A stretch of 64,000 nucleotides of DNA from Vulcanimicrobiota bacterium (GCA_963795695.1 CAWCJH010000002.1:701241-765240), one strand, 5' to 3'; shown: positions 1 through 64,000, counted from the first letter of the stretch. A program made the numbers and translations. Notes: a model not told the origin generated them from the sequence alone.

Positions 1-796
1 CGGCCTGTGGATCGCGGCGCTGCTGGTGCTGGTCCGGCCGCGCAACCCGCTGCTCGCCTGGACCTCGCTGCCGCTGGCGCTGCTGCTGTTCGTGCTCAAC
101 TTCCACGAGCGGATCGAGCTGCACTGGATCTTCGGCCCCTACGTCTCGCTCTGCATCGGGATGGGGGTCGCCTTCGAGTCGCTCTCGCACCGCGCGCGGG
201 TGCTCTGGGCGACCGCCGGCGCGGTGCCGGCGGCGGTGCTGATCCCGTTCCTGTTCGCCGCGGCGGCGTTCCCCGGGCCGCTCTACGAGCAGTTCCGCGC
301 CACCGGCTCGACCCTGCGCAACACCGGGCCGTTCGAGATCTTCACCTACTGGCCGCTGGCCCAGGACGTGCGCCGGATGGCCGACGCCAACGACGCGGTC
401 GTGGTCACCGACGGCTACGGCTTCTCCTCGCAGATGGACTACGAGGCGGGGATCCCGCCGGTGGTGATCGGCTACGACCACCAGGGCCAGGAATCCAAGC
501 ACTGGTACGACGCGGCGATGCAGCCCAAGCGGCTGCTGTTCGTCGACAAGGAGCCGCTGGTGCCGCGCCTGGGCCATCCCGACGACAAGAACGGCCGGCC
601 CGACTTTCAGCGCCGGCTCGCGCTGGCGTGCGGCGAGGTGCGGCCGGGACCGGACCTCGAGTACTCCTACACCGACCCGACCGGCCACACCGTGCCGGCC
701 CGCACCTACTTCCTGACCTGGTGCGAGGACCCGCGGCCGAACGCGCTGAGCATCCTGCGCTGGGAAGACGACCCGACCCGGACGGCGGCCAAGTAG
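1..796 (+). CDS. C-terminal part of a polytopic membrane glycosyltransferase-like protein (GT39/ArnT-PMT-like, tentative); 5' end lies outside the window
   Basis: Frame-2 ORF open from the window edge to TAG at 794-796. Hydrophobic helices are followed by a soluble C-terminal domain. The family assignment is a guess from the architecture only. Confidence 0.45.
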   Translation, partial: GLWIAALLVLVRPRNPLLAWTSLPLALLLFVLNFHERIELHWIFGPYVSLCIGMGVAFESLSHRARVLWATAGAVPAAVLIPFLFAAAAFPGPLYEQFRATGSTLRNTGPFEIFTYWPLAQDVRRMADANDAVVVTDGYGFSSQMDYEAGIPPVVIGYDHQGQESKHWYDAAMQPKRLLFVDKEPLVPRLGHPDDKNGRPDFQRRLALACGEVRPGPDLEYSYTDPTGHTVPARTYFLTWCEDPRPNALSILRWEDDPTRTAAK

Positions 797-1338
797 TGCT
801 CGACTACATCCCGCTCACGGCGCTGGCCGGCAAGCGCCGGACGACCGCCGAGCTGCGCGCGCTGGCCTGCGAGCGGATGCGGCGCCTCGGCTACCCCTAC
901 GTCGCGACCGAGTTCTCGCCCAGCGCCAGCGGCTGCCGGGTCGACGTGATCGGCCTGGGCCGCTACACCCGCCAGGTCCGCATCTACGAGGTCAAGTCGT
1001 CGCGGGCCGACTTCCTGGCCGACGCCAAGTGGGAGTCGTACCTGCCGTACGCGACCCACTTCGCATTCGTCGCGCCGGCCGGCGCGATCCAGCGCTGGGA
1101 GCTGGACCGCGACATCGGGCTGATCGAGTACGGCCACCCCGCCTTCGAGCGGATGCTGGCCAACCGCCGCTACGGCTTCTTGGTCCGGCCGGACGACGCG
1201 CTGCGCGCGTCCAAGCCCGCCCGCCGGCTGCGCGAGGCGGTCGACGACGCGCGCTGGAGCGCGATCCTCGAGGCGATCGCGTTCGCGCGCACGCTGCCCC
1301 CCGACGAGCTCACCTTCACCGACGGAGCCGGCATTTGA
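796..1338 (+). CDS. MmcB-like PD-(D/E)xK fold protein (hypothetical)
   Basis: GTG at 796 follows the upstream stop directly. The segment RVDVIG...RIYEVKSSRADF...KWESY fits the D...ExK signature of the MmcB family. High GC at third codon positions. Confidence 0.45.
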   Translation: MLDYIPLTALAGKRRTTAELRALACERMRRLGYPYVATEFSPSASGCRVDVIGLGRYTRQVRIYEVKSSRADFLADAKWESYLPYATHFAFVAPAGAIQRWELDRDIGLIEYGHPAFERMLANRRYGFLVRPDDALRASKPARRLREAVDDARWSAILEAIAFARTLPPDELTFTDGAGI

Positions 1339-1355
1339 GCGTTCACCGTTCCTTC

Positions 1356-3851
1356 GTGCTACCGGGCGCGCGCCCGCAGTACGGGCCCGACAAGCTCGTG
1401 ACCGTGCTGCACATCGACCTGCACCTGCGCCCGGACCTGGGCGCCAAGCGGCTCGAGGGCGTCTGCACGACCAGCGTGCGGGCGATCGAGGACGGTGTCG
1501 GCCGGCTCGTGCTCGACGCGGTCGACCTCGACGTGCGCGCCGTGCGCCGGGCCGGCGGCGCGGCGCTGCCGTTCCGCAGCACCAGCGAGACGCTCGAGCT
1601 GACCGTCGAGCCGCCGCTGCGGCGCGGCGAGGAGCTCGTCTTCGCGGTCGAGTACGCGGCCGAGAACCCGCGCCGCGGCCTGTACTTCATCGAGCGCGAG
1701 CCCAAGCACGCCTGGACCCAGAGCCAGGACTCCGACGCGCGCTTCTGGTTCCCGTGCTTCGACTACCCGGCCGACAAGCAGACCACCTCGACCACGATCG
1801 TCGTGCCGGCGGGCCAGTTCGCGCTGGGCAACGGCGCGCTGGTCGAGCGCAGCGAGCGCGGCGGCGAGACGGTCTTCCGCTACGAGCAGCGCGTGCCGCA
1901 CCCGACCTACCTGATGACGATGGTCGCCGGCAGCTTCAGCGAGGTCGCGCAGGCGCACCCGCGGCTGCCGGTGTGGTACTACGTGGCGCCCGGCCGCGAG
2001 GCCGACGGCGAGCGCGCGTTCGGCAAGACGCCGCAGATGATCGAGGCGTTCGAGCGGGTGATCGGCGTCCCGTACGCCTACGAGCGCTACTCGCAGATCG
2101 CGGTCGCCGACTTCATCTTCGGCGGGATGGAGAACACCGCGGCGACGACCCAGACCGACCGCATCCTGCACGACGAGCGCGCGCACCTCGACTACTCGGC
2201 CGACTTCCTGGTCTCGCACGAGCTCGCCCACCAGTGGTTCGGCGACCTCGTCACCTGCCGCGACTGGTCGCACGCCTGGCTCAACGAAGGCTTCGCGACC
2301 TACTTCGAGGCGGTCTGGCTCGAGGCCGACCAGGGCTGGGACGAGTACGCCTACGACGTCTACGGCATCGTGCAGCGCTATCTCGAAGAGGACGGCGAGC
2401 GCTACCGCCGCCCGATCGTCTGCAACGTCTTCCGCGACCCGATCGAGCTGTTCGACCGCCACCTCTACGAGAAGGGCGGCGCGGTGCTGCACATGCTGCG
2501 CGGCGAGCTGGGCTGGGAGCGCACGAAGCGCGCCTTCAAACGATACGTGAGCGACAACGCGCAGCGCAACGTCGAGACGATCGACCTGATCCGCGCGATC
2601 GAGGCCGAGACCGGCCGCAACACGCGCCGCTTCTTCGCCCAGTGGGTCGAGCGCGGCGGCCACCCCGAGCTCGAGGTGTCCTACACGTGGGACGGCGAGC
2701 GCAAGACCGCGCTGCTGACGGTCGCCCAGAAGCAGACCATCGATCACGAGCACCCGGCCTACGCGTTCGACCTCGAGGTCGGCTTCGTGCTCGACCCGCC
2801 CGAGGCGATCGGCACCGATTTCGGGCCCGGCCCGCTGCCGGGCGAGACCCGGGTGCGGCTCGGGGTCGAGGGCGCGGCGCGGACGTTCGCGATCCCGCTC
2901 GAGCGCGCGCCGGGCCTGGTCCGGGTCGATCCCGCGGCCTGGATCCTGTGCGCCTGGACCTCGTCGCTGGGCACCGACGCGCACGCCGCGATCCTGCGCC
3001 ACGATCCCTCGCCCAGCGCCCGCATCCGCGCCGCCAAGGCGCTGGCGAAGGACGCCGGCCGGCGCGCCCGCGAGGCGCTCGCCGCGGCGCTCGGCCGCGA
3101 CCCGTTCTGGGGCGTGGGGGTCGAGGTGGCCGCGGCGCTGGGCAGCGTGCCCGGGCCGTCGGCGCGCGCGGCGCTGCTGGCCAACCTCGCCCACCCGCAT
3201 CCCAAGGTCCGGCGCGCGGTCGCCGAGGCGCTGGGCGCGTGGCGCGACCCCGAGGTCGCCGGCGCCCTGCTCGGCCTGCGCGAGGACGCCTCGTACTTCG
3301 TCGTCGGCGCGGCGCTGCACAGCCTGGGCAAGACCCGCGACCCCCGCGCGCTCGACGCGCTCGTCGCAGCCCTGGCGACGCCGTCCTGGAACGATACGAT
3401 CGCCGCCGGCGCGCTGCTGGGCCTGGGCGAGCTGGCCGACGCGCGCGCCCTGCCGCCGCTGCTCGACGCGCTCGACCCGCAGCGCACGGAGCCGCGGCGC
3501 CGGGCCGCGGCCACCGCCGTGGCCCGGCTCGGCGGGCAGCTCGACGCCGTCCGCACCGCGGCGGTCGAGGGGATCGCCCGTGCGCTGCGCGACCCCGGCT
3601 ACCTGGTCCGGCTGGCGGCTTACCGGGCCGCCGAACGGCTCGGCGACGCCCGGCTGCTGCCGCTGCTCGACCGGCTGGCGCAGACCGAGACCGACGGCCG
3701 GCTGCGGCGCGACGCGACCGAGGCGGCGATCCGGATTCGCGAGGAAGCGGAGAAGCCGGCCGAGCTGGCCCGCCTGCGCGAGGAACTCGACCGCTTGCGC
3801 AGCGAGTCGCTCAGCCTGCGCGAACGGCTCGACGCGCTCAGCCCGACGTGA
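1356..3851 (+). CDS. pepN: M1-family zinc aminopeptidase (aminopeptidase N-like) with C-terminal HEAT/PBS-lyase repeats and a coiled-coil tail
   Basis: GAMEN-like motif (FIFGGMENTAATT). HELAHQWFGD...WLNEGFATYFE zinc-binding HExxH-(18)-E motif. The C-terminus carries repeated 'VRRAVAEALG'-type HEAT repeats. The start is set at GTG 1356, but earlier in-frame starts that overlap the upstream gene remain possible. Confidence 0.85.
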   Translation: MLPGARPQYGPDKLVTVLHIDLHLRPDLGAKRLEGVCTTSVRAIEDGVGRLVLDAVDLDVRAVRRAGGAALPFRSTSETLELTVEPPLRRGEELVFAVEYAAENPRRGLYFIEREPKHAWTQSQDSDARFWFPCFDYPADKQTTSTTIVVPAGQFALGNGALVERSERGGETVFRYEQRVPHPTYLMTMVAGSFSEVAQAHPRLPVWYYVAPGREADGERAFGKTPQMIEAFERVIGVPYAYERYSQIAVADFIFGGMENTAATTQTDRILHDERAHLDYSADFLVSHELAHQWFGDLVTCRDWSHAWLNEGFATYFEAVWLEADQGWDEYAYDVYGIVQRYLEEDGERYRRPIVCNVFRDPIELFDRHLYEKGGAVLHMLRGELGWERTKRAFKRYVSDNAQRNVETIDLIRAIEAETGRNTRRFFAQWVERGGHPELEVSYTWDGERKTALLTVAQKQTIDHEHPAYAFDLEVGFVLDPPEAIGTDFGPGPLPGETRVRLGVEGAARTFAIPLERAPGLVRVDPAAWILCAWTSSLGTDAHAAILRHDPSPSARIRAAKALAKDAGRRAREALAAALGRDPFWGVGVEVAAALGSVPGPSARAALLANLAHPHPKVRRAVAEALGAWRDPEVAGALLGLREDASYFVVGAALHSLGKTRDPRALDALVAALATPSWNDTIAAGALLGLGELADARALPPLLDALDPQRTEPRRRAAATAVARLGGQLDAVRTAAVEGIARALRDPGYLVRLAAYRAAERLGDARLLPLLDRLAQTETDGRLRRDATEAAIRIREEAEKPAELARLREELDRLRSESLSLRERLDALSPT

Positions 3852-5311
3852 TCGACCGGCTTCGGCTGGCCGCCGCGGCGCTCGCGCTCGCGGCGGTCGC
3901 GGCATGCGCTCACCCCCCGGCGCCGCGGCGGCCGGCGAGCGGACCGACCCCGATCGCCGCCGCGCCGAGCGCGCCGGCCTGGAGCGCCGGCGACGTCCGC
4001 GTGCTGCAGGCGCGGCTGCGCGGCGTGCTCGGCGCCTCGGCGCTGGCGACCAGCGGCATCGCGGTGGTCGACGCCGGCGGCCGGCCGCTGTTCGCCCGCC
4101 GCGAGCGCACCCCGATGACGCCGGCCTCGACCTTCAAGGTGCTGGTCGGCGCGACCGCGCTCGAGACGCTCGGCCCGCGCTTCCGCTTCGTGACGACGCT
4201 CGAGGCGCTCGACGATCCCGCCGCCGGGACGCTCGCGGGCGACCTCTACCTGGTCGGCAGCGGCGACCCGCTGCTCACCCGCGACGACCTGCGCGGCGGC
4301 ATCGGCACCCTCGCGCGCGCCGGCGTGCGCGCGATCACCGGCGGCGTCGTCGCCGACGGCAGCCTCTTCGCGGGTCCCGAGCAGAACCGCGCCTGGGTCG
4401 CCGACGACCTGCAGTACGGCTACGCCGCCGGCACCAGCGCGCTCTCGCTCGACCAGGGCACGGTGGAGTTCCACCTGGTGCCGACCAGCGTCGGCGCGCC
4501 GGCCCGCATCCTCACCTTGCCGCCCTCCGACCTGGTGCGGACCAGCGGCGCGGTGCTGACCTCGTACGCGACGCTGCTCTCGATCACGCGCGCGCCGGAC
4601 CGCAACGACTTCACCTTCGACGGCCGCGTCGCCGCCGGCGCGGAGCAGTCGTTCTGGCGGCCGGTGACCGACCTGCCGCTCTACGCCGCCTCGGTCGCGC
4701 GCACCATGCTGCGCGCGCGCGGCATCGCGGTCGGCGCGCGCGCCCGGACCGGCCTCGCGCCGCTCACCCCGGCCGTGCTGTGGAAGCACCGCTCGCCGCC
4801 GCTGCAGGCGCTCGTCCACCAGATGTTCCTCGAGTCGAACAACCACTTCGCCGAGCAGCTCCTGCGCGCGGTCGGTGCGACCCGCGGCAGCGGTACGGAA
4901 ACCGCCGGCGGCACCGTCGAGCGCGCCGTGCTCGAGCGCGACGGCGTGCCGCAGGGCGGCCTGCGGATCGTCGACGGCAGCGGCCTCGCGCCGAGCGACC
5001 GGGTCGCGCCGCTGACGCTGGCCGAATTGCTCGCGCGCACCGCCGCCGAGCCGATCGGGCCGACCTTCGTCGACACGCTGCCGCGGGTCGGGATCGAGGG
5101 CACCGTGCGCTGGCGCCGGCTGACCGACGCGCTGGGCCGGGCGCGCGCGAAGAGCGGCCACATCGAGAACGTCAACGCGCTGGCCGGCTACGTGCAGACC
5201 CGCCGCCACGGCCGGGTCGCCTTCGCGATCCTGGTCAACGACCGCCGCGCCGATGACGGCCCGGTCGACGAGGGGATCGACGAGGCGCTGGACGTGCTGG
5301 CGCGGAGCTAG
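3848..5311 (+). CDS. dacB: D-alanyl-D-alanine carboxypeptidase/endopeptidase (PBP4, S13 family) lipoprotein
   Basis: GTG at 3848 overlaps the pepN stop as GTGA. Signal peptide with a lipobox-like AAC. STFK (SxxK), SNN (LESNNHF) and KSG active-site triad motifs are present. Confidence 0.85.
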   Translation: MIDRLRLAAAALALAAVAACAHPPAPRRPASGPTPIAAAPSAPAWSAGDVRVLQARLRGVLGASALATSGIAVVDAGGRPLFARRERTPMTPASTFKVLVGATALETLGPRFRFVTTLEALDDPAAGTLAGDLYLVGSGDPLLTRDDLRGGIGTLARAGVRAITGGVVADGSLFAGPEQNRAWVADDLQYGYAAGTSALSLDQGTVEFHLVPTSVGAPARILTLPPSDLVRTSGAVLTSYATLLSITRAPDRNDFTFDGRVAAGAEQSFWRPVTDLPLYAASVARTMLRARGIAVGARARTGLAPLTPAVLWKHRSPPLQALVHQMFLESNNHFAEQLLRAVGATRGSGTETAGGTVERAVLERDGVPQGGLRIVDGSGLAPSDRVAPLTLAELLARTAAEPIGPTFVDTLPRVGIEGTVRWRRLTDALGRARAKSGHIENVNALAGYVQTRRHGRVAFAILVNDRRADDGPVDEGIDEALDVLARS

Positions 5312-5408
5312 CAGCAAGCACGAAACGTTCGACTCGCACCGGCACGTCGGCGTCGGGATCGGGAATCGCTTCGGGTGGCGCCGCGCGGCCCTGGCGAAAC
5401 TGGGGGCT

Positions 5409-6143
5409 TCAGCCGGCGGAGTAGCGCGTCAGCTCGACGACCTCGGTCAGGCCGGCCGCCTCAGCCCGTGCCCGCTGCCGCCGAATGTAGGCGAACGTCC
5501 ACCCGATCGTGCCGAGCGTGATTGCGCCCAGGACCAGCGGGCCGAGCACGAGGACGGCCGCCGCAGGAAGCGTGTACGCCATCGTTGCGCGCAGCACGAA
5601 TTCGAGCGCGTACGCGCAGCCCCAGACCAGCGTGATGAGGCGGTTGGCGGCGCGGAAGCCGGGTCTGGCCCAGTTCGCATCGTAGGCGGTGCTCGCGCGC
5701 GGATCGCCGTGGGCCGCGAACCAGCGCCCGAAGTAGAACATGAGCGGACGCGGCAGCGCGAACGAGGCGAAGCACGCGAGGGCGAGCGCCGCGCTGGTGA
5801 ACGACTCACGGATGAGCAGGATCTTCGGCCCACCGCCCAGCGCGAGGCCGACCGCGCTCACGGCCAGACCGAACAGCACGATCCCCGCGATCGGGTCGAG
5901 TGCCCGGCGCCGCAGGAGGCCCGCCACCGCGACGAGCGCGGGGAAGAGCGCCGCGAGGATGAGCGCCGGCCCCTCGCCCAGGTGCCCGCGCCGGGTGGCG
6001 ATGAGGAAGACGATCGCCGGAACCGCCGCGTTCAGCCCGGCATCGACGAGCACGGCACGGCGGCCGAAACCGCGCTCAGGGCTTGCTTGCGAACGGGGTG
6101 CCGGCGGCGCGTCCGGCGGCGGAGTCGCTGGGTGAAGCATCAT
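5409..6143 (-). CDS. polytopic inner-membrane protein of unknown function (VC0807/DUF3159-like, tentative)
   Basis: Six or more hydrophobic helices. ATG at 6143 chosen (MMLHP...); the track ORF extends to 6206. Confidence 0.5.
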   Translation of the reverse strand: MMLHPATPPPDAPPAPRSQASPERGFGRRAVLVDAGLNAAVPAIVFLIATRRGHLGEGPALILAALFPALVAVAGLLRRRALDPIAGIVLFGLAVSAVGLALGGGPKILLIRESFTSAALALACFASFALPRPLMFYFGRWFAAHGDPRASTAYDANWARPGFRAANRLITLVWGCAYALEFVLRATMAYTLPAAAVLVLGPLVLGAITLGTIGWTFAYIRRQRARAEAAGLTEVVELTRYSAG

Positions 6144-6233
6144 GGTCCCTCGTGAGGCATAGCACGTACGGGACGACGACCGTGAAAGATTCGCGTCATC
6201 GGTCATCGCCGCCTCATGGTCGGGTCCTCGGCG

Positions 6234-8972
6234 TCACCGGACGCGCAGCTCGTAGGTGAAGAAGATGCGCCGGTAGGGCAGCCCGAACCGCTCGGTCGCG
6301 GCGGTACCCGTGTAGGGTGCGTAGGCCGCCGCGGTGGCGTACTGGTTGAGTGCGAGCGGGACGCCTTCGTAGCGCAGGCCGCGGATGTCGGCGTACTGGT
6401 CGAACAGGTTGTCGACCGCGACCGAGAGCAGGCCGCTGCCGCTGCGCAGCGCCAGCCGCAGGTCGCTGTAGCCGTACGCCGGCAGCGCTTTGGTGTTGTT
6501 GGCCGAGACGCCGTGGAAGGTGTAGCGCAGGTCGACGCCGCGGCCGACGAGGCGGTCGAGGGCGAGGTCGTAGTTGTGCAGCGGCAGGCGCGGCAGCTGG
6601 CTGCCCGGGATCAGCGTCGTGTTCGATTTCAGCAGCGGGGCCGGCGCGGAGACCAGGAACGTCGAGTCGGTCGTCCAGTCGTAGTCGAGGAAGGTCCGGC
6701 GGTCGAAGCGCTGGCGCCCGGAGAGCGTGACGCCGCGCGCTTCGAGCGCGCCGACGTTGAACGTGCCGGTCACGCCCAGCAGCGAGGGGGCGGCCGAGGA
6801 GCCGCACTTCGCGGCGACCGCCGCGAGCTGCTGGGCCAGGAAGGCCGGGTCGACGAAGCTCGAGCCGGTCGCGCTGAGCGGCACCAGCGTCGCGTAGAGC
6901 TTGTCGTAGATGTGGGTGTCGTAGAGCGAGACCTGCGCCTGCGAGTCGGCGCCGAACGTGCGCGCGTAGGCGAGCTCCTCGTCGACGCCGCGCTCGGGGT
7001 GGAGCGCCGACGAGGGCACGCTGCCGATCGCGTTGAGCCCGCCGCAGGTGATCGCCGAGCCGCCGCCCGCGCCGCCCAGCACCGTGCCCACGAACGGCTG
7101 GCCGAGCTGGTTGCCGGCCGGCTCGGTCGTGGTCGCGCCGGCCGAGAAGCGGAGCGCTTCCCGCCGGCCGGGCGCGTACACGACCGACGCGCGCGGGTCG
7201 AGCGAGGTCGTATCGGTCGCGCTGGCGTGGCGCAGGAAGGCGTCGGCGAAGATCGTCAGCGGCGAGCCGGGCGCGCGGTAGACGTCGCGCAGCGTCGGGC
7301 CCGTCTCGTGCACGATCGGCGTGCCGAGCGACGACGAGGTGCCGGCGGTCGAGGCCAGGTCGTAGGCGAGGTTGAGGTAGCCGTAGCCCAGGCCGAACAG
7401 GTTCGAGCGGCCGCTGTGGTCGTAGCCGATCGAGGCGCCGGCCTCGGTCTCGAGCCGGTCGGAACGCGAGATCTGCGGCCCTTCGCCGGGCGCGCCGACG
7501 AACGGCAGCGCGTACGAGCGGTCGACGATGTCGTGGTAGCGGTCGGTGAAGGCGTCGGCGTGGAAGCTGCCGCCCGCGGTCGTGCGCTGGTAGGCGAGGT
7601 GCTCGTCGGCGAACGCGAAGGTCTGGGTCGACGGCCCGGCGCCGTCGAAGCCGGTGTTGAACGCGGCGTACTGCTGGGGCGTCTGGCAGGTGAGGCCGCC
7701 GTCCGGCTTGCCGCTCGGGCCGAACCCGTTGGGCTGGCCGTTGGCGTTGGTGGCCACGAACGTGCCCGCCGGGCAGGCCGCCAGGTGCGGGTACGCGCTG
7801 GGTTTGTAGCGGGCCAGGAGCTGGTTGCCGAAGGCGAGCGCCGGCGCGTCGTCGAGGTAGTCGCCGTCGCCGTTGCCGCTCTTGTCCTCGAAGTAGCCGC
7901 TGACCAGCGCCGTGAACGTCAGGCTCGAGGCCGGCTCGGGCGCATAGCTCAGCTTCACCAGGCCGGTGCGCGAGTTCACGCTCGAGTCGTCGTCGTAGAC
8001 GCCGGTCGCGCGCACCGCCGGGTCGGTCGCCGACTGGTCGTAGGCCGCCCCGGGCTGGTAGAGCCGGTCGTGGCGGAGCGGGCCGTCCAGCCCGGCGACC
8101 CCGAACGCGACCGCGTAGCCCAGCCGTCCCGCGGTGCCGGTCGCGCGCAGCGTCGTGGCGCTCTTGTCGAAGCTGCCCCAGCCCTGCGCGACGCTGAACT
8201 GCCGCTCGGTGGTCGGCGCCAGCGTGCGCATGTCGACGATGCCGCCGATGGCGCTGGTGCCGAGCAGGTTGCTGCCCGAGCCGTACGTCACCAGCAGGTC
8301 GCGCAGTCCGGCGGTCGGCGAGAGCTGGAAGTTGTAGCCGCCCGGAAAGCCGAGCGCGATCGGGTGGCCGTCGAGCGCGGTCGTCGTCTCGAGCGCGCCG
8401 ATCCCGCGCAGCTCGAGCGGGATGTCGTCGCCCAGCGCCGCCGTGTCGCCCTTGATCGAGTTCGTGATGCCCGGCAGCTCGCGCAGCGCGTCGCCGGCGC
8501 GCGTGACGCCCGCTTCGACCAGCGCCTGGGCCGGGAGCGCGACCGAGATCGTGCTCGACCGCTGCAGCGACGACGAGGCCGCGGTCGCGGTCGCGCCGAT
8601 CACGCCCAGCGGGCTCGCCGCCGCGGTCCGCTGCAGCGCCAGGGTCACGCCGGCATGCTGGCCGCTCACCAGCGCGAGGTCCGACGACTCGGCCGGCTGG
8701 TAGCCGCCGCGGTCCACCCGCAACCGGTAGACCCCCGGCAGCAGCCCCAGGATGTGGAACGCGCCGTCGGCAGCGGTCGCGACGCGCACGAGCGGGCGGT
8801 CCACGATGACGACTTGCGCGCCCGCCAGCGGCAGCCCGGTCTGGGCGTCGACGACGGTGCCGTCGAGCGCGGCGCTGCCCGCGCCCTGTGCAAGCACGGG
8901 ACAGGCGGCCGCGCAGAGCAGCACGAGCGCGCACGCGACGGACGCAGCGAGCCGCCGGATCATGATGACCAT
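6234..8972 (-). CDS. TonB-dependent-receptor-like outer-membrane beta-barrel protein with an N-terminal carboxypeptidase-regulatory-like (CarbopepD_reg) domain
   Basis: Signal peptide MVIMIRRLAASVACALVLLCAAACPVLA. GTVVDAQTGLPLAGAQVVI...GVYRLRV matches the Cna-B/carboxypeptidase-regulatory fold. A plug-like region (DIPLELRGIG...TALDGHPI) is followed by a long barrel with Gly- and aromatic-rich strands. ATG at 8972. Confidence 0.7.
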   Translation of the reverse strand: MVIMIRRLAASVACALVLLCAAACPVLAQGAGSAALDGTVVDAQTGLPLAGAQVVIVDRPLVRVATAADGAFHILGLLPGVYRLRVDRGGYQPAESSDLALVSGQHAGVTLALQRTAAASPLGVIGATATAASSSLQRSSTISVALPAQALVEAGVTRAGDALRELPGITNSIKGDTAALGDDIPLELRGIGALETTTALDGHPIALGFPGGYNFQLSPTAGLRDLLVTYGSGSNLLGTSAIGGIVDMRTLAPTTERQFSVAQGWGSFDKSATTLRATGTAGRLGYAVAFGVAGLDGPLRHDRLYQPGAAYDQSATDPAVRATGVYDDDSSVNSRTGLVKLSYAPEPASSLTFTALVSGYFEDKSGNGDGDYLDDAPALAFGNQLLARYKPSAYPHLAACPAGTFVATNANGQPNGFGPSGKPDGGLTCQTPQQYAAFNTGFDGAGPSTQTFAFADEHLAYQRTTAGGSFHADAFTDRYHDIVDRSYALPFVGAPGEGPQISRSDRLETEAGASIGYDHSGRSNLFGLGYGYLNLAYDLASTAGTSSSLGTPIVHETGPTLRDVYRAPGSPLTIFADAFLRHASATDTTSLDPRASVVYAPGRREALRFSAGATTTEPAGNQLGQPFVGTVLGGAGGGSAITCGGLNAIGSVPSSALHPERGVDEELAYARTFGADSQAQVSLYDTHIYDKLYATLVPLSATGSSFVDPAFLAQQLAAVAAKCGSSAAPSLLGVTGTFNVGALEARGVTLSGRQRFDRRTFLDYDWTTDSTFLVSAPAPLLKSNTTLIPGSQLPRLPLHNYDLALDRLVGRGVDLRYTFHGVSANNTKALPAYGYSDLRLALRSGSGLLSVAVDNLFDQYADIRGLRYEGVPLALNQYATAAAYAPYTGTAATERFGLPYRRIFFTYELRVR

Positions 8973-8982
8973 CGGACGGTCC
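8972..8982. promoter_or_regulatory. palindrome CGGACgGTCCG in the divergent intergenic region between the OMP gene and tldD
   Basis: Seen directly in the sequence. A second palindrome, GCCCGttCGGGC, lies a few nucleotides downstream. Confidence 0.2.
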
Positions 8983-9084
8983 GTTGCCGGGCGGCGTCCG
9001 CCCGTCCACCGCTCGGGCCCGTTCGGGCCGTTCTCGCGCCCGGCGTTAAAGTAGTGTCGTGGTCCGGCGCCGTAGACGAGGCCG

Positions 9085-10488
9085 GTGCTCACCGCCCTCG
9101 ACCCCGTGCTGCTCGCCCGCGTCCTGGCCCGAGCCCTGCGCCGCGGCGGCGACTTCGCCGACGTGTTCTTCGAGAACAAGCTCAGCCAGACGTTCCGCCT
9201 GCAGGACGGCCGCATCCACGAGGCCTCGACCGTCGTCGTGCGCGGCGCGGGCGTGCGGGTGGTCGTCGGCCAGCGGGCCGGCTACGCCTACTCGGACGAG
9301 CTCGACGAGCCGGCGCTGCTGCGCGCGGCCGAAGCCGCCTCGCTGATCGCCCGCGACGGGCGCGAGCAAACCGTCGCCGTCGCGCTCGCACCGCGCGTCG
9401 CGCCGCAGCTCTACGCGCCGCACGCCGACGAGCCGGCCGACTCCGCCCGCTACGTCGAGCTGCTGGCCCGAGCCGACGGGGCCGCGCGCGGGTTCGACCC
9501 GCGCGTCGCCGCCGTGAACGCCTACGTGACCGACGAGCTGCAGTACGTCCAGATCGCGACCAGCGACGGCCGGGTCGTGACCGACCGCCGGCCGCTCGTC
9601 ACGCTCGGCGTGCAAGTCGTCGCCAAGGACGGCGCGCGGCGCGAGAACGGCTACGTCGGCGACGGCGGCCGCACCAGCATCGCCGTCTACGAGGGCACGA
9701 CGCCCGAGTCGCTCGCCCGCGAGTCGGCCCGGATCGCGACGACCAAGCTCGGCGCGCGCGAGGCGCCGGCCGGCGAGATGCCGGTGGTGATCGGCGCGGG
9801 CGGCGGCGGCGTGCTGCTGCACGAGGCGGTCGGCCACGGGCTCGAAGCGGACTTCAACCGCAAGGGCACCTCGCTCTACAGCGGGCGGGTCGGCGAGCGG
9901 GTGGCCAGCGACCTGGTCACGATCTACGACGACGGCGACCTGCCCGGCGAGCGCGGCACGGTCGCGGTCGACGACGAGGGCACGCCGGGCCAGCACAAGG
10001 TGCTGGTCGAGAATGGCATCCTGCAAGGCTACATGCAGGACCGGCTCAACGCCCGCCTGATGGGCGTCGAGTCGACCGGGAGCGGGCGGCGGCAGTCGTT
10101 CCGGGTGATGCCGCAGCCGCGGATGTGCAACACCCACATGCCCGCCGGCAGCTCGAGCACGGACGAGATCGTCGGCTCGGTCGAGCGCGGGCTCTACGCG
10201 GCCTCGTTCAGCGGCGGCCAGGTCGAGATCAGCAAGGGCGACTTCGTGTTCATGGTCGCCGAGGGCTATCTGATCGAGCACGGCCGGATCACCGCGCCGG
10301 TGCGCGGCGCGACGCTGGTCGGCAACGGGCCCGACGCGATGACCAAGGTGACGATGGTCGGCGGCGACGCGCGCTTGGCGAACCGCTCGTACACCTGCGG
10401 CAAGGGCGGCCAGTACGTGCCGGTCGGGGTCGGCATCCCGACCCTCAAGCTGGCCTCGTGCACCGTCGGCGGCACCGGCCGTGGCTGA
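9085..10488 (+). CDS. tldD: TldD metalloprotease (peptidase U62)
   Basis: Conserved N-terminal region (GGDFADVFFE...) and full-length TldD architecture. GTG start at 9085. Confidence 0.85.
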   Translation: MLTALDPVLLARVLARALRRGGDFADVFFENKLSQTFRLQDGRIHEASTVVVRGAGVRVVVGQRAGYAYSDELDEPALLRAAEAASLIARDGREQTVAVALAPRVAPQLYAPHADEPADSARYVELLARADGAARGFDPRVAAVNAYVTDELQYVQIATSDGRVVTDRRPLVTLGVQVVAKDGARRENGYVGDGGRTSIAVYEGTTPESLARESARIATTKLGAREAPAGEMPVVIGAGGGGVLLHEAVGHGLEADFNRKGTSLYSGRVGERVASDLVTIYDDGDLPGERGTVAVDDEGTPGQHKVLVENGILQGYMQDRLNARLMGVESTGSGRRQSFRVMPQPRMCNTHMPAGSSSTDEIVGSVERGLYAASFSGGQVEISKGDFVFMVAEGYLIEHGRITAPVRGATLVGNGPDAMTKVTMVGGDARLANRSYTCGKGGQYVPVGVGIPTLKLASCTVGGTGRG

Positions 10489-11827
10489 CCCGCGCGACGA
10501 GGCGCTGGCACTGGCCGAGACGGCGCTCGGCTTGGTCGCGGCCGCCGGCGCGACCGACGCCGACGCCACGGTCGCGATCGTCGACCGCTTCGGCTGCCAG
10601 GCCCGCGACCGCGAGCTGACCCAGCTCGAGCGCTCGCGCGGTCGCGGCCTGACCGTGCGCGCCTTCACCGGCACGCGCCGGGCGACGCTGAGCACCACCG
10701 ACCTCACCCGCGCGGGGATCGCCGCGCTCGCCGCGCGGGTCGTCGCGGCCGCGGCGTTCGTGGCCGAGGACCCGCACGCCGGGCTGCCCGAGCCGCCCGC
10801 GCCGGGCGAGCTCTGCGACCACGACCTCTTCACCGTCTCGCCCGACGTCGCCGAGCGCCCCGACGCCGAGAAGATCGACGAGGCGCTGGCGCTCGAGCGG
10901 GCGATCCGCGCGGCGGACGTGCGGATCGAGAACTCCGACGGCTCGCGGGTCAACGACGCGGTCAGCGTGACGGCGCTGGCCAACACGCGCGGCTTCCGCG
11001 GCGTCACCCAGGGCACCCGCGCCAGCCGCAGCACCGCGCCGGTCGTGCGCGAGGGCGACGCCAAGCGGATCGGCAGCTACGGCAGCGCCGCGCGCGGCTG
11101 GGCGACGCTCGAGCCGCTCGAGTCGGTCGCGCTGCACGCCGTGCACCGCGCGCTGGCCCTGCTCGGCGCGCGCAAGCCGGCGACGATGCGGGTGCCGGTG
11201 ATCTTCGAGCGCGACGTCGCCGCGGCGGTGCTCAAGGACGTCTTCGCCGCGTTCAGCGCGGCCAACGTCGCGACCGGCAACTCGTGGCTGATCGACCGGC
11301 TCGGCCGGCGGGTCGGCAGCGAGCGGGTGACGCTCGTCGACGACGGCCTGCTGCGCGGCGGCCTGGGCAGCGCGCCGTTCGACGCCGAGGGCACGCCGGC
11401 GCGCGAGACGGTGGTGATGCGGGCCGGCGTGGCCGAGTCGTACCTCAGCGACGTCTACTGGGGCCGCCGGCTCGGCATCGCCTCCACCGGCAACGCCTCG
11501 ACCGCCGGCGTGGCCGCCAACAACTTCTACCTCGCTCCCGGCGCGGGCACGCTCGACGAGCTGGTCGCCGCGACCGAGCGCGGCGTGCTCGTGCTCAACA
11601 CGATCGGCTTCGCGACCGAGCACGCCAGCGGCGTCTACAGCCGCGGCGCGCGCGGCCTCTACATCGAGAACGGCGCGCCGCAGTACGCGATCGACGAGTT
11701 CACCATCGCCTCGACCTTCCCCGAGATGCTGGCCGGCATCGACGCGGTCGCCGCCGACCTGCGCTTCGACGACACGGTGGTCGCCCCGTCGTTCCGCATC
11801 GCCGAGATGACCGTCAGCGGAACGTGA
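10481..11827 (+). CDS. pmbA: PmbA/TldE metalloprotease partner (peptidase U62)
   Basis: TldD/PmbA family paralog immediately downstream. It overlaps the tldD stop by 8 nt. Confidence 0.8.
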   Translation: MADPRDEALALAETALGLVAAAGATDADATVAIVDRFGCQARDRELTQLERSRGRGLTVRAFTGTRRATLSTTDLTRAGIAALAARVVAAAAFVAEDPHAGLPEPPAPGELCDHDLFTVSPDVAERPDAEKIDEALALERAIRAADVRIENSDGSRVNDAVSVTALANTRGFRGVTQGTRASRSTAPVVREGDAKRIGSYGSAARGWATLEPLESVALHAVHRALALLGARKPATMRVPVIFERDVAAAVLKDVFAAFSAANVATGNSWLIDRLGRRVGSERVTLVDDGLLRGGLGSAPFDAEGTPARETVVMRAGVAESYLSDVYWGRRLGIASTGNASTAGVAANNFYLAPGAGTLDELVAATERGVLVLNTIGFATEHASGVYSRGARGLYIENGAPQYAIDEFTIASTFPEMLAGIDAVAADLRFDDTVVAPSFRIAEMTVSGT

Positions 11828-11840
11828 AGCGAGACGGCGG

Positions 11841-12419
11841 TCAGCGGGACGTCGGCGCGACGAGGTAGCGCAGCGTCGCCGGCACGATGCCTACGAGCCG
11901 GCCCGCGCGCAGGGAGGCGAGCCCGTTGGGCGCGCTCGTGATGCCGAGCGCGCGCGCGAACGCGTCCATCCGGCGCTCCTCGTCGATGCGCCGGCCGCGC
12001 AAGAGTTCGTGCAGCCACGCGTCGTCGAGCTCGACGCCGAAGCAGCGCGCGACCGCCGTTCGCAGCCGCTCGCGGGCGGTGGGGTCCTCGCTGTTCGACG
12101 CGCACCCGGCCGGCTCGCCGCCGCCGGCGGCGTAGACGGTTGCGAACCAGACGTCGCTGTCGGCCGTGACCGTGCTCAGCAGCGGCACGGCCAGCGCGGT
12201 GCTGAGCTGCGCCAGCACGGGGCTCGCGTCGTACTCGAGCGCCGGCAGCATCGTCAGCCAGCCGTCGCCCTCGGCTCGCCCGATTGCCGCACGGACGTCC
12301 GCGCCGACGCCGGCCGTGCCGGCGGCCGACACCTCCGCGGCGAGCACGCCGGCAGCCTGCGCCGCCGTGCGCTCGACGTCGTTCCCGCGCAGGTGGACGG
12401 TGAAGAAGAAGGCCCCCAC
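11841..12419 (-). CDS. hypothetical protein, immediately downstream of the DUF4157 gene (candidate immunity or partner protein)
   Basis: 192-aa ORF with protein-like composition and a 6-nt gap to the DUF4157 gene stop. No recognisable domain. Confidence 0.4.
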   Translation of the reverse strand: MGAFFFTVHLRGNDVERTAAQAAGVLAAEVSAAGTAGVGADVRAAIGRAEGDGWLTMLPALEYDASPVLAQLSTALAVPLLSTVTADSDVWFATVYAAGGGEPAGCASNSEDPTARERLRTAVARCFGVELDDAWLHELLRGRRIDEERRMDAFARALGITSAPNGLASLRAGRLVGIVPATLRYLVAPTSR

Positions 12420-12425
12420 GCGCGC

Positions 12426-13964
12426 TCAGCTCACCAGCGCGGGATCCGCGCTCGGCTGGCCGCGCCCGCGCGTCCTGGCGAGCGTCCCGACCTCGCGCAC
12501 CAGCGCCGCGTCGGCCGAGCCGCCGGGCGCCGCGGCGAAGCTGTCGGCCGCGCTCAGCGCCGTGCCGAGCACCGCCGTCCGGCGCTCGGGCGGGAACGAG
12601 TCCGGCGTGAGCGTCTGCAGGCGCGTCACGGTCGCCTCGAGGTCGGTCGACGGTGCCGCCGCCGGCGCGAGCGGAATCGCCGCCGGCGCCGGCGCCGCGG
12701 TGCTGGCCGCCGCGAGGATGGCGGCCAGCGCCGCCGCTGCCGCTTCGGCCACGACCGGCGCGGTCGTCCCGCCCGAGACCACGATCACGGCCGCGGCGGC
12801 GACCACCACCACCACGCCCAGCGCGATCCAGCCCCAGGGAATCGAGCGCGCGGGCGCCGGAGCGGGAGCGGGAGCGGGCGTCCCGATCAGCCGGTCGCGC
12901 AGCTCGCGAATCCGCTGCCGGATGCGGTCGAGCACCTCTTTGGGCACCGCGACCGGAACCGGTACCCAGTCGTTCGGCTTCTGCTGCTTCGTGCACCAGT
13001 AGTAGTACACGCCGTTGGTCGGCGCCGACGCGTTGAGGTACTGCTCGTTGCCCTGCGAGTCGGGTCCGAACGGGGTGAGGCCGTTCTGCGGCGGCATCGG
13101 CACCCAGCTCATCGGCTCGGTCTGGTGGTCGGGGTGGCGCGCCTTGTACTCCGTCATGTAGTTGAAGAGCTGCTCGAAGGGCGCGATGTCCTGAGCTTGC
13201 GAGACCGGCTTGATCTCACCGAACTCGCGCAGCGTGCTGCCGGGCTTGAAGTGGAACAGGTCGGCGTACCCGCTGTTGCCGCTGCCCGACATCGCCGCGC
13301 CCTCGACCTCCAGCTCCGAGAAGCAGAACGGGTTCTGGGTGCTGCACCAGCCTTGGACCGCCTTGTGCGCGCGCTCGCCGATCAGGCTGATGCTCTGGCC
13401 CGGGCAATCGCACGAGGCGACCGTCTCACGGTAGAGCGTGCGGCCGTCGCCGGCCGCGCCGACCACCGGCCGCTCGCCGCGCACGACCGCATCGGCGGCG
13501 CGGCGCGCCTCGCTCTCGGCCGGATCGCTCGGGCTGCTGGTGCGCTCCGCTTTCTGGCCGACGGGCACCGGCGCGCGCGCCTGCTGGACGACGTGGGTCA
13601 GCTCGTGGGCGAGCAGCCGCCGGCCCTCGGGGCTGGCCGGCGCGAAGGCGTCGCGGCCGAACACGACGTCCGAGCCGAGCGTGAACGCGCGCGCGCCGGC
13701 CCGCTGGGCGGCGGCCGCCGCCTCGTCGTCGGCATGGACGCGGACGCTGCCGAAGTCGAAACCGAACGCGGCGCTCATCTCGCGCTGCGTCGTCTGCGGC
13801 AGCGGCAGGCCGTTGCCGGCGACCTTGGGCGCACAGCGCGAGCACGTGCCGTGGCAGGCGCAGGGCGTGCTGCGCCGCGTCACCTGCGCGCCGGCCCGCT
13901 CACGGGGCACGAACGAACCTACCGGCATCGGGGACGCGCTCCTCTTCGGCTGGGCCGAGACCAT
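12426..13964 (-). CDS. DUF4157 (HExxH zincin-like) domain protein with a TM segment and an uncharacterised C-terminal region carrying a PD-(D/E)xK-like signature
   Basis: FGFDFGSVRVHADDEAAAAAQRAGARAFTLGSDVVFGRDAF...LLAHELTHVVQQ is the canonical DUF4157 core. Downstream lies ...GYADLFHFKPGSTLREFGEIKP (D...ExK), then an APAPAPAP linker, a hydrophobic helix (IPWGWIALGVVVVVAAAAVIVV) and a low-complexity tail. The start is ambiguous (ATG 13964, 13928 or 13778). Confidence 0.7.
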   Translation of the reverse strand: MVSAQPKRSASPMPVGSFVPRERAGAQVTRRSTPCACHGTCSRCAPKVAGNGLPLPQTTQREMSAAFGFDFGSVRVHADDEAAAAAQRAGARAFTLGSDVVFGRDAFAPASPEGRRLLAHELTHVVQQARAPVPVGQKAERTSSPSDPAESEARRAADAVVRGERPVVGAAGDGRTLYRETVASCDCPGQSISLIGERAHKAVQGWCSTQNPFCFSELEVEGAAMSGSGNSGYADLFHFKPGSTLREFGEIKPVSQAQDIAPFEQLFNYMTEYKARHPDHQTEPMSWVPMPPQNGLTPFGPDSQGNEQYLNASAPTNGVYYYWCTKQQKPNDWVPVPVAVPKEVLDRIRQRIRELRDRLIGTPAPAPAPAPARSIPWGWIALGVVVVVAAAAVIVVSGGTTAPVVAEAAAAALAAILAAASTAAPAPAAIPLAPAAAPSTDLEATVTRLQTLTPDSFPPERRTAVLGTALSAADSFAAAPGGSADAALVREVGTLARTRGRGQPSADPALVS

Positions 13965-14029
13965 CGTACGCGATGGGCCCCTGCTTGCCAAGCATGCCGC
14001 ACGGCGCACGCGGCGGCGCTGCGCCTGGA

Positions 14030-14983
14030 TTACGCCCGGGTCTTGGGCGTGCCGGCCGGGCCGTCGGAGGCGGGCAGGTCCGAGAAGGCGACGGCGAAGA
14101 CGCCGACCGGCTCGCGCTTGCCCTGCACCTGCTGCGGCCCCAGCGACCGGATCAGGTAGCGGGCCGGCTCGCGCACCGCGTGCATCACGTCCTCGGTCGC
14201 GACGACCGGCACGCCCAGCCGCTTGGAGAGGCCCTCGACCCGTTTGGCGGTGTTGACCGCGTCGGAGACGATGGTCGTGTCGATGTGGCGGGCGTCACCG
14301 ACCGTGCCGAAGGTGACCGGGCCGGTGTGCAGGCCGACCCCGATCTGGATCGCCGGCTTGCCGACCGCCTCGCGGTTCATCTGCGCGACCTCGCGCTGGA
14401 GGGCCAGGGCGGCGTCCAGCGCGTCCTCGACCCGGCGCGGGAAGAGCGCCATGTAGCCGTCGCCGAGGTACTTGTCCACGGTCCCGCGGTGGTCGCGCAC
14501 GACCTTGGCGGAGCGGGCGAAGAACTCGGCGACCAGCGCGAAGGCGGCCTCGGAGGAGAGCGTCTCGGTCAGCGCCGTCGAGTCGCGGATGTCCGCGAAG
14601 AGGACCGTCATCGGTTCGGTGGCCCGGTCGCCGAGCGTCACCTCGGTCACCGAGCGGTAGCCCAGCCGGTCCATCAGGGTGCGCGGCACGAAGCGGCTCT
14701 TGGCCGCGCTCTCGCGCTCGAGCTGCGCCACCAGGCGAGCCGAGCCGTCGCGGGTCGCGCCGGCCACCGCCTGCGCGTAGCGCGCGACCGCGGCCAGCCC
14801 GAGCACGAGCGCCATCCAGAAGAAAACGCCGTCGCCGCCCAGGGCGGTGGCGACCGCAGCGATGCCTGCGGCAAGCGAGGACTCCGCCGCAAGAGCCGGA
14901 TTGCGCAATGCGCGGCCCGTGCACGCGGCGATGACCGTAAGCGCACCCAACGCTCCCGCGGCCGCAGCCGTGACCGGTGTCAT
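14030..14983 (-). CDS. membrane-anchored class III adenylate/guanylate cyclase
   Basis: Two N-terminal TM helices followed by the CYCc catalytic domain (VLFADIRDSTALTE...KYLGDGYMALF...GLHTGPVTFGTVG). ATG at 14983. Confidence 0.8.
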   Translation of the reverse strand: MTPVTAAAAGALGALTVIAACTGRALRNPALAAESSLAAGIAAVATALGGDGVFFWMALVLGLAAVARYAQAVAGATRDGSARLVAQLERESAAKSRFVPRTLMDRLGYRSVTEVTLGDRATEPMTVLFADIRDSTALTETLSSEAAFALVAEFFARSAKVVRDHRGTVDKYLGDGYMALFPRRVEDALDAALALQREVAQMNREAVGKPAIQIGVGLHTGPVTFGTVGDARHIDTTIVSDAVNTAKRVEGLSKRLGVPVVATEDVMHAVREPARYLIRSLGPQQVQGKREPVGVFAVAFSDLPASDGPAGTPKTRA

Positions 14984-15132
14984 TGTCTTAGCATGCCTTT
15001 CGAAGGTCCATCCGTCGACGGTCGACCGCCTGGAGGGTTCGTCCGCCGAGCCGGCGAGCCTCCCCCGCATCCTTCCTTCGTCTCGCCCGCCGGGCGAGGA
15101 CACGTGGCCCGTGGTACCGTACCGGACGAGCG

Positions 15133-16584
15133 ATGGCCACTAGTCCTTCGATCGGTACCCAGCTCGTGATGCGGCTGGAGACTCCCAACGAGCCGGGCTC
15201 GTTCGGCATCCTCGCCCAGGCGATCGGGAACGCGGGCGGCATCGTCGGCGCGCTCGACACCCGCACCGTCGGCAAGACCACGATCACCCGCGACGTGACG
15301 GTCAGCGTGCCGAGCGAGGCGGTCGGCGACCAGGTCCGCCACGCGGTCGAGGCGGTCGAGGGCGTGCGCATCCTCAGCGTCTCCGACGCGACCTTCCTGG
15401 CTCACCTCGGCGGGAAGATCCGGACCGGGATCACCCGCCCGGTCAAGACCCGCCAGGACCTCTCGACGGTCTACACGCCGGGAGTCGCGCGCGTCTCGAG
15501 CGCGATCGCGAAGGATCCCAACAAGGCCTACGCGCTGACGATCAAGCGCAACACCGTCTGCGTGCTGACCGACGGCACGGCGGTGCTCGGCCTGGGCGAC
15601 ATCGGCCCCTACGGCGCGGCGCCGGTGATGGAGGGCAAGTGCATGCTCTTCAAGCAGTTCGCCGACATCGACGCCTTTCCGATCTGCCTGGACACCAAGG
15701 ACGTCGAGGAGATCGTGCGCACCGCCAAGCTGATCGCGCCGATCTTCGGCGGGATCAACCTGGAGGACATCAGCGCGCCGCGCTGCTTCGAGGTCGAGCG
15801 CCGGCTGATCGAGGAGCTCGACATCCCGGTCATGCACGACGACCAGCACGGCACCGCGGTCGTGATCCTCGCGGCGCTGATGAACGCCGCCGCGGTCGTC
15901 GGCAAGAAGATGGAAGACCTCACCATCGTGCTGACCGGCAGCGGCGCGGCGGGCACCGCGACGATCAAGATGGTGCTGGCCGCCGGCGTGCGCGACGTGA
16001 TCGCGGTCGACCGCGACGGCGCGCTCAACCGGCAGGACAGCTACGCCAACTCGCACTGGACCTGGCTCGCCGAGCACACCAACCGCGAGAACCGGCGCGG
16101 CACGCTGCAGCAAGTGCTCGCGGGCGCCGACGTGTTCATCGGGGTCAGCGCGCCGGGAATTCTGCAGCCGGAGTGGATCGGCACGATGGCGCGCGACCCG
16201 ATCGTGTTCGCGATGGCCAACCCGACCCCCGAGGTGATGCCCGACCTGGCCGCGCCCTACGCGGCGGTGATCGGCACCGGGCGCAGCGACTTCCCCAACC
16301 AGATCAACAACCTGCTGGCGTTCCCGGGCATCTTCCGCGGCGCGCTCGACTGCCGCGCCCGGCGGATCACCGAGGGCATGAAGCTCGCGGCGGCGCGCGC
16401 GATCGCCGGCATCGTCGGCGAGGAGCGCTCGGCCGAGTACATCATCCCCAGCGTCTTCGACACCCGGGTGGTCGACGCGGTCGCGCAGGGCGTGGTGCAG
16501 GCCGCGATCGAGGAAGGCGTCGCACGGCGCGAGCTGCTGATCCCCGACGACGAGGCGGCGACCGAACCCGCGAGGACTCGCTAG
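15133..16584 (+). CDS. NAD(P)-dependent malic enzyme with an N-terminal ACT domain
   Basis: ACT-like N-terminus, then the malic-enzyme signature (YTPGVARV...GLGDIGP...) and a Rossmann region (VLTGSGAAGTA). Confidence 0.85.
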   Translation: MATSPSIGTQLVMRLETPNEPGSFGILAQAIGNAGGIVGALDTRTVGKTTITRDVTVSVPSEAVGDQVRHAVEAVEGVRILSVSDATFLAHLGGKIRTGITRPVKTRQDLSTVYTPGVARVSSAIAKDPNKAYALTIKRNTVCVLTDGTAVLGLGDIGPYGAAPVMEGKCMLFKQFADIDAFPICLDTKDVEEIVRTAKLIAPIFGGINLEDISAPRCFEVERRLIEELDIPVMHDDQHGTAVVILAALMNAAAVVGKKMEDLTIVLTGSGAAGTATIKMVLAAGVRDVIAVDRDGALNRQDSYANSHWTWLAEHTNRENRRGTLQQVLAGADVFIGVSAPGILQPEWIGTMARDPIVFAMANPTPEVMPDLAAPYAAVIGTGRSDFPNQINNLLAFPGIFRGALDCRARRITEGMKLAAARAIAGIVGEERSAEYIIPSVFDTRVVDAVAQGVVQAAIEEGVARRELLIPDDEAATEPARTR

Positions 16585-17270
16585 TGTTCGAGCGGATCCT
16601 CATCGTCGAGGACGATGCGGACGTCGCCCAGTTCGAGAAGGTGATCCTCGAGAAAGCGGGCTACGAGGTGCGCCTGGCGCCGACCGGCTCGGCCGGGCTC
16701 GAGGCCGAGCCGCTCTTCAAGCCCGCCGTGGTGCTGCTCGACGTCGAGCTGCCCGACATCTCGGGGCTGGACGTGTGCACGTCGCTGGCCAACTCCTCGG
16801 ACGCGTTCATCCTGATGGTCAGCGCGCACTCGAGCGAGAACGACGTGCTCAAGGGTCTCGGTCTGGGCGCCGACGACTACATCCGCAAGCCGTTCAACGG
16901 CAACGAGCTGGTCGCCCGGGTGCAGTCGTTCCTGCGCCGCCGCGAGCGCTCGCGCAAGAGCGACCAGGACGGCCGCCTCTCCACCGGCGGCGCGACGCTG
17001 GTGCGCGACTTCCACACCCTCGAGCACGGCGGCAAGAGCGCGACGCTGACCGCGCTCGAGTTCCGCCTGCTGTGGTACCTGGCGGAGAACGCCGGCAAGC
17101 TGCTGACCCGCGCGCAGATCCTCGAGCGGGTCTGGAACGACGTCTCGGGCGTGCCGACCCGGGTGGTCGACGTGCACGTCGCCGCCTTGCGCAAGAAGCT
17201 CCACGAGGTCGGCGCGGCGCTGGCGATCTCGTCCGTGCGCGGCATCGGGTACCGGCTGGACGAGCGCTGA
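16584..17270 (+). CDS. OmpR-family response regulator (receiver plus winged helix)
   Basis: GTG at 16584 overlaps the malic-enzyme TAG (TAGTG). ILIVEDD receiver domain and a C-terminal trans_reg_C (LTALEFRLLWYLAENAGKLLTRAQIL). No sensor kinase gene is adjacent. Confidence 0.8.
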   Translation: MFERILIVEDDADVAQFEKVILEKAGYEVRLAPTGSAGLEAEPLFKPAVVLLDVELPDISGLDVCTSLANSSDAFILMVSAHSSENDVLKGLGLGADDYIRKPFNGNELVARVQSFLRRRERSRKSDQDGRLSTGGATLVRDFHTLEHGGKSATLTALEFRLLWYLAENAGKLLTRAQILERVWNDVSGVPTRVVDVHVAALRKKLHEVGAALAISSVRGIGYRLDER

Positions 17271-17295
17271 CGCGCGGGGCGCGTTCGCCCATCAC

Positions 17296-18735
17296 ATGCT
17301 GCCCGCGATAACGCTCGACCCGCGCGACGCGCGCCCGCTCTACGTCCAGATCGCCGACTCGCTGGCGACCGCGATCGAGGCGGGCGAACTCGCGCCCGAG
17401 GAGCGGCTGCCGCCGATCCGCGCGCTGGCGGGCGAGCTCGACGTCGCGCTGGTGACCGTCTCGCAGGCCTACGAGACGCTCGCCGCGCGCGGCCGGATCG
17501 TCTCGCGGGTCGGCCGCGGCACCTTCGTCGCGCCGCGGCGCGCGCCGGAGGACGCCGCCTTCGCGCACACCTGGGAGCCCTCGCTGCTGACCCGCGGCGA
17601 GCGGATGGAGGGCGTCATGGACCGGCTCGCGCAGGCGCGCGCGCCGGGCGTGATCTCGCTGGCCACCGCGCACCCGGCGCCCGAGACGTTTCCGCTGGCC
17701 GACTTCTCGCGCGCCATGCAGCGCACGTTCGCCGACGACCCGCCCGCCTCGATGCAGTACCGGGCCAACACCGGCGACCCCGATCTCTGCGCCGCGCTCG
17801 CCGAAGGCCTCGTCGCGCGCGGCTGCGATGCGCGGGCCGACGAGATCATCGTCACCTCGGGCGCCCAGCAGGCCGCCGACCTGATCGCCTCCGTGCTGCT
17901 GGCCGAGCGCGCGGTCGTCGCGGCCGAGTCGCCGACCTATCCGGGCACGCTGGGCGTGTTCGACGCGCGCGGGGCGAGCTACGTCGAGGTGCGCAGCGAT
18001 GCCGACGGGGTGCGCATCGACGACGTCGAGCGGGTCTTCGCCGAGTACCGGCCGCGGCTGTTCACGATCTGCCCGATCGCCGAGAACCCGACGGGCCTGG
18101 TGCTGCCGGCCCGGCGCGGCCGGGCGATCGTCGAGCTGGCGCGCCGCTACGACGTGGTGGTGCTCGAGGACCAGACCGGCTGGACGTTCACCTACGACGA
18201 GCCCGCCCCGCCGCCGCTGGCGGCCTACGACACCGACGGCCGGGTCGTGATGATGGAGTCGCTCTCGAAGTCGATCTTCCCGGCGCTGCGGATCGGCTAC
18301 CTGCGGGTCAAGGGCGCGATGCGCGACTCGATCGAGGTCGCCAAGGTCCGCACCGACTCGTTCACCTCGACGCTGACCCAGCGCGCGCTGTGGCGCTTCA
18401 TGAGCGGCCCGGCCTACGCGCGCCACCTCAAGGGCGCGCGGGCGCTCTACCGGCACCGGCGCGACCTCTTCGTCGACGCGCTGGCGCGCGCGCTGCCCTG
18501 GGCCGACGTCCGCCCGCCCCAGGCCGGCACGAATGTCTGGCTGCGGCTGCCGCCGCGGCTCTCGACCCAGGCCGCCTTCGAGGCCTGCGCGCGCGCGGGG
18601 GTGCTGGTCATGCCCGCCGACCCGCTCTACCCGAGCCGGGGCGGCCCGCCGGCGCTGCGGCTCTCGTTCGGCGACTGCGACGACGCCGCGCTGCTCGAGG
18701 CGGCGGCCCGGCTGGGGCGCGCGCTGGGGCCGTAG
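17296..18735 (+). CDS. MocR-like GntR-family regulator fused to a PLP-dependent aminotransferase domain
   Basis: N-terminal GntR HTH (LPPIRALAGELDVALVTVSQAYETL) and a large fold-type-I aminotransferase domain. Confidence 0.8.
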   Translation: MLPAITLDPRDARPLYVQIADSLATAIEAGELAPEERLPPIRALAGELDVALVTVSQAYETLAARGRIVSRVGRGTFVAPRRAPEDAAFAHTWEPSLLTRGERMEGVMDRLAQARAPGVISLATAHPAPETFPLADFSRAMQRTFADDPPASMQYRANTGDPDLCAALAEGLVARGCDARADEIIVTSGAQQAADLIASVLLAERAVVAAESPTYPGTLGVFDARGASYVEVRSDADGVRIDDVERVFAEYRPRLFTICPIAENPTGLVLPARRGRAIVELARRYDVVVLEDQTGWTFTYDEPAPPPLAAYDTDGRVVMMESLSKSIFPALRIGYLRVKGAMRDSIEVAKVRTDSFTSTLTQRALWRFMSGPAYARHLKGARALYRHRRDLFVDALARALPWADVRPPQAGTNVWLRLPPRLSTQAAFEACARAGVLVMPADPLYPSRGGPPALRLSFGDCDDAALLEAAARLGRALGP

Positions 18736-18792
18736 TCGGTCGGCGGGCGGCACGGGCGGAACGCGTTTCGGGCAGGGGGAACACCGGCGCCC

Positions 18793-21546
18793 GTGAGCCT
18801 CCGCCGATTCCTCGCCGCCGCTGCCGTCCTGGCGGGCCTGCTGCTCCCCGTGCGCGCGCCGGCCGCGGTCGTCTCGTACTCCGCGCCGGCCGGCAACCTG
18901 CCCGCCGGCCACGTCCTGCGCGGCGGCGGGCCGTTCGACGCGATCCTCCCGTCGGGCCGCTTGGTCACGCCGGCCGGGCAGAGCGTGCTGACCGGGATGA
19001 ACGCGCTCGGCGTCGCGCTCGCGCCCGACGGCCGCTTCGCCGTGGTCAGCGACGACGACGAGCGCGAGGGCAAGGTCCACGCGCTGAGCGACCCCGACGC
19101 CACCGGCGGCTTCTCGCTCGCGGTGGTCGACACCGCGACGATGACGGTGGTCAGCCGCTACCCGGCCCCGGCCGGCGAGGCGTACTGGGTCGGCCTGCTG
19201 GCCGTGCCCGATCCCGCCCATGCCGGCCGCACGCTGGTCCTCGCCGCCGGCGGGCCGACCAACGAGGTCTACGCGTTCGGGCTCGACGCGCAGGGCCGGC
19301 TGACCCCCGACGAGCACCACGCCATCGCGATCCCCGGCCCGACCGATCCGGCCTTCGGCGACTTCAACCACAGCTATCCCGGCACGCTCGTGCTCGCGGC
19401 CGGCGGCCGGCTGGCGTACGTGGTCGACGAGGCCGGCGACGCGGTCGGCACGATCGACCTGGCGACCCGGACGGTGACCGGCGTGCCGCAGCGGGTCGGC
19501 GACTTTCCGTTCGGCGCGGCGCTGGCCGGGAACCGGCTGCTCGTCACCGACGAGGGCCTGATGCGCTACGCGAACCTGCCGCAGACGGTCGCGGCGCCGC
19601 CGTTCCGCACCCCGCCGGCCGACGAGCTGCACGCCTCCGCGCTCTCGCTGGTCGGGGTCGGCGCGGACGGCCAGCTCGGCGCGCCGGCAGACGCGAGCGC
19701 GCTCGAGCCGGCGGCGATCCCGATGGACCCTGCGCCCGACGGCCTGCGCAGCGTCGGCGGCGCGCACCCGACCGCGGTCGCCGCCACGCCGGATGGGGCC
19801 TACGCCTTCGTCGCGATGACCAACGTCGACCGGATCGCGACCGTGTCGCTGGCCGGCGCGCCGCGGGTCGTCGGCGGCACCGAGCTGCGGCTGTTCGACC
19901 GCGGGCCGTACGGCACGCAGCCGGCGGCGCTGGCGCTCTCGCGCGACGGCTCGCGGCTCTACGTCGCGCTGGCCGGGCTCGACGCGGTCGCGGTGATCGA
20001 CGCGCGCGACCCGGTCCACCTGCACCGGCTGGGCCTGATCCCGACCGGCTGGTACCCGACCGCGCTGGCCCTCTCCGCCGACGACCGCACGCTCTACGTC
20101 GCCGACACCAAGGGCTTCGGCCACGAGGCCGGCTTCACCGGCGACCCGGCCACCGACGCCGACTCCAACGCGACCTGGTCGACGCTGCAGAAGATCGACC
20201 TGGCGGCGATCCGGCTCTCCGGCGCGACGCTCACCACGCTCAAGAACACGCGCCGCGTCCTCACCGCGCCGGCCCGCTATCCGAAGGGCATCACCAACGT
20301 GGTCGTGCTGCTCGAGGAGAACAAGACGTTCGACGCGATGCTGGGCGATCTGGGCGCGCCGTACGGCGACCCGGCGCTGGTCTCGTTCGGGCGCAGTGTG
20401 ACGCCCAATTTGCACGCGCTCGCGCAGCGCTACGGCCTCGCCGCCAACGTCTTCGCCGACGCCGAGGAGTCGGACGCCGGCCACCAGTTCTTCGCCGGCG
20501 GCCTGGCGACGCTGTACTCCGAGCGCACGCTGTTCGACAAGAGCGGCCGCCGGCCGCTGATCGACAAGAACGAGGACCCCGAGGACTACCCGCGCCTGGG
20601 CTACATCTTCAACGCGCTGCAGCGGCGCAATCTGTCGTACCGCGACTACGGCGACCTGGTGCGCGTGTCGGGCTACGACGAAGGCGGCGCGCCCGATCCC
20701 AAGACCGACGACCCCGACTTCGCCGGCATCGACGACGCGCAAGCGCCGACCTCGAACCTGGGCGGGCTGTACGCCGAGGACGTGCCCGCGCCCGCCGCGC
20801 TGGCCGGTCACGTCGACCTGCGCTACCCGGGCTGGAACCTGCGCATCCGCGACGAGCGGCGCGCGCGCGAGTTCGTGCGCGACTACGGCGCGCTCGTCGC
20901 CGCGCACCGCCAGCCGCGCTACACCTACGTCTGGCTGCCGGCCGACCACACCGGGGCCGGACCCGGCATCCCGCCGATTCCCGAAGAGGTCGCCGACGGC
21001 GACCGGGCGCTCGGCGAGATCGTGCAGTACCTCTCGCACCTGCCGTCGTGGCGCCACACCGCGATCTTCATCACGCCCGACGACGCGCAGTCCTCGCGCG
21101 ACCACGTCGACGAGTACCGCACCTACGCGCTGGTCGTCTCGCCGTACGCGAAGCGGCACTACGCCGGCCTGCACCACCTCTCGACGGTCAGCGTGCTCAA
21201 GACCAGCGAGCAGCTCTTGGGCCTGACCCCGCTCTCGCTGGGCGACCTGCTCGCCGGCGACATGAGCGACTTCTTCACGGCCGTGCCCGACCCGCGCCCG
21301 TACGCCGCCATCCCGGTCCCGCCGCAGACCGCCAGCGCCGAAGGCAACCGGATCGCCGCGCTGCTGGGCCGGACCGACCAGAGCAGCGCCGACGCCGACA
21401 CCGCTCGCGGCGCCCGGATCGTCGACCTCTCGCGGCGCGCCGACGCGCTGGCCGCCCGGCGCCGCGCCCTCGCGCCGGGGACCTACGCCCGCCTGCAGGC
21501 CGCGCTCTACGCGCGGGCGCTGGCGGTCCTGGACGGGCCGGGGTAG
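18793..21546 (+). CDS. secreted bifunctional YncE-family beta-propeller / phosphoesterase (PLC-acid phosphatase family) protein
   Basis: Signal peptide. Repeated beta-propeller blades. The C-terminal half begins VVVLLEENKTFDAMLGDLG, typical of the phosphoesterase family. Confidence 0.75.
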   Translation: MSLRRFLAAAAVLAGLLLPVRAPAAVVSYSAPAGNLPAGHVLRGGGPFDAILPSGRLVTPAGQSVLTGMNALGVALAPDGRFAVVSDDDEREGKVHALSDPDATGGFSLAVVDTATMTVVSRYPAPAGEAYWVGLLAVPDPAHAGRTLVLAAGGPTNEVYAFGLDAQGRLTPDEHHAIAIPGPTDPAFGDFNHSYPGTLVLAAGGRLAYVVDEAGDAVGTIDLATRTVTGVPQRVGDFPFGAALAGNRLLVTDEGLMRYANLPQTVAAPPFRTPPADELHASALSLVGVGADGQLGAPADASALEPAAIPMDPAPDGLRSVGGAHPTAVAATPDGAYAFVAMTNVDRIATVSLAGAPRVVGGTELRLFDRGPYGTQPAALALSRDGSRLYVALAGLDAVAVIDARDPVHLHRLGLIPTGWYPTALALSADDRTLYVADTKGFGHEAGFTGDPATDADSNATWSTLQKIDLAAIRLSGATLTTLKNTRRVLTAPARYPKGITNVVVLLEENKTFDAMLGDLGAPYGDPALVSFGRSVTPNLHALAQRYGLAANVFADAEESDAGHQFFAGGLATLYSERTLFDKSGRRPLIDKNEDPEDYPRLGYIFNALQRRNLSYRDYGDLVRVSGYDEGGAPDPKTDDPDFAGIDDAQAPTSNLGGLYAEDVPAPAALAGHVDLRYPGWNLRIRDERRAREFVRDYGALVAAHRQPRYTYVWLPADHTGAGPGIPPIPEEVADGDRALGEIVQYLSHLPSWRHTAIFITPDDAQSSRDHVDEYRTYALVVSPYAKRHYAGLHHLSTVSVLKTSEQLLGLTPLSLGDLLAGDMSDFFTAVPDPRPYAAIPVPPQTASAEGNRIAALLGRTDQSSADADTARGARIVDLSRRADALAARRRALAPGTYARLQAALYARALAVLDGPG

Positions 21547-21555
21547 GATCGGGGC

Positions 21556-21966
21556 ATGCGCTCCGACGTCGTGCTCCTGATCCTCCGGCTGGTCTTGGCC
21601 GTGGTGCTCTTCCCGCACGGCGCCCAGAAGGCGCTGGGGCTCTTTCACGGCCCCGGCATCGCCGGGACCGTCGGCTTCATGAGCCACATGGGCATTCCGG
21701 CGGTCCTGGCCTACCTGGTGATCGCGGTCGAGTTCCTCGGCCCCATCGCGCTCGTGCTCGGGGTGCTGACGCGCCTGGTCGCGCTCGGGATCGCGGTCGA
21801 CATGGCCGTCGCCGCGCTGCTGGTCCACCTGCCCAACGGCTTCTTCATGAACTGGGGCGGCCACCAGGCGGGCGAGGGGATCGAGTACTTCGTCTACGCG
21901 GTCGGGATCGCGCTCGCGCTGGTCGTCGGCGGCGGCGGCCGCTACGCGCTGGTCAAGCGCTTCTGA
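21556..21966 (+). CDS. DoxX family membrane protein
   Basis: 136-aa protein with four TM helices and a typical DoxX N-terminus (LILRLVLAVVLFPHGAQK). Confidence 0.75.
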   Translation: MRSDVVLLILRLVLAVVLFPHGAQKALGLFHGPGIAGTVGFMSHMGIPAVLAYLVIAVEFLGPIALVLGVLTRLVALGIAVDMAVAALLVHLPNGFFMNWGGHQAGEGIEYFVYAVGIALALVVGGGGRYALVKRF

Positions 21967-23395
21967 CCGCGCGCTCGCGGCGCGGCGCCACCGCGGCCAC
22001 CACGCCCAGCACCGCGGCGTTGCACGCGAGCGCGATCAGGCCCGTGTTCACGCCGTGGACCTGGCTCGTGCCGGTGACCGTGAACCCGATCAGCACGGCG
22101 AGCCCGGCGACGATGCCGGCCCCCACCGCGAGCGCCGGCGGGCGGCGCGCGGCGACGCCCAGCGCGGCGCCCGGGAAGAGCTGCGTGATGCCGTTGTACG
22201 CGATCAGCAGCAGGCCCACCAGCGTGGTCCTGGCCAGCGCCCAGAAGCCGAACGCGAGCAGCGCGACGACCAGCACGAGCACGCGGGTGAGCCGCGTCTG
22301 CGCAGCGTCGTCGCGCGCGATGCCGACCTCGGCGAACACGTTCTTGGCCACGATGCTGGCGGCGGCGAGGATCTGGACCGACGCCGGCACGAGCCCGGCG
22401 AGCACGCCGGCCGCGGCGATCAGCCCGAGCAGCCAAGCCGGATAGTAGCGCTGCACGACCACCAGGAACGACTCGTCGGCAGCCGAGCCGCGCAATCCCG
22501 GCACGATCTCGAGCGCGGCGAAGCCGGCGAAGAAGACCAGCAGCAGCATCACCTGGTAGAACGGCAGGTAGATCGCGTTGCGGCGCAGCGTGTCCTCGTC
22601 GCGCGCGCTGTAGATCGCCGCCATCGCCTGCGGCCACATCAAGAAGCCGCAGGTCGTCAGCACGACGGTCGAGATGACCCAGGTGATGCCGTTGGGGGCG
22701 CTGGGGCCGGCGATCGTCAGCCAGCCCGGGTGGTCGCGCAGCACCGCATCCAGCGCCCCGGCCGGCGAGCCGAAGAAGTGGACCGGCAGCACGATTCCGG
22801 CGAACACGACCCCGGCCAGCACGAGCGCGTCCTTGACCACGCTGGCCCAGGCCGCGCCGCGCAGCCCGGTGACGTACGTGAAGAGCGTGATCAGCGCGAA
22901 CGCGACCGCCACGGCGACCAGCGGGTCGATCGCGCCGTAGCCGGCGATGCGCAACAGGATCTGCACCCCGGTCAGCTGGAGCGTGGCGTACGGGACGAGC
23001 ATCACGAAGCCGACCAGCGCGACCAGGACGCCGAGCGGGCGGCTCGCGTAGCGGTCGGCGAAGAAATCAGGCCCGGTGAGCATGCCGCGCTCGCGCGCGA
23101 TACGGTGGATCGGCGGCGCCAGGAAGTACGAGAGGATGTACGCCAGCGCGCCGTAGCAGAGGATGTAGTAGGCCGGTGCGCCTCTGCCGTACGCCCAGCC
23201 GGCGGCGCCCAGGAAGGTGAACGTCGTGTAGGTCTCGCCGGCCAGGAGCAGCCACAGCAGGAGCGCGCCGAAGCTGCGGCCGCCGACGATGTACTGGCTG
23301 GGGTTCATCCGCACGCCGCGCACGCCGAGCAGACCCAGGATCAGCGTCCCGGCGATCACCGCCCCGACGATCGCCAGCGCGACGACCGCGCTCAC
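21953..23395 (-). CDS. sodium:solute symporter (SSS family)
   Basis: About 13 TM helices. The SQYIVGGRSFG motif follows TM1. GTG at 23395. Confidence 0.8.
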   Translation of the reverse strand: MSAVVALAIVGAVIAGTLILGLLGVRGVRMNPSQYIVGGRSFGALLLWLLLAGETYTTFTFLGAAGWAYGRGAPAYYILCYGALAYILSYFLAPPIHRIARERGMLTGPDFFADRYASRPLGVLVALVGFVMLVPYATLQLTGVQILLRIAGYGAIDPLVAVAVAFALITLFTYVTGLRGAAWASVVKDALVLAGVVFAGIVLPVHFFGSPAGALDAVLRDHPGWLTIAGPSAPNGITWVISTVVLTTCGFLMWPQAMAAIYSARDEDTLRRNAIYLPFYQVMLLLVFFAGFAALEIVPGLRGSAADESFLVVVQRYYPAWLLGLIAAAGVLAGLVPASVQILAAASIVAKNVFAEVGIARDDAAQTRLTRVLVLVVALLAFGFWALARTTLVGLLLIAYNGITQLFPGAALGVAARRPPALAVGAGIVAGLAVLIGFTVTGTSQVHGVNTGLIALACNAAVLGVVAAVAPRRERAVRSA

Positions 23396-23580
23396 GTCCG
23401 CTCGCTCCGGTAGACGACCCACAGGAACAGCGGGGTCAGTGCGACCCACGCGACGATCCAGGCCAGCACGAACGGCAGCCCCAGGATGCGCGGCTCGAGG
23501 CGGTTCGCGAACGCCAGGCCCAGGGTCAGGGCGAGCGCCGGGACGGCGGCGCAGACGACGGCGGTGGTGCGGCGCGGCAT
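23392..23580 (-). CDS. small two-TM membrane protein (DUF3311-like), putative SSS-transporter accessory subunit
   Basis: 62 aa (MPRRTTAVVCAAVPALALTLGLAF...LAWIVAWVALTPLFLWVVY). Its stop overlaps the transporter start as GTGA. It is part of an otherwise artefactual long track ORF. Confidence 0.55.
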   Translation of the reverse strand: MPRRTTAVVCAAVPALALTLGLAFANRLEPRILGLPFVLAWIVAWVALTPLFLWVVYRSERT

Positions 23581-23593
23581 GGCTTTCCTGTTC

Positions 23594-23611
23594 CCCGGTG
23601 GGAACCGGGGG
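23594..23611. promoter_or_regulatory. inverted repeat CCCCGGT-ggga-ACCGGGG in the divergent intergenic region
   Basis: 7-bp perfect stem seen in the sequence. It lies between the DUF3311-like gene and the DDAH gene. Confidence 0.2.
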
Positions 23612-23637
23612 ACCGGGCCGCAGAACAGGAACCGGTC

Positions 23638-24486
23638 GTGATCGTGAAGCCCTACGCCGCCCCGTACTCGGCCTTCGACGCCGGCGCCCTCGCCGGCGCC
23701 GTCGTGCTGCGGCCGTCGACGGCCGTCGACCGCCTGCCGCCGCTCAAGGCCGAGCCCGCGCCGATCGCCGAGCGGGCGCAGGAACAGCACGCCATCCTGG
23801 TCCGCACCCTGCGCGACCACGGCGTCGAGGTCGCCGAGATCGCCGCCCGCAGCGAGAGCCCGACCGAGTCGCTGGTCGGCGACTGCGCCCTCGTGCTGCC
23901 GCAGGGCGCGGTGCTGGCCCGGCCCTCGCAGACCGAGCGCCGGGCCGAGGTCGCCGCGGTCGAGGCGCAGCTGGCCGAGCTGGGCATCCCGGTGATCGGC
24001 CGGATCGAGGCGCCCGGTCTGCTCGATGCGACCGACGTCGCGATCGCGCCCGACCGCATCTTCATCGGCGTGCCGCGAGCCGGCGCCGGCCAGCGCGCCC
24101 GCTCCAACGAGCTCGGCCGGCGCCAGCTCGAGGCGCTCGCCGGCGGCCTGGGCTACCGGGTCGTCGAGCTGGCGGTCGCCAGCGACGTGGGCCGGCTGCG
24201 CAGCGTGTTCAACCTGGTCGGCACCGACACGGTGGTCGCCGCGCCCGAGCGGGTCGACCTGGTCGCCGCGACCGACCTGCGGGTGATCGAGGTGCCGCGC
24301 GGCGAGGAGCTGGCGGCCGGCGTGCTGGCCTTCGGCGAGCGCCGGGTGATCGCCAACCTGCGCTTCCGCGAGTCGATCGCGATCATGCGCAAGGCCAAGC
24401 TCGTCGTCGAGTCGATCGACCTGTGGGAGTTCGGCAAGGCCGGCTACGGCCCGCAGTCGCTGGTCCTCGCCGTGAAGCGTGGGTAG
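23638..24486 (+). CDS. dimethylarginine dimethylaminohydrolase / amidinotransferase-fold enzyme
   Basis: Overall DDAH-like fold pattern. Conserved C-terminal region (SIDLWEFGKAGYG...). Confidence 0.6.
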   Translation: MIVKPYAAPYSAFDAGALAGAVVLRPSTAVDRLPPLKAEPAPIAERAQEQHAILVRTLRDHGVEVAEIAARSESPTESLVGDCALVLPQGAVLARPSQTERRAEVAAVEAQLAELGIPVIGRIEAPGLLDATDVAIAPDRIFIGVPRAGAGQRARSNELGRRQLEALAGGLGYRVVELAVASDVGRLRSVFNLVGTDTVVAAPERVDLVAATDLRVIEVPRGEELAAGVLAFGERRVIANLRFRESIAIMRKAKLVVESIDLWEFGKAGYGPQSLVLAVKRG

Positions 24487-24501
24487 CACGGTGATCCCCG
24501 G

Positions 24502-25239
24502 ATGCGAATAGCCATCGTTTCCGACATCCACGGCAACGCGCACGCGCTCGGCCGCTGCCTGGACGACCTGCGCGAGCGGGGCGGTGCCGACGTGATCGTC
24601 GCGGCCGGCGACCTGTGCCTGGACGGTCCCAAGCCCGAGAAAGTCCTCGCCCGGCTCGACGCGGTCGGCGCCCAGTGCCTGCGCGGCAACACCGACCGCC
24701 TGATCGGCCTGGGTGACCTCGCGCAGATGGACGAGGAGGACGCGCGCGCGGTGAGCTGGGCGCGCGACCGGATCGGCCCGGAACGGACGCGCGGCCTGGC
24801 CGGCCTGCCGCTCACGCTGACCTTCGGCAACGGCGAGGACGGCCTGCTGGTCTGCCACGCCAACCCCCGCAGCGACGACGAGCACGTCTGGCCCGACGCG
24901 CACGACGACACGCTCGAGCGGCTCTTCGAGGGCGTGACGCAGCGGACGGTCGCCTTCGGCCACCTGCACCTGCCCTACGTGCGGGTCTGGCGCGGCCGCA
25001 CGCTGGTCAACGTGGCCTCGGCCGGGCTGCCCAAGGACGGCGACCCGCGCGCGCACTACGCGCTGCTCACCTGGCGCTCCGGCGGCTGGGAAGTGCAGTC
25101 GCGCCGGGTGCCCTTCGACGTCGAGAAAGTCGCGCGGCAGCTGCGCAAGAGCGGCATCCCCGACCTCGCGAAACGGCTGGCGACCCTGCACCGCCACCGC
25201 TACGCCCAGCTGCCGCCGCCGGGCGGCCTGATTCCCTGA
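24502..25239 (+). CDS. metallophosphoesterase (YfcE-like)
   Basis: IAIVSDIHGN ... GDL ... GNTD ... HLH metallophosphatase motifs. Confidence 0.8.
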   Translation: MRIAIVSDIHGNAHALGRCLDDLRERGGADVIVAAGDLCLDGPKPEKVLARLDAVGAQCLRGNTDRLIGLGDLAQMDEEDARAVSWARDRIGPERTRGLAGLPLTLTFGNGEDGLLVCHANPRSDDEHVWPDAHDDTLERLFEGVTQRTVAFGHLHLPYVRVWRGRTLVNVASAGLPKDGDPRAHYALLTWRSGGWEVQSRRVPFDVEKVARQLRKSGIPDLAKRLATLHRHRYAQLPPPGGLIP

Positions 25240-25336
25240 GCGGGCGGCAGCTTCCGAGCGGGCCGCAGGTGCTCGTCCCGCGCAACGAACGGCTTGCCGA
25301 AGCGGTCCAAGCAATGATGACGTCTTCGATGCGGTC

Positions 25337-26068
25337 ATGAACCACGCAGTGACACTGCCGGCACTCGAGATCGATGGGCTGGTGAAGCGCTACGGCGGCT
25401 TCACCGCGGTCGACGGCATCTCGTTCACGGTGAACGAAGGTGACTTCTTCGGGCTGCTCGGGCCCAACGGGGCCGGCAAGACGACGACGATCAACGCGAT
25501 CGTCGGGCTGGCCAAGATCTCGGGCGGCCGGATCACGCTCTTCGGGCACGACGTCGAGCGCGACTGGCGCGCCGCCCGGCGCACGGTCGGCCTCGCGCCG
25601 CAGGAGTACAACTTCGACCGCTATCTCAACATCCGCGACGTGCTGATCTACCAGGCCGGGTACTACGGCCTGCGCGGTCCGGCGGTCGCCGAGCGGGCCG
25701 ACCTGCTGCTCGAGCGCTTCGACCTGGCCTCCAAGGCCAAGCTGGTCTACACCAAGCTCTCGGGCGGGATGAAGCGCCGGCTGACCCTGGCGCGCGCGCT
25801 GATCCACGAGCCGCGGCTGGTGATCCTCGACGAGCCGACCGCCGGGGTCGACGTCGAGCTGCGGCTGGAGCTGTGGTCGCTGCTGCGCGAGCTCAACACC
25901 AAGGGGACGACGATCATCCTGACCACCCACTACCTGGAAGAGGCCGAGGAGCTCTGCGACCGGATCGGGATCATCCAGTCCGGCAAGCTGGTCGCGCTCG
26001 AGACGACCCAGCGGCTGATCGGCAGCGGCTCGCTGCAGGATGTCTTCCTGGAGCTGACCCGCAAGTGA
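25337..26068 (+). CDS. ABC transporter ATP-binding protein
   Basis: Walker A (GPNGAGKTT), ABC signature (LSGGMKRR) and Walker B (ILDEPTAGVD). Confidence 0.9.
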   Translation: MNHAVTLPALEIDGLVKRYGGFTAVDGISFTVNEGDFFGLLGPNGAGKTTTINAIVGLAKISGGRITLFGHDVERDWRAARRTVGLAPQEYNFDRYLNIRDVLIYQAGYYGLRGPAVAERADLLLERFDLASKAKLVYTKLSGGMKRRLTLARALIHEPRLVILDEPTAGVDVELRLELWSLLRELNTKGTTIILTTHYLEEAEELCDRIGIIQSGKLVALETTQRLIGSGSLQDVFLELTRK

Positions 26069-26844
26069 TGACGCTCGGCAACGCGGTCGGCTTCTGGACC
26101 CTCTCCAAGCGCGAGATGGTCCGCACCTTCTCGATCATCAACCAGGTCGTCTGGCCGCCGATCATCCAGACCCTGCTCTACGTGTTCGTCTTCGGCCTGG
26201 GGCTGGGCAGCCAGATCAAGAGCAGCATGCCGGGCGGCGTGTCGTACGCGCAGTTCCTGATCCCCGGCCTGATCATGCTGCAGGTGATCGACCAGACCTA
26301 CAGCGAGAGCTCGTCGTCGGTCTTCCAGGGCCGCTTCATGAACTCGATCCAGGAGCTCTTGATCGCGCCGCTCTCGGCGCTGGAGCTGGTGCTGGGCTAC
26401 GTCGTCTCGGGCGTGCTGCGGGCGCTCTGCATCGCGCTGCTGATCACCGGCCTGGGCGTCGTGCTGGTGCACACCGCGCCCAGCAACTGGGGGCTCTACC
26501 TGCTCACGATCGGCCTGGTGGCGATTCTCTTCTCCGCACTGGGCATCGTGTTCGGCCTGCTGGCCGAGAAGTTCGACCACATCGCGGTGATGACGACGTT
26601 CTTCATCACCCCGCTGGTGTTCGTGGGCGGCGTCTTCACCTCGACCCAGCGCCTGCCGCCGCTGGTGCAGCGCATCTCCGCCTTCAACCCGATGTTCCAC
26701 ATGATCGACGCCTTCCGCTACAGCTACAGCGGCGTCGGCGACGCGCCGCTGTGGCTGTCGCTGACCGTGGTGAGCGTGCTGGCCGCCGGGGCGGTCGCGG
26801 TGGCGCTGGTGATGACGGCGACCGGCTACAAGCTGCGCACGTAG
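26068..26844 (+). CDS. ABC-2 type transporter permease
   Basis: Six TM helices. Its start overlaps the ATPase stop (TGATG). Confidence 0.8.
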   Translation: MTLGNAVGFWTLSKREMVRTFSIINQVVWPPIIQTLLYVFVFGLGLGSQIKSSMPGGVSYAQFLIPGLIMLQVIDQTYSESSSSVFQGRFMNSIQELLIAPLSALELVLGYVVSGVLRALCIALLITGLGVVLVHTAPSNWGLYLLTIGLVAILFSALGIVFGLLAEKFDHIAVMTTFFITPLVFVGGVFTSTQRLPPLVQRISAFNPMFHMIDAFRYSYSGVGDAPLWLSLTVVSVLAAGAVAVALVMTATGYKLRT

Positions 26845-26908
26845 GCGGGTTCGCGTCCCCGCGAACCCGAGCCGCAACCCGGCGGCGGGCATACGCGTCG
26901 GTACGGGC

Positions 26909-28516
26909 ATGAAGCGACTCGTGCCGTGGCTGCTCGCTCCCGTGCTGGGCCTGGGACTCTGCGCCGCCGCGCCGGGGCCGGTGCAGCTCCCCGGACCGGT
27001 CGTCGGCCAGCCCGCGCCGGACTTCGCGCTGACCACGATCGACGGCAAGCGGGTGCGGCTGGCCGACTACCGCGGCCGGACGCTGGTCGTCAACGTCTGG
27101 GGCTCGTGGTGCCCGCCCTGCCGGCTGGAGACGCCGGACCTGGTGGCCGAGGCCAAGCGCGACGCGGGCAAGGTCGCGTTCCTGGGCGTCGACACGACCG
27201 AGACCGCTGCCGTCGTGCGGGCCTTCTCCGCCGCCAAGGGCGTGCCGTACCCGCAGGTCGCGACCACCGGCACGAGCGACTTCGCCCGGGCCTACGAGAT
27301 CCGCAACTACCCGACCACCTTCGTCATCGACCCGCAGGGCGTGCTCCGCGCGCGCCACGCCGACAACCTGTTGCCGGCGGCGCAACTGCGCAGCTACGTC
27401 GCGGCCGCGCAGCGGGGCGAGAACGGCGTCCTGACCAGCGCGTTCCAGCAGCAGCTCGACGCGCTGCTCGCACCCGCCCAGTACGGGCTGAACGGCGATC
27501 CGGCCACGGTCCGCGCCGGCGTCGCCCGGGCCGCCCAGGCGATCGCCAAGGCCAACGACCTGCTCGACGACGCGATGGACGACCCGGCCCGCGACCACGA
27601 CCTGATCCGCACCCAGACCGAAGAGGAGACGCTGCGCGCGGCGGCGATCATGGCCTTCGCGCCGCTCGCCTCGGGCGCCGCCGACGAGGCGCTGCTGGCG
27701 CGGCTGCGCGGCGACGAGGCCGCGGCGCTGGGCAAGTGGAGCGAGGCCGACGGCCAGTACGCGCTCGCGCTGAAGGCCTCGCCCGACGACGTCGAGACGC
27801 TCGGCGGCCAGGCCTACGCGGCCGCCCACCTCGGCGACGACGCGCGCGTCGCGGCGCTCGACGCTCGCATCGCGCAGCTCGCGCCCTCGTACGCGAGCTA
27901 CGTCGCCCTCGGCCGCGCCCAGGCCAAGCTCGGCCGGCCGGCCGACGCCGAGACCGCCTTCGCCCAGGCCCAGGCGCTGGCGAAGGCGCCGGTGCAGCTG
28001 GCCTGGACCGACCTCTACTACGGCCAAGCCGAAGCCGACCAGCACCGCGCGAGCCGAGCCCGGGAGCTGTTCGCCCAGGCGAGCGCCGCGGCGGCGCGCA
28101 TCCCGCGCGGCGACCCGCACCAGGCCTGGTACCTCGAGCGCGCCCAGGAGGGCACGGTGGCGCTGGCCGTCGCGCCGGGCTCGCCGCCGGCCCTCTCGCT
28201 CGCGCCGTGGACGGGGCCCGACCTGCCCGGCTCGATCGAGAGCACCTACAAGTACCGCCTGGTCGTCACCGGCGCGCCCGGGACCCGCGTCGCCCTCGCG
28301 GCGAACGGTTTGCCCCGGCGCTGGATCGGCTCGTTCTGCACCGACCGCGTCTGCGCGCCGTTCCGCACCGCCGTCGTGCTGCCCGCGGCGGGCGTCAAGA
28401 TCGTCGAGTTCCAAGTGGTCCCGACCAGCGCCGTGAGCGGGCCGGTGAACGTCTCGGTGGCCGCCGCGGCCGGCGGGCGCACGGTCGCCCGGGCCGGCAC
28501 GCTGGTGCGCGGCTAG
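26909..28516 (+). CDS. TlpA-like thiol:disulfide oxidoreductase fused to a TPR/helical region and a conserved C-terminal beta-rich domain
   Basis: Signal peptide. The thioredoxin fold carries the WCPPC active site. Ala-rich helical repeats follow. A C-terminal block (LSLAPWTGPDLPGS.ESTYKYRLVV...RWI.SFC.DR.CAPFRT) is shared with the downstream paralog. Confidence 0.75.
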   Translation: MKRLVPWLLAPVLGLGLCAAAPGPVQLPGPVVGQPAPDFALTTIDGKRVRLADYRGRTLVVNVWGSWCPPCRLETPDLVAEAKRDAGKVAFLGVDTTETAAVVRAFSAAKGVPYPQVATTGTSDFARAYEIRNYPTTFVIDPQGVLRARHADNLLPAAQLRSYVAAAQRGENGVLTSAFQQQLDALLAPAQYGLNGDPATVRAGVARAAQAIAKANDLLDDAMDDPARDHDLIRTQTEEETLRAAAIMAFAPLASGAADEALLARLRGDEAAALGKWSEADGQYALALKASPDDVETLGGQAYAAAHLGDDARVAALDARIAQLAPSYASYVALGRAQAKLGRPADAETAFAQAQALAKAPVQLAWTDLYYGQAEADQHRASRARELFAQASAAAARIPRGDPHQAWYLERAQEGTVALAVAPGSPPALSLAPWTGPDLPGSIESTYKYRLVVTGAPGTRVALAANGLPRRWIGSFCTDRVCAPFRTAVVLPAAGVKIVEFQVVPTSAVSGPVNVSVAAAAGGRTVARAGTLVRG

Positions 28517-28547
28517 GGCGGCCGGGCCGGGCGGAGAACTCGCACGC

Positions 28548-30113
28548 ATGCTGCACGCGCTCATCGCCGCGACCGCGCTCGCGCTCACCGGCCCGCAGGT
28601 CGGCGCTCCGGCGCCCGATTTCCGGCTGCCCACGGTCGCCGGCAAGACCGTCTCGCTGGCCGATTACCGCGGCAAGACGCTGGTGGTGAACGTCTGGGGC
28701 ACCTGGTGCCCGCCCTGTCGCGAGGAGACGCCCGACCTGATCGCGACCTCCAAGAAGCTCACCGCCGCGGGCGACGTGGCCTTCCTGGGCGTCGACACGA
28801 CCGAGGCCGCGCCGATCGTGCGCGCCTTCGTTGCCTCCAAGGGCGTGCCGTACCCGCAGGCGATCGACGCCGACCAGACCTTCGCCCACGCCTACGACAT
28901 CCGGGCCTTCCCGACCACCCTGGTGATCGGGCCCGACGGCGTGCTGCGCGCACGCTTCATCGACAACATCTCGAGCGCGACGCTGACCGGCCTGGTCGCC
29001 GGCGCGCGCGCCGGCCGCGACGCCGTGATCGCCAGCGACGCGCAGAAGAAGATCGACGCGCTGCTCGAGCCGGCCAAGTTTCCGTTCACGGGCGACGTCG
29101 CGGCGGTCCGCGGCTCGGTGAAGAGCCTGCTCGGGGCGATCGACGAGGCCGACAACGTCGACGGCCCGAGCGACTACCTGCGCGTGCAGGCCGAGGAGAA
29201 CGCGCTGCGCGACGCCGCAGCCCAGGCGCTCGCGCCGCTGGCCGCCACCGACGCCGACCGGGTGCTGCTGGCCCGGCTCCAAGGCGACTCCGCCGTCGCG
29301 CGCGAGCGCTACGACGACGCGCTCGCCGCCTACGGCCGCGGCCTGGCGCTGGCCCCGAACGATCCCGACCTGCTCGACGGCATGTCGACCGCCTATCGCG
29401 CCGAGCACGACTACGTGCGCGCCGCCGACTACGCCGGCCGGCTCGCCAAAGAGCAGCCGAGCGTGGACAACTACGTCGGGCTGGGCGAGCTGGACGCCCA
29501 CGCCGGCCGCTACGACGACGGCGCGGTCGCCTACGCGCAGGCGATCGGCCTCGGGCGCGCCGCGGTGCAGCAGAAGCCGCACGACGCCAAGGCGATCCGC
29601 AAGCTGGCCTGGGCGTACCTGTACGAAGGCCGCCTCTTCGCCCTGGCCGGCCGCACCGAGCGCGCCCGGGCCGCCTTCGCGCAGACCATCGCGTGGACCG
29701 AGAAGCTGCCCACGACCGACGCGCGCTACGCGATGTACATGGAAGAGGGCCAGGAGGCGACCGTCGCGCTCGACGCCGCCCATCCCGGCGCGCGCACCGC
29801 GCTCTCGCTCGCGCCCTGGACCGGTCCCGACCTGCCGGGCTCGGTGGCGAGCACCTACAAGTACCGGCTGGTCGTGGCCGGCACGCCGGGCAAGAGCGTC
29901 GCCCTGGCCGCGAGCGGCCTGCCCGCCCGCTGGATCGCGTCGTTCTGCAGCGACCGCCAGTGCGCGCCGTTCCGCACCACCGTCGCGATCCCCGAGTCGG
30001 GCGTCAAGGTGGTCGAGTTCCAGCTCGTGCCCGAGTCGAAGCTCAGCGCGCCGGCCACCATCCGGGTCGACGGCGACGGCGCGAAGACGAGCGTAACGGT
30101 CGGCGCGAGCTAG
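28548..30113 (+). CDS. TlpA-like thiol:disulfide oxidoreductase-TPR protein (tandem paralog)
   Basis: Same architecture and the same conserved C-terminal block as the upstream gene. WCPPC motif present. Confidence 0.75.
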   Translation: MLHALIAATALALTGPQVGAPAPDFRLPTVAGKTVSLADYRGKTLVVNVWGTWCPPCREETPDLIATSKKLTAAGDVAFLGVDTTEAAPIVRAFVASKGVPYPQAIDADQTFAHAYDIRAFPTTLVIGPDGVLRARFIDNISSATLTGLVAGARAGRDAVIASDAQKKIDALLEPAKFPFTGDVAAVRGSVKSLLGAIDEADNVDGPSDYLRVQAEENALRDAAAQALAPLAATDADRVLLARLQGDSAVARERYDDALAAYGRGLALAPNDPDLLDGMSTAYRAEHDYVRAADYAGRLAKEQPSVDNYVGLGELDAHAGRYDDGAVAYAQAIGLGRAAVQQKPHDAKAIRKLAWAYLYEGRLFALAGRTERARAAFAQTIAWTEKLPTTDARYAMYMEEGQEATVALDAAHPGARTALSLAPWTGPDLPGSVASTYKYRLVVAGTPGKSVALAASGLPARWIASFCSDRQCAPFRTTVAIPESGVKVVEFQLVPESKLSAPATIRVDGDGAKTSVTVGAS

Positions 30114-30174
30114 CTCGCGCTTCGCCAGAGGGCGACCACGAGCGGTCGCAGCCTGCGTGCGTTCGTACCGTCGG

Positions 30175-30606
30175 TCAGGGAAGGACTTCGAACGGCTCGA
30201 GCGCTTGCAGGTTTCGAGGGATATCGATCCCGGGCTTCACGTACGTCTCGCGCGCTTCGTCCGTATACGTCACGGTCGCGTGAGCGAGGGTCTTCTGCAC
30301 GCCGCCTATGCGTGCCGTCACCACGCCTCCCGAGACCCAGAGCACGTCGCTGATCGGGACCAGGGCCTGTTCGTCGTCGCTCCGGATCAGCGCTAGCTTT
30401 TCGCGATAGATGCGCGTCCCCGCAGGGAGATCCGCCGGCCGTGAGGCCCGAAGCCGGTCGCTCGAACTCGAGTGAATCAGTCGAAGTGCCCGAACGCTAT
30501 CGGGGCTTGGCGCGTGCGGCGCCGTTGCAGAGGCTCCTCCGGTGCACCCGCCGAGAGCGGCAACGGCGAAGGCAACGGCGACAATGCCGAGCCTCTTCAG
30601 ATCCAT
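30175..30606 (-). CDS. lipoprotein of unknown function
   Basis: Signal peptide with a lipobox (ALGGC). Moderately lower GC than flanking genes. ATG at 30606 (or GTG at 30615). Confidence 0.5.
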   Translation of the reverse strand: MDLKRLGIVAVAFAVAALGGCTGGASATAPHAPSPDSVRALRLIHSSSSDRLRASRPADLPAGTRIYREKLALIRSDDEQALVPISDVLWVSGGVVTARIGGVQKTLAHATVTYTDEARETYVKPGIDIPRNLQALEPFEVLP

Positions 30607-30725
30607 GACGACCACCCCGTAGTCATCGCCAGAAAACCCATTATTGTGGGCCGACTCTACCCTGGCGGGAGCGGGGTGTCAATACCGCGGTTTCCTCGAA
30701 GGACGAGCTAGCATACCGGGGAGGA

Positions 30726-31001
30726 TTGCCGCGCGGCCGCGTAACTCTCCGGATACCTGCCAGGTACGCTCTGGCACCAGCGGCGGAGGGTCGGGCTACG
30801 GAGTCGGTCGTCGGGAAGGTCGGTCGCGTCACCGGGACGGTGGGGCCGGGCCACATCGGGGAGATCATGCTCCCGGTACGAGGTGGGTCCGAGCATTTTC
30901 ATGCGTATCCGGTCGACAAGGGCGTCTCGATCTCGGTCGGGACCCGGGTCGTCGTCGTCGAGTACCATCCGCCGCGCACGGTGGTCGTCGCCGAGGCATG
31001 A
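30726..31001 (+). CDS. NfeD-like C-terminal OB-fold protein (flotillin-associated)
   Basis: GKVGRVTGTVGPGHIGEIMLPVRGG...ISVGTRVVVVEY matches the NfeD beta-barrel domain. TTG at 30726 is preceded by GGAGGA. No TM region is seen, so the start may be later. Confidence 0.55.
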   Translation: MPRGRVTLRIPARYALAPAAEGRATESVVGKVGRVTGTVGPGHIGEIMLPVRGGSEHFHAYPVDKGVSISVGTRVVVVEYHPPRTVVVAEA

Positions 31002-31022
31002 GGCCTCGGAGGAGGTCGTAAC

Positions 31023-32436
31023 GTGACCATTTTGGGAGTCTCGGCGCTGGCCGTCGCCATCGTCGTCGTCCTGGGCATCGTCGTCGCCGTCGCGCTGTTC
31101 CGCGCGATGTGGCGGGTCGCCGAGCCCAATGAGGCGCTCGTCATCAGCGGGCTGCACCACAAGCCGATCGACCACACCGGCGAGTCGCTCGGGTTCAAGA
31201 TCATCACCGGCCGCGGCACGCTGGTCATTCCCGGCGTGCAGGTGGTGCGCCGGCTCTCGCTCGACCTGCGCGAGTCCGAGCTCGAGATCGCCTGCGTCAC
31301 CAAACAAGGGATCCCGGTCCACATCAAGGGCGTGGTGATCTACAAGATCGGCGACGACTTCGCGTCGATCGCCAACGCCGCGCGCCGCTTCCTCGACCAG
31401 CAGGACCGGATGGACGCGCGGATCCAGAACGTCTTCGCCGGCCACCTGCGCGCGATCGTCGGCTCGCTGACGATCGAGGAGCTGATCCGCGAGCGCGACC
31501 GCCTCACCGAGGCGACCCGCGGCGCGTCGGGCACCGAGATGGAGAAACTGGGCCTGATCGTCGACTCGCTGCAGATCCAGGAGATCGACGACCCGACCGG
31601 CTACATCGAGAACCTCGCCCGCCCGTTCGCCGCGGTGGTCCAGCGCGACGCGCGCATCGCGCAGGCGCAAGCGGATCAGGAAGCCTCGACCCGCGAAGCG
31701 GAGGCGGCGGCGCTCAAGGCCTCCTCGCAGCGCGACAGCAAGATCAAGGTCGCCGGCTACCAGGCCGAAGTCGACCGCGCCGCCGCCGAGGCCAAACAAG
31801 CCGGCCCGATCGCGGACGCGACCGCGCGCCAGAAGGTCGTCATCGAGGAGACGAAGATCGCCGAGCTCGACGCGCAGAAGACCGAGCAGCAGCTGCTCGC
31901 GACGGTGCGCCGCCCGGCCGACGCCAAGGCCTACGAGAAGGAGACGATCGCGACCGCCCAGCGCAACGCGGACATCGCCGCGGCCGAGGCGCGCGCGCGG
32001 CAGATCGAGCTGCAGGCGCAGGCCGATGCGACGAAGACGCGGGTGATCGGCGAAGCCGAAGCGTCGGCGACCCGCGCCAAGCGGTCTGGCCGAGGGCGAG
32101 GCGATCAGCGCCAAGGGGCTCGCCGAGGCGCAGGCGATCAAGGCGCGCGCCGACGCGCTGGCCGAGAACCAGGAAGCGGTCATCGGCCAGCAGCTGGCCG
32201 AGCAGTGGCCGCAGATCGTCGAGGCCGCGGCCAAGGCGTTCGCCTCGGTCGACCAGATGGTCGTGCTCAACGGCGCGCAAGGCGTCTCGGAGATGCTCGG
32301 CAAGGTGATGGCGCAGGGCATCACCGGGCTCGATCTGGCCCGCAACCTGCTCGCCCGCCGCGCCCGCCCGGCCGAGCCCGACGCGCCGGCCGCGCGCAAC
32401 GGCGAAGCCGCGATCGTGCACGTCGACCCGCAGTGA
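31023..32436 (+). CDS. flotillin / SPFH (band 7) family protein, interrupted by an apparent +1 frameshift near 32084-32086
   Basis: N-terminal TM helix and SPFH domain in frame 0 up to ...EASATRAKR. The conserved C-terminus (LAEGEAISAKGLAEAQAIKARADALAENQEAVIGQQLAEQWPQIV...VHVDPQ*) continues in the +1 frame. Total length 1414 nt = 3n+1. Confidence 0.75.
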
Positions 32437-32978
32437 GCCTCTGGCGCCGGATCGTCCGGCTGATCACGGGGGAGGCGCGCAGCTCGCTTGCGCGCCTCGA
32501 GGACCCCGCGGCGTCGGTCGACGCGGCGTACCGGCTTCAGCTCGAGCTGGTCGACGAGGTGCGCCGCCATCTCGTCGACCTGCTCACCGCGCGCAAGCGC
32601 TTGGAGATGCAGGTCGCCGCGTTCGCGCGCGACGGCTCGCGCGCCGCGGAGGTCGACGCGTTCCGGGCCGAGATCGCCGAGCTCAAGACGAGCGAGGACG
32701 CGGTCGCGGCGGCGGCGGAACGCCTGCGCCGCCGCGCCGACGGGCTGCGGGCCGAGCGCGAGATCACCGCCGCGCGGGTCGCCGCCGCCCGGGCCGGGAT
32801 CGCGGCGCACGGCACGATCGCCGGGGTGAACCCCGAGCACGCCGAGATCCGTACGCTGCTCGACGACGCGCGCGACCGCACCCTGGCGCTGCAGGCGCGC
32901 GCCGCGGCGCTGGCCGAGCTGGTCGCCCGCGACGACGCCGCCGCGCGCGGCACGCGGTCGCCGCAGCTGCCGGAGTAG
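32433..32978 (+). CDS. PspA/IM30 (Vipp1) family protein
   Basis: N-terminus SLWRRIVRLITGEARSSLARLEDP with a coiled-coil throughout. GTG at 32433 overlaps the flotillin stop as GTGA. Confidence 0.7.
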   Translation: MSLWRRIVRLITGEARSSLARLEDPAASVDAAYRLQLELVDEVRRHLVDLLTARKRLEMQVAAFARDGSRAAEVDAFRAEIAELKTSEDAVAAAAERLRRRADGLRAEREITAARVAAARAGIAAHGTIAGVNPEHAEIRTLLDDARDRTLALQARAAALAELVARDDAAARGTRSPQLPE

Positions 32979-33022
32979 CGGCTGGGCGCCACGCCGCTAT
33001 CGGTCGCGATGACGTTCGTTGC

Positions 33023-33211
33023 TCACCACAGCACGCCGTCGCCGACCAGGATGTAGAGGATCGGGCCGATCCCCCAGATCAGGCCGACGACCGCCCAGAT
33101 CGCCTTCTGCGCCGGGCGCAGATCGGAGCGCCCGGCGAGGTTGAGCCACATCAGCACGACCGCGATCGGGTGCAGGATCGCGGCCAGCAGGATCTCCAGC
33201 ACGAGCTTCAT
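33023..33211 (-). CDS. small PLDc_N-type membrane protein
   Basis: 62 aa (MKLVLEILLAAILHPIAVVLMWLNL...IWGIGPILYILVG), hidden at the 3' end of a long track ORF. Its ATG overlaps the upstream gene stop as ATGA. Confidence 0.55.
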   Translation of the reverse strand: MKLVLEILLAAILHPIAVVLMWLNLAGRSDLRPAQKAIWAVVGLIWGIGPILYILVGDGVLW

Positions 33212-34833
33212 CGAGTACCTCCGTCCGAAGCCTCGGCGCCGACCGTGTCGAGGTCGCCGAATGCCATCAGCGCGTCGAAGGGTGAGAGCGTCCGCTCGGT
33301 CAGCGAGAGCACCGCGCGGGCGTGGCTGCCGCCGTGCGGCCGGCGAGTGACGGTGAGGTCGTCGGCCAGCGCCGAGACGATGTAGAGCCCGCGGCCGCGC
33401 TCGCTCAGCACGTCGTCGGGCAGCCTGGGCAGGTGGCGGAAACCGCGCCCGCGGTCGAGCACGTGCAGGACCGGGGCGGGCCCGCCGAGGTCGAGCGCGA
33501 CCTCGGCCGGGCCGGGCGCGTGGCGCACGATGTTGCCGAGCAGCTCGGCGAAGACCACCTCGGCGGCCCCCAGCGCATCGAGGCCCAGACCGTGCCCGGC
33601 GAGCGCCTGCGAGACCGCATGGCGGGCGGCGCGCGCCGCGTTCGCGTCGGCGGAGGCGAACGTCCAGTGCACGATCGTGTGCGCGGTGAGCTCGGGATCG
33701 CGGCGCACGGTGAAGATCGCGACGTCGTCGCGCGTCTCCCCGGCGACCACGGCGTCGTGGATCGCGCGCGCGACGTTCGCGGCAGAGAGCACCGCGGGAT
33801 CGTGGAGCGCTGCCCGCAGCCGGTCCTCGCCGGCGGCGAGGTCGTGCGCCGCCTCGACCAGCCCGTCGGTATAGAGCACCAGCATCGCGTCGCCCGGCAT
33901 GCCGACGTTCTCGGCGATGCGCTCGCCCTTGGCCGCGACGCCGAGCGGCAAGCCGGAGGCGGCCAGCTCGACCCAGTCGGCCCCGCCGCGCCGCAGCAGC
34001 GGCCGCGGGTGGCCCGCCGAGGCGTAGGCCAGCTCCGAGGTGACCGGGTCGAGCACCGCGACGAAGGCGGTGACGATGCGCTCGGGGTCGTCGGCCTGGA
34101 GGGTGCGCTCGGCGGCGTCGAGCATCATCGCCGGGTCGGGATGGACCTGGGCGACGCCGCGCAGCACTTGGCGCACGGCCGCCATCGTCACGGCCGCGTC
34201 CAACCCCGATCCGCTCACGTCGCCGACCGTGATGACGACGCGCCCGTCGTTCAGCCGCAGCGCGTCGTACCAGTCGCCGCCGATCTGCGCTTCGTCCCGG
34301 CCGGCGCGGTAGTAGGCGTCCAGCACGAGGCCCGGGATCCGGGGCAGCGTGCGCGGCAGCGCCGCCGCCTGGAGCCGCTCGGTGATCCGCCGCTCGGCCT
34401 CGTACAGCGCCGACACCCGGCGCAGCCGCAGCGAGAGCCGCCGCGCGCGCAGCAGCGTCTCGACCCGGGCGGCCAGCTCGAGCCGCTCGACCGGCCGCAG
34501 CAGCACGTCGTCGACGATCTGCCAGATCGAGCCCGTCGCGAGGCCGATGTCCTTGCGGTCGGCCAGCAGCAGGATCGGCAGCTGGACCGGCTCGTGCGCG
34601 AGCCGCTCGGCGGCCAGCCGCTCGCGGTGGCGGTGCAGCGAGAGGCCGTCGACGATGACCAGGTCGACCGCGACGCCTTCGCCGGCGGCCTGCTGCCACG
34701 GCAGCTCCTCGACCACGTCGTAGCGGCGCGCGAGGACCGAGCCGAGCAGCCGCCGGTTCTCGGCGCTGGCGAGCAGGACCAGGACGCGCTCGCGGGCGTC
34801 GGGACCGTCAGGCGTGACGGATGCCGGCTTCAT
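33208..34833 (-). CDS. fusion protein: receiver-like domain + PP2C (SpoIIE-type) phosphatase + RsbW-like HATPase_c serine kinase
   Basis: N-terminal receiver-like fold (VLVLLAS...VDLVIVDG). PP2C core (GGDWYDA...VGDVSGSG...LVLYTDGL). C-terminal GHKL ATPase (ELLGNIVRHA...DRGRGF). Confidence 0.75.
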   Translation of the reverse strand: MKPASVTPDGPDARERVLVLLASAENRRLLGSVLARRYDVVEELPWQQAAGEGVAVDLVIVDGLSLHRHRERLAAERLAHEPVQLPILLLADRKDIGLATGSIWQIVDDVLLRPVERLELAARVETLLRARRLSLRLRRVSALYEAERRITERLQAAALPRTLPRIPGLVLDAYYRAGRDEAQIGGDWYDALRLNDGRVVITVGDVSGSGLDAAVTMAAVRQVLRGVAQVHPDPAMMLDAAERTLQADDPERIVTAFVAVLDPVTSELAYASAGHPRPLLRRGGADWVELAASGLPLGVAAKGERIAENVGMPGDAMLVLYTDGLVEAAHDLAAGEDRLRAALHDPAVLSAANVARAIHDAVVAGETRDDVAIFTVRRDPELTAHTIVHWTFASADANAARAARHAVSQALAGHGLGLDALGAAEVVFAELLGNIVRHAPGPAEVALDLGGPAPVLHVLDRGRGFRHLPRLPDDVLSERGRGLYIVSALADDLTVTRRPHGGSHARAVLSLTERTLSPFDALMAFGDLDTVGAEASDGGTR

Positions 34834-36274
34834 CGCCCGGAAGCGGCGCGAAGAGCGAGCTCAGCTGCAGCACCTCGCCGATCCGCACCCCCTGGGAGGT
34901 GATCGCGAACTCGCGCACGGTCTTCTCGAAGTCGCTCATGCGCTTCTTGAGCACGCCGACGCCTTTGCGCATCTGGGTCACGCCGTCCACGACCCGCTCG
35001 ACGTAGCGCAGGAAGACGAGGTTGTCGGCCAGGTAGCTGATCCCGACCTCGGTCGCGCGGAAGCTGGTGAGTTCCTTGAGCTCGTCGACCAGCAGCACGG
35101 TCACCCCGACGTTCTGCAGGTAGCGGCCCAGCGCGTGGATGCGCTCGGCCAGGTCGCCGCCGGAAACCGACATGCGGTACCCGCTCACGCTGTCGATCAT
35201 GACGATCCGGGTGCCGTGCTCGTCGACGTCGCGCCGGACGAGGTTGGCGAACTCGTCGGGACCGTAGCGCAGCGCCTCGAGGTCGGTCACGCTCAGGGTG
35301 CCGCGCGCGGTCATGCCGCGCACGTCCATCCCGATGCTCGAGCAGCGCCGCAGCACCGTCTCGCCCGGCTCGTCGAAGGTGTAGACCGTGGAGCGCAGCC
35401 CGCGCTTGGCGGCCTGCGCCATGAACTGGATGCCCAGCGTCGTCTTGCCGACGCCGGTCGGGCCGCTGATGAGGGTGATCGTGCCGCGCTCGATGCCGCC
35501 GTGCAGCATCGCGTCGAAGCGGGGCAGCCCCGAGGAGAGCGTGTCGAGTTCGAACGCGGCGCCGTGCTGGGCCGGGATGAGCCGCGGGTAGACCGTCGCG
35601 CCGCCCTCGCCCAGCACGAGCGTGTGCTTCCCGGTCCGATAGCCCGAGCCGCGGAACTTCAGCACGCAGACGGTGCGGGCGCGCTGCTCGAGGTCCAGCT
35701 CGATCACCCCGTCGGCGATGAAGCGCAGGTCGTCGTCGGGCGTCTCGGGCGTCGACTCCGAGGTCACCACCACGACCGCGCCTTGGTCGGAGAGGTAGCG
35801 CAAGAACGAGAGCGCCTGGCGGCGGAAGTGGAAGCCGTCGCTGGCCAGGAAGCGCAGGTGGGTCATCGAGTCGACGAAGACCCGCCGGGGCCGGACCCTC
35901 TCGACCGCCTCGACGATCCGGGCGGTGGTCGGCTCGCGCTCGACCTCGCTGGCCGAGAAGATGTCGTACGTCTCGGCCCGCGCGAACAGCTCGGGCGAGG
36001 GGCTCAGGTCGACGATGTGAATGCCGGTCGCGTCCAACCCGCTGCGCGCCGCGTTGGCCCGCAGCTCCGCCTCGGGCTCGGCGAAGGAGATGTAGAGCCC
36101 GGTCTCGCCCCGGCGCGCGCCTTCCGTCAGCAGGTGCCAACCGAGCGTCGTCTTCCCGCTGCCGGGCGGACCGCTGATGAGGTACGTGCGGCCCCCGATG
36201 AGACCGCCGCTCAGCACCTCGTCCAAGCCGGCGATCCCGGTCGAGGCTCGTTGATCGACCAACATTTCCGCCAT
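34808..36274 (-). CDS. KaiC-like double RecA-fold ATPase
   Basis: Two tandem RecA-like domains, each with Walker A (GPPGSGKTT / GPTGVGKTT) and GxDxxLxGG openings. It overlaps the downstream gene by 26 nt. Confidence 0.85.
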   Translation of the reverse strand: MAEMLVDQRASTGIAGLDEVLSGGLIGGRTYLISGPPGSGKTTLGWHLLTEGARRGETGLYISFAEPEAELRANAARSGLDATGIHIVDLSPSPELFARAETYDIFSASEVEREPTTARIVEAVERVRPRRVFVDSMTHLRFLASDGFHFRRQALSFLRYLSDQGAVVVVTSESTPETPDDDLRFIADGVIELDLEQRARTVCVLKFRGSGYRTGKHTLVLGEGGATVYPRLIPAQHGAAFELDTLSSGLPRFDAMLHGGIERGTITLISGPTGVGKTTLGIQFMAQAAKRGLRSTVYTFDEPGETVLRRCSSIGMDVRGMTARGTLSVTDLEALRYGPDEFANLVRRDVDEHGTRIVMIDSVSGYRMSVSGGDLAERIHALGRYLQNVGVTVLLVDELKELTSFRATEVGISYLADNLVFLRYVERVVDGVTQMRKGVGVLKKRMSDFEKTVREFAITSQGVRIGEVLQLSSLFAPLPGDEAGIRHA

Positions 36275-36318
36275 CCTATGCCCTCGAATGGGTCGTGCCG
36301 TTCGCTGCCGTACGAAAA

Positions 36319-37155
36319 TCAGAAGAAGGGATTGTGGGCTTTCTCCTGGCCGATGGTGCTGGGCGGACCGTGCCCCGGCATCACCACCGTCTGGTCGTCG
36401 AGCGCGAAGAACTTGAACCGGATGCTGGCCAGGATGTCGTCGTAGGTCGAGACGTCGCCCATCGCGCCGCCGACCGAGCCCGCGAAGAGGGTGTCGCCGG
36501 TGAACAGGGTCGAGCGGAACAGGAACGAGGACGAGCCGTCGGTGTGACCGGGCGTGTGCAGCATGCGGATCGCGGCGCCCTCCCCGAACGGCAGCTCGTC
36601 GCCGTCGCGCACCGGCAGCGCGCGCCCCGCCAGCGCGCCGATGGCGGGCGCGTCGGCGCGGTGCATCACGATCTGGGCGGCGGGGAAGGCCCGCGCGACG
36701 TCGGCGGTCGCGTCGCAGTGGTCGGCGTGCCGGTGGGTGATGAGGACGTAGCGCAGCGCGTACGGCCCCTCGTTCACCGCGTCGAGCAGGGTCCGAGGAT
36801 AGCCGGCCGGGTCGACCAGCGCGGCCGTCTTGCCGTCCTCCAAGAAGAAGAGGTAGCCGTTGGAGGGATGGGGATCATGCGGGTGGTGGCGCACCTCGGG
36901 CGGGAGCTCCGCGCCGGGGTACCAGCGCCGGGCCGCCGTGTCGGCGAACTTGCCGGGATCGAGCCGCAGCACGACCGCCACCGCCCGGGCCTGGTCCTCG
37001 CTCGGTACGCCCTCGCCGCGCATCCAGGCCGCGACCGCCGCCGGGTCGAGCCCGGTGCGGTCGGCCAGCCCGGTCGGGCCGAGCCGGTTGCCGTACATGG
37101 CCTTGCGCAACACGTCGGAGGGATCGTCTTCGAGGGCGAGCTGGGGCCAGTCCAT
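36319..37155 (-). CDS. MBL-fold metallo-hydrolase with an N-terminal HTH-like segment
   Basis: HRHADH metal-binding motif, a downstream His (HTPGHT) and Asp. The N-terminal 70 aa resemble an XRE-type HTH. Confidence 0.7.
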   Translation of the reverse strand: MDWPQLALEDDPSDVLRKAMYGNRLGPTGLADRTGLDPAAVAAWMRGEGVPSEDQARAVAVVLRLDPGKFADTAARRWYPGAELPPEVRHHPHDPHPSNGYLFFLEDGKTAALVDPAGYPRTLLDAVNEGPYALRYVLITHRHADHCDATADVARAFPAAQIVMHRADAPAIGALAGRALPVRDGDELPFGEGAAIRMLHTPGHTDGSSSFLFRSTLFTGDTLFAGSVGGAMGDVSTYDDILASIRFKFFALDDQTVVMPGHGPPSTIGQEKAHNPFF

Positions 37156-37211
37156 CGTCGGGCCGGTTTCGCTGAACCGGACGGAACCCCGCCCGGGTCG
37201 AAGAGGGCGCC

Positions 37212-38168
37212 ATGCCCGCCACCCATGCCAAGGTCGTCATCATCGGTTCCGGTCCCGCCGGCCTGACCGCCGCCGTCTATGCGGCCCGCGCCAACCTCGC
37301 CCCGATCGTCTTCGCCGGCCACATGTACGGCGGGCAGCTCATGCTCACGACCGAGGTCGAGAACTACCCCGGCTTCCCGGAGGGGATCATGGGCCCCGAG
37401 CTGATGGAGGCCTTTCGGGCCCAGGCCGAGCGCTTCGGCTCGATCATCCACAACGTCGACGTGACCGCGGTCGACTTCTCGGTCCGGCCGTTCGTCGTGC
37501 GGACCGACGAGGAGGAGTACGCCGCCGAGAGCGTGATCGTCGCGACCGGCGCGAGCGCCCGCTGGCTGAACGTCCCCGGCGAGGCGCGGCTGCGCGGGCG
37601 GGGCGTGTCGACCTGCGCGACCTGCGACGGCGCGTTCTTCCGCGAGAAGCACATCGTGGTCGTCGGCGGCGGCGACTCGGCGATGGAGGAGGCGACCTTC
37701 CTGACCCGGTTCGGCAGCAAGGTCACCCTGATCCACCGGCGCGACGCCTTCCGGGCCTCGAAGATCATGGCCGAGCGCGCGCTCAAGCACCCCAAGATCG
37801 AAGTCGTCTGGAACACCGCGGTGACCGAGGTGCTCGGCGAGGACGGCACGACCGCGCTGCGCTTGCAGAACCTGGTCAGCGGCGAGGAGTCCGTGCTGGC
37901 CGCCGACGCGCTGTTCATCGCCATCGGCCACGATCCCAACACCGCGATCTTCGCCGGCCAGCTCGAGCTCGACCCGGCCGGCTACATCGTCAGCCCGGAC
38001 GGCGTGCGCACCAGCGTCGAGGGCGTCTTCGTCGCCGGCGACGTCTACGACGTCCGCTACAAACAGGCGGTCACCGCCGCCGGCATGGGCTGCAAGGCCG
38101 CGATCGACGTCGAGAAGTACCTCGAGGGCCTCGGAGCAGAGCACTCGGCGGCGGTGGTGACCGCCTGA
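37212..38168 (+). CDS. trxB: thioredoxin-disulfide reductase
   Basis: FAD (GSGPAG) and NADPH (GGGDSA) motifs. Redox-active CATCDG. Confidence 0.9.
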   Translation: MPATHAKVVIIGSGPAGLTAAVYAARANLAPIVFAGHMYGGQLMLTTEVENYPGFPEGIMGPELMEAFRAQAERFGSIIHNVDVTAVDFSVRPFVVRTDEEEYAAESVIVATGASARWLNVPGEARLRGRGVSTCATCDGAFFREKHIVVVGGGDSAMEEATFLTRFGSKVTLIHRRDAFRASKIMAERALKHPKIEVVWNTAVTEVLGEDGTTALRLQNLVSGEESVLAADALFIAIGHDPNTAIFAGQLELDPAGYIVSPDGVRTSVEGVFVAGDVYDVRYKQAVTAAGMGCKAAIDVEKYLEGLGAEHSAAVVTA

Positions 38169-38170
38169 TC

Positions 38171-38632
38171 GTGGTCGAGGACTATTCGACTCCCGAGCGG
38201 TACTTCGATGCCTCCAAGGAGCGTTTCGCCGGCGCAGGCTCTTGCTATGGGGCGCGAGACTTCGGAACGGCCCTGTATCTCGCCGGGTTGTCGATCGAAG
38301 CGGCGCTCATGGCGTTCGTCGGGACCGAAGTGCTCGGCGGGATTCGGGCAGCACACAGCTTCGTATTGCTCGCAAACAATGGTCTTGCGAAATTGATCGA
38401 AGAGCCCGAGGATAGTGCTAGACTGACCATCGCTTTGACGTCCGCGCAGCTTCGCTGGAAGAACGTATATCGTTATTATCCAGCTTCGTACCTTGCCGGG
38501 CTCGTGAACACGAAGGAGAAGCGGCGGGGGCTGATCGCCCCGTACGAAAAGTCTGCTAGTAATCGCGTCATCGGAGACGCGCAGACCGTGGGTCTTCTTG
38601 CTGACCGCATGTGGGAAAAACGAAATGGATGA
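38171..38632 (+). CDS. hypothetical protein, HEPN-like (tentative), in a low-GC islet
   Basis: About 153 aa. Local GC is about 55-58% against about 72% in flanking genes. Helical pattern ...ALYLAGLSIEAALMAF...RAAHSFVLLANNGL resembles HEPN. GTG start at 38171 is uncertain. Confidence 0.4.
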   Translation: MVEDYSTPERYFDASKERFAGAGSCYGARDFGTALYLAGLSIEAALMAFVGTEVLGGIRAAHSFVLLANNGLAKLIEEPEDSARLTIALTSAQLRWKNVYRYYPASYLAGLVNTKEKRRGLIAPYEKSASNRVIGDAQTVGLLADRMWEKRNG

Positions 38633-38867
38633 AGTACTCGACCGATTGTTACACGAATGGTATCCCGATTCGCGTGTCGACGTGACGCCGCTCGGCAATG
38701 GCCGTGTGAGCGCCGTCGTCACGTCGAGCGCATTCGACGGCTGTGATTTTGCGGAGCGCCAGCGTGACATCTGGCGCCGCCTGCGCGCCGAGCTAGGGTC
38801 CCGAGCTACCCAGGTCAGTACCGTCTATGCCGTGACACCGGCAGAAGCGGCGGATATTCTGACGTGA
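38625..38867 (+). CDS. BolA-like small protein (tentative)
   Basis: 80 aa. ...RVSAVVTSSAFDGCDFAERQRDIWRRLRAELG...VYAVTPAEA resembles BolA (...VVLVSDRFtG...RHRMIYstLaeEL...HALalhTyT.eEW). ATG at 38625 is preceded by GGGAAAAA. Confidence 0.45.
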   Translation: MDEVLDRLLHEWYPDSRVDVTPLGNGRVSAVVTSSAFDGCDFAERQRDIWRRLRAELGSRATQVSTVYAVTPAEAADILT

Positions 38868-39367
38868 CGACGCCGAACATCTCCGTCGACGGGACGCCCG
38901 CGACGGAGGGTTATCCGCACGCCATGGACGTCTTCCGGCGCATGGACGGGCTCGAGGCGCTCGAGCTGATGCAGCGCGGCGAGGTGCCGCCGACCAACAT
39001 CACCCGCTGGATGAACTTCTCGCTCGAGACGGTCGAGCGCGGGCACGTCGTGTTCGCCATGACCCCGCACGAGGAGCTCTACAACATGATCGGCTCGGTC
39101 CACGGCGGGATCATCACGACGCTGCTCGACAACGCGCTCGGGACCGCGGTCCAGTCGCTGCTGCCGGCCGGCCGGGTCGCGACCACGATGGACCTGCACA
39201 CGCGCTTCCACCGCCCGGTCACCGCCGCGGTCGGCAAGGTCTTCGCCGACGCGCGGGTCGTGCACGCCGGCCGCCGCACCGCCACCTCCGAGGCCAAGCT
39301 GGTCGACGCCGCCGGCCGGGTGTACGCGACCGGGACCTCGACGCTGATGATCCTCGAAGACCGCTAG
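38864..39367 (+). CDS. PaaI-family hotdog-fold thioesterase
   Basis: GSVHGGIITTLLDNALG motif. 167 aa. Confidence 0.8.
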   Translation: MTTPNISVDGTPATEGYPHAMDVFRRMDGLEALELMQRGEVPPTNITRWMNFSLETVERGHVVFAMTPHEELYNMIGSVHGGIITTLLDNALGTAVQSLLPAGRVATTMDLHTRFHRPVTAAVGKVFADARVVHAGRRTATSEAKLVDAAGRVYATGTSTLMILEDR

Positions 39368-39391
39368 CGACGGGAGCACCTGCTCGGCGGG

Positions 39392-41296
39392 ATGAACGAG
39401 GACGGGGTGGCCAGCGACCGCATCACCCACCCGCTGTACGAGGAAGCGCGGGCACACCCCGAGACGCTCTTCCCGGTCGTCGTGCGCATCCGCACCTACC
39501 CGGCCAACATCGTCGCGGCGAAGGCGGGCGAGCCGACCCAGGCCGAGCGCGACGCCGCGCTGGCGGCAGGGTACCAGGCCGTGTCCGCCCGGCTCGCGGC
39601 GGTCGAGAACGCGCTCGCCGCGATCGGCGCGAAGCCGCCCCGCTGGAGCGGCCGCGAGAAGCACGTACCGTACCTCTACGCCGAGCTGAGCGGGGCGCAG
39701 ATCTGCGCCCTCGACGAGGCGCTGCCGCCCGACGTGCCGGCCGAGATCGGCCGCGGGCGGGTCGACGCCGACCACGCGCGGGACTTCGACCCGGCCAACC
39801 TCGTCGGGCGGGTGATCGCCGAGCCGCTCGCGACCGAGGTCTTCAACGACCCGACCGTCTGCCACGACGTCATCATCGTCATCTCGGAGAGCCACCCCGG
39901 CGGGCGCGACGCCGCGCGCGCGCAGATCGCGCGTGCGCTCGACCTGATCAAGACCCGCATTCCCGGTCTGGACTACCGCGACCGTCCCCACGCCGCGAAT
40001 CCCTACGTCTTCGCCTATCTCAGCGGCGAGCAGATGCTGGCGCTGCTCGAGCTGGATGGGAGCGGGTACTTCGGCGAGCGCGCGATCTTCCGCATCTGGG
40101 AGGACACCCAGGTGCAGGCGCTCATCACGCGCTCGATCGCGACGGTCAAGGCGGACGCGGCGCAGACGGCCTTCGCCGCGGTCGGCACGGGGATCGTCTG
40201 GGCGGTGCTCGACTCGGGCATCGATGCCACGCACCCGCACTTCAAGCTCTACAACAACCTGGTGCCGAGCAAGCCGCTGGTGCACCGCAACTTCGTCACC
40301 AAGCTGACCGACGCCGACGCGACGGTCGACAAGTTCGGCCACGGCACGCACGTCGCGGGGATCATCGCCGGCGCCTGGCCGGTGCAGCCGTCGGAAGAAA
40401 CGGTGGAGCCGCCGCCGCCCGACCCGAGCGCGGCGGAGGTTGGGCCGCGGCCGGTGGTGCTGCGCACGGCCCGCAACGAGGCCGGCGCGGAGGAGCGCTC
40501 GCTGGAGGCGCTGCCGACCATCGCCGGGATGGCCCCGCGCTGCAAGCTGCTCAGCATGCGCGTCCTCGACGACTTGGGCACCGGGCAGGTGTCCTGGATC
40601 ATCGACGCGCTCGACGAGATCCAGCGCCTGAACGACTACGGCCGCACGATCGTGGTCCACGGCGTGAACCTGAGCGTCGGCTACAACTTCGACGCGAAGT
40701 GGTTCGCCTGCGGGCAGAGCCCGCTGTGCGTGGAGGTCGACCGCCTCGTGCGCTCGGGCGTGGTGGTCGTCGCGGCGGCCGGCAACTCCGGCTACGGCTA
40801 CGTCAACACGGCCTTCACCAACGCCTGGGCGATGGGGCTGCCGATGACGATCAACGACCCGGGCAACGCCGACCTCGCGATCACCGTCGGCTCGACCCAC
40901 AAGGACGCCCCGCACCGCTACGGCATCTCGTACTTCTCCTCCAAGGGCCCGACCGGCGACGGCCGGATGAAGCCCGACCTGGTCGCGCCGGGCGAGCGGA
41001 TCGTGTCGTGCGCCTCGGCCCAGAGCCGCAAGCCGGCCACCGTCGCGGCGGCCTCCGGCGGCACCGTGACCGCCACCCCCGCCGCCTACACCTACAAAGA
41101 GGACTCCGGTACGAGCATGGCCGCGCCGCACGTCTCGGGGCTGGTCGCGGCGTTCCTGTCGATCCGCGGCGAGTACATCGGCCAGCCCGAAACGGTCAAG
41201 CAGCTGTTCGTGTCCAACGCGACCGACCTGCGGCGCGACCCGACCTATCAGGGTGCGGGTCTGGTCGACCTGATGCGCACCATCCAAGCCGTCTGA
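39392..41296 (+). CDS. S8-family (subtilisin-like) serine peptidase with an uncharacterised N-terminal domain of about 230 aa and no signal peptide
   Basis: Asp (VLDSGIDATHPHF), His (HGTHVAGIIAG) and Ser (GTSMAAPHVSGLVAAF) catalytic motifs. No hydrophobic leader. Confidence 0.85.
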   Translation: MNEDGVASDRITHPLYEEARAHPETLFPVVVRIRTYPANIVAAKAGEPTQAERDAALAAGYQAVSARLAAVENALAAIGAKPPRWSGREKHVPYLYAELSGAQICALDEALPPDVPAEIGRGRVDADHARDFDPANLVGRVIAEPLATEVFNDPTVCHDVIIVISESHPGGRDAARAQIARALDLIKTRIPGLDYRDRPHAANPYVFAYLSGEQMLALLELDGSGYFGERAIFRIWEDTQVQALITRSIATVKADAAQTAFAAVGTGIVWAVLDSGIDATHPHFKLYNNLVPSKPLVHRNFVTKLTDADATVDKFGHGTHVAGIIAGAWPVQPSEETVEPPPPDPSAAEVGPRPVVLRTARNEAGAEERSLEALPTIAGMAPRCKLLSMRVLDDLGTGQVSWIIDALDEIQRLNDYGRTIVVHGVNLSVGYNFDAKWFACGQSPLCVEVDRLVRSGVVVVAAAGNSGYGYVNTAFTNAWAMGLPMTINDPGNADLAITVGSTHKDAPHRYGISYFSSKGPTGDGRMKPDLVAPGERIVSCASAQSRKPATVAAASGGTVTATPAAYTYKEDSGTSMAAPHVSGLVAAFLSIRGEYIGQPETVKQLFVSNATDLRRDPTYQGAGLVDLMRTIQAV

Positions 41297-41321
41297 GCCC
41301 GGGCTTTCGAGAGGAGCGAGC

Positions 41322-42719
41322 GTGGCGACATATCCCTTCCAGACCGTCGAGGTCCCGTTCGACGCGAGCGGCGCGCTGGCGCAGTTCGCGACCGTCCCCG
41401 CCGACGGCAAGCAGGACGCGCTGCTCGCGCTCGCGCGCGGGGCCGACGACCTGATCGTCATCTCGCACGGCTGGAACAACAACGAGACCGAGGCGCGCGC
41501 GCTCTACACGGGCTTCCTCGGCAGCGCGGCCGCGGTGTGGGACAAGGCCGGCTTCACCCCCGCGCAGCTCGCGCGCACCGGCGTGCTGGCCGTCTTCTGG
41601 CCCTCGAAGAAATTCGACGAGGGCTCGATCACCACGGCGGCGCCGGGCGCGGGCGCGGCGGCGCTCGGCGAGGGCGATCCCGAGGCAGCCGCGGCGGAAG
41701 CCGACGCGCGCCTGCGCCTGCAGATCGCCGAGCTGCGCGGCACCGTCTCGCCCGAGCTGCAGGCCGCGCTCGACGCCGCGCTGGCGCAAGTGGCCGGGCT
41801 CGACGCGAGCAGCGACGCGCAGGACCAGTTCGTCGCCGCGCTGGCGCCGTTCTTCGCCCCCGGCAGCGAGCCCGACCCGGCGCTCGACAACGCCGCGGCG
41901 GGCATCAGCGAGGGCAAGAGCGGCAGCGCGGTGCTGGCCGACGTGCGCACCCAGCTCGCGACCGGCTCGGTCGACGTGCCGGCCGGCGGCGGGGGCGGCG
42001 CGGCCGCGATCGGCGACGCCGACCCGTCGCTGCCCGCGGGCGGCGGCGCGGCCGGCTTCAACCCCTTCGCGACGGTCAAGGACGCGGCGCTGATGCTGCT
42101 CAACGTCACGACCTACTACACGATGAAGGAACGGGCCGGCACGGTCGGCCGGACCGGCGTGAAGACGCTGCTGGCGCAAGCGTTCGCCGCGAACCCGAAC
42201 CTGCGCGCGCACCTGGTCGGCCACAGCTTCGGCGGCCGGCTCGTGACCTCGCTGGCCAATGCGCTCGACGCCGGCACGCAAGCGCGCACGCTCACGCTGC
42301 TCGAGGCGGCCTACTCGCACTACGGCCTCTCGGCCGACTTCCGCGGGCGCGGGCCGGGCGCGTTCCGCCACATCATCGACGGCAAGACGGTGCGCGGCAC
42401 GATCTCGATCACCCACAGCGTGCACGACTGGGCGGTCGGCCTGGCGTACCCGATCGCCTCGGCCATCGCGCACCAGACCGGCGCGGCGATCGGCGACGCG
42501 AGCGACCTGTACGGCGGGATGGGCCGCAACGGCGCGCAGGAGACCGCCGAGGCGTTCGACGACACGCTGCTCGCCGCCCAGACTCCGTACGGCGCGTTGC
42601 CGGCCGGCAAGTCGGTCCGCAACCTCGACGGCGACGCGATCATCACCAGCCACGGCGACGTGGCGCGGGTCGAGACCGCCTGGGCCCTGCTCGACGCGAT
42701 GGCGAAGGACCGCGCTTGA
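41322..42719 (+). CDS. alpha/beta-hydrolase-fold protein with a GHSFGG nucleophile elbow and a long Ala/Gly-rich insert
   Basis: VGHSFGGRL matches the GxSxG motif. Downstream catalytic His/Asp candidates (SHGDVA). 26-nt gap to the S8 gene on the same strand. Confidence 0.6.
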   Translation: MATYPFQTVEVPFDASGALAQFATVPADGKQDALLALARGADDLIVISHGWNNNETEARALYTGFLGSAAAVWDKAGFTPAQLARTGVLAVFWPSKKFDEGSITTAAPGAGAAALGEGDPEAAAAEADARLRLQIAELRGTVSPELQAALDAALAQVAGLDASSDAQDQFVAALAPFFAPGSEPDPALDNAAAGISEGKSGSAVLADVRTQLATGSVDVPAGGGGGAAAIGDADPSLPAGGGAAGFNPFATVKDAALMLLNVTTYYTMKERAGTVGRTGVKTLLAQAFAANPNLRAHLVGHSFGGRLVTSLANALDAGTQARTLTLLEAAYSHYGLSADFRGRGPGAFRHIIDGKTVRGTISITHSVHDWAVGLAYPIASAIAHQTGAAIGDASDLYGGMGRNGAQETAEAFDDTLLAAQTPYGALPAGKSVRNLDGDAIITSHGDVARVETAWALLDAMAKDRA

Positions 42720-42744
42720 CCGCGACGCTGCCGGTCGATCCCGC

Positions 42745-43629
42745 CTGAAGCCCGCCACCCTGGGGCGGCTCGCCCGGCTGACCTACGCCAAGTGGACGCA
42801 GGACGACGGCTGGATCTACGCCGCCGCGATGGCCGCGTTCGGCGCGCTGGCGCTGGGGCCGCTGCTGGGCGGCGCGCTGCGCTTGGCCGAGGCGCTCGGC
42901 GAGAAGCGCACCGTGCAGCACCAGCTGGCGGGCGTGATCGACCCGTTCGTCGGCCACGGGGCCGTGCGCGCGCTCGACGGCGTCGTGCGCCGCGGCGACG
43001 CGGCGGCCAACGGCCTGCTGGCCGAGGTCCTGGCCGTCGCGGTCGCGCTCTTCGCCGGCTCGCGGCTGTTCTACGCGCTCCAGCGCGCGCTGCACGTGAT
43101 GTGGCGGACGCCGCTGCGGGGAGCCACCGCGCTCGGCTCGACGATCGCGTCGTTCTTCGCCGCGGGCGTGCTCTCGGTGTGCGTGATCGGCGGCCTGACG
43201 GCGGTGATCTTCGGCAGCGCAGCGTTCGCGGCGGCGGCCCGCGGCGCCAGCGTCCACGGCGGCCTCGCGACGCTCGGCGTGCGGGTCGGGGTGGCGGTGC
43301 TCGGGGCGCTCGTCCTCGCGCCGGTCGTCGCGGCGCTCTTCCGCTGGCTGCCCGGCGTGCACCTGACCTGGGGCGACGTCTGGATCGGCGCGCTGACGAC
43401 GACGATCGGGTTCGCCGGCGCGCAGCTCGCGATCGGCACCTACCTGCAGTTCGTCGACCTGCCCTGGACCTACGGCAGCGCCGCCTCGGTGGTCGTCGTC
43501 CTGCTCTGGCTGTACTACTCCTCGTACGTGTTTCTGCTGGGCGCGGAGTTCACGATGGTCTATGCGCGCGAGGCGGGCTCGCTGCGCGCGCGCGCGCCCG
43601 GTCCGTCCGGCAGCTCGCCGCCGAGCTAG
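42745..43629 (+). CDS. YihY/BrkB family inner-membrane protein
   Basis: KWTQDDGWIYAAAMAAFGALALGPLL and C-terminal LLWLYYSSYVFLLGAEF are family hallmarks. No ATG, GTG or TTG is available upstream without a large overlap. The placed start is CTG at 42745, which is highly uncertain. Confidence 0.6.
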   Translation: MKPATLGRLARLTYAKWTQDDGWIYAAAMAAFGALALGPLLGGALRLAEALGEKRTVQHQLAGVIDPFVGHGAVRALDGVVRRGDAAANGLLAEVLAVAVALFAGSRLFYALQRALHVMWRTPLRGATALGSTIASFFAAGVLSVCVIGGLTAVIFGSAAFAAAARGASVHGGLATLGVRVGVAVLGALVLAPVVAALFRWLPGVHLTWGDVWIGALTTTIGFAGAQLAIGTYLQFVDLPWTYGSAASVVVVLLWLYYSSYVFLLGAEFTMVYAREAGSLRARAPGPSGSSPPS

Positions 43630-43633
43630 CCGC

Positions 43634-45055
43634 TCACGCCGCCGCGGCCGGCCGGCGGCGCTCGCGCGCGAGCAGCACCAGCAGCGCGCCGGCGCCGGCC
43701 AGCGCGGCGGACACGATCGTCGCGAGGTTGTTGCCCTGGGCGAGCACGTGGTCCGGTGCGCCGGCCGCGTGGCTGGACGCGACCACCGCGACCACGATCG
43801 CCACGCCGATCGACGAGCCGACGTAGCGCGCCGTGTTGTTGGCGCCCGAGCCCATGCCGCCGCGACCGGGCGGGACGCTCTCGACCGCCAGGCGCGCGAG
43901 CGCCGCGTTGAGCAGCCCGCTGCCCAGGCCCGCGATCACCAGGCCCGGCGCGAGCCGGAACCACGCGCTCTGCTCGCTCATGCCGAGCATCGCCACCTCG
44001 CCGAGCGCGCACAGCAGCATGCCCAGCGCGAGCTGGTGGCGGCTGCGCAGGTGGGGCGCCAGCCGGCGCGCCTCGAGCGCGACGACGAACGACGTGCCGG
44101 ACCAGATCGCCAGCACGGCGCCGGCGCCCAGCGGGGCGAGGTGCAGCGAGCGCTCGAGCACGGTCGGCAGGTAGCTCATCAAGCCGATGATCGCCAGACC
44201 CGTGAACAGCGCGCCCAGGCTGGCGGCGACGAAGGCGGGACTGCGCAGGAGCGAGAGGTCCATCATCGGCTCGCGCGCGCGCGCCTCGACCGCGACGAAC
44301 GCCGCCAGCAGCACGACGCTGCCCGCGAAGAGGCCCAAGACGTGAGGCTGGCCCCAGCCGAGGCGGCCTTCGATCAGCGCCGCGAGCAGCAGCGTGACGC
44401 CGAGCGAGAACGTGAGCACGCCCGGCACGTCGATCCGGCGCGGCGCCGCGCTGCGCGACTCCGCCAGGCGCAGCGCGCCGAGCAGCACCGCGACGGCCGC
44501 GGCGCCGATGACCCAGAACACCGCTCGCCAGCCGGCCACCTGCGCGAGCGCGGCGGAGAACACCGGCCCGATCGCGATCCCCAGGCCGACCATCGCGCCC
44601 CAGATGCCGGTCGCGCGAATCCGGTCCGGCCCGGTCGGGTACGCGTCGCCGATCAGCCCAAGGCTGGCGGCGGTCAGGCTCGCGCTCGCGCAGCCCTGCA
44701 CGATCCGGGCCACGACCAACAGCCAGGTGGAGTTCGAGAGGGCGCAGGCCAGCGTGGCCGCCGCCATGACCGCCGTGCCGATGACGAACACGCGCTTGCG
44801 GCCGTAGTCGTCCGCCAGGCTGCCGGCGGTGAGCAGCAGCGCCGCGAGGCCCAGACTGATGCCGCTGAGGATCCAGATCTGGCCGCTCAGCGAGGCGTGC
44901 AGCGAGGTCGCGATCGGCGAGAGCACGGTCATCGGCGCGGTGTAGTTGATCAGCACCAGCAGCGTCGCCGCGCTGGCCACGACCAGGGTGACCAGCGCGC
45001 TCGGCGCGTGCGGGTCGCTGCGCGATTCGCAGACCGGGAGGGTGGCTGAGGCCAT
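43634..45055 (-). CDS. MFS transporter (DHA2-like, 14 TMS)
   Basis: 14 hydrophobic helices. MFS motif GxLaDrxGrkR (LADDYGRKRV). Confidence 0.8.
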   Translation of the reverse strand: MASATLPVCESRSDPHAPSALVTLVVASAATLLVLINYTAPMTVLSPIATSLHASLSGQIWILSGISLGLAALLLTAGSLADDYGRKRVFVIGTAVMAAATLACALSNSTWLLVVARIVQGCASASLTAASLGLIGDAYPTGPDRIRATGIWGAMVGLGIAIGPVFSAALAQVAGWRAVFWVIGAAAVAVLLGALRLAESRSAAPRRIDVPGVLTFSLGVTLLLAALIEGRLGWGQPHVLGLFAGSVVLLAAFVAVEARAREPMMDLSLLRSPAFVAASLGALFTGLAIIGLMSYLPTVLERSLHLAPLGAGAVLAIWSGTSFVVALEARRLAPHLRSRHQLALGMLLCALGEVAMLGMSEQSAWFRLAPGLVIAGLGSGLLNAALARLAVESVPPGRGGMGSGANNTARYVGSSIGVAIVVAVVASSHAAGAPDHVLAQGNNLATIVSAALAGAGALLVLLARERRRPAAAA

Positions 45056-45070
45056 GGGGAACGTCCTTCT

Positions 45071-46105
45071 CTAGCGGCGGGTCGCCACGAGCGCGCGCAC
45101 GTCGAGCGGCAGCTCGTGCGAGGCTCGCAGCTCGAAGCCGGAACGGGAGAGCAGGCTGCGGTACTCGCTCTCGCTCCGCTCGCCGCCGCCCGCGACCGCC
45201 ATCATGTGCAGGTCGTAGGCCAGCGCCAGCGACCGGCCGTCGACCGGCTCGTCGTCTTCGGGCAGCACGCGCTCGACGACGATCAGCTCGGCGCCGGGCG
45301 GCATCGCGGCGTGGCAGTTGGCGAGCAGCGCCAGGCACTCTTCGTCCTCCCAGTCGTGCAGAATCCGGCCCAGGAGGTAGACGTCGCCGCCGGCCGGGAC
45401 CGACTCGAAGAAGTCGCCGGTCCGCAGGTCGCAGCGGCCTTCGAGCCCCTGCGAGGCGAGCAGCGTGCGCGCGGTCTCGACCACCGCCGGGCGGTCGAAG
45501 AGCACGCCGCGCGCGCCGGGGTGCTTGCGCAGGATCGCGGCGAGCAGCGCGCCGCTGCCGCCGGCCACGTCGACCACCACGCGGGCGCGGGAGAAGTCGT
45601 GCACCTGCGGGACCTGCGAGAGGAACGCGCGCCCGGCGATCATCGCGCGGTCGAAGCGGCGCCCGGTCTCGGGGTTCGCCGCGAAATAGCCGAACATGTC
45701 GGTGCCGAAGACCTTGGCGAAGGCGTACTCGCCGGTCTGCACGTTGTCGAGCACCGTGCCCCACGCCTGGTAGAACTCCTCGCCGTAGAGGATGGCGAGG
45801 TCGTGCATCGACCCCTCGGCGTCGCGGCGCAGCAGCCGCCCGAGCTCGGTGAGCGCGTAGCCCGCGGTGTTGTCGCCTTCCAGCACGCGGATGCCGCGCA
45901 GGAAGTTGAGCAGCCGGCGCAGCGAGTGCGGGTCGGACCCGGTGGCGGCGGCGAGCTGCGCGCCGTTCAGCCGGCGCTCCGCCAGCAGGTCGGCGATCCC
46001 GAGGCGAGCGGCGATGCGCAGCGCCTGGGTGTTCCAGTACCCGACGATCAGCTCCAGCAGCGACCGCTCCGGGCTGGTGGCGAGCGCCGATCCTTCCGCG
46101 ATCAT
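45071..46105 (-). CDS. class I SAM-dependent O-methyltransferase (COMT / plant-type OMT family)
   Basis: N-terminal dimerisation helix. SAM motif VVDVAGGSGALL. ATG at 46105 overlaps the upstream MFS stop as ATGA. Confidence 0.8.
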   Translation of the reverse strand: MIAEGSALATSPERSLLELIVGYWNTQALRIAARLGIADLLAERRLNGAQLAAATGSDPHSLRRLLNFLRGIRVLEGDNTAGYALTELGRLLRRDAEGSMHDLAILYGEEFYQAWGTVLDNVQTGEYAFAKVFGTDMFGYFAANPETGRRFDRAMIAGRAFLSQVPQVHDFSRARVVVDVAGGSGALLAAILRKHPGARGVLFDRPAVVETARTLLASQGLEGRCDLRTGDFFESVPAGGDVYLLGRILHDWEDEECLALLANCHAAMPPGAELIVVERVLPEDDEPVDGRSLALAYDLHMMAVAGGGERSESEYRSLLSRSGFELRASHELPLDVRALVATRR

Positions 46106-47538
46106 GCTTGGCTGCGCACCCAGCGCCGGCTGAGCAGCACGATGCTCAGGAAACAGGCGGCGACGATGCAGAGGTCGATCCGCAAGCCCAGCCCGGCGTC
46201 GGGCAGCGCGAGGAAGGCGCCCAGCAGCGCCACCCCGATCGCCATGCCGAGCTGGCGGGCCGAGTTGAGCACGCCCGAGGCCAGCCCCGACTGCGCCGGC
46301 TCGACGGCGAGGAACACCGCGGCGTTGAGGCTCGGCGAGAAGACCCCGCAGCCGAAGCCGATCAGCGTGGTGCCCGCGATCAGCAGCGGCATGCTGCTCG
46401 GTCCTGCCAGCGGCAACAGGAGCAGCGTGCCGACCAGCGACACGGTGGCGCCGGTCCACAGCAGCCAGCGGGGACCGCGGTGCACGAGCCGGCGCGCCGG
46501 GACGATCGTGCCGAACACCCAGGCCACCGCGAACGGCACGAAGATCATGCCGGTCGTCAGCGCGCTCTCGTGCCAGCGGGTCTGCAGGTAGACCGCGAGC
46601 ATGAACTGCACGCCGTAGCCTCCGAGCTGGAACGCGAAGCCGTTGCTGATCGCGGCGGTGAACGCGCCGCGCCGGAACATGCGCGGCGGCAGCACCGGCT
46701 CGGCGGCCCGCAGCTCGGCCAGCACGAACGCCGCCCCGCAGACCAGCGCCGCCACCAGCAGGCCGATGGTCGAGGCCGCGCCCCAGCCGGCGGCGCCGCC
46801 CTGGATCAGGCCGGCCACCAGGGCCGCCACGGCCAGGATCGCGCTGAGCTGGCCGGCCAGGTCGAAGTGCCGGTTCGGGTTGGCCGGGGTCTCGCGCACG
46901 AAGAGCAGGGCCAGGGCGACCGTGGCCAGGCCGACCGGGACGTTGATCAGGAAGATCGAGCGCCAGCCGAACGCCACGGTCAGCGCGCCGCCCAGCAGCG
47001 GCCCGATGATCAGGCCGGACGCGCCGGTCGCGCCCCAGACGGTGATCGCGCGCGAGCGCTCGACGGTGTCGGCGTAGCTGCGGGCGATGATGGTGAGCGT
47101 GGCCGGCAGCACCGCGGCCGCCGCCGCGCCCTGGACGACCCGGGCGGCGACCAGCACGCCCAGGTTCGGGCTCAGGCTGCAGGCCAGCGAGGCGCCGGTG
47201 AACGCGATCAGGCCCCAGGCGAAGACCCGCCGAGCGCCCCAGCGGTCGCCCATCGCGCCGCCCGAGAGCAGCACCGCGGCGAGCGGAACCGTGTAGGCGT
47301 TGACCGTCCACTGCATGGATGCCAGCGTCCCGTGCAGGTCGGCGCGGATCGAGGGCAGCGCGACGTTGAGCGCGCTGCCGTCGAGCAGGACCATGAAGAA
47401 GGCGATGCAGACCGCCGCCAGCGCCAGGGAGGCGTGGTCGGCGGCAGCCGGCGGGGCGGCGAGGGAGCCGGCCGGGGCGACGCGGGCCCGGGCGGGCCCC
47501 GGCGCGGAACGGAGATCGGGTGAAGGCTTGATGGCCAT
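46102..47538 (-). CDS. MFS transporter (DHA2/EmrB-like)
   Basis: 14 TMS. RBS AAGGAAG lies 10 nt upstream of ATG 47538. Confidence 0.8.
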   Translation of the reverse strand: MAIKPSPDLRSAPGPARARVAPAGSLAAPPAAADHASLALAAVCIAFFMVLLDGSALNVALPSIRADLHGTLASMQWTVNAYTVPLAAVLLSGGAMGDRWGARRVFAWGLIAFTGASLACSLSPNLGVLVAARVVQGAAAAAVLPATLTIIARSYADTVERSRAITVWGATGASGLIIGPLLGGALTVAFGWRSIFLINVPVGLATVALALLFVRETPANPNRHFDLAGQLSAILAVAALVAGLIQGGAAGWGAASTIGLLVAALVCGAAFVLAELRAAEPVLPPRMFRRGAFTAAISNGFAFQLGGYGVQFMLAVYLQTRWHESALTTGMIFVPFAVAWVFGTIVPARRLVHRGPRWLLWTGATVSLVGTLLLLPLAGPSSMPLLIAGTTLIGFGCGVFSPSLNAAVFLAVEPAQSGLASGVLNSARQLGMAIGVALLGAFLALPDAGLGLRIDLCIVAACFLSIVLLSRRWVRSQA

Positions 47539-47603
47539 GGGGCAGAGTCTTCCTTTGCGCGGTCGGCGGTGGCGGAGCCGGCGGTCAGGCGTCAGCGTAA
47601 CAG

Positions 47604-47616
47604 TGTACCAGGTACA
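47604..47616. promoter_or_regulatory. perfect 13-bp palindrome TGTACCaGGTACA upstream of the MFS-OMT-MFS unit (candidate operator)
   Basis: Located 66-78 nt upstream of the MFS start, in the only gap of about 100 bp in the cluster. It shares GGTACAA with the motif near 54318. Confidence 0.35.
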
Positions 47617-47638
47617 ATGTCTACCGCTCGGCGTGCCG

Positions 47639-49606
47639 TCAGGAGGCGGCGAGCTCGGTGAGGCTCGCGCCGGCGTGGGTGCGGCGGCCGGCGTCGGCCC
47701 GGCGGTGCGCCTGGCCGACCTTGAGGACCAACCGGGCGATGAGATCGCCTTGGAGCAGGGTCCGCGAGTTGACCAGCGGCCGCGCCCCGATGGCGGTGAC
47801 CCACTGCACTCCTTCGACCGGCGGCCCGTAGCTGTAGCGGCCGGGGTGCGGTGTGCCGGTCACATCGATCAGCCGGTGGGTGCGCTCCTCGATGTCGAGC
47901 GCGCCGGTCTCGTAGCCCGGGCCGCCGGCGTCGGGGATGACGTGCGGCCGGCAGCCGCCGGCGCGCCGCAGGTAGGTCAGCAGCGGATCGGTGGCGCGCC
48001 GCAGGTCGGAGGGCGGGAGGTGGGCCTCGATGAGCGCGCGCACCGGCAGCGGCGCCTCGTCGACGGCAGGCGAGCCCACCCGGAAGCAGCCCGCCGCCTC
48101 GTCGGTCTCGATACGCAGCGAGGGTCCGGCGAAGCTGACCAGGCCGGCCTCGACCAGCGCCGCCAGCTCGCGGACGCGGGTCGCGGGCGGGCCGCTGGCG
48201 ACCAGGTTGTTGAGCCCGCTGAACCAGCCGTCGATGTGCTCGCGGTACGAGCTCCCGCGCAGGCCGCGGTACGAGACCACCTGCCGGATCTCGTCCCGCA
48301 GGTCGCGCATGATCGACGCCAGCGCCTTGCGCGGGCTGCCCTCGGGCCCCAGGCTGCTCTGGACGTAGTCGTCGGCCAGGCGCTGGGCGATCCAGCGCCC
48401 GTACTCGGCGCGGTCGGCGAAGCGGCGGCCTTCGGCCGGCCGGTCGACCGAGAGCCAGTCCCAGCGGTCGGCCGGATCGGGACAGACCTGCGCGATCAGC
48501 GCTTCCATCTCGGGCGAGCCCCAGGCGAGCTGCGGATAGGTCGCATCGAACTCGGCCAGCGCCCGGGCGTCGCCGCGCGCGGCGACCACGTGCCGGTAGT
48601 AGACCCAGCCGGACTCCTTGGCCACCAGCGGCCAGACGTCGGTCTGGAAGTCGAGCGTGCCCGTGCCGGCGTGGGCCCGCAGGCGCCGGACCGCGTCGGC
48701 ATCGAGGAAGCGCGGCTCGTAGCGGGCGACCACCGCTTTGCGGATCTCGGCCCGGGCCATGAACGGCAGGCCGCGGCCCGAGCCGGCCAGGATCGCCGGC
48801 TCGGCGCCCGAGGGCCGGTAGACGAGCCGGTCGCCGACCTCCTCGAACCGCCCGCCGCGGCCGACGGTGAGCAGGGTCATGTAGTCGTAGAAGTTCAGGC
48901 CCAGGCCGCGCAGCACCACCGGCTGGCCCGGCGCCAGGTCGGAGAGGTCGACCTCGGCCGGGCTGGCCGGCGGCACGTAGCGCAGGCCGTGGCGCGCGGC
49001 GAAGTCGATCAGCTTCTGCTGGCCGGGCGACGGCGCGACGTCGTAGTGGCCCATGGCGAGCACCGCCGCGTCGACCACCAGCGGCTCGGCGCGGTTCTCC
49101 AGCCACAGCTCCTGGCGGCCGTCGGTGCGGTCGTCGAGCGCGACCGCCCGCGCTCCGTAGGTGCGCACCCGGATTTCGGGCGGCGCGGTGGCCACGATGT
49201 GCTCGAAGGCCCAGTGCAGGTAGCGGCCCTGGAAGGCCCGGCTGGCGTAGGACCACGGCTCCATGCGCGCGGCCTCCGCGCGGGTCGCCGGGTCGGCCGG
49301 CACCGTTCCCTCGGCGACCATGCGCGCCCACTCGTACTGGGTCGGGCCCTTCACCAGCGGTCCCTCGCAGCGCACGGTCGGGTCGGTGAACACGGTGACG
49401 TCGGAGGCGACCGTGTTCATCAGCAGGATGGCGGTCTGGTCGGTCCGCCAGACGCGGCCCGCGCCGGTCGTCTCGGGGTCCACGACGTGCACCTCGACCG
49501 GTACGCCCGGCGCGAGCTCGCGCACGTTGGCGCACAGCCGCTCGAGCATGATGGTGCCGCGCGGACCGGCTCCGACGACGGCGACGTGAATGGGCTGGCC
49601 TTGCAT
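47639..49606 (-). CDS. FAD/NAD(P)-binding oxidoreductase (PF13454-like; putative flavin monooxygenase)
   Basis: N-terminal dinucleotide-binding motif VAVVGAGPRG. 655 aa with a second Rossmann-like region (VVLRGLGLN). Confidence 0.65.
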   Translation of the reverse strand: MQGQPIHVAVVGAGPRGTIMLERLCANVRELAPGVPVEVHVVDPETTGAGRVWRTDQTAILLMNTVASDVTVFTDPTVRCEGPLVKGPTQYEWARMVAEGTVPADPATRAEAARMEPWSYASRAFQGRYLHWAFEHIVATAPPEIRVRTYGARAVALDDRTDGRQELWLENRAEPLVVDAAVLAMGHYDVAPSPGQQKLIDFAARHGLRYVPPASPAEVDLSDLAPGQPVVLRGLGLNFYDYMTLLTVGRGGRFEEVGDRLVYRPSGAEPAILAGSGRGLPFMARAEIRKAVVARYEPRFLDADAVRRLRAHAGTGTLDFQTDVWPLVAKESGWVYYRHVVAARGDARALAEFDATYPQLAWGSPEMEALIAQVCPDPADRWDWLSVDRPAEGRRFADRAEYGRWIAQRLADDYVQSSLGPEGSPRKALASIMRDLRDEIRQVVSYRGLRGSSYREHIDGWFSGLNNLVASGPPATRVRELAALVEAGLVSFAGPSLRIETDEAAGCFRVGSPAVDEAPLPVRALIEAHLPPSDLRRATDPLLTYLRRAGGCRPHVIPDAGGPGYETGALDIEERTHRLIDVTGTPHPGRYSYGPPVEGVQWVTAIGARPLVNSRTLLQGDLIARLVLKVGQAHRRADAGRRTHAGASLTELAAS

Positions 49607-49616
49607 GGATGTCTCC

Positions 49617-50810
49617 TTACTCTCCGGCGGCGCCGACGGTCACCAGCGAACGGGGTCGCGCGGCCTGCCGCGCCTGCGCGGACGGCGCGTCCGCGCTCTC
49701 GATCGTCGCGTTCGAGAACGAGTGGAAGCTCGCGTCGATCGCGCGCAGCAGGCCCCACATCTCGATGTACTCCAGGCCCGGCCCGGCGAGCTCGCTCTTG
49801 GCGGACTGCAGCGCTCGGCGCGCCGTGATGTAGTTGGGCCAGTCGCCGCGCGGCTCGTAGTGGTGGTAGTCGTGCGCGGGGCCCGAGTCACCGGGCAGTA
49901 CGATGAGGCGCACCAGGATCGTGCCGAGCAGCCGGACGCACCAGCCCACCCAGGCCCGCGCCCGGGCCGCCGGCGCGAGCTCGCGCGCGGGCGGCGCGGC
50001 GCCGAGGTAGACGCACGGGGTGAGCTCGGTGAACGCGCTGCGCTGGCGCTCCTGCGGCGGCGTCGCGCTCCAGCGGTGCTCCATGCACAGCCGCACCGCG
50101 GCGACGGTCTGGTAGACGAGCCCCAGCGGGACGAGGAAGCCCACCACCAGCAGCAGCTCCAGGCGGAAGACCACCGTCACGGCGAGCACCGCCGCGAGGT
50201 AGGCCGTCGCCAGCCCGCGCGCGAGCGGCGATGCGCCCGCGAAGTGCGAGCGGATGCGGCCCGCGAACGAGCGCAGGTGGAACGCCGGCGAGGCGACCGA
50301 GAGCCACAGCCGCCGCCACATCTGCGCCGGCGTCATGCCGGGCCGGATGCCGAGCGAGAGCAGGAACAGCACCGTCGGGTCCTTGGTCGTCGAGAGCGTG
50401 CGCAGCGAGTGGTGCTCGACGCAATGCCCTCGCTTGTAGCGGTCGAACTCCTCGAACAGCAGCACGACGGAGAGCAGGCGGCCGACCCAGACGTCGACGA
50501 GCTTGTGGCGGGTGAAGTTGTCGTGCGCCGCGACGTGCACGATCACGAGCTGCAGGTAGCGCGCCGCGCCGACCGTGCAGACGTACGCCGGCAGCAGCAG
50601 CCAGAGCTGGTGCCGGGCGAGCGCCGCGGCGCTCAGCGCGAACCCGGCGGCGAGCGCCGCGAGCACGCGCAGGAACAGCGGTACCGGCCGGCGCCGCGGC
50701 AAGGTTTGACCGGGCAGCGCGGCGCCGGTGAGATACGTCCACCAGACTTGCGTCCAGCCGGGAAAAGCTCGGCCCAGCGCGAGGCGGGGCGAGAGAACAT
50801 CGTCTTGCAT
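49617..50810 (-). CDS. membrane fatty-acid-desaturase-family di-iron enzyme (desaturase/hydroxylase)
   Basis: Three His boxes (HVAAHDN, HCVEHH, HDYHHY) and 4-5 TM helices. Confidence 0.65.
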   Translation of the reverse strand: MQDDVLSPRLALGRAFPGWTQVWWTYLTGAALPGQTLPRRRPVPLFLRVLAALAAGFALSAAALARHQLWLLLPAYVCTVGAARYLQLVIVHVAAHDNFTRHKLVDVWVGRLLSVVLLFEEFDRYKRGHCVEHHSLRTLSTTKDPTVLFLLSLGIRPGMTPAQMWRRLWLSVASPAFHLRSFAGRIRSHFAGASPLARGLATAYLAAVLAVTVVFRLELLLVVGFLVPLGLVYQTVAAVRLCMEHRWSATPPQERQRSAFTELTPCVYLGAAPPARELAPAARARAWVGWCVRLLGTILVRLIVLPGDSGPAHDYHHYEPRGDWPNYITARRALQSAKSELAGPGLEYIEMWGLLRAIDASFHSFSNATIESADAPSAQARQAARPRSLVTVGAAGE

Positions 50811-50820
50811 GTCGATCAGG

Positions 50821-52305
50821 TCATCCGAGCAGGGGATGGAGGCGGCGCAGGTCGACCTTGCCGGCCGTGTTGTAGGGAATCGCCGGGACCGGGATCACGA
50901 CCGGCGTGGCGGCGGCCAGCGCGCGTTCGAGGTGCGCGGCGACGGTGCTCGGGGCGTCGGGTACGGCGGCGACCAGCGCGGCGACCACCTCGACGCCGGC
51001 CGAGCCGGGCCGGCGGACCACGCAGACGTCCTCGACGCCCGGCAGCTCCTTGAGCTCGCCCTCGAGCGCGACCACGTCGAGGCTTCCGTCGCCGGGCAGG
51101 GCGTCAGACCGGCTGGCGATCCGCAGCTCGCCCCGGCCGCCGAGGCGGCCGAAGTCGCTGGTCACGATCCAGCGCCGGCCGTCGCGCTCGAGCGCGGGCT
51201 GCCCGCCGTGCACGTAGCCGTCCATGTTGACCGGGCTGGCGACCGCGATCAGCCCGAGCTCCCCGGGCGGCAGGTCGCGCAGCGTGCCGGGCTCGACGAT
51301 GCGCAGGGCCACGCCGGGCATGGGAAACCCGGCCGACTGCGGCTCGCGCCGCAGCTCGTCGGGTGGGGCCATGGTGTTGATGCCGGTCTCGGTGGTGGCG
51401 TAGTACAGGTGCACGACGTGGCCGAGACGGCCGGCGGCCTGCCGCAGCGCCCGCGGGCTCAGGTGGCGTCCGCCGGTGAGCACCAGGCGCAGCGACGAGA
51501 GGTCGGCCGCGGGCCGGGCGCAGGCGGCGGCCACGAACGCCTCGAGGGCCGGCGGCACGAAGAAGCCGGCATCGATCCGCCGCTCGGCCACCAGGCCGAC
51601 CAGCTCGTCGGGGGTGCCGGCGCCCAGCACCACCTGCGCTCCCAGCGCCAGCGCCGCGGCGGCCCAGACGTGCCCCGAGGCATGCGAGAGCGGCGAGGTG
51701 ATCAGGAACCGGCTGGCCGGCCCGATCCCGCAGCGGCGCAGGTACGCCTGCCGCTGGTCCTCGCTCTTCGACGAGCGCACGAACAGCTTGGGAACGCCGG
51801 TCGAGCCGCTGGTGAAGCCCAGCGCCCGGTACGGCGGCCGGCGCCAGGCGCGCTCGGCGCACGTTCCGGCCAGCGCGGCCGCCCAGGCGTGCGTTTGCTC
51901 GCCGCCCGCGTGCACCGGGGCGAGGTCGAGCAGCAACGCGCCGCGCTGGGCGGCCTGGGCGGCGACCCGGCCGGCGCGCAAGCGCCGGTCGACGACCAGT
52001 AAGGTCGGGGCCACCGCCCGCACCTGGCTGCGCACCGTGTCGTCGTCGCGCGCGGGGTCGATGCCGACCCACGGGACGCCCAGCGCCCCCAGCGCCGCCG
52101 CGACGATCACGACGTCGGCGGTGTTCGGCGCCACCACGACCGCCTGGTTCGTGGCGCCGTCGTCGAGCCGGGCGGTGAGCCAGGCGCGCAAGGCGGCGAC
52201 CCGGTCGCGCAGGCCGGCCCAGCTCAGGACGGTCCGCTCGTCGCTCACGGCGGGAGCGGCCGGTGCGGTGCCGGCCAGCTCGGCCAGCCGGTCCAGCCCG
52301 ATCAC
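50821..52305 (-). CDS. stand-alone ANL-superfamily adenylation enzyme (AMP-binding)
   Basis: A3 motif FTSGSTGVPK, A5 YYATTETG, A10 NTAGKVDLRRL. GTG at 52305 overlaps the glmE stop as GTGA. Confidence 0.8.
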   Translation of the reverse strand: MIGLDRLAELAGTAPAAPAVSDERTVLSWAGLRDRVAALRAWLTARLDDGATNQAVVVAPNTADVVIVAAALGALGVPWVGIDPARDDDTVRSQVRAVAPTLLVVDRRLRAGRVAAQAAQRGALLLDLAPVHAGGEQTHAWAAALAGTCAERAWRRPPYRALGFTSGSTGVPKLFVRSSKSEDQRQAYLRRCGIGPASRFLITSPLSHASGHVWAAAALALGAQVVLGAGTPDELVGLVAERRIDAGFFVPPALEAFVAAACARPAADLSSLRLVLTGGRHLSPRALRQAAGRLGHVVHLYYATTETGINTMAPPDELRREPQSAGFPMPGVALRIVEPGTLRDLPPGELGLIAVASPVNMDGYVHGGQPALERDGRRWIVTSDFGRLGGRGELRIASRSDALPGDGSLDVVALEGELKELPGVEDVCVVRRPGSAGVEVVAALVAAVPDAPSTVAAHLERALAAATPVVIPVPAIPYNTAGKVDLRRLHPLLG

Positions 52306-53621
52306 GCCGGTCCTCCGGCGGGCAGCGCGCCGGGCGCGGGGGTCTGGGCGAGCGCCGTCGGGTCGGCGGCCGGGGCGAGGTGCGCCGCGTCGAAGCGGTG
52401 CTCGACGAACGAGAGCATCTCGAGCAGGCCGGTCGCGGTGACGCGCTTGTGGGCCGTGCTCGCGGCGCTGATCGGCATCGCGCCGGTGTCGGCCCACTGC
52501 AGCCAGCCGCGCTCGTCGATGAAGCCGCGGCTGCGGCCCGCGTTGTCGGCGTGCAGGCAGTACGGCACGTCGAGATAGCCGCGCTTGAACGCGATGCGGA
52601 TCGCCCGGCCGAGGTCGGGGTCGAGCGCGAGCACGTTCTCGACCAGCGCGCGCGCCTCGCGCTCGATGCCGGTGTCGGCCGGCACGTGCGCCGTGCCTTC
52701 GGCGCGCTGCTCGCGGTCGGCACGGGCGGCGTGCTCGAGCGCGTCGACGTTGTCCGCGATGGTCGGGATGCGGTACGCTTCGGCCGGCGTCTTCACGATC
52801 AGCCGCTCCGCGCCGGCCCGGGTCGCCAGCCGCGCGCTCTGCTCGACGACGTCGAGCGCGCCCGGCCGCGTGCGCGGGAAGACGCCCATGTAGGTGTAGA
52901 TCACCACGTGCCAGTCGAGCGGGTCGAGGTACTCGCCGGCCAGCGTGCGCAGCGCCGCGATCGCTTCGAGGTCCTGCTCGACGTTGGTCTGCTGCGCGTA
53001 GCTGACCGACACGCTGGTGAGGCCGTGGCGGCGGAAGAAGATGCCCTCGAGCAGCGACACCGCGATCAGCAGGCTGGGCGGGCAGAGCTGTCCGAGCAGA
53101 CAGCCGCCGAAGCTCTCCAGGTGGATCGGGTTTCCGGCCCGGGTCTCTTCGCCCAGCAGCGCGCAGGAACGCGACCAGTCGTCGACCGCGTCGGCGAGCG
53201 GCGTTCGGCCGTACGGCAGGCAGTACGAGATCGGACCGCCTTCGGTCGCGCCGATGCCGGCCTCCACCAGCGTTTGGAAGACGCGGTACGGCAGCGAGGT
53301 GCCGTGCCGCACCTGCACCGGAAAGTCGGGCCCGGCGACGTCGGCGAGCATGGCGCGGGTGGCCGCGGTGCCGTGCGCGACGATCGGAAAGCCGTTGAGC
53401 TCGTGGCCCTCGCGCAGCGCCTGCTCGGCCGCGGCGTGATCGCCCACCCGCGTGTAGCTGTCGAGCGTCAAGGTGCCAGCGGTGCGCCCGCGGGCGGCCT
53501 TGACCGCGCACAGCCCGGCGTGCATCTGGTCGATCCGGCCGAAGCCCATGCGCGGCTGCACGACGAGCTCGCCTTCGGCGCGCGCCCGCGCGACGAAGTC
53601 ACCGAACACCGGGCGCATCAT
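52302..53621 (-). CDS. glmE: glutamate (methylaspartate) mutase E/epsilon subunit
   Basis: Blocks colinear with clostridial MutE/GlmE: QPRMGFG, LDSYTR, NGFPIVAHGT, QVRHGT, GGPISYCLPYGR, LIVKTPAEAYRIPT. ATGATGA overlap with glmS. Confidence 0.8.
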   Translation of the reverse strand: MMRPVFGDFVARARAEGELVVQPRMGFGRIDQMHAGLCAVKAARGRTAGTLTLDSYTRVGDHAAAEQALREGHELNGFPIVAHGTAATRAMLADVAGPDFPVQVRHGTSLPYRVFQTLVEAGIGATEGGPISYCLPYGRTPLADAVDDWSRSCALLGEETRAGNPIHLESFGGCLLGQLCPPSLLIAVSLLEGIFFRRHGLTSVSVSYAQQTNVEQDLEAIAALRTLAGEYLDPLDWHVVIYTYMGVFPRTRPGALDVVEQSARLATRAGAERLIVKTPAEAYRIPTIADNVDALEHAARADREQRAEGTAHVPADTGIEREARALVENVLALDPDLGRAIRIAFKRGYLDVPYCLHADNAGRSRGFIDERGWLQWADTGAMPISAASTAHKRVTATGLLEMLSFVEHRFDAAHLAPAADPTALAQTPAPGALPAGGPA

Positions 53622-54100
53622 GACGCCAGCGCTCGCCGCGGGCCGTGTTCGAGCGAGCGGACGAAGTGCTCGAAACCTTGCGTGCCGGTGCCCGCCTCGA
53701 AGACGGCGTCGAAGCCCGACTCCAGCAGGCCTTCGGCGTGGGCCGCGTTCTCCGCGCCGCGCACGCCGAGCTTGCCGCCGATGACGACCGGCAGCTGCGC
53801 CAGCTCGCGCTGCCCGCGCAGGCGGCGGATCAGCCGTGCGCCGTCGATGTTGCCGTGCCCGTTGACGGTGCTGAGCACCAGCATGTCGGGCCGGGCGCGC
53901 CGGCACTCCGCGACGACCAGCTCGTCGGGTGCGCAGACGCCCAAGTTGATGACCTCGTGCCCCATCTCTTCGAGCAGCAGCTGGAGGAAGACGAGGTTCC
54001 AGGTATGAGAATCCGATGAAACGGTCGATACGACGATGCGGAGCTTCTTCGCAGACGGGGGCTTCGGTTCGCTCGTGCGGATTCGAACGGCGTCTTGCAA
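53618..54100 (-). CDS. glmS: glutamate mutase S/sigma (B12-binding) subunit
   Basis: B12-binding Rossmann domain with the SSDSHTWN variant of the DxHxxG loop. Colinear with MutS (IVVSTVSSDSH..., STVNGHGNIDG, VVIGGKL). TTG at 54100 is preceded by AGGAAG. Confidence 0.75.
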   Translation of the reverse strand: MQDAVRIRTSEPKPPSAKKLRIVVSTVSSDSHTWNLVFLQLLLEEMGHEVINLGVCAPDELVVAECRRARPDMLVLSTVNGHGNIDGARLIRRLRGQRELAQLPVVIGGKLGVRGAENAAHAEGLLESGFDAVFEAGTGTQGFEHFVRSLEHGPRRALAS

Positions 54101-54270
54101 CTCAATTCTTCCTGCGGTGTCGCGGTGATGTCACAGATCGCGGACCGGCGCAGAGTTCCGCGGGCAACGATCGGCCCGGCGTCTGCTCTTGGAGATGCAC
54201 TGCACAGGAATGCGTGCCCACACCCGGTTTGCGATGTGCGCAGAGCCTCGAAGGGGTCCCTGAGCACGCT

Positions 54271-54326
54271 GTACATACTAGTACGTACGTAAAGATGTTG
54301 TCTAGCCCCGTCGGGGCTGGTACAAG
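54271..54326. promoter_or_regulatory. divergent promoter/operator region: imperfect 18-bp palindrome GTACaTACTAGTAcGTAC, hairpin AGCCCCG-t-CGGGGCT and a GGTACAA box
   Basis: Lies in a low-GC intergenic region of about 300 bp between glmS (minus) and the acyl-CoA ligase (plus). The motifs are seen directly in the sequence. Confidence 0.35.
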
Positions 54327-54401
54327 GGCCGGTGTGTTGCGGACGACAAATGTCCGCTCATCGGGATTCTTGTATCCAGGATTCACGACCCGAGGATCAC
54401 C

Positions 54402-55901
54402 GTGGACTTGCCCACCGTCCCCCGCCTCTTGATGCGAGCCGCCGCGCGCTTCGGCGACGCCCCGTGCCTGACGTCCGACGGCCGGACGACCAGCTTCGCC
54501 GGGTTGGCGCACGAGGTCGCACGGCGGGCGGGCTGGCTGCGCGCCCAGGGCGTCGAGCCGGGCGACCGCGTGCTGCTGGCCGGACCCAACGGCGGCGAGC
54601 TGATCGCGGCCTGGCTGGCGGCCGTCCACGCGGGGGCCGTTCCGGCCGCCGTCAACCCGGCCCTGACCGTGCCCGAGCTGGCCTACGTCGTCGCGGACCT
54701 GCGCCCGCGAGCCGGCTTGGCCGACCCGAGCGTGCCGGCTGCCGCCGAGGCGCTCGCCGCCGCGGGCGTGCCGGTTCTGCCGCTCGCTGCGCCCGGCAGC
54801 GCGGCGGCGGTTCCGCCGCACGCCGCGCAGCCGAGCGACGTCGCGGCGATCGTCTACACCTCCGGCACGACCAGCCGGCCGAAAGGCGCGCTGGTGCGCC
54901 ACCTCGCGTACACCGGCGCCGGCACGGCGATGCCGGGCTGGATCGGCCTGGGCGAGCGCGAGCGGCTGTGGTGCGTGCTGCCGCTGTTCCACATCAACGC
55001 CCAGGCCTATTCGCTGATGACCGCGCTGGCGCACGGGTACGAGCTGGTGATCTGGCCGAAGTTCCGCGCCTCGACGTTCTGGCGCGACGCCGCTGCCCTG
55101 GAGGTCACCGAGGTCAACCTGATCGGCGCGATGCTGGCGATCCTGGCCGACCGGCCGCCGGAGCAGTTCGTGCCCGGCGCGCTGCGCACGGTCTATGCCG
55201 CGCCCGCGCTCGCGCCGGAGCAGAACCGCGCCTTCGAAGCGCGCTTCGGGGTGCGCATCGTGACCGGGTTCGGCATGTCGGAGAACACCTTCGGCACCGT
55301 GCAGAGCGCGACGTCGGTGACGAAGCCGAGCAGCATCGGCCGGCCGCGCGCGCACCCGGCGGTGCCGAACGCCCTGCGCATCGTGGCGCCCGACGGCACG
55401 CTCGCACCGGACGGCGCGGTCGGCGAGCTGCAGTTCCGCAACCCCGCGGTGACCCCGGGCTACTGGAACGCGCCGGAGATCACCGCGCGCGCGCTCGACG
55501 AGGGCTGGCTGCGCACCGGCGACGCCGGCTACGTCGATCCCGACGGCGACGTGATCCTGGTCGGCCGCTACAAGGAGATGATCCGCCGGCGCGGCGAGAA
55601 CGTCGCGCCGGGCGAGGTCGAGGACGCGCTGCGCGAGCACGCCGGCGTCGAGAGCGCCGCGGTCGTCGGCGTGCCGTCGTCGCTGACCGAAGAAGACGTC
55701 GTGGCGTGCGTGATCCGGCGCGCGGGCAGCGCGGTCGACGAGACGGAGCTGCGGGCGTGGTGCGGCGGGCGGCTGGCGCCGTACAAGGTGCCGGCACGGG
55801 TGCTCTTCCGCGAGGCGTTCCCGCTCACCCCGACCATGCGCGTCGCCAAGGACAAGCTGCGGGCCGAGATCCTGCCGCTGCTCGGCGCGGAGCTGCGCTG
55901 A
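54402..55901 (+). CDS. AMP-dependent acyl-CoA synthetase/ligase (CaiC-like)
   Basis: YTSGTTSRPKG (A3), GFGMSE (A5) and C-terminal PYKVP...K motifs. GTG at 54402 with GAGGA 5 nt upstream. Confidence 0.8.
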   Translation: MDLPTVPRLLMRAAARFGDAPCLTSDGRTTSFAGLAHEVARRAGWLRAQGVEPGDRVLLAGPNGGELIAAWLAAVHAGAVPAAVNPALTVPELAYVVADLRPRAGLADPSVPAAAEALAAAGVPVLPLAAPGSAAAVPPHAAQPSDVAAIVYTSGTTSRPKGALVRHLAYTGAGTAMPGWIGLGERERLWCVLPLFHINAQAYSLMTALAHGYELVIWPKFRASTFWRDAAALEVTEVNLIGAMLAILADRPPEQFVPGALRTVYAAPALAPEQNRAFEARFGVRIVTGFGMSENTFGTVQSATSVTKPSSIGRPRAHPAVPNALRIVAPDGTLAPDGAVGELQFRNPAVTPGYWNAPEITARALDEGWLRTGDAGYVDPDGDVILVGRYKEMIRRRGENVAPGEVEDALREHAGVESAAVVGVPSSLTEEDVVACVIRRAGSAVDETELRAWCGGRLAPYKVPARVLFREAFPLTPTMRVAKDKLRAEILPLLGAELR

Positions 55902-56608
55902 TGGCCGAGCCGTACGAGATCGCCGCCGTCACGCCGCTCGCCGTCGCGGCCCGGCCGCGCATGAAAGAGGGCATCGTCGACCAGCTGCGGCGGCTGATCA
56001 TCGAGGGCACGCTGCCGCCGGGGACGGTGCTGCGCCAGGAGCACCTGGCCAAGCGGCTCAACGTCAGCCGCACGCCGCTGCGCGAGGCGCTCGTCGCGCT
56101 GGAGCGCGAGGGCTTCGTCACGTTCGCGCCGAGCGGCGCCGCCTCGGTCGTCTCGCTCGACGCCAGGGACGCGCGCGAGATCATGGACGTGCGCGAGCTG
56201 GTCGACGGGCTGGCCGCGCGGACCCTGGCGCTGCGCGGCATGAGCGCCGCGGTCGAGGACGCGCTGCGCGCGCTGGCCGAGCGGATGCACGGGCTGGCCG
56301 CGCGCGACAAGCACCGCTACCTGACCGCCAACGCCGACTTCCACGCCACCATCGTCGAGGCCAGCGGCCATGCGCGGCTGCAGCAGTTCGTGCCGCTGGT
56401 GCGCATGTCGTCGGAAGTCGTCTACCTGCGCCTGCAGAACCAAGGGCCGCGGCTGCGCAGCTCGGCCGAAGAGCACAGCGCGGTGCTCGACGCGATCCGC
56501 GCCGGCGACGGCGAGCGCGCCGAGCGGCTGGCGCGCGCGCACGTGCGGGCGGCCGCCGCCCACTGGATCGCCGAGGAGGACGACGATGCCCAACGTACGA
56601 GCCGCTGA
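55901..56608 (+). CDS. GntR-family regulator with an FCD (FadR C-terminal) domain
   Basis: HTH (HLAKRLNVSRTPLREALVALEREG) plus a helical FCD domain. TGATG overlap with the ligase. Confidence 0.8.
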   Translation: MAEPYEIAAVTPLAVAARPRMKEGIVDQLRRLIIEGTLPPGTVLRQEHLAKRLNVSRTPLREALVALEREGFVTFAPSGAASVVSLDARDAREIMDVRELVDGLAARTLALRGMSAAVEDALRALAERMHGLAARDKHRYLTANADFHATIVEASGHARLQQFVPLVRMSSEVVYLRLQNQGPRLRSSAEEHSAVLDAIRAGDGERAERLARAHVRAAAAHWIAEEDDDAQRTSR

Positions 56609-57401
56609 TCTCGAGGTCGCCTACGCGCTCGACGGCGCGCCCGATGCGCCGGTGCTGGTGCTCGGCAACTCGCTGGGCACCAGCCTGGAGCTGTGGGACG
56701 ACCTGGTCGCGCCGCTGGCGCGCGAGTACCGCGTGCTGCGCTACGACATGCGCGGCCACGGCGGCACCCGGCCGGTGCCGGCGGACGGCACCACCTCGGT
56801 CGGCGCGCTGGCCGACGACGTCGTGGCGCTGCTCGACGCGCTGGGCATCGAGCGCGTCCGCTACGCCGGCATCTCGCTGGGCGGGATGGTCGCGCAGCGG
56901 CTCGCCGCGGCCTACCCGCAGCGGGTCGCGGCGCTGGCGCTGCTGGCGACCGGCCACGTCATCGGCACGGCGGCGGTCTGGGACGAGCGCATCGCGCGGG
57001 TCGAGCGCGAAGGGCTGGACGGCCTGGCCGAGAGCGTGCTGGCGCGCTGGTTCACGCCGCGCACGCACGCCGAGCGGCCGGAGCTGATCGCGCGCTTCGG
57101 CGCGATGCTGCGCGCCACGCCGCCGGCCGGCTACGCCGCCGGCTGCCGCGCGGTGCGCGACGCCGACCTGGGCGCCGGTGACCGCACGATCGCCGCACCG
57201 GCCCTGATCCTGGCCGGCGCGCAGGACGCCGTCACGCCGCCCGCCGCCGGCGAGGCGCTGCGCGGGCTGATCCCCGGCGCGCGCCTGGAGGTGGTGGACG
57301 GGGCCGCCCACATCATCCCCGCCGAGCAGCCCGCGGCCGTGCTCGGCGCGCTGCTGCCGTTCCTGCGCGCGGCCGACGCGCGCGCGGGTGCGCTCCGGTG
57401 A
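56586..57401 (+). CDS. pcaD: 3-oxoadipate enol-lactonase
   Basis: Alpha/beta hydrolase with GISLGG. Sits inside a pca operon. Confidence 0.75.
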   Translation: MPNVRAADLEVAYALDGAPDAPVLVLGNSLGTSLELWDDLVAPLAREYRVLRYDMRGHGGTRPVPADGTTSVGALADDVVALLDALGIERVRYAGISLGGMVAQRLAAAYPQRVAALALLATGHVIGTAAVWDERIARVEREGLDGLAESVLARWFTPRTHAERPELIARFGAMLRATPPAGYAAGCRAVRDADLGAGDRTIAAPALILAGAQDAVTPPAAGEALRGLIPGARLEVVDGAAHIIPAEQPAAVLGALLPFLRAADARAGALR

Positions 57402-57787
57402 GCGACTCGCGCGAGGCCGGGACGGCGACCCGGCGGGCGGTGCTGGGCGACGCGCACGTCGACCGCGCGCAGGCCGCGACGACCGACTTGACCCGCGACT
57501 TCCAGGACTTCATCACCCGCTACGCCTGGGGCGAGGTCTGGAACCGCCCGGGCCTGGAGCGCAAGACGCGCAGCATGCTGACCATCGCGATGATGGCGGC
57601 GCTGGGCCGGCTGGAGGAGCTCGAGCTGCACGTGCGCGCGACGCGCAACACCGGCGTGACGCGCGACGAGGTGCGCGAGATCTTGCTGCAAGTCGCCGTC
57701 TACGCCGGCGTTCCGGCGGCCAACAGCGCCTACCGGCATGCCGCGGCGGTCTACGCCGCAATGGAAGAAGAAGAGGACCGCCCGTGA
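57398..57787 (+). CDS. pcaC: 4-carboxymuconolactone decarboxylase
   Basis: CMD family, 129 aa (FITRYAWGEVW...). GTGA overlap. Confidence 0.8.
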   Translation: MSDSREAGTATRRAVLGDAHVDRAQAATTDLTRDFQDFITRYAWGEVWNRPGLERKTRSMLTIAMMAALGRLEELELHVRATRNTGVTRDEVREILLQVAVYAGVPAANSAYRHAAAVYAAMEEEEDRP

Positions 57788-58503
57788 TCGCACCGTCCCT
57801 GGTCTATCCGCCCGAGCCGCCGGGCACGCAGCCGCCCTACGACTACCCCGGCTACACCAGCACGATCAAGCGCCACCCCACGCGCGACCCGATCGTCGTT
57901 CCGGCCGGGCCGGCGGAGCTGAGCGGGCCGGCGTTCGAGGACCGCTGGTGCGGCCCCGACGTGGTCGACCTCACGCGGCCGCACGCGGGCGGCGAAGAGG
58001 CGCAGGGGCAGCGCATCATCGTCGCGGGGCGCGTGCTCGACGAGGACGGCCGGCCGCTGCGCCGCACGCTGGTCGAGCTGTGGCAGGCCAACGCCGCGGG
58101 CCGCTACCACCACGACTCCGACACGCACGACGCGCCGCTGGACCCGCACTTCACCGGCGCGGGCCAGATGGTGACCGACGACGAGGGGCGCTGGCGCTTC
58201 CTCACGATCCGGCCCGGCGCGTACCCGTGGCGCAACACGTACAACGCCTGGCGCCCGGCGCACCTCCACTTCTCGCTCTTCGGCGCGGGCTTCGGCTCGC
58301 GGCTGATCACGCAGATGTACTTCGAAGGCGACCCGCTGCTGGCGACGGACCCCGTCCTCCACAGCATCCCCGACGCGGCGGCGCGCGCGCGGCTGGTCGC
58401 GGCGTACGACCCCACGCTCAGCGAGGCCGAGTACGCGCTCGGCTATACCTGGGACATCGTGCTGCGCGGGCGCTACGAGACGCCGCGGGAGGCGAGCCGG
58501 TGA
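57784..58503 (+). CDS. pcaH: protocatechuate 3,4-dioxygenase beta subunit
   Basis: Intradiol dioxygenase motifs (LWQANAAGRYHH...RPAHLHFSLFG). Confidence 0.85.
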   Translation: MIAPSLVYPPEPPGTQPPYDYPGYTSTIKRHPTRDPIVVPAGPAELSGPAFEDRWCGPDVVDLTRPHAGGEEAQGQRIIVAGRVLDEDGRPLRRTLVELWQANAAGRYHHDSDTHDAPLDPHFTGAGQMVTDDEGRWRFLTIRPGAYPWRNTYNAWRPAHLHFSLFGAGFGSRLITQMYFEGDPLLATDPVLHSIPDAAARARLVAAYDPTLSEAEYALGYTWDIVLRGRYETPREASR

Positions 58504-58986
58504 CGTACCTGCCGACGGGCTCGCAGACGATCGGGCCGTTCTTCCGCGCGGCGATGCAGCGGCCGGCCTGGAGCGACCTGACGCGCGACGGCGCGCCGGG
58601 CGAGCCGGTCCGCATCGAGGGCACGGTCTACGACGGCGACCGCGCGCCGGTCCCCGACGCGCTGCTGGAGCTGTGGCAGCCCGAGGTCGGCTTCGGCCGC
58701 TCGTGCACCGACGTCGACGGCCGCTACTGGTTTCGCACGGTCACCACGCCGTACGCCAGCGTGTCGATCTTCGCGCGCGGCCTGCTCAAGCGGCTTGATC
58801 ACGCGCATCTACTTCGCCGACCGCGCCGACGAGAACGCGCGCGACCCGCTGCTGCGCTCGATCGCGGACGCCGCGGTGCGCGACACGCTCGTCGCGCAGC
58901 GCAGCGAGCACGTGAGCGGTCTGGTGGCGTACCGCTTCGACATCGTCCTGCAGGGCGCGGGCGAGACGGCGTTCCTCGCGTTTTGA
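58500..58986 (+). CDS. pcaG: protocatechuate 3,4-dioxygenase alpha subunit, interrupted by an apparent +1 frameshift near 58792
   Basis: N-terminal part in frame 0 (...YASVSIFARGLLKRL). The conserved C-terminus ITRIYFADRADENARDPLL...YRFDIVLQGAGETAFLAF* is in frame +1 (context aagcggctTgatc). Length 487 = 3n+1. Confidence 0.75.
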
Positions 58987-60392
58987 TGGTCGCCGACGGC
59001 AGCGCGCTCTACGGCGACCTGTACGGCACCGCGCCGGTGCGCGCGGTCTTCGCGCTGCCCGCGCGGCTGCGCGCGATGCTGGCGTTCGAGGCCGCGCTCG
59101 CCCGCGCGCAGGCGCGCTGCGGCGTGATCCCGGCCGCCGCCGCCGCCGCGATCTCGGCCGCGGCCGCGGCCGCGTTCGCAGGCGCCGAAGCCGCTGCCGA
59201 TCGCGGCGGCCGGCTCGACATCGAGGCGATCGTCGCCGGGACCGAGCGCACCGGCCAGCCCGTCGTACCGCTCACCAAGGAGCTGGCCCGGCTGGCCGGC
59301 CCCGACGCGGGCCGCTACGTGCACTGGGGCGCGACCACGCAGGACGTGGTCGACACCGCCACGGTGCTGCAGCTGCGCGACGCACTGCCGGCGCTCGAAG
59401 CCGACTTGGCCGCCACGATCGCGGGGCTGGCGCGGCGCGCCGCGACCCACCGCGACGACGTGATGGCCGGGCGCACGTTCATGCAGCACGCGCTGCCGAT
59501 CACGTTCGGCTACGTTTGCGCGCAGTGGCTGGCGCCGCTGCCGGCCGCGCTCGACCGGCTGCGGGCGGCCCGCGAGCGCGCGCTGCAACTGCAGTTCGGC
59601 GGCGCGGCGGGAACGCTGGCGTCGCTCGGCGCGCGCGGCCGCGGCGTCGCGCTGGCGCTGGGCGAGGAGCTGGGCCTGCGCGTGCCCGACGCGCCGTGGC
59701 ACGCCGACCGCAGCGCGTTCGCCGAGCTGGCCTGCGCGCTCGGCCTGGCCTGCGGCAGCCTGGCGAAGATCGCGACCGACGTCGCGCTGCTGATGCAGAC
59801 CGAGGTCGGCGAAGTGGCCGAGCCGCACGCGCCGGGGCGCGGCGGGTCCAGCGCGATGCCGCACAAGCGCAACCCGATCGCGTGCGAGTACGCCATCGCG
59901 ACCGCGCGCGGCGTGCACGCGCTCGTGCCGCTGATGCTGACCGCGCTGGCCGGCGACCACCAGCGCTCGACCGGTCCCTGGCAGAGCGAGGAGATCGCCC
60001 TGCCGCGTATCGTCGTGCTCGCCTCGGCGGCGTTCGCGCAGGCGCGCACGCTGGCCGAGGGGATGACCGCCGACACCGCGCGCATGCGGCGCAACGCCGA
60101 CCTGACCGGCGGCCTGATCGTCTCCGAGGCCGTGTCGCTGGCGCTCGCCGAGCGCATCGGCAGCCCCCGCGCGCACGCCGCGGTCGAGCGCGCCGCGGCG
60201 CGCGCGCTCGACGAGGGCGTGCCGCTGCTCGACGCGCTGCTCGCCGACGACGACGTGCGCGCGCAGCTCGACCGCCCCGCGCTCACCGCGCTGCTCGACC
60301 CCACCCGCTACACCGGCGAGGCCGGCGCCGTCGTCGACCGCGTGCTCGCCGCAACGGCCCATATCACCCACTTCGAGAAGGAGCGACCATGA
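58986..60392 (+). CDS. pcaB: 3-carboxy-cis,cis-muconate cycloisomerase
   Basis: Fumarate-lyase superfamily signature GSSAMPHKRNP. TGATG overlap with pcaG. Confidence 0.85.
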   Translation: MVADGSALYGDLYGTAPVRAVFALPARLRAMLAFEAALARAQARCGVIPAAAAAAISAAAAAAFAGAEAAADRGGRLDIEAIVAGTERTGQPVVPLTKELARLAGPDAGRYVHWGATTQDVVDTATVLQLRDALPALEADLAATIAGLARRAATHRDDVMAGRTFMQHALPITFGYVCAQWLAPLPAALDRLRAARERALQLQFGGAAGTLASLGARGRGVALALGEELGLRVPDAPWHADRSAFAELACALGLACGSLAKIATDVALLMQTEVGEVAEPHAPGRGGSSAMPHKRNPIACEYAIATARGVHALVPLMLTALAGDHQRSTGPWQSEEIALPRIVVLASAAFAQARTLAEGMTADTARMRRNADLTGGLIVSEAVSLALAERIGSPRAHAAVERAAARALDEGVPLLDALLADDDVRAQLDRPALTALLDPTRYTGEAGAVVDRVLAATAHITHFEKERP

Positions 60393-61652
60393 AGCGATCG
60401 ACGTTCGTCCTCTCCGGCGCCGCCGCGGGGCTCGCCGCCGCCGCGCCGCGCTTCGCCGTGGCGGCCGGTCCTGCCGCGACGGTGAAGATCGGCTTCCTCG
60501 ACTCGTTCACCGGCGTCTTCTCCGACCTGGGCGCATACCACCGGGCGGGCGCCTTGCTCGCGCTCGAGGACGCCAACCGGCGCGGCCGGGTGAAGTACGA
60601 GTTCAGCTTCGCCGACGACGCCTCCAAGCCGGCGATCGCCACCAGCGAGGCGCGCCGGCTGGCGACCCAGGAGAAGGTCGACGTGCTGTTCGGCGGCGTG
60701 TCGTCGGCGAACGGCCTGGCGCTCTCGCCGCTGGCGCTGGAGCTGGGCATCTTCAACCTGGAGATCGGGCCGCAAGACTCCTCGATCACCGGCGCCAAGG
60801 CCGGCAAGCTGACCTATCGCTTCGGCCCCAACGCCCGGATGCTGTTCGCGCCGCTGCTGCGCCGGGCGCTGGCGCTGGGCCGCAAGTGGTACTTCATCCA
60901 GGCCGACTACGCGCTGGGCCGCGACGGCTACCAGCAGCTCTCCGACGCGCTCAAGCGCGCCGGCGGCACCGAGGTCGGCCACGACATCGTGCCGCTGGGC
61001 ACGTCGGACTTCTCGTCGGTGCTCACCAAGGTGCGCAACAGCGGCGCCGACGTGCTGATCCTCGCCAACAGCGGCCTGGACGCGGCCAACACCGCTAAGC
61101 AGTTCGTCGACTTCGGCCTCAACAAGAAGATGAAGCTGGCCGGCATCGCGCTCGAGGACATCTACTACAAGGCGATTCCGCTCGACGCGATCGCCGGCGC
61201 AACGTTCCCGGTGATCTGGACGCCCAGCGTCTCGGGCGAGCGCGAAGAAGCTCGCTGCCCGCCTCGCGCGCGGCATCCACGGCCCGATCTCCAGCCGCCA
61301 CTACCTTGGCTACGAAGCCCTCACGGCGCTGGTCGACCGGATCGAAGCCGCCGGCACGACGGACCCCGAGAAGCTCGTCGCCGCGTTCGACAACCACAGC
61401 TTCGACGTCGCAAAGGGCTCGAAGGCAACGTGGCGCGCGTGCGACCACCAAGCGATCCAGGACACCTACGCCGGCGCCGTCGTCCCGTCGAAGACGTTCG
61501 CCAAGACGCAAGTGATGTACGACGTGGTCGGCGAGGTGCCCGCACCCGAGTCCGACGGCAGCTGCGACTCGCCCTGGGCGAAGGACGCGACCACGGCGAT
61601 GGCCGGCCAGAAGATCGTCGCTCGCGAGGGGTATACGCCCAAGCGCGTGTAG
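60389..61652 (+). CDS. ABC transporter substrate-binding protein (LivK/branched-chain amino acid-like), interrupted by an apparent +1 frameshift near 61236-61242
   Basis: Signal peptide, then a periplasmic-binding fold in frame 2 up to ...TPSVSGER. The C-terminus (SAKKLAARLARGIHGPISS...KIVAREGYTPKRV*) continues in the +1 frame. AAGGAG RBS and ATGA overlap with pcaB. Confidence 0.7.
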
Positions 61653-61660
61653 CGAGCACC

Positions 61661-61960
61661 GTGGGCCATCCCATAGACGGGCGAGACTGTGGTTGTCTCT
61701 ACGTGCGCGCGGGCAGCGAGCTTCGCTGCTTCGCGCGCTGTGCGGCGCACGGCCCGTCGTTCCTCGATCTGCCGGATGGAACGGGCGTCTTCGAGCCCGA
61801 GCTCGTGCAGACGCTGGTCGATGCGGACGCGGGCGTCGTCCTGCTCTACGCGCCCGTCCTTCCCGAGACGGAGGCCTTCCGAAAGATCCGAGAGCTGCGC
61901 CGGCTGCGCGAAGACAACAGTCGCTCACGGCAGGTTCAGAACGGCTCGATGAAACGGTAA
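61661..61960 (+). CDS. small Cys-containing hypothetical protein (about 100 aa)
   Basis: GTG start. GC at third codon positions is about 80%. CGC-x12-CxxxC near the N-terminus. It overlaps the 3' end of the convergent regulator gene by 36 nt. Low confidence. Confidence 0.3.
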   Translation: MGHPIDGRDCGCLYVRAGSELRCFARCAAHGPSFLDLPDGTGVFEPELVQTLVDADAGVVLLYAPVLPETEAFRKIRELRRLREDNSRSRQVQNGSMKR

Positions 61961-64000
61961 GGTCGCATATGCGGCGCGGGTCCGTTCGTCGGGCAGTTTG
62001 TCGAGCCGATCACGTAAAAGCGTCCGTGCGCGCTCGCGCAACGCGCGCGCCGCCGAAGCATCTCCGAGCGCCTCGAATGCGTCGGCTGCCTTCGCGAGCG
62101 CGTCGACGGGCATGACGACAGCGTTCTCGTCCGCTGCGATGGCTCGATCCAGCTCGGTTGCGAATCGCGCGGCGTTGTCGAGCCTGCCGCATGACAAGAG
62201 AGCAGGGATCATCTCTGTAATGATCTCCAGCCGTTCATCGACGAGGCCGAACGTCTCGCACATCTTCAGTGCCTCGCTGAACGACGCCAAACTCTGCGCA
62301 TCGTTTTGACCGAGTAGGCGCATGGCGCTCGCGCATTGTCCGAGATTGACCGCGATCCTCCGCACGTTGTTTACCTTTCGGCCGAGTTCCAGTGCCCGTT
62401 CTGCGTGCGCGAGCGCTGGTTTGCCGTCGCCTTTCAAGAGAGCCACGTAGGCAAAGTTACCATAGCAGAATGCCCGCAGCCGATCGCTATCAATGCGATT
62501 CGCATAGGTGAGCGCTTGTGCGTACAAGCGCTCCGCGTCGTCCAGAAGTCCGACATGGTTCTCCAACGCCCCGAAGTTGATCGTGATGCCGGCTAGCGAC
62601 TGCGGCTTACCGATCCGCTCGAAGATTGCCGTCGCCGCGCATAAGTGCTCGCGCGCGGACGCGATATCGAAGGCCCACCAATCGATGCGAGCGGCAATCT
62701 GGTGCGCGTTGCCCAAGCCGTCGACGTCGCCGACCTTTTCACAAAGTTCGAGCAGAACGGGGGCCAAGCGAGCGGCCACGTCGCGTTCGCCCATCCCGAC
62801 CGCGTTGTTCGCCTGCGTTCGGACGATCAGCAGCTGGTCGGCAAGCGTCGGCGTCGGCCCCGCATGCCGTACCGCCTCGTCGATCGCCAAGCGCGCCGCC
62901 TCGAAATTCGCGGCGGTCATATGCGCGTGCGACGTTAGACGAAGATCGTCGATGCGCTCCGAGATCGACCGACTGAGGCCTTCGATCGCGTCGATCTCGT
63001 GCATGGCCGCCACCGCCGATGCCGGACGATCCAGAGCGGTCTCCCCTGCCGCACGACAACGCAGCGCCTGCCGGAGCAGCGAGGTGTCGCCTCGCATTCT
63101 CGCAATCGACTCCAATCGATCGGTCGCGTGGCGGTGTCGTTCGAAGTCGCCCGTCTGCAACCCGAGTTCGCTCGAACGCTGAAGGGCGGTCGCGCGTAGC
63201 AGGTCGTCGTCGAGATCGTCCGCGAGCCGGAGCATCGTTGCCACGGCGCCCTGCTGGCGACCGCGGTCGCCCGACTTCGACGCCGCAGATTCAATTATCG
63301 CGTGCAAGGAGAAACACTCCTGAGGCCGGCGCTCGAGTCGTAACGCGTGCTCGGCGAGTGCCATTGCATCTTGCCAGGCAAACTGGGCCTGCGCGACGCT
63401 CGCCGCACGCGCGTAAAAGCGCGCGGCTTCTTCTGATTGCTCTCCCTTCTCGAAATGTTGAGCAAGCGTGCGTGCGAGCTCGTCTTGACGCGTAGGGAAC
63501 AACGCCAGCTGTGCCTTCGCGAATCTCCGATGTCGGCGTGTCTGCACGTGACCCGGCATCGATCGCACGACGGCATCGCGGATCAATTCGTGCGCGAACT
63601 GATAGTCGCCGCGTAGTCCGGTCGCGGTTTCCCGAAGAACGAAGCGATCGACGAGCTCGTCCGTCGCATCGAGAACTTCGGCAAGCGGCCAACCGCAAAC
63701 GTGCTGTACCACGTCGATCGAAACGATCGTGCCACCGATGGCGGCGACGTCCAGTACCGAGCGCGCCGACTCCGAAAGGTTCGAGAGGCGAGCGAGAATG
63801 GCCGTTTCGATGGAGGTCGGTAACGCCGCCTGCTCGCCGAGGTTCCTCGTCTTGCGTGCACTATAGTCGCGGACCAGCTCACTCAGAAATAGGGGATTGC
63901 CTTGCGCCAGTTCGATCGCCCAATCGGCGGCCTCGACCGGTACGTCTTCATGCCCGCGTTGCAGAATGCTGCGACAAGCGGACGACTCGAGTCGCCGGAG
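61925..64000 (-). CDS. large regulatory protein, C-terminal TPR/helical-repeat region of an AAA/NB-ARC-type ATPase regulator (LAL/MalT-like); 5' end outside window
   Basis: The reading frame is open from the window edge (64000) down to the stop at 61925. The track's start at 63712 is only the first GTG in that frame. ...WAIELAQGNPLFLSELVRDY...ARSVLDVAAIGGTIV... is typical of the helical domain that follows the NTPase in these regulators. TPR-like repeats follow. Lower GC (about 60%). Confidence 0.6.
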   Translation of the reverse strand, partial: LRRLESSACRSILQRGHEDVPVEAADWAIELAQGNPLFLSELVRDYSARKTRNLGEQAALPTSIETAILARLSNLSESARSVLDVAAIGGTIVSIDVVQHVCGWPLAEVLDATDELVDRFVLRETATGLRGDYQFAHELIRDAVVRSMPGHVQTRRHRRFAKAQLALFPTRQDELARTLAQHFEKGEQSEEAARFYARAASVAQAQFAWQDAMALAEHALRLERRPQECFSLHAIIESAASKSGDRGRQQGAVATMLRLADDLDDDLLRATALQRSSELGLQTGDFERHRHATDRLESIARMRGDTSLLRQALRCRAAGETALDRPASAVAAMHEIDAIEGLSRSISERIDDLRLTSHAHMTAANFEAARLAIDEAVRHAGPTPTLADQLLIVRTQANNAVGMGERDVAARLAPVLLELCEKVGDVDGLGNAHQIAARIDWWAFDIASAREHLCAATAIFERIGKPQSLAGITINFGALENHVGLLDDAERLYAQALTYANRIDSDRLRAFCYGNFAYVALLKGDGKPALAHAERALELGRKVNNVRRIAVNLGQCASAMRLLGQNDAQSLASFSEALKMCETFGLVDERLEIITEMIPALLSCGRLDNAARFATELDRAIAADENAVVMPVDALAKAADAFEALGDASAARALRERARTLLRDRLDKLPDERTRAAYATLPFHRAVLNLP

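Follow-up and report, generated by a model that had tools for sequence, protein, structure and literature searches.

Gene arrangement

The operon described here lies in a window of 64 kb (the whole stretch of DNA that was analysed) and consists of eight co-directional genes on the minus strand, between positions 43634 and 54100. GC3 frame analysis together with Pfam matches bore out the genes and coordinates that an earlier note on this DNA had proposed (Table 1).

Table 1. Genes and putative regulatory features of the operon; positions are those of the window.
Feature	Position	Strand	Details	Supporting match
glmS-like, B12-binding small subunit of glutamate mutase	53618-54100	-	160 aa, TTG start	Pfam B12-binding 1.8e-13
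glmE-like, catalytic subunit of glutamate mutase	52302-53621	-	439 aa	Pfam Met_asp_mut_E 1.4e-98
ANL, stand-alone adenylate-forming enzyme, acyl-CoA-synthetase type (accessory)	50821-52305	-	494 aa	Pfam AMP-binding 8.8e-50
DES, membrane di-iron oxidase, fatty-acid-desaturase/AlkB superfamily (core)	49617-50810	-	397 aa	Pfam FA_desaturase 1.6e-11
NMO, flavin-dependent amino-acid N-monooxygenase, CreE/FzmM family (core)	47639-49606	-	655 aa	Pfam NAD_binding_9 5.5e-40
MFS1, DHA2-family MFS efflux pump 1	46102-47538	-	478 aa	Pfam MFS_1 2.4e-55; NCBIfam efflux_EmrB 5.5e-60
OMT, class I SAM-dependent O-methyltransferase with dimerisation domain (accessory)	45071-46105	-	344 aa	Pfam Methyltransf_2 1e-48, Dimerisation 2.8e-14
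MFS2, DHA2-family MFS efflux pump 2	43634-45055	-	473 aa	Pfam MFS_1 5.2e-52; NCBIfam efflux_EmrB 1.2e-45
Palindromic operator candidate	47600-47620	.	inside the sole long intergenic gap, 47539-47638	
Promoter-like site with overlapping palindrome, upstream of glmS	54271-54304	-		

The starts and stops of these genes had been described as overlapping, which holds at three of the seven junctions (ATGA at glmS/glmE, GTGA at glmE/ANL, ATGA at MFS1/OMT) and fails at the other four: three have spacers of ~10-18 nt, with AGGAG-like ribosome sites visible in two of them, and the NMO/MFS1 junction is a 100-bp gap. The operator candidate claimed for this gap is indeed present as the palindrome ACAGTGTACC-A-GGTACAATGT, whose 10-nt arms are 90% complementary; its exact core, TGTACCNGGTACA, occurs a single time in the window with zero mismatches allowed, and the same half-sites are found at the NMO/MFS junction of a related metagenome contig, L007, as ATTGTACC-N8-GGTACAAT. 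Upstream of glmS, a promoter-like TAGACA-18-TAGTAT (54304-54275) overlaps the palindrome GTACATACTAG/CTAGTACGTAC (54271-54288), and the equivalent position in a second contig, L001, reads TTGACA...GTACATACTAGTATGTA. The way the genes are arranged points to two transcription units (glmS-NMO and MFS-OMT-MFS), and the GTAC-rich palindrome ahead of each putative unit, conserved in relatives, is probably a repressor site.

Glutamate mutase pair

The homology assigned to GlmS and GlmE was borne out by matches to glutamate mutase chains in the PDB, for GlmE at 4.9e-40 (6h9e_B, with 6h9e_B and 1cb7_B both at about 1e-39) and for GlmS at 1.6e-08 (S chains, over residues 19-140). GlmE keeps the equivalents of Arg66, Arg100, Arg149, His150, Glu171, Tyr177 and Tyr181; the arginine claw (Arg66, Arg100 and Arg149) and Glu171, Tyr177 and Tyr181 are also kept in 22 relatives, and neither the GlmE type of the window nor a divergent type found in the related gene cassettes has lost any of the catalytic residues. 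The roles of these substrate-binding residues, including the claw, are those known from the C. cochlearium structure. The window GlmE is ~60% identical to common Streptomyces methylaspartate mutases and 35% identical to the cassette GlmE. GlmS contains the Asp-x-His of the base-off/His-on motif (SDSHTWN) and reads DSHTWN with no Gly in the DxHxxG register, a form (SD[SA]H.WN) that also occurs in ordinary actinobacterial GlmS; its gene begins with TTG in the window and with GTG at the conserved start in L001. Both subunits score below the NCBIfam equivalog cut-offs (GlmE, 188 vs 390 bits for TIGR01503; GlmS, 61 vs 110 bits for TIGR01501/NF002612), models apparently geared to sequences from clostridia and enteric bacteria.

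Like the clostridial GlmS/GlmE (MutS/MutE, EC 5.4.99.1), the pair comprises two subunits encoded by adjacent genes, with a MutE-family catalytic subunit (PF06368), all substrate-binding residues in GlmE and Asp-x-His in the B12-binding GlmS. Unlike the clostridial enzyme, it is found in a biosynthetic context in an uncultured high-GC lineage without fermentation-pathway genes, in an operon that encodes neither a GlmL/MutL-type reactivase nor methylaspartase, and its GlmS lacks the Gly of DxHxxG, as do the other actinobacterial-type GlmS compared. The host seems to belong to Candidatus Eremiobacterota and not to the actinomycetes. GlmS/GlmE thus belong to the glutamate mutase family, and it is from this membership that their activity is predicted.

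The N-oxygenase and its genomic linkage

The flavoprotein had been regarded as a generic tailoring FAD/NAD(P)-binding oxidoreductase, an assignment overturned by its match to PDB 8CP2 (3.7e-161, 47% identity), the crystallised L-aspartate N-hydroxylase of Streptomyces sp. V2 (PMC10404684), which identifies it as a CreE/FzmM-type amino-acid N-oxygenase (NMO). It shares fold and family with the enzymes of the ANS pathway (CreE/CreD in cremeomycin, FzmM/FzmL in fosfazinomycin, 8CP2) and retains Asn62, the motifs for FAD and NADPH, and the complete cluster of arginines (Arg13, Arg266, Arg276, Arg409, Arg412, Arg416 and Arg577) that suits a dicarboxylic amino acid. Asn413 of 8CP2 is replaced by Asp438. 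We sorted the loci of a genome scan by NMO identity, at least 50% (clade A) versus at most 48%: position 413 is Asp in 28 of 30 clade-A NMOs, whereas it is Asn in all 55 classical aspartate enzymes. The two groups are reciprocally monophyletic with full bootstrap support (50 of 50), with the clade of the window NMO separate from the CreD-linked enzymes, and they differ at 25 fixed columns, Asn413 to Asp among them.

DES and GlmS/GlmE are co-localised with the NMO in 21 of the 23 informative clade-A loci, a count that leaves aside six further loci of at least 50% identity interrupted by contig ends; two clade-A loci with full flanks (L025 and L033) have neither mutase nor DES within 10 kb of the NMO. 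At NMO loci of at most 48% identity, DES with GlmS/GlmE was found in 0 of 54. Furthermore, the linkage outlasts replacement of its components, as the window combines 'standard' GlmSE with a DES lineage 33-37% identical to the cassette DES, and a third DES lineage (41%) also adjoins GlmE/GlmS, giving three separate lineages beside glutamate mutase genes. The conserved core is therefore the di-iron enzyme, GlmS, GlmE and the N-oxygenase, and ANL, OMT and MFS are swappable accessories. Since two independent metagenome contigs, L001 and L007, show this gene order too (74-86% protein identity) and the core is found in about two dozen bacterial species, the arrangement is more than chance, and we confirm that the eight-gene operon is real. 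A full-text literature search found no description of glutamate mutase, methylaspartate or cobalamin combined with N-oxygenation. With the flavoprotein being of CreE/FzmM type and sharing a core with mutase and di-iron enzyme, the predicted chemistry shifts to N-O bond formation.

The NMO could also act as in the ANS pathway, making nitrite, nitrosuccinate or 3-nitropropionate by oxidation of L-aspartate or some other proteinogenic amino acid, with 3-methylaspartate as a separate acceptor or scaffold and N-N or N-nitroso formation by, for example, the ANL (compare CreM-type diazotases) or the di-iron enzyme; we consider this unlikely. There are ANL-family enzymes that use nitrite for diazotisation, which would suit such a scheme, as would the retention of every L-Asp-binding arginine of 8CP2. 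CreE homologues also feed many N-N pathways (PMC11705231). However, a CreD/FzmL nitrosuccinate lyase is absent from the operon and from all 28 clade-A loci, whereas a gene of this type lies directly downstream of the NMO in 35 of the 44 classical, low-identity loci with callable genes, and the sole Lyase_1 protein of the window, a PcaG-PcaB fusion within a pca operon, scores best as PcaB (489 vs 322 bits for nitrosuccinate lyase). Moreover, the ANL is outside the conserved core, and position 413 is acidic, as in the N413E mutant of the characterised enzyme, in which L-Asp hydroxylation is abolished (PMC10404684).

Di-iron enzyme, methyltransferase and exporters

DES carries the three histidine boxes of the membrane di-iron desaturase/hydroxylase superfamily (FA_desaturase/AlkB), H92xxxH96, H129xxxH133H134 and H313xxH316H317, which along with H245 are invariant over 40 homologues. 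Its AF2 model is helical (pLDDT 91.5) and yields no more than generic fold matches to solved structures (TM 0.44-0.48 for desaturase-like chains, 0.36 for FtAlkB). One relative alone among 1.84 billion representatives exceeds 50% identity. The sole named NCBIfam family touched is GntB, the L-arginine gamma-hydroxylase, a transmembrane enzyme acting on a free amino acid in guanitoxin biosynthesis (bioRxiv 10.1101/2023.03.21.533663). Like GntB, DES is a membrane enzyme of this superfamily in a small-molecule amino-acid pathway, and GntB sets a precedent for such a transmembrane enzyme working on a free amino acid, but the match is weak (2.8e-09), covers only part of the profile and, at 36.8 bits, falls far short of the 380-bit cut-off. 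The operon has no gene for a partner that would pass electrons to DES.

The OMT displays the motifs VDVAGGSG and LHDW and has the SAM-binding motif, catalytic His and N-terminal dimerisation domain of class I small-molecule O-methyltransferases (Methyltransf_2). Its best PDB matches are small-molecule aromatic methyltransferases (6c5b at 4.7e-81, CalO6, PhzM, MmcR and AlpH), and its orthologues reach 49-52% identity in Kitasatospora loci and 61% in another related locus, L006. The two proposed exporters are, as judged by sequence, drug-type DHA2 MFS pumps (NCBIfam efflux_EmrB); in related loci, orthologues of MFS1 (57-60%) travel with the ANL module and those of MFS2 (52-55%) with the OMT module.

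Adenylate-forming enzyme and genomic surroundings

The ANL finds its PDB matches in MatB (3.9e-25), McbA (6SQ8, 1.5e-23), the beta-lactone synthetase CysF (8RA0, 1.4e-18) and VinN (4.9e-16), the last ranking below MatB, McbA and FadD-type ligases. In the A4 region, SPLSHASG aligns with PIYHTHG of MatB, an acyl-CoA-synthetase motif, and not with the FDxS of amino-acid-activating domains; this brings the enzyme near to a fatty-acyl-CoA ligase unrelated to amino-acid activation, the very outcome that the earlier note had named as counting against its proposal. The lysine of the C-terminal GKV is present, and orthologues (46-51%) are confined to five related loci.

With MatB and McbA matching better than VinN, the analogy previously drawn to VinH/VinI/VinN is not supported. 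A vicenistatin-like pathway, in which a VinN-like ANL would adenylate 3-methylaspartate as the committed step and flavoprotein, di-iron enzyme and OMT would be generic tailoring enzymes, is in our view quite improbable. The operon shares with VinH/VinI, VinN and VinO/VinL/VinM a mutase pair for secondary metabolism followed by an adenylate-forming enzyme, here adjoining and translationally coupled by the GTGA overlap, and VinN is at least among the matches. Yet the ANL, with its acyl-CoA-synthetase His motif in place of FDxS, is not VinN-like, and it cannot be the committed step because most cassette versions lack it, while all have the NMO. In addition, no carrier protein, PLP decarboxylase, aminoacyl-ligase, PKS or NRPS was found among the ~60 window genes. 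CysF and McbA, likewise stand-alone ANLs, offer another comparison: they take small substituted (di)carboxylic acids as substrates and need no carrier protein, and CysF is paired with a methyltransferase (CysG) in making the cystargolide/belactosin warhead. The window ANL is only distantly similar to both and has no hydrolase or ATP-grasp partners, and the resemblance is a functional analogy only.

The scan of ~60 genes agreed with the earlier statement that neither a catabolic route (methylaspartase, that is methylaspartate ammonia-lyase, mesaconase or citramalate lyase) nor a PKS, NRPS or carrier protein lies nearby in the window. A second, divergent ANL gene (54402-55901, plus strand), overlooked in the earlier note, heads a separate protocatechuate operon, GntR-pcaD-pcaC-pcaH-pcaGB. 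That the eight genes serve catabolism or detoxification, whether by degrading glutamate through the methylaspartate route or by breaking down and pumping out an amine or nitro compound from outside, is highly improbable: glutamate mutase is classically catabolic, the operon has drug-type MFS pumps and the aromatic-catabolism (pca) operon adjoins it, but the methylaspartate-route genes are absent from the 64 kb, N-oxygenase and OMT have no role in that pathway, and the pca operon is not beside the cluster in L001 or L007.

Discussion

With moderate confidence, we interpret the operon as directing the biosynthesis of a small exported N-O-bond metabolite built from 3-methylaspartate. The earlier interpretation as a whole is partly supported: the mutase homology holds, the exporters are of DHA2 type, the window has no genes of the catabolic route, and a small secreted 3-methylaspartate-derived metabolite stays the best reading.

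Most likely, the route leads from glutamate via 3-methylaspartate to a branched acid that bears an oxygenated nitrogen (hydroxylamino or nitro), followed by further oxidation, tailoring and export. GlmS/GlmE would convert L-glutamate into (2S,3S)-3-methylaspartate, as expected from their family. Linkage, together with the conservation and divergence of its active site, leads us to infer that the NMO would then oxidise the amino group of 3-methylaspartate, or of a DES-modified form, to the hydroxylamine, nitroso or nitro level. Unlike in the ANS pathway, the NMO is accompanied here by a membrane di-iron enzyme and a B12 mutase in place of a CreD-type lyase, so the oxidised nitrogen probably remains on the carbon skeleton and is not released as nitrite. 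An alpha-nitro acid could become a methyl-branched beta-nitro acid through loss of CO2, by analogy with nitrosuccinate, which forms 3-nitropropionate non-enzymatically (PMC10404684). DES may oxidise a C-H bond of the same small polar molecule, by hydroxylation, desaturation or oxidative decarboxylation. As accessory steps, the ANL might activate the carboxylate of a deaminated or oxidised acid for a CoA thioester, an amide or a McbA/CysF-like ring closure, the OMT might methylate a hydroxyl, nitronate or carboxyl group, and the two DHA2 pumps would carry the product out.

Dicarboxylates such as 3-methylaspartate might themselves be poorly accepted with an acidic residue at position 413, in which case the NMO may act on a hydroxylated, amidated or decarboxylated derivative instead, or on a different amino acid. 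The closest solved relatives of the OMT take planar aromatic substrates, to which a simple aliphatic nitro acid bears little resemblance. What emerges is a trio of glutamate mutase, N-oxygenase and membrane di-iron enzyme that, undescribed in the literature we searched, is shared by some two dozen bacterial species.

Architecture and boundaries of the operon

Third-position GC analysis picked out eight minus-strand genes, ordered glmS, glmE, ANL (a stand-alone adenylate-forming enzyme), DES (a membrane di-iron oxidase), NMO (a flavin-dependent N-monooxygenase), MFS1, OMT (an O-methyltransferase) and MFS2, in a window whose ~73 % G+C crowds raw ORF lists. Pfam bore out every family that the earlier note had named for them. 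The start/stop overlaps described there occur at three junctions (ATGA, GTGA, ATGA), whereas three others have spacers of ~10-18 nt; the single long gap, as claimed, is present, measures 100 bp and encloses a 21-bp palindrome. Likewise, the reported lack of PKS, NRPS and carrier protein genes, and of the catabolic genes for methylaspartase, mesaconase and citramalate lyase, holds across the ~60 window genes scanned.

On the right the operon is bordered by a divergent protocatechuate branch operon and on the left by a convergent BrkB/YihY gene, and since neither flank is kept in the closest relatives, we delimit the operon to exactly these eight genes. The second ANL was rejected as a cluster member, being transcribed divergently at the head of the GntR-pca operon and missing from L001, one of the two metagenome contigs carrying the closest operon relatives. 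Similarly, the Lyase_1 protein was discarded as a hidden nitrosuccinate lyase (CreD), as it scores highest for PcaB (489 bits for its Lyase_1 part, versus 322 for the nitrosuccinate lyase model), is fused to PcaG and lies in the pcaD-C-H operon.

Upstream of glmS, a promoter-like TAGACA-18-TAGTAT overlaps a palindrome, GTACATACTAGTA(C/T)GTA, which is kept in L001 (2020-2060), while half-sites of the gap palindrome are kept in L007, the other metagenome contig. TetR genes flank the cluster in both contigs, and none flanks that of the window. Neither Rfam families nor tRNAs were found in the window, which thus contains no cobalamin riboswitch.

Features of the window and their positions
Feature	Position	Strand	Content or remark
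Eight-gene operon (Pfam families)	43634-54100	-	B12-binding; Met_asp_mut_E (1.4e-98); AMP-binding; FA_desaturase; NAD_binding_9; MFS_1; Methyltransf_2 + Dimerisation; MFS_1
Gap palindrome	47600-47620		
NMO	47639-49606	-	
DES	49617-50810	-	
ANL	50821-52305	-	
Palindrome upstream of glmS	54271-54288		
Promoter-like region of glmS	54271-54304		
Protocatechuate branch operon	54402-60392	+	acyl-CoA ligase, GntR, PcaD, PcaC, PcaH, apparent PcaG-PcaB fusion (630 aa)
Second ANL (acyl-CoA ligase)	54402-55901	+	
Lyase_1 protein (PcaG-PcaB fusion)	58500-60392	+	
TonB-receptor-like protein	6234-9215	-	Plug + CarboxypepD_reg
eCIS core-domain protein	12426-14009	-	unrelated to the operon finding
Malic enzyme	15133-16584	+	90%-identity cluster shared with Candidatus Elarobacter/Candidatus Eremiobacteraeota MAG proteins
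SpoIIE/HATPase protein	33208-34833	-	unrelated to the operon finding
KaiC-like double ATPase	34808-36274	-	unrelated to the operon finding
Right window end	62000-64000		G+C 63 %, versus ~73 % elsewhere

A predicted glutamate mutase beside an aspartate hydroxylase-like N-oxygenase

The proposed homology to glutamate mutase was confirmed by matches to solved structures, with GlmE aligning to E chains (4.9e-40) and GlmS to S chains (1.6e-08). The equivalents of Arg66, Arg100, Arg149, His150, Glu171, Tyr177 and Tyr181 are all kept in GlmE, and the Asp-x-His of the cobalamin motif is kept in GlmS as SDSHTWN, the same form as in ordinary actinobacterial GlmS. Neither protein reaches its NCBIfam equivalog cut-off. 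The window GlmE is ~60 % identical to abundant Streptomyces "methylaspartate mutases", which occupy another conserved and apparently uncharacterised operon (GlmS-GlmE-SBP_bac_3-two hypotheticals-AA_kinase-TauD; L002-L004, e.g. CP023696.1, 9390-16811).

The 655-aa NMO had been described as an FAD/NAD(P)-binding oxidoreductase, of which the family (NAD_binding_9) stands; the generic label gives way to a CreE/FzmM-type assignment through its match to PDB 8CP2 (3.7e-161, 47 % identity). This structure is that of the Streptomyces sp. V2 L-aspartate N-hydroxylase, a CreE/FzmM homologue. The enzyme takes L-Asp through three successive oxidations to nitrosuccinate, from which 3-nitropropionate arises by non-enzymatic decay (PMC10404684). 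Both proteins have the substrate-holding Arg13, 266, 276, 409, 412, 416 and 577 and the catalytic Asn62, but Asn413 of 8CP2 corresponds to Asp438 in the window NMO. A published N413E mutant retained NADPH oxidase activity and lost aspartate hydroxylation (PMC10404684).

A scan seeded with aligned close homologues of NMO, taking one genome per species, yielded at least 80 loci, which fall into two groups. Homologues of at least 50 % identity (clade A) derive, among the loci listed, from Streptomyces, Kitasatospora, Nocardia, MAGs, two metagenome contigs and a contig labelled Agrobacterium rosae. In at least 21 loci of this group a DES homologue, GlmS and GlmE adjoin NMO, usually in the order DES-GlmS-GlmE-NMO (hereafter the canonical cassette); among the loci listed, another six are interrupted by contig ends, and only L025 and L033 have full flanks without DES, GlmS and GlmE. 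Among the listed homologues of at most 48 % identity, DES, GlmS or GlmE occurred in none of 54 loci, and a lyase-type gene follows directly downstream in 35 of the 44 with callable genes (617 bits with the NCBIfam model for nitrosuccinate lyase, cut-off 650).

In every one of 50 bootstrap NJ trees, clade A and the classical, CreD-linked aspartate enzymes came out as reciprocally monophyletic; 25 fixed columns distinguish them. Position 413 is Asp in 28 of 30 clade-A sequences versus Asn in all 55 classical ones, and because the N413E exchange abolishes hydroxylation, clade-A enzymes are, judging from their sequences, unlikely to be ordinary aspartate hydroxylases.

Exchange of parts around a conserved trio

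In the nearest relative of the window, L007, ANL, NMO, MFS, OMT and MFS are 76-86 % identical to their counterparts. Its DES (1079-2323), however, belongs to the canonical lineage and shares 33 % with the window DES, while the flanking ANL and NMO share 77-78 %; on these identities, DES has apparently been replaced by a paralogue within an otherwise kept operon. The canonical DES lineage as a whole is just 33-37 % identical to the window DES, and a third lineage (41 %), with GlmE and then GlmS next to it, is found on another metagenome contig. GlmE of the canonical cassette is also divergent (35 % to both the window protein and ordinary Streptomyces GlmE), with all catalytic residues intact. 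Replacement of individual parts without loss of the trio (mutase, N-oxygenase, di-iron enzyme) points to a functional unit.

Around the trio, the accessory modules differ from locus to locus: ANL, TetR, MFS and a Zn-dependent dehydrogenase, in some cases joined by a PNPOx-like protein; OMT and MFS; or CMD, AraC/DJ-1 and MFS. Both the ANL and the OMT module are present in the window. Four loci have, directly upstream of NMO, a gene that matches the TPP-binding subunit of 2-oxoacid:ferredoxin oxidoreductases, joined by a POR-type subunit in L021 (pair 7112-9956) and L025 (6985-9967) and visible alone before the contig ends in L012 and L016. Such a pair may be an electron source for the di-iron enzyme.

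The contig labelled Agrobacterium rosae (L006, FMUE01000024.1) contains a compact GlmS-OMT-GlmE-DES-NMO version (907-7100, 58 % GC). Beside it (7670-15615) lie Fic, BrnT/BrnA, three TIR-domain genes (two ThsB-like), a RES-domain gene and a resolvase, which suggests that this cassette is carried on a mobile or defence island. The cassette ranges over Actinomycetota, Ca. Eremiobacterota and this putative island; on the evidence of the malic enzyme cluster and the TonB-receptor-like protein, the window host probably belongs to Ca. Eremiobacterota (WPS-2) rather than to the actinomycetes.

The di-iron, adenylating and tailoring enzymes

The histidine boxes that mark membrane di-iron enzymes are invariant in DES, which has a confident, helical predicted model, for which a fold search against the PDB returned only generic desaturase/AlkB-like matches, uninformative on the reaction. 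Among named NCBIfam families, DES has just one neighbour, GntB (2.8e-09), a transmembrane enzyme hydroxylating free L-arginine (bioRxiv 10.1101/2023.03.21.533663). An exhaustive HMMER search expanded the family, for which a word-indexed search had given one homologue only, to ~570 representative clusters, among which no characterised member was found. The gene contexts of relatives of at most 30 % identity (P0298, P0390) were short and uninformative.

The earlier note had placed ANL in a VinN-type logic, in which a dedicated enzyme activates the mutase product. This reading is not supported, as ANL resembles the malonyl-CoA synthetase MatB (3.9e-25) and McbA, an amide synthetase (1.5e-23), more closely than VinN (4.9e-16); CysF, a beta-lactone synthetase (1.4e-18), is likewise among the farther matches. 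From the proximity to MatB and McbA, and from the motif SPLSHASG, which aligns to PIYHTHG of MatB, we read ANL as probably acting on a carboxylic acid no longer bearing a free alpha-amino group. OMT is a canonical Methyltransf_2 enzyme whose best matches of solved structure are methyltransferases of planar aromatic metabolites, and both MFS proteins are DHA2 drug-efflux types.

A candidate pathway and its implications

The family assignments and the genetic linkage are observed; the substrates, the nitrogen oxidation state and the final structure in the following candidate pathway are inferred. GlmSE would convert Glu to 3-methylaspartate, and the clade-A NMO would N-oxygenate it; as the operon has no lyase, the nitrogen would be retained. 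At some point in the sequence DES would carry out a C-H oxidation, ANL would activate the carboxylate, OMT would methylate, and export would come last. The pathway could plausibly end in a methyl-branched beta-nitro acid or nitroalkene, or else in an N-O heterocycle; the last of these would better fit the aromatic-type OMT.

We rate the cluster as a module for N-oxygenation like that of the aspartate-nitrosuccinate pathway, re-plumbed to a B12 mutase, with a fair chance that its product class is new. More tentatively, and with some doubt, it could represent an unrecognised pathway type, in which carbon-skeleton rearrangement by radical B12 chemistry supplies a dedicated flavin N-oxygenase and then a new clade of membrane di-iron enzymes acting on a small polar acid, not a lipid. 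Its product would found a new natural-product family, as an antimetabolite of the methyl-branched nitro, nitronate or nitroalkene type (a 3-nitropropionate analogue) or, with ANL and OMT, an isoxazolinone- or lactone-type heterocycle. In agreement with the earlier statement that the gene combination is not recognisable as a described pathway, full-text searches of the openly accessible literature found no paper that pairs glutamate mutase, methylaspartate or cobalamin with N-oxygenation; a paper of 2026 on diazo capture has no bearing on it. Neither a mutase nor a desaturase is mentioned in a 2024 review on enzymes of N-N bond formation (PMC11705231).

Although the phylum of the window is uncultured, the cassette recurs in cultured Streptomyces, Kitasatospora and Nocardia, so that its chemistry is directly testable in tractable strains. 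To our knowledge, the CreE/FzmM-type enzymes described so far are strictly specific for aspartate and yield nitrosuccinate, which either provides the nitrite for N-N bonds or breaks down to 3-nitropropionate. If our reading is true, the mutase-wired sister clade would bring a branched, non-proteinogenic amino acid within the scope of flavin N-oxygenation, glutamate mutase would gain a third role beyond fermentation and beta-amino-acid/lipopeptide building blocks, and the cassette would give the ~570-cluster membrane di-iron family its first functional context.
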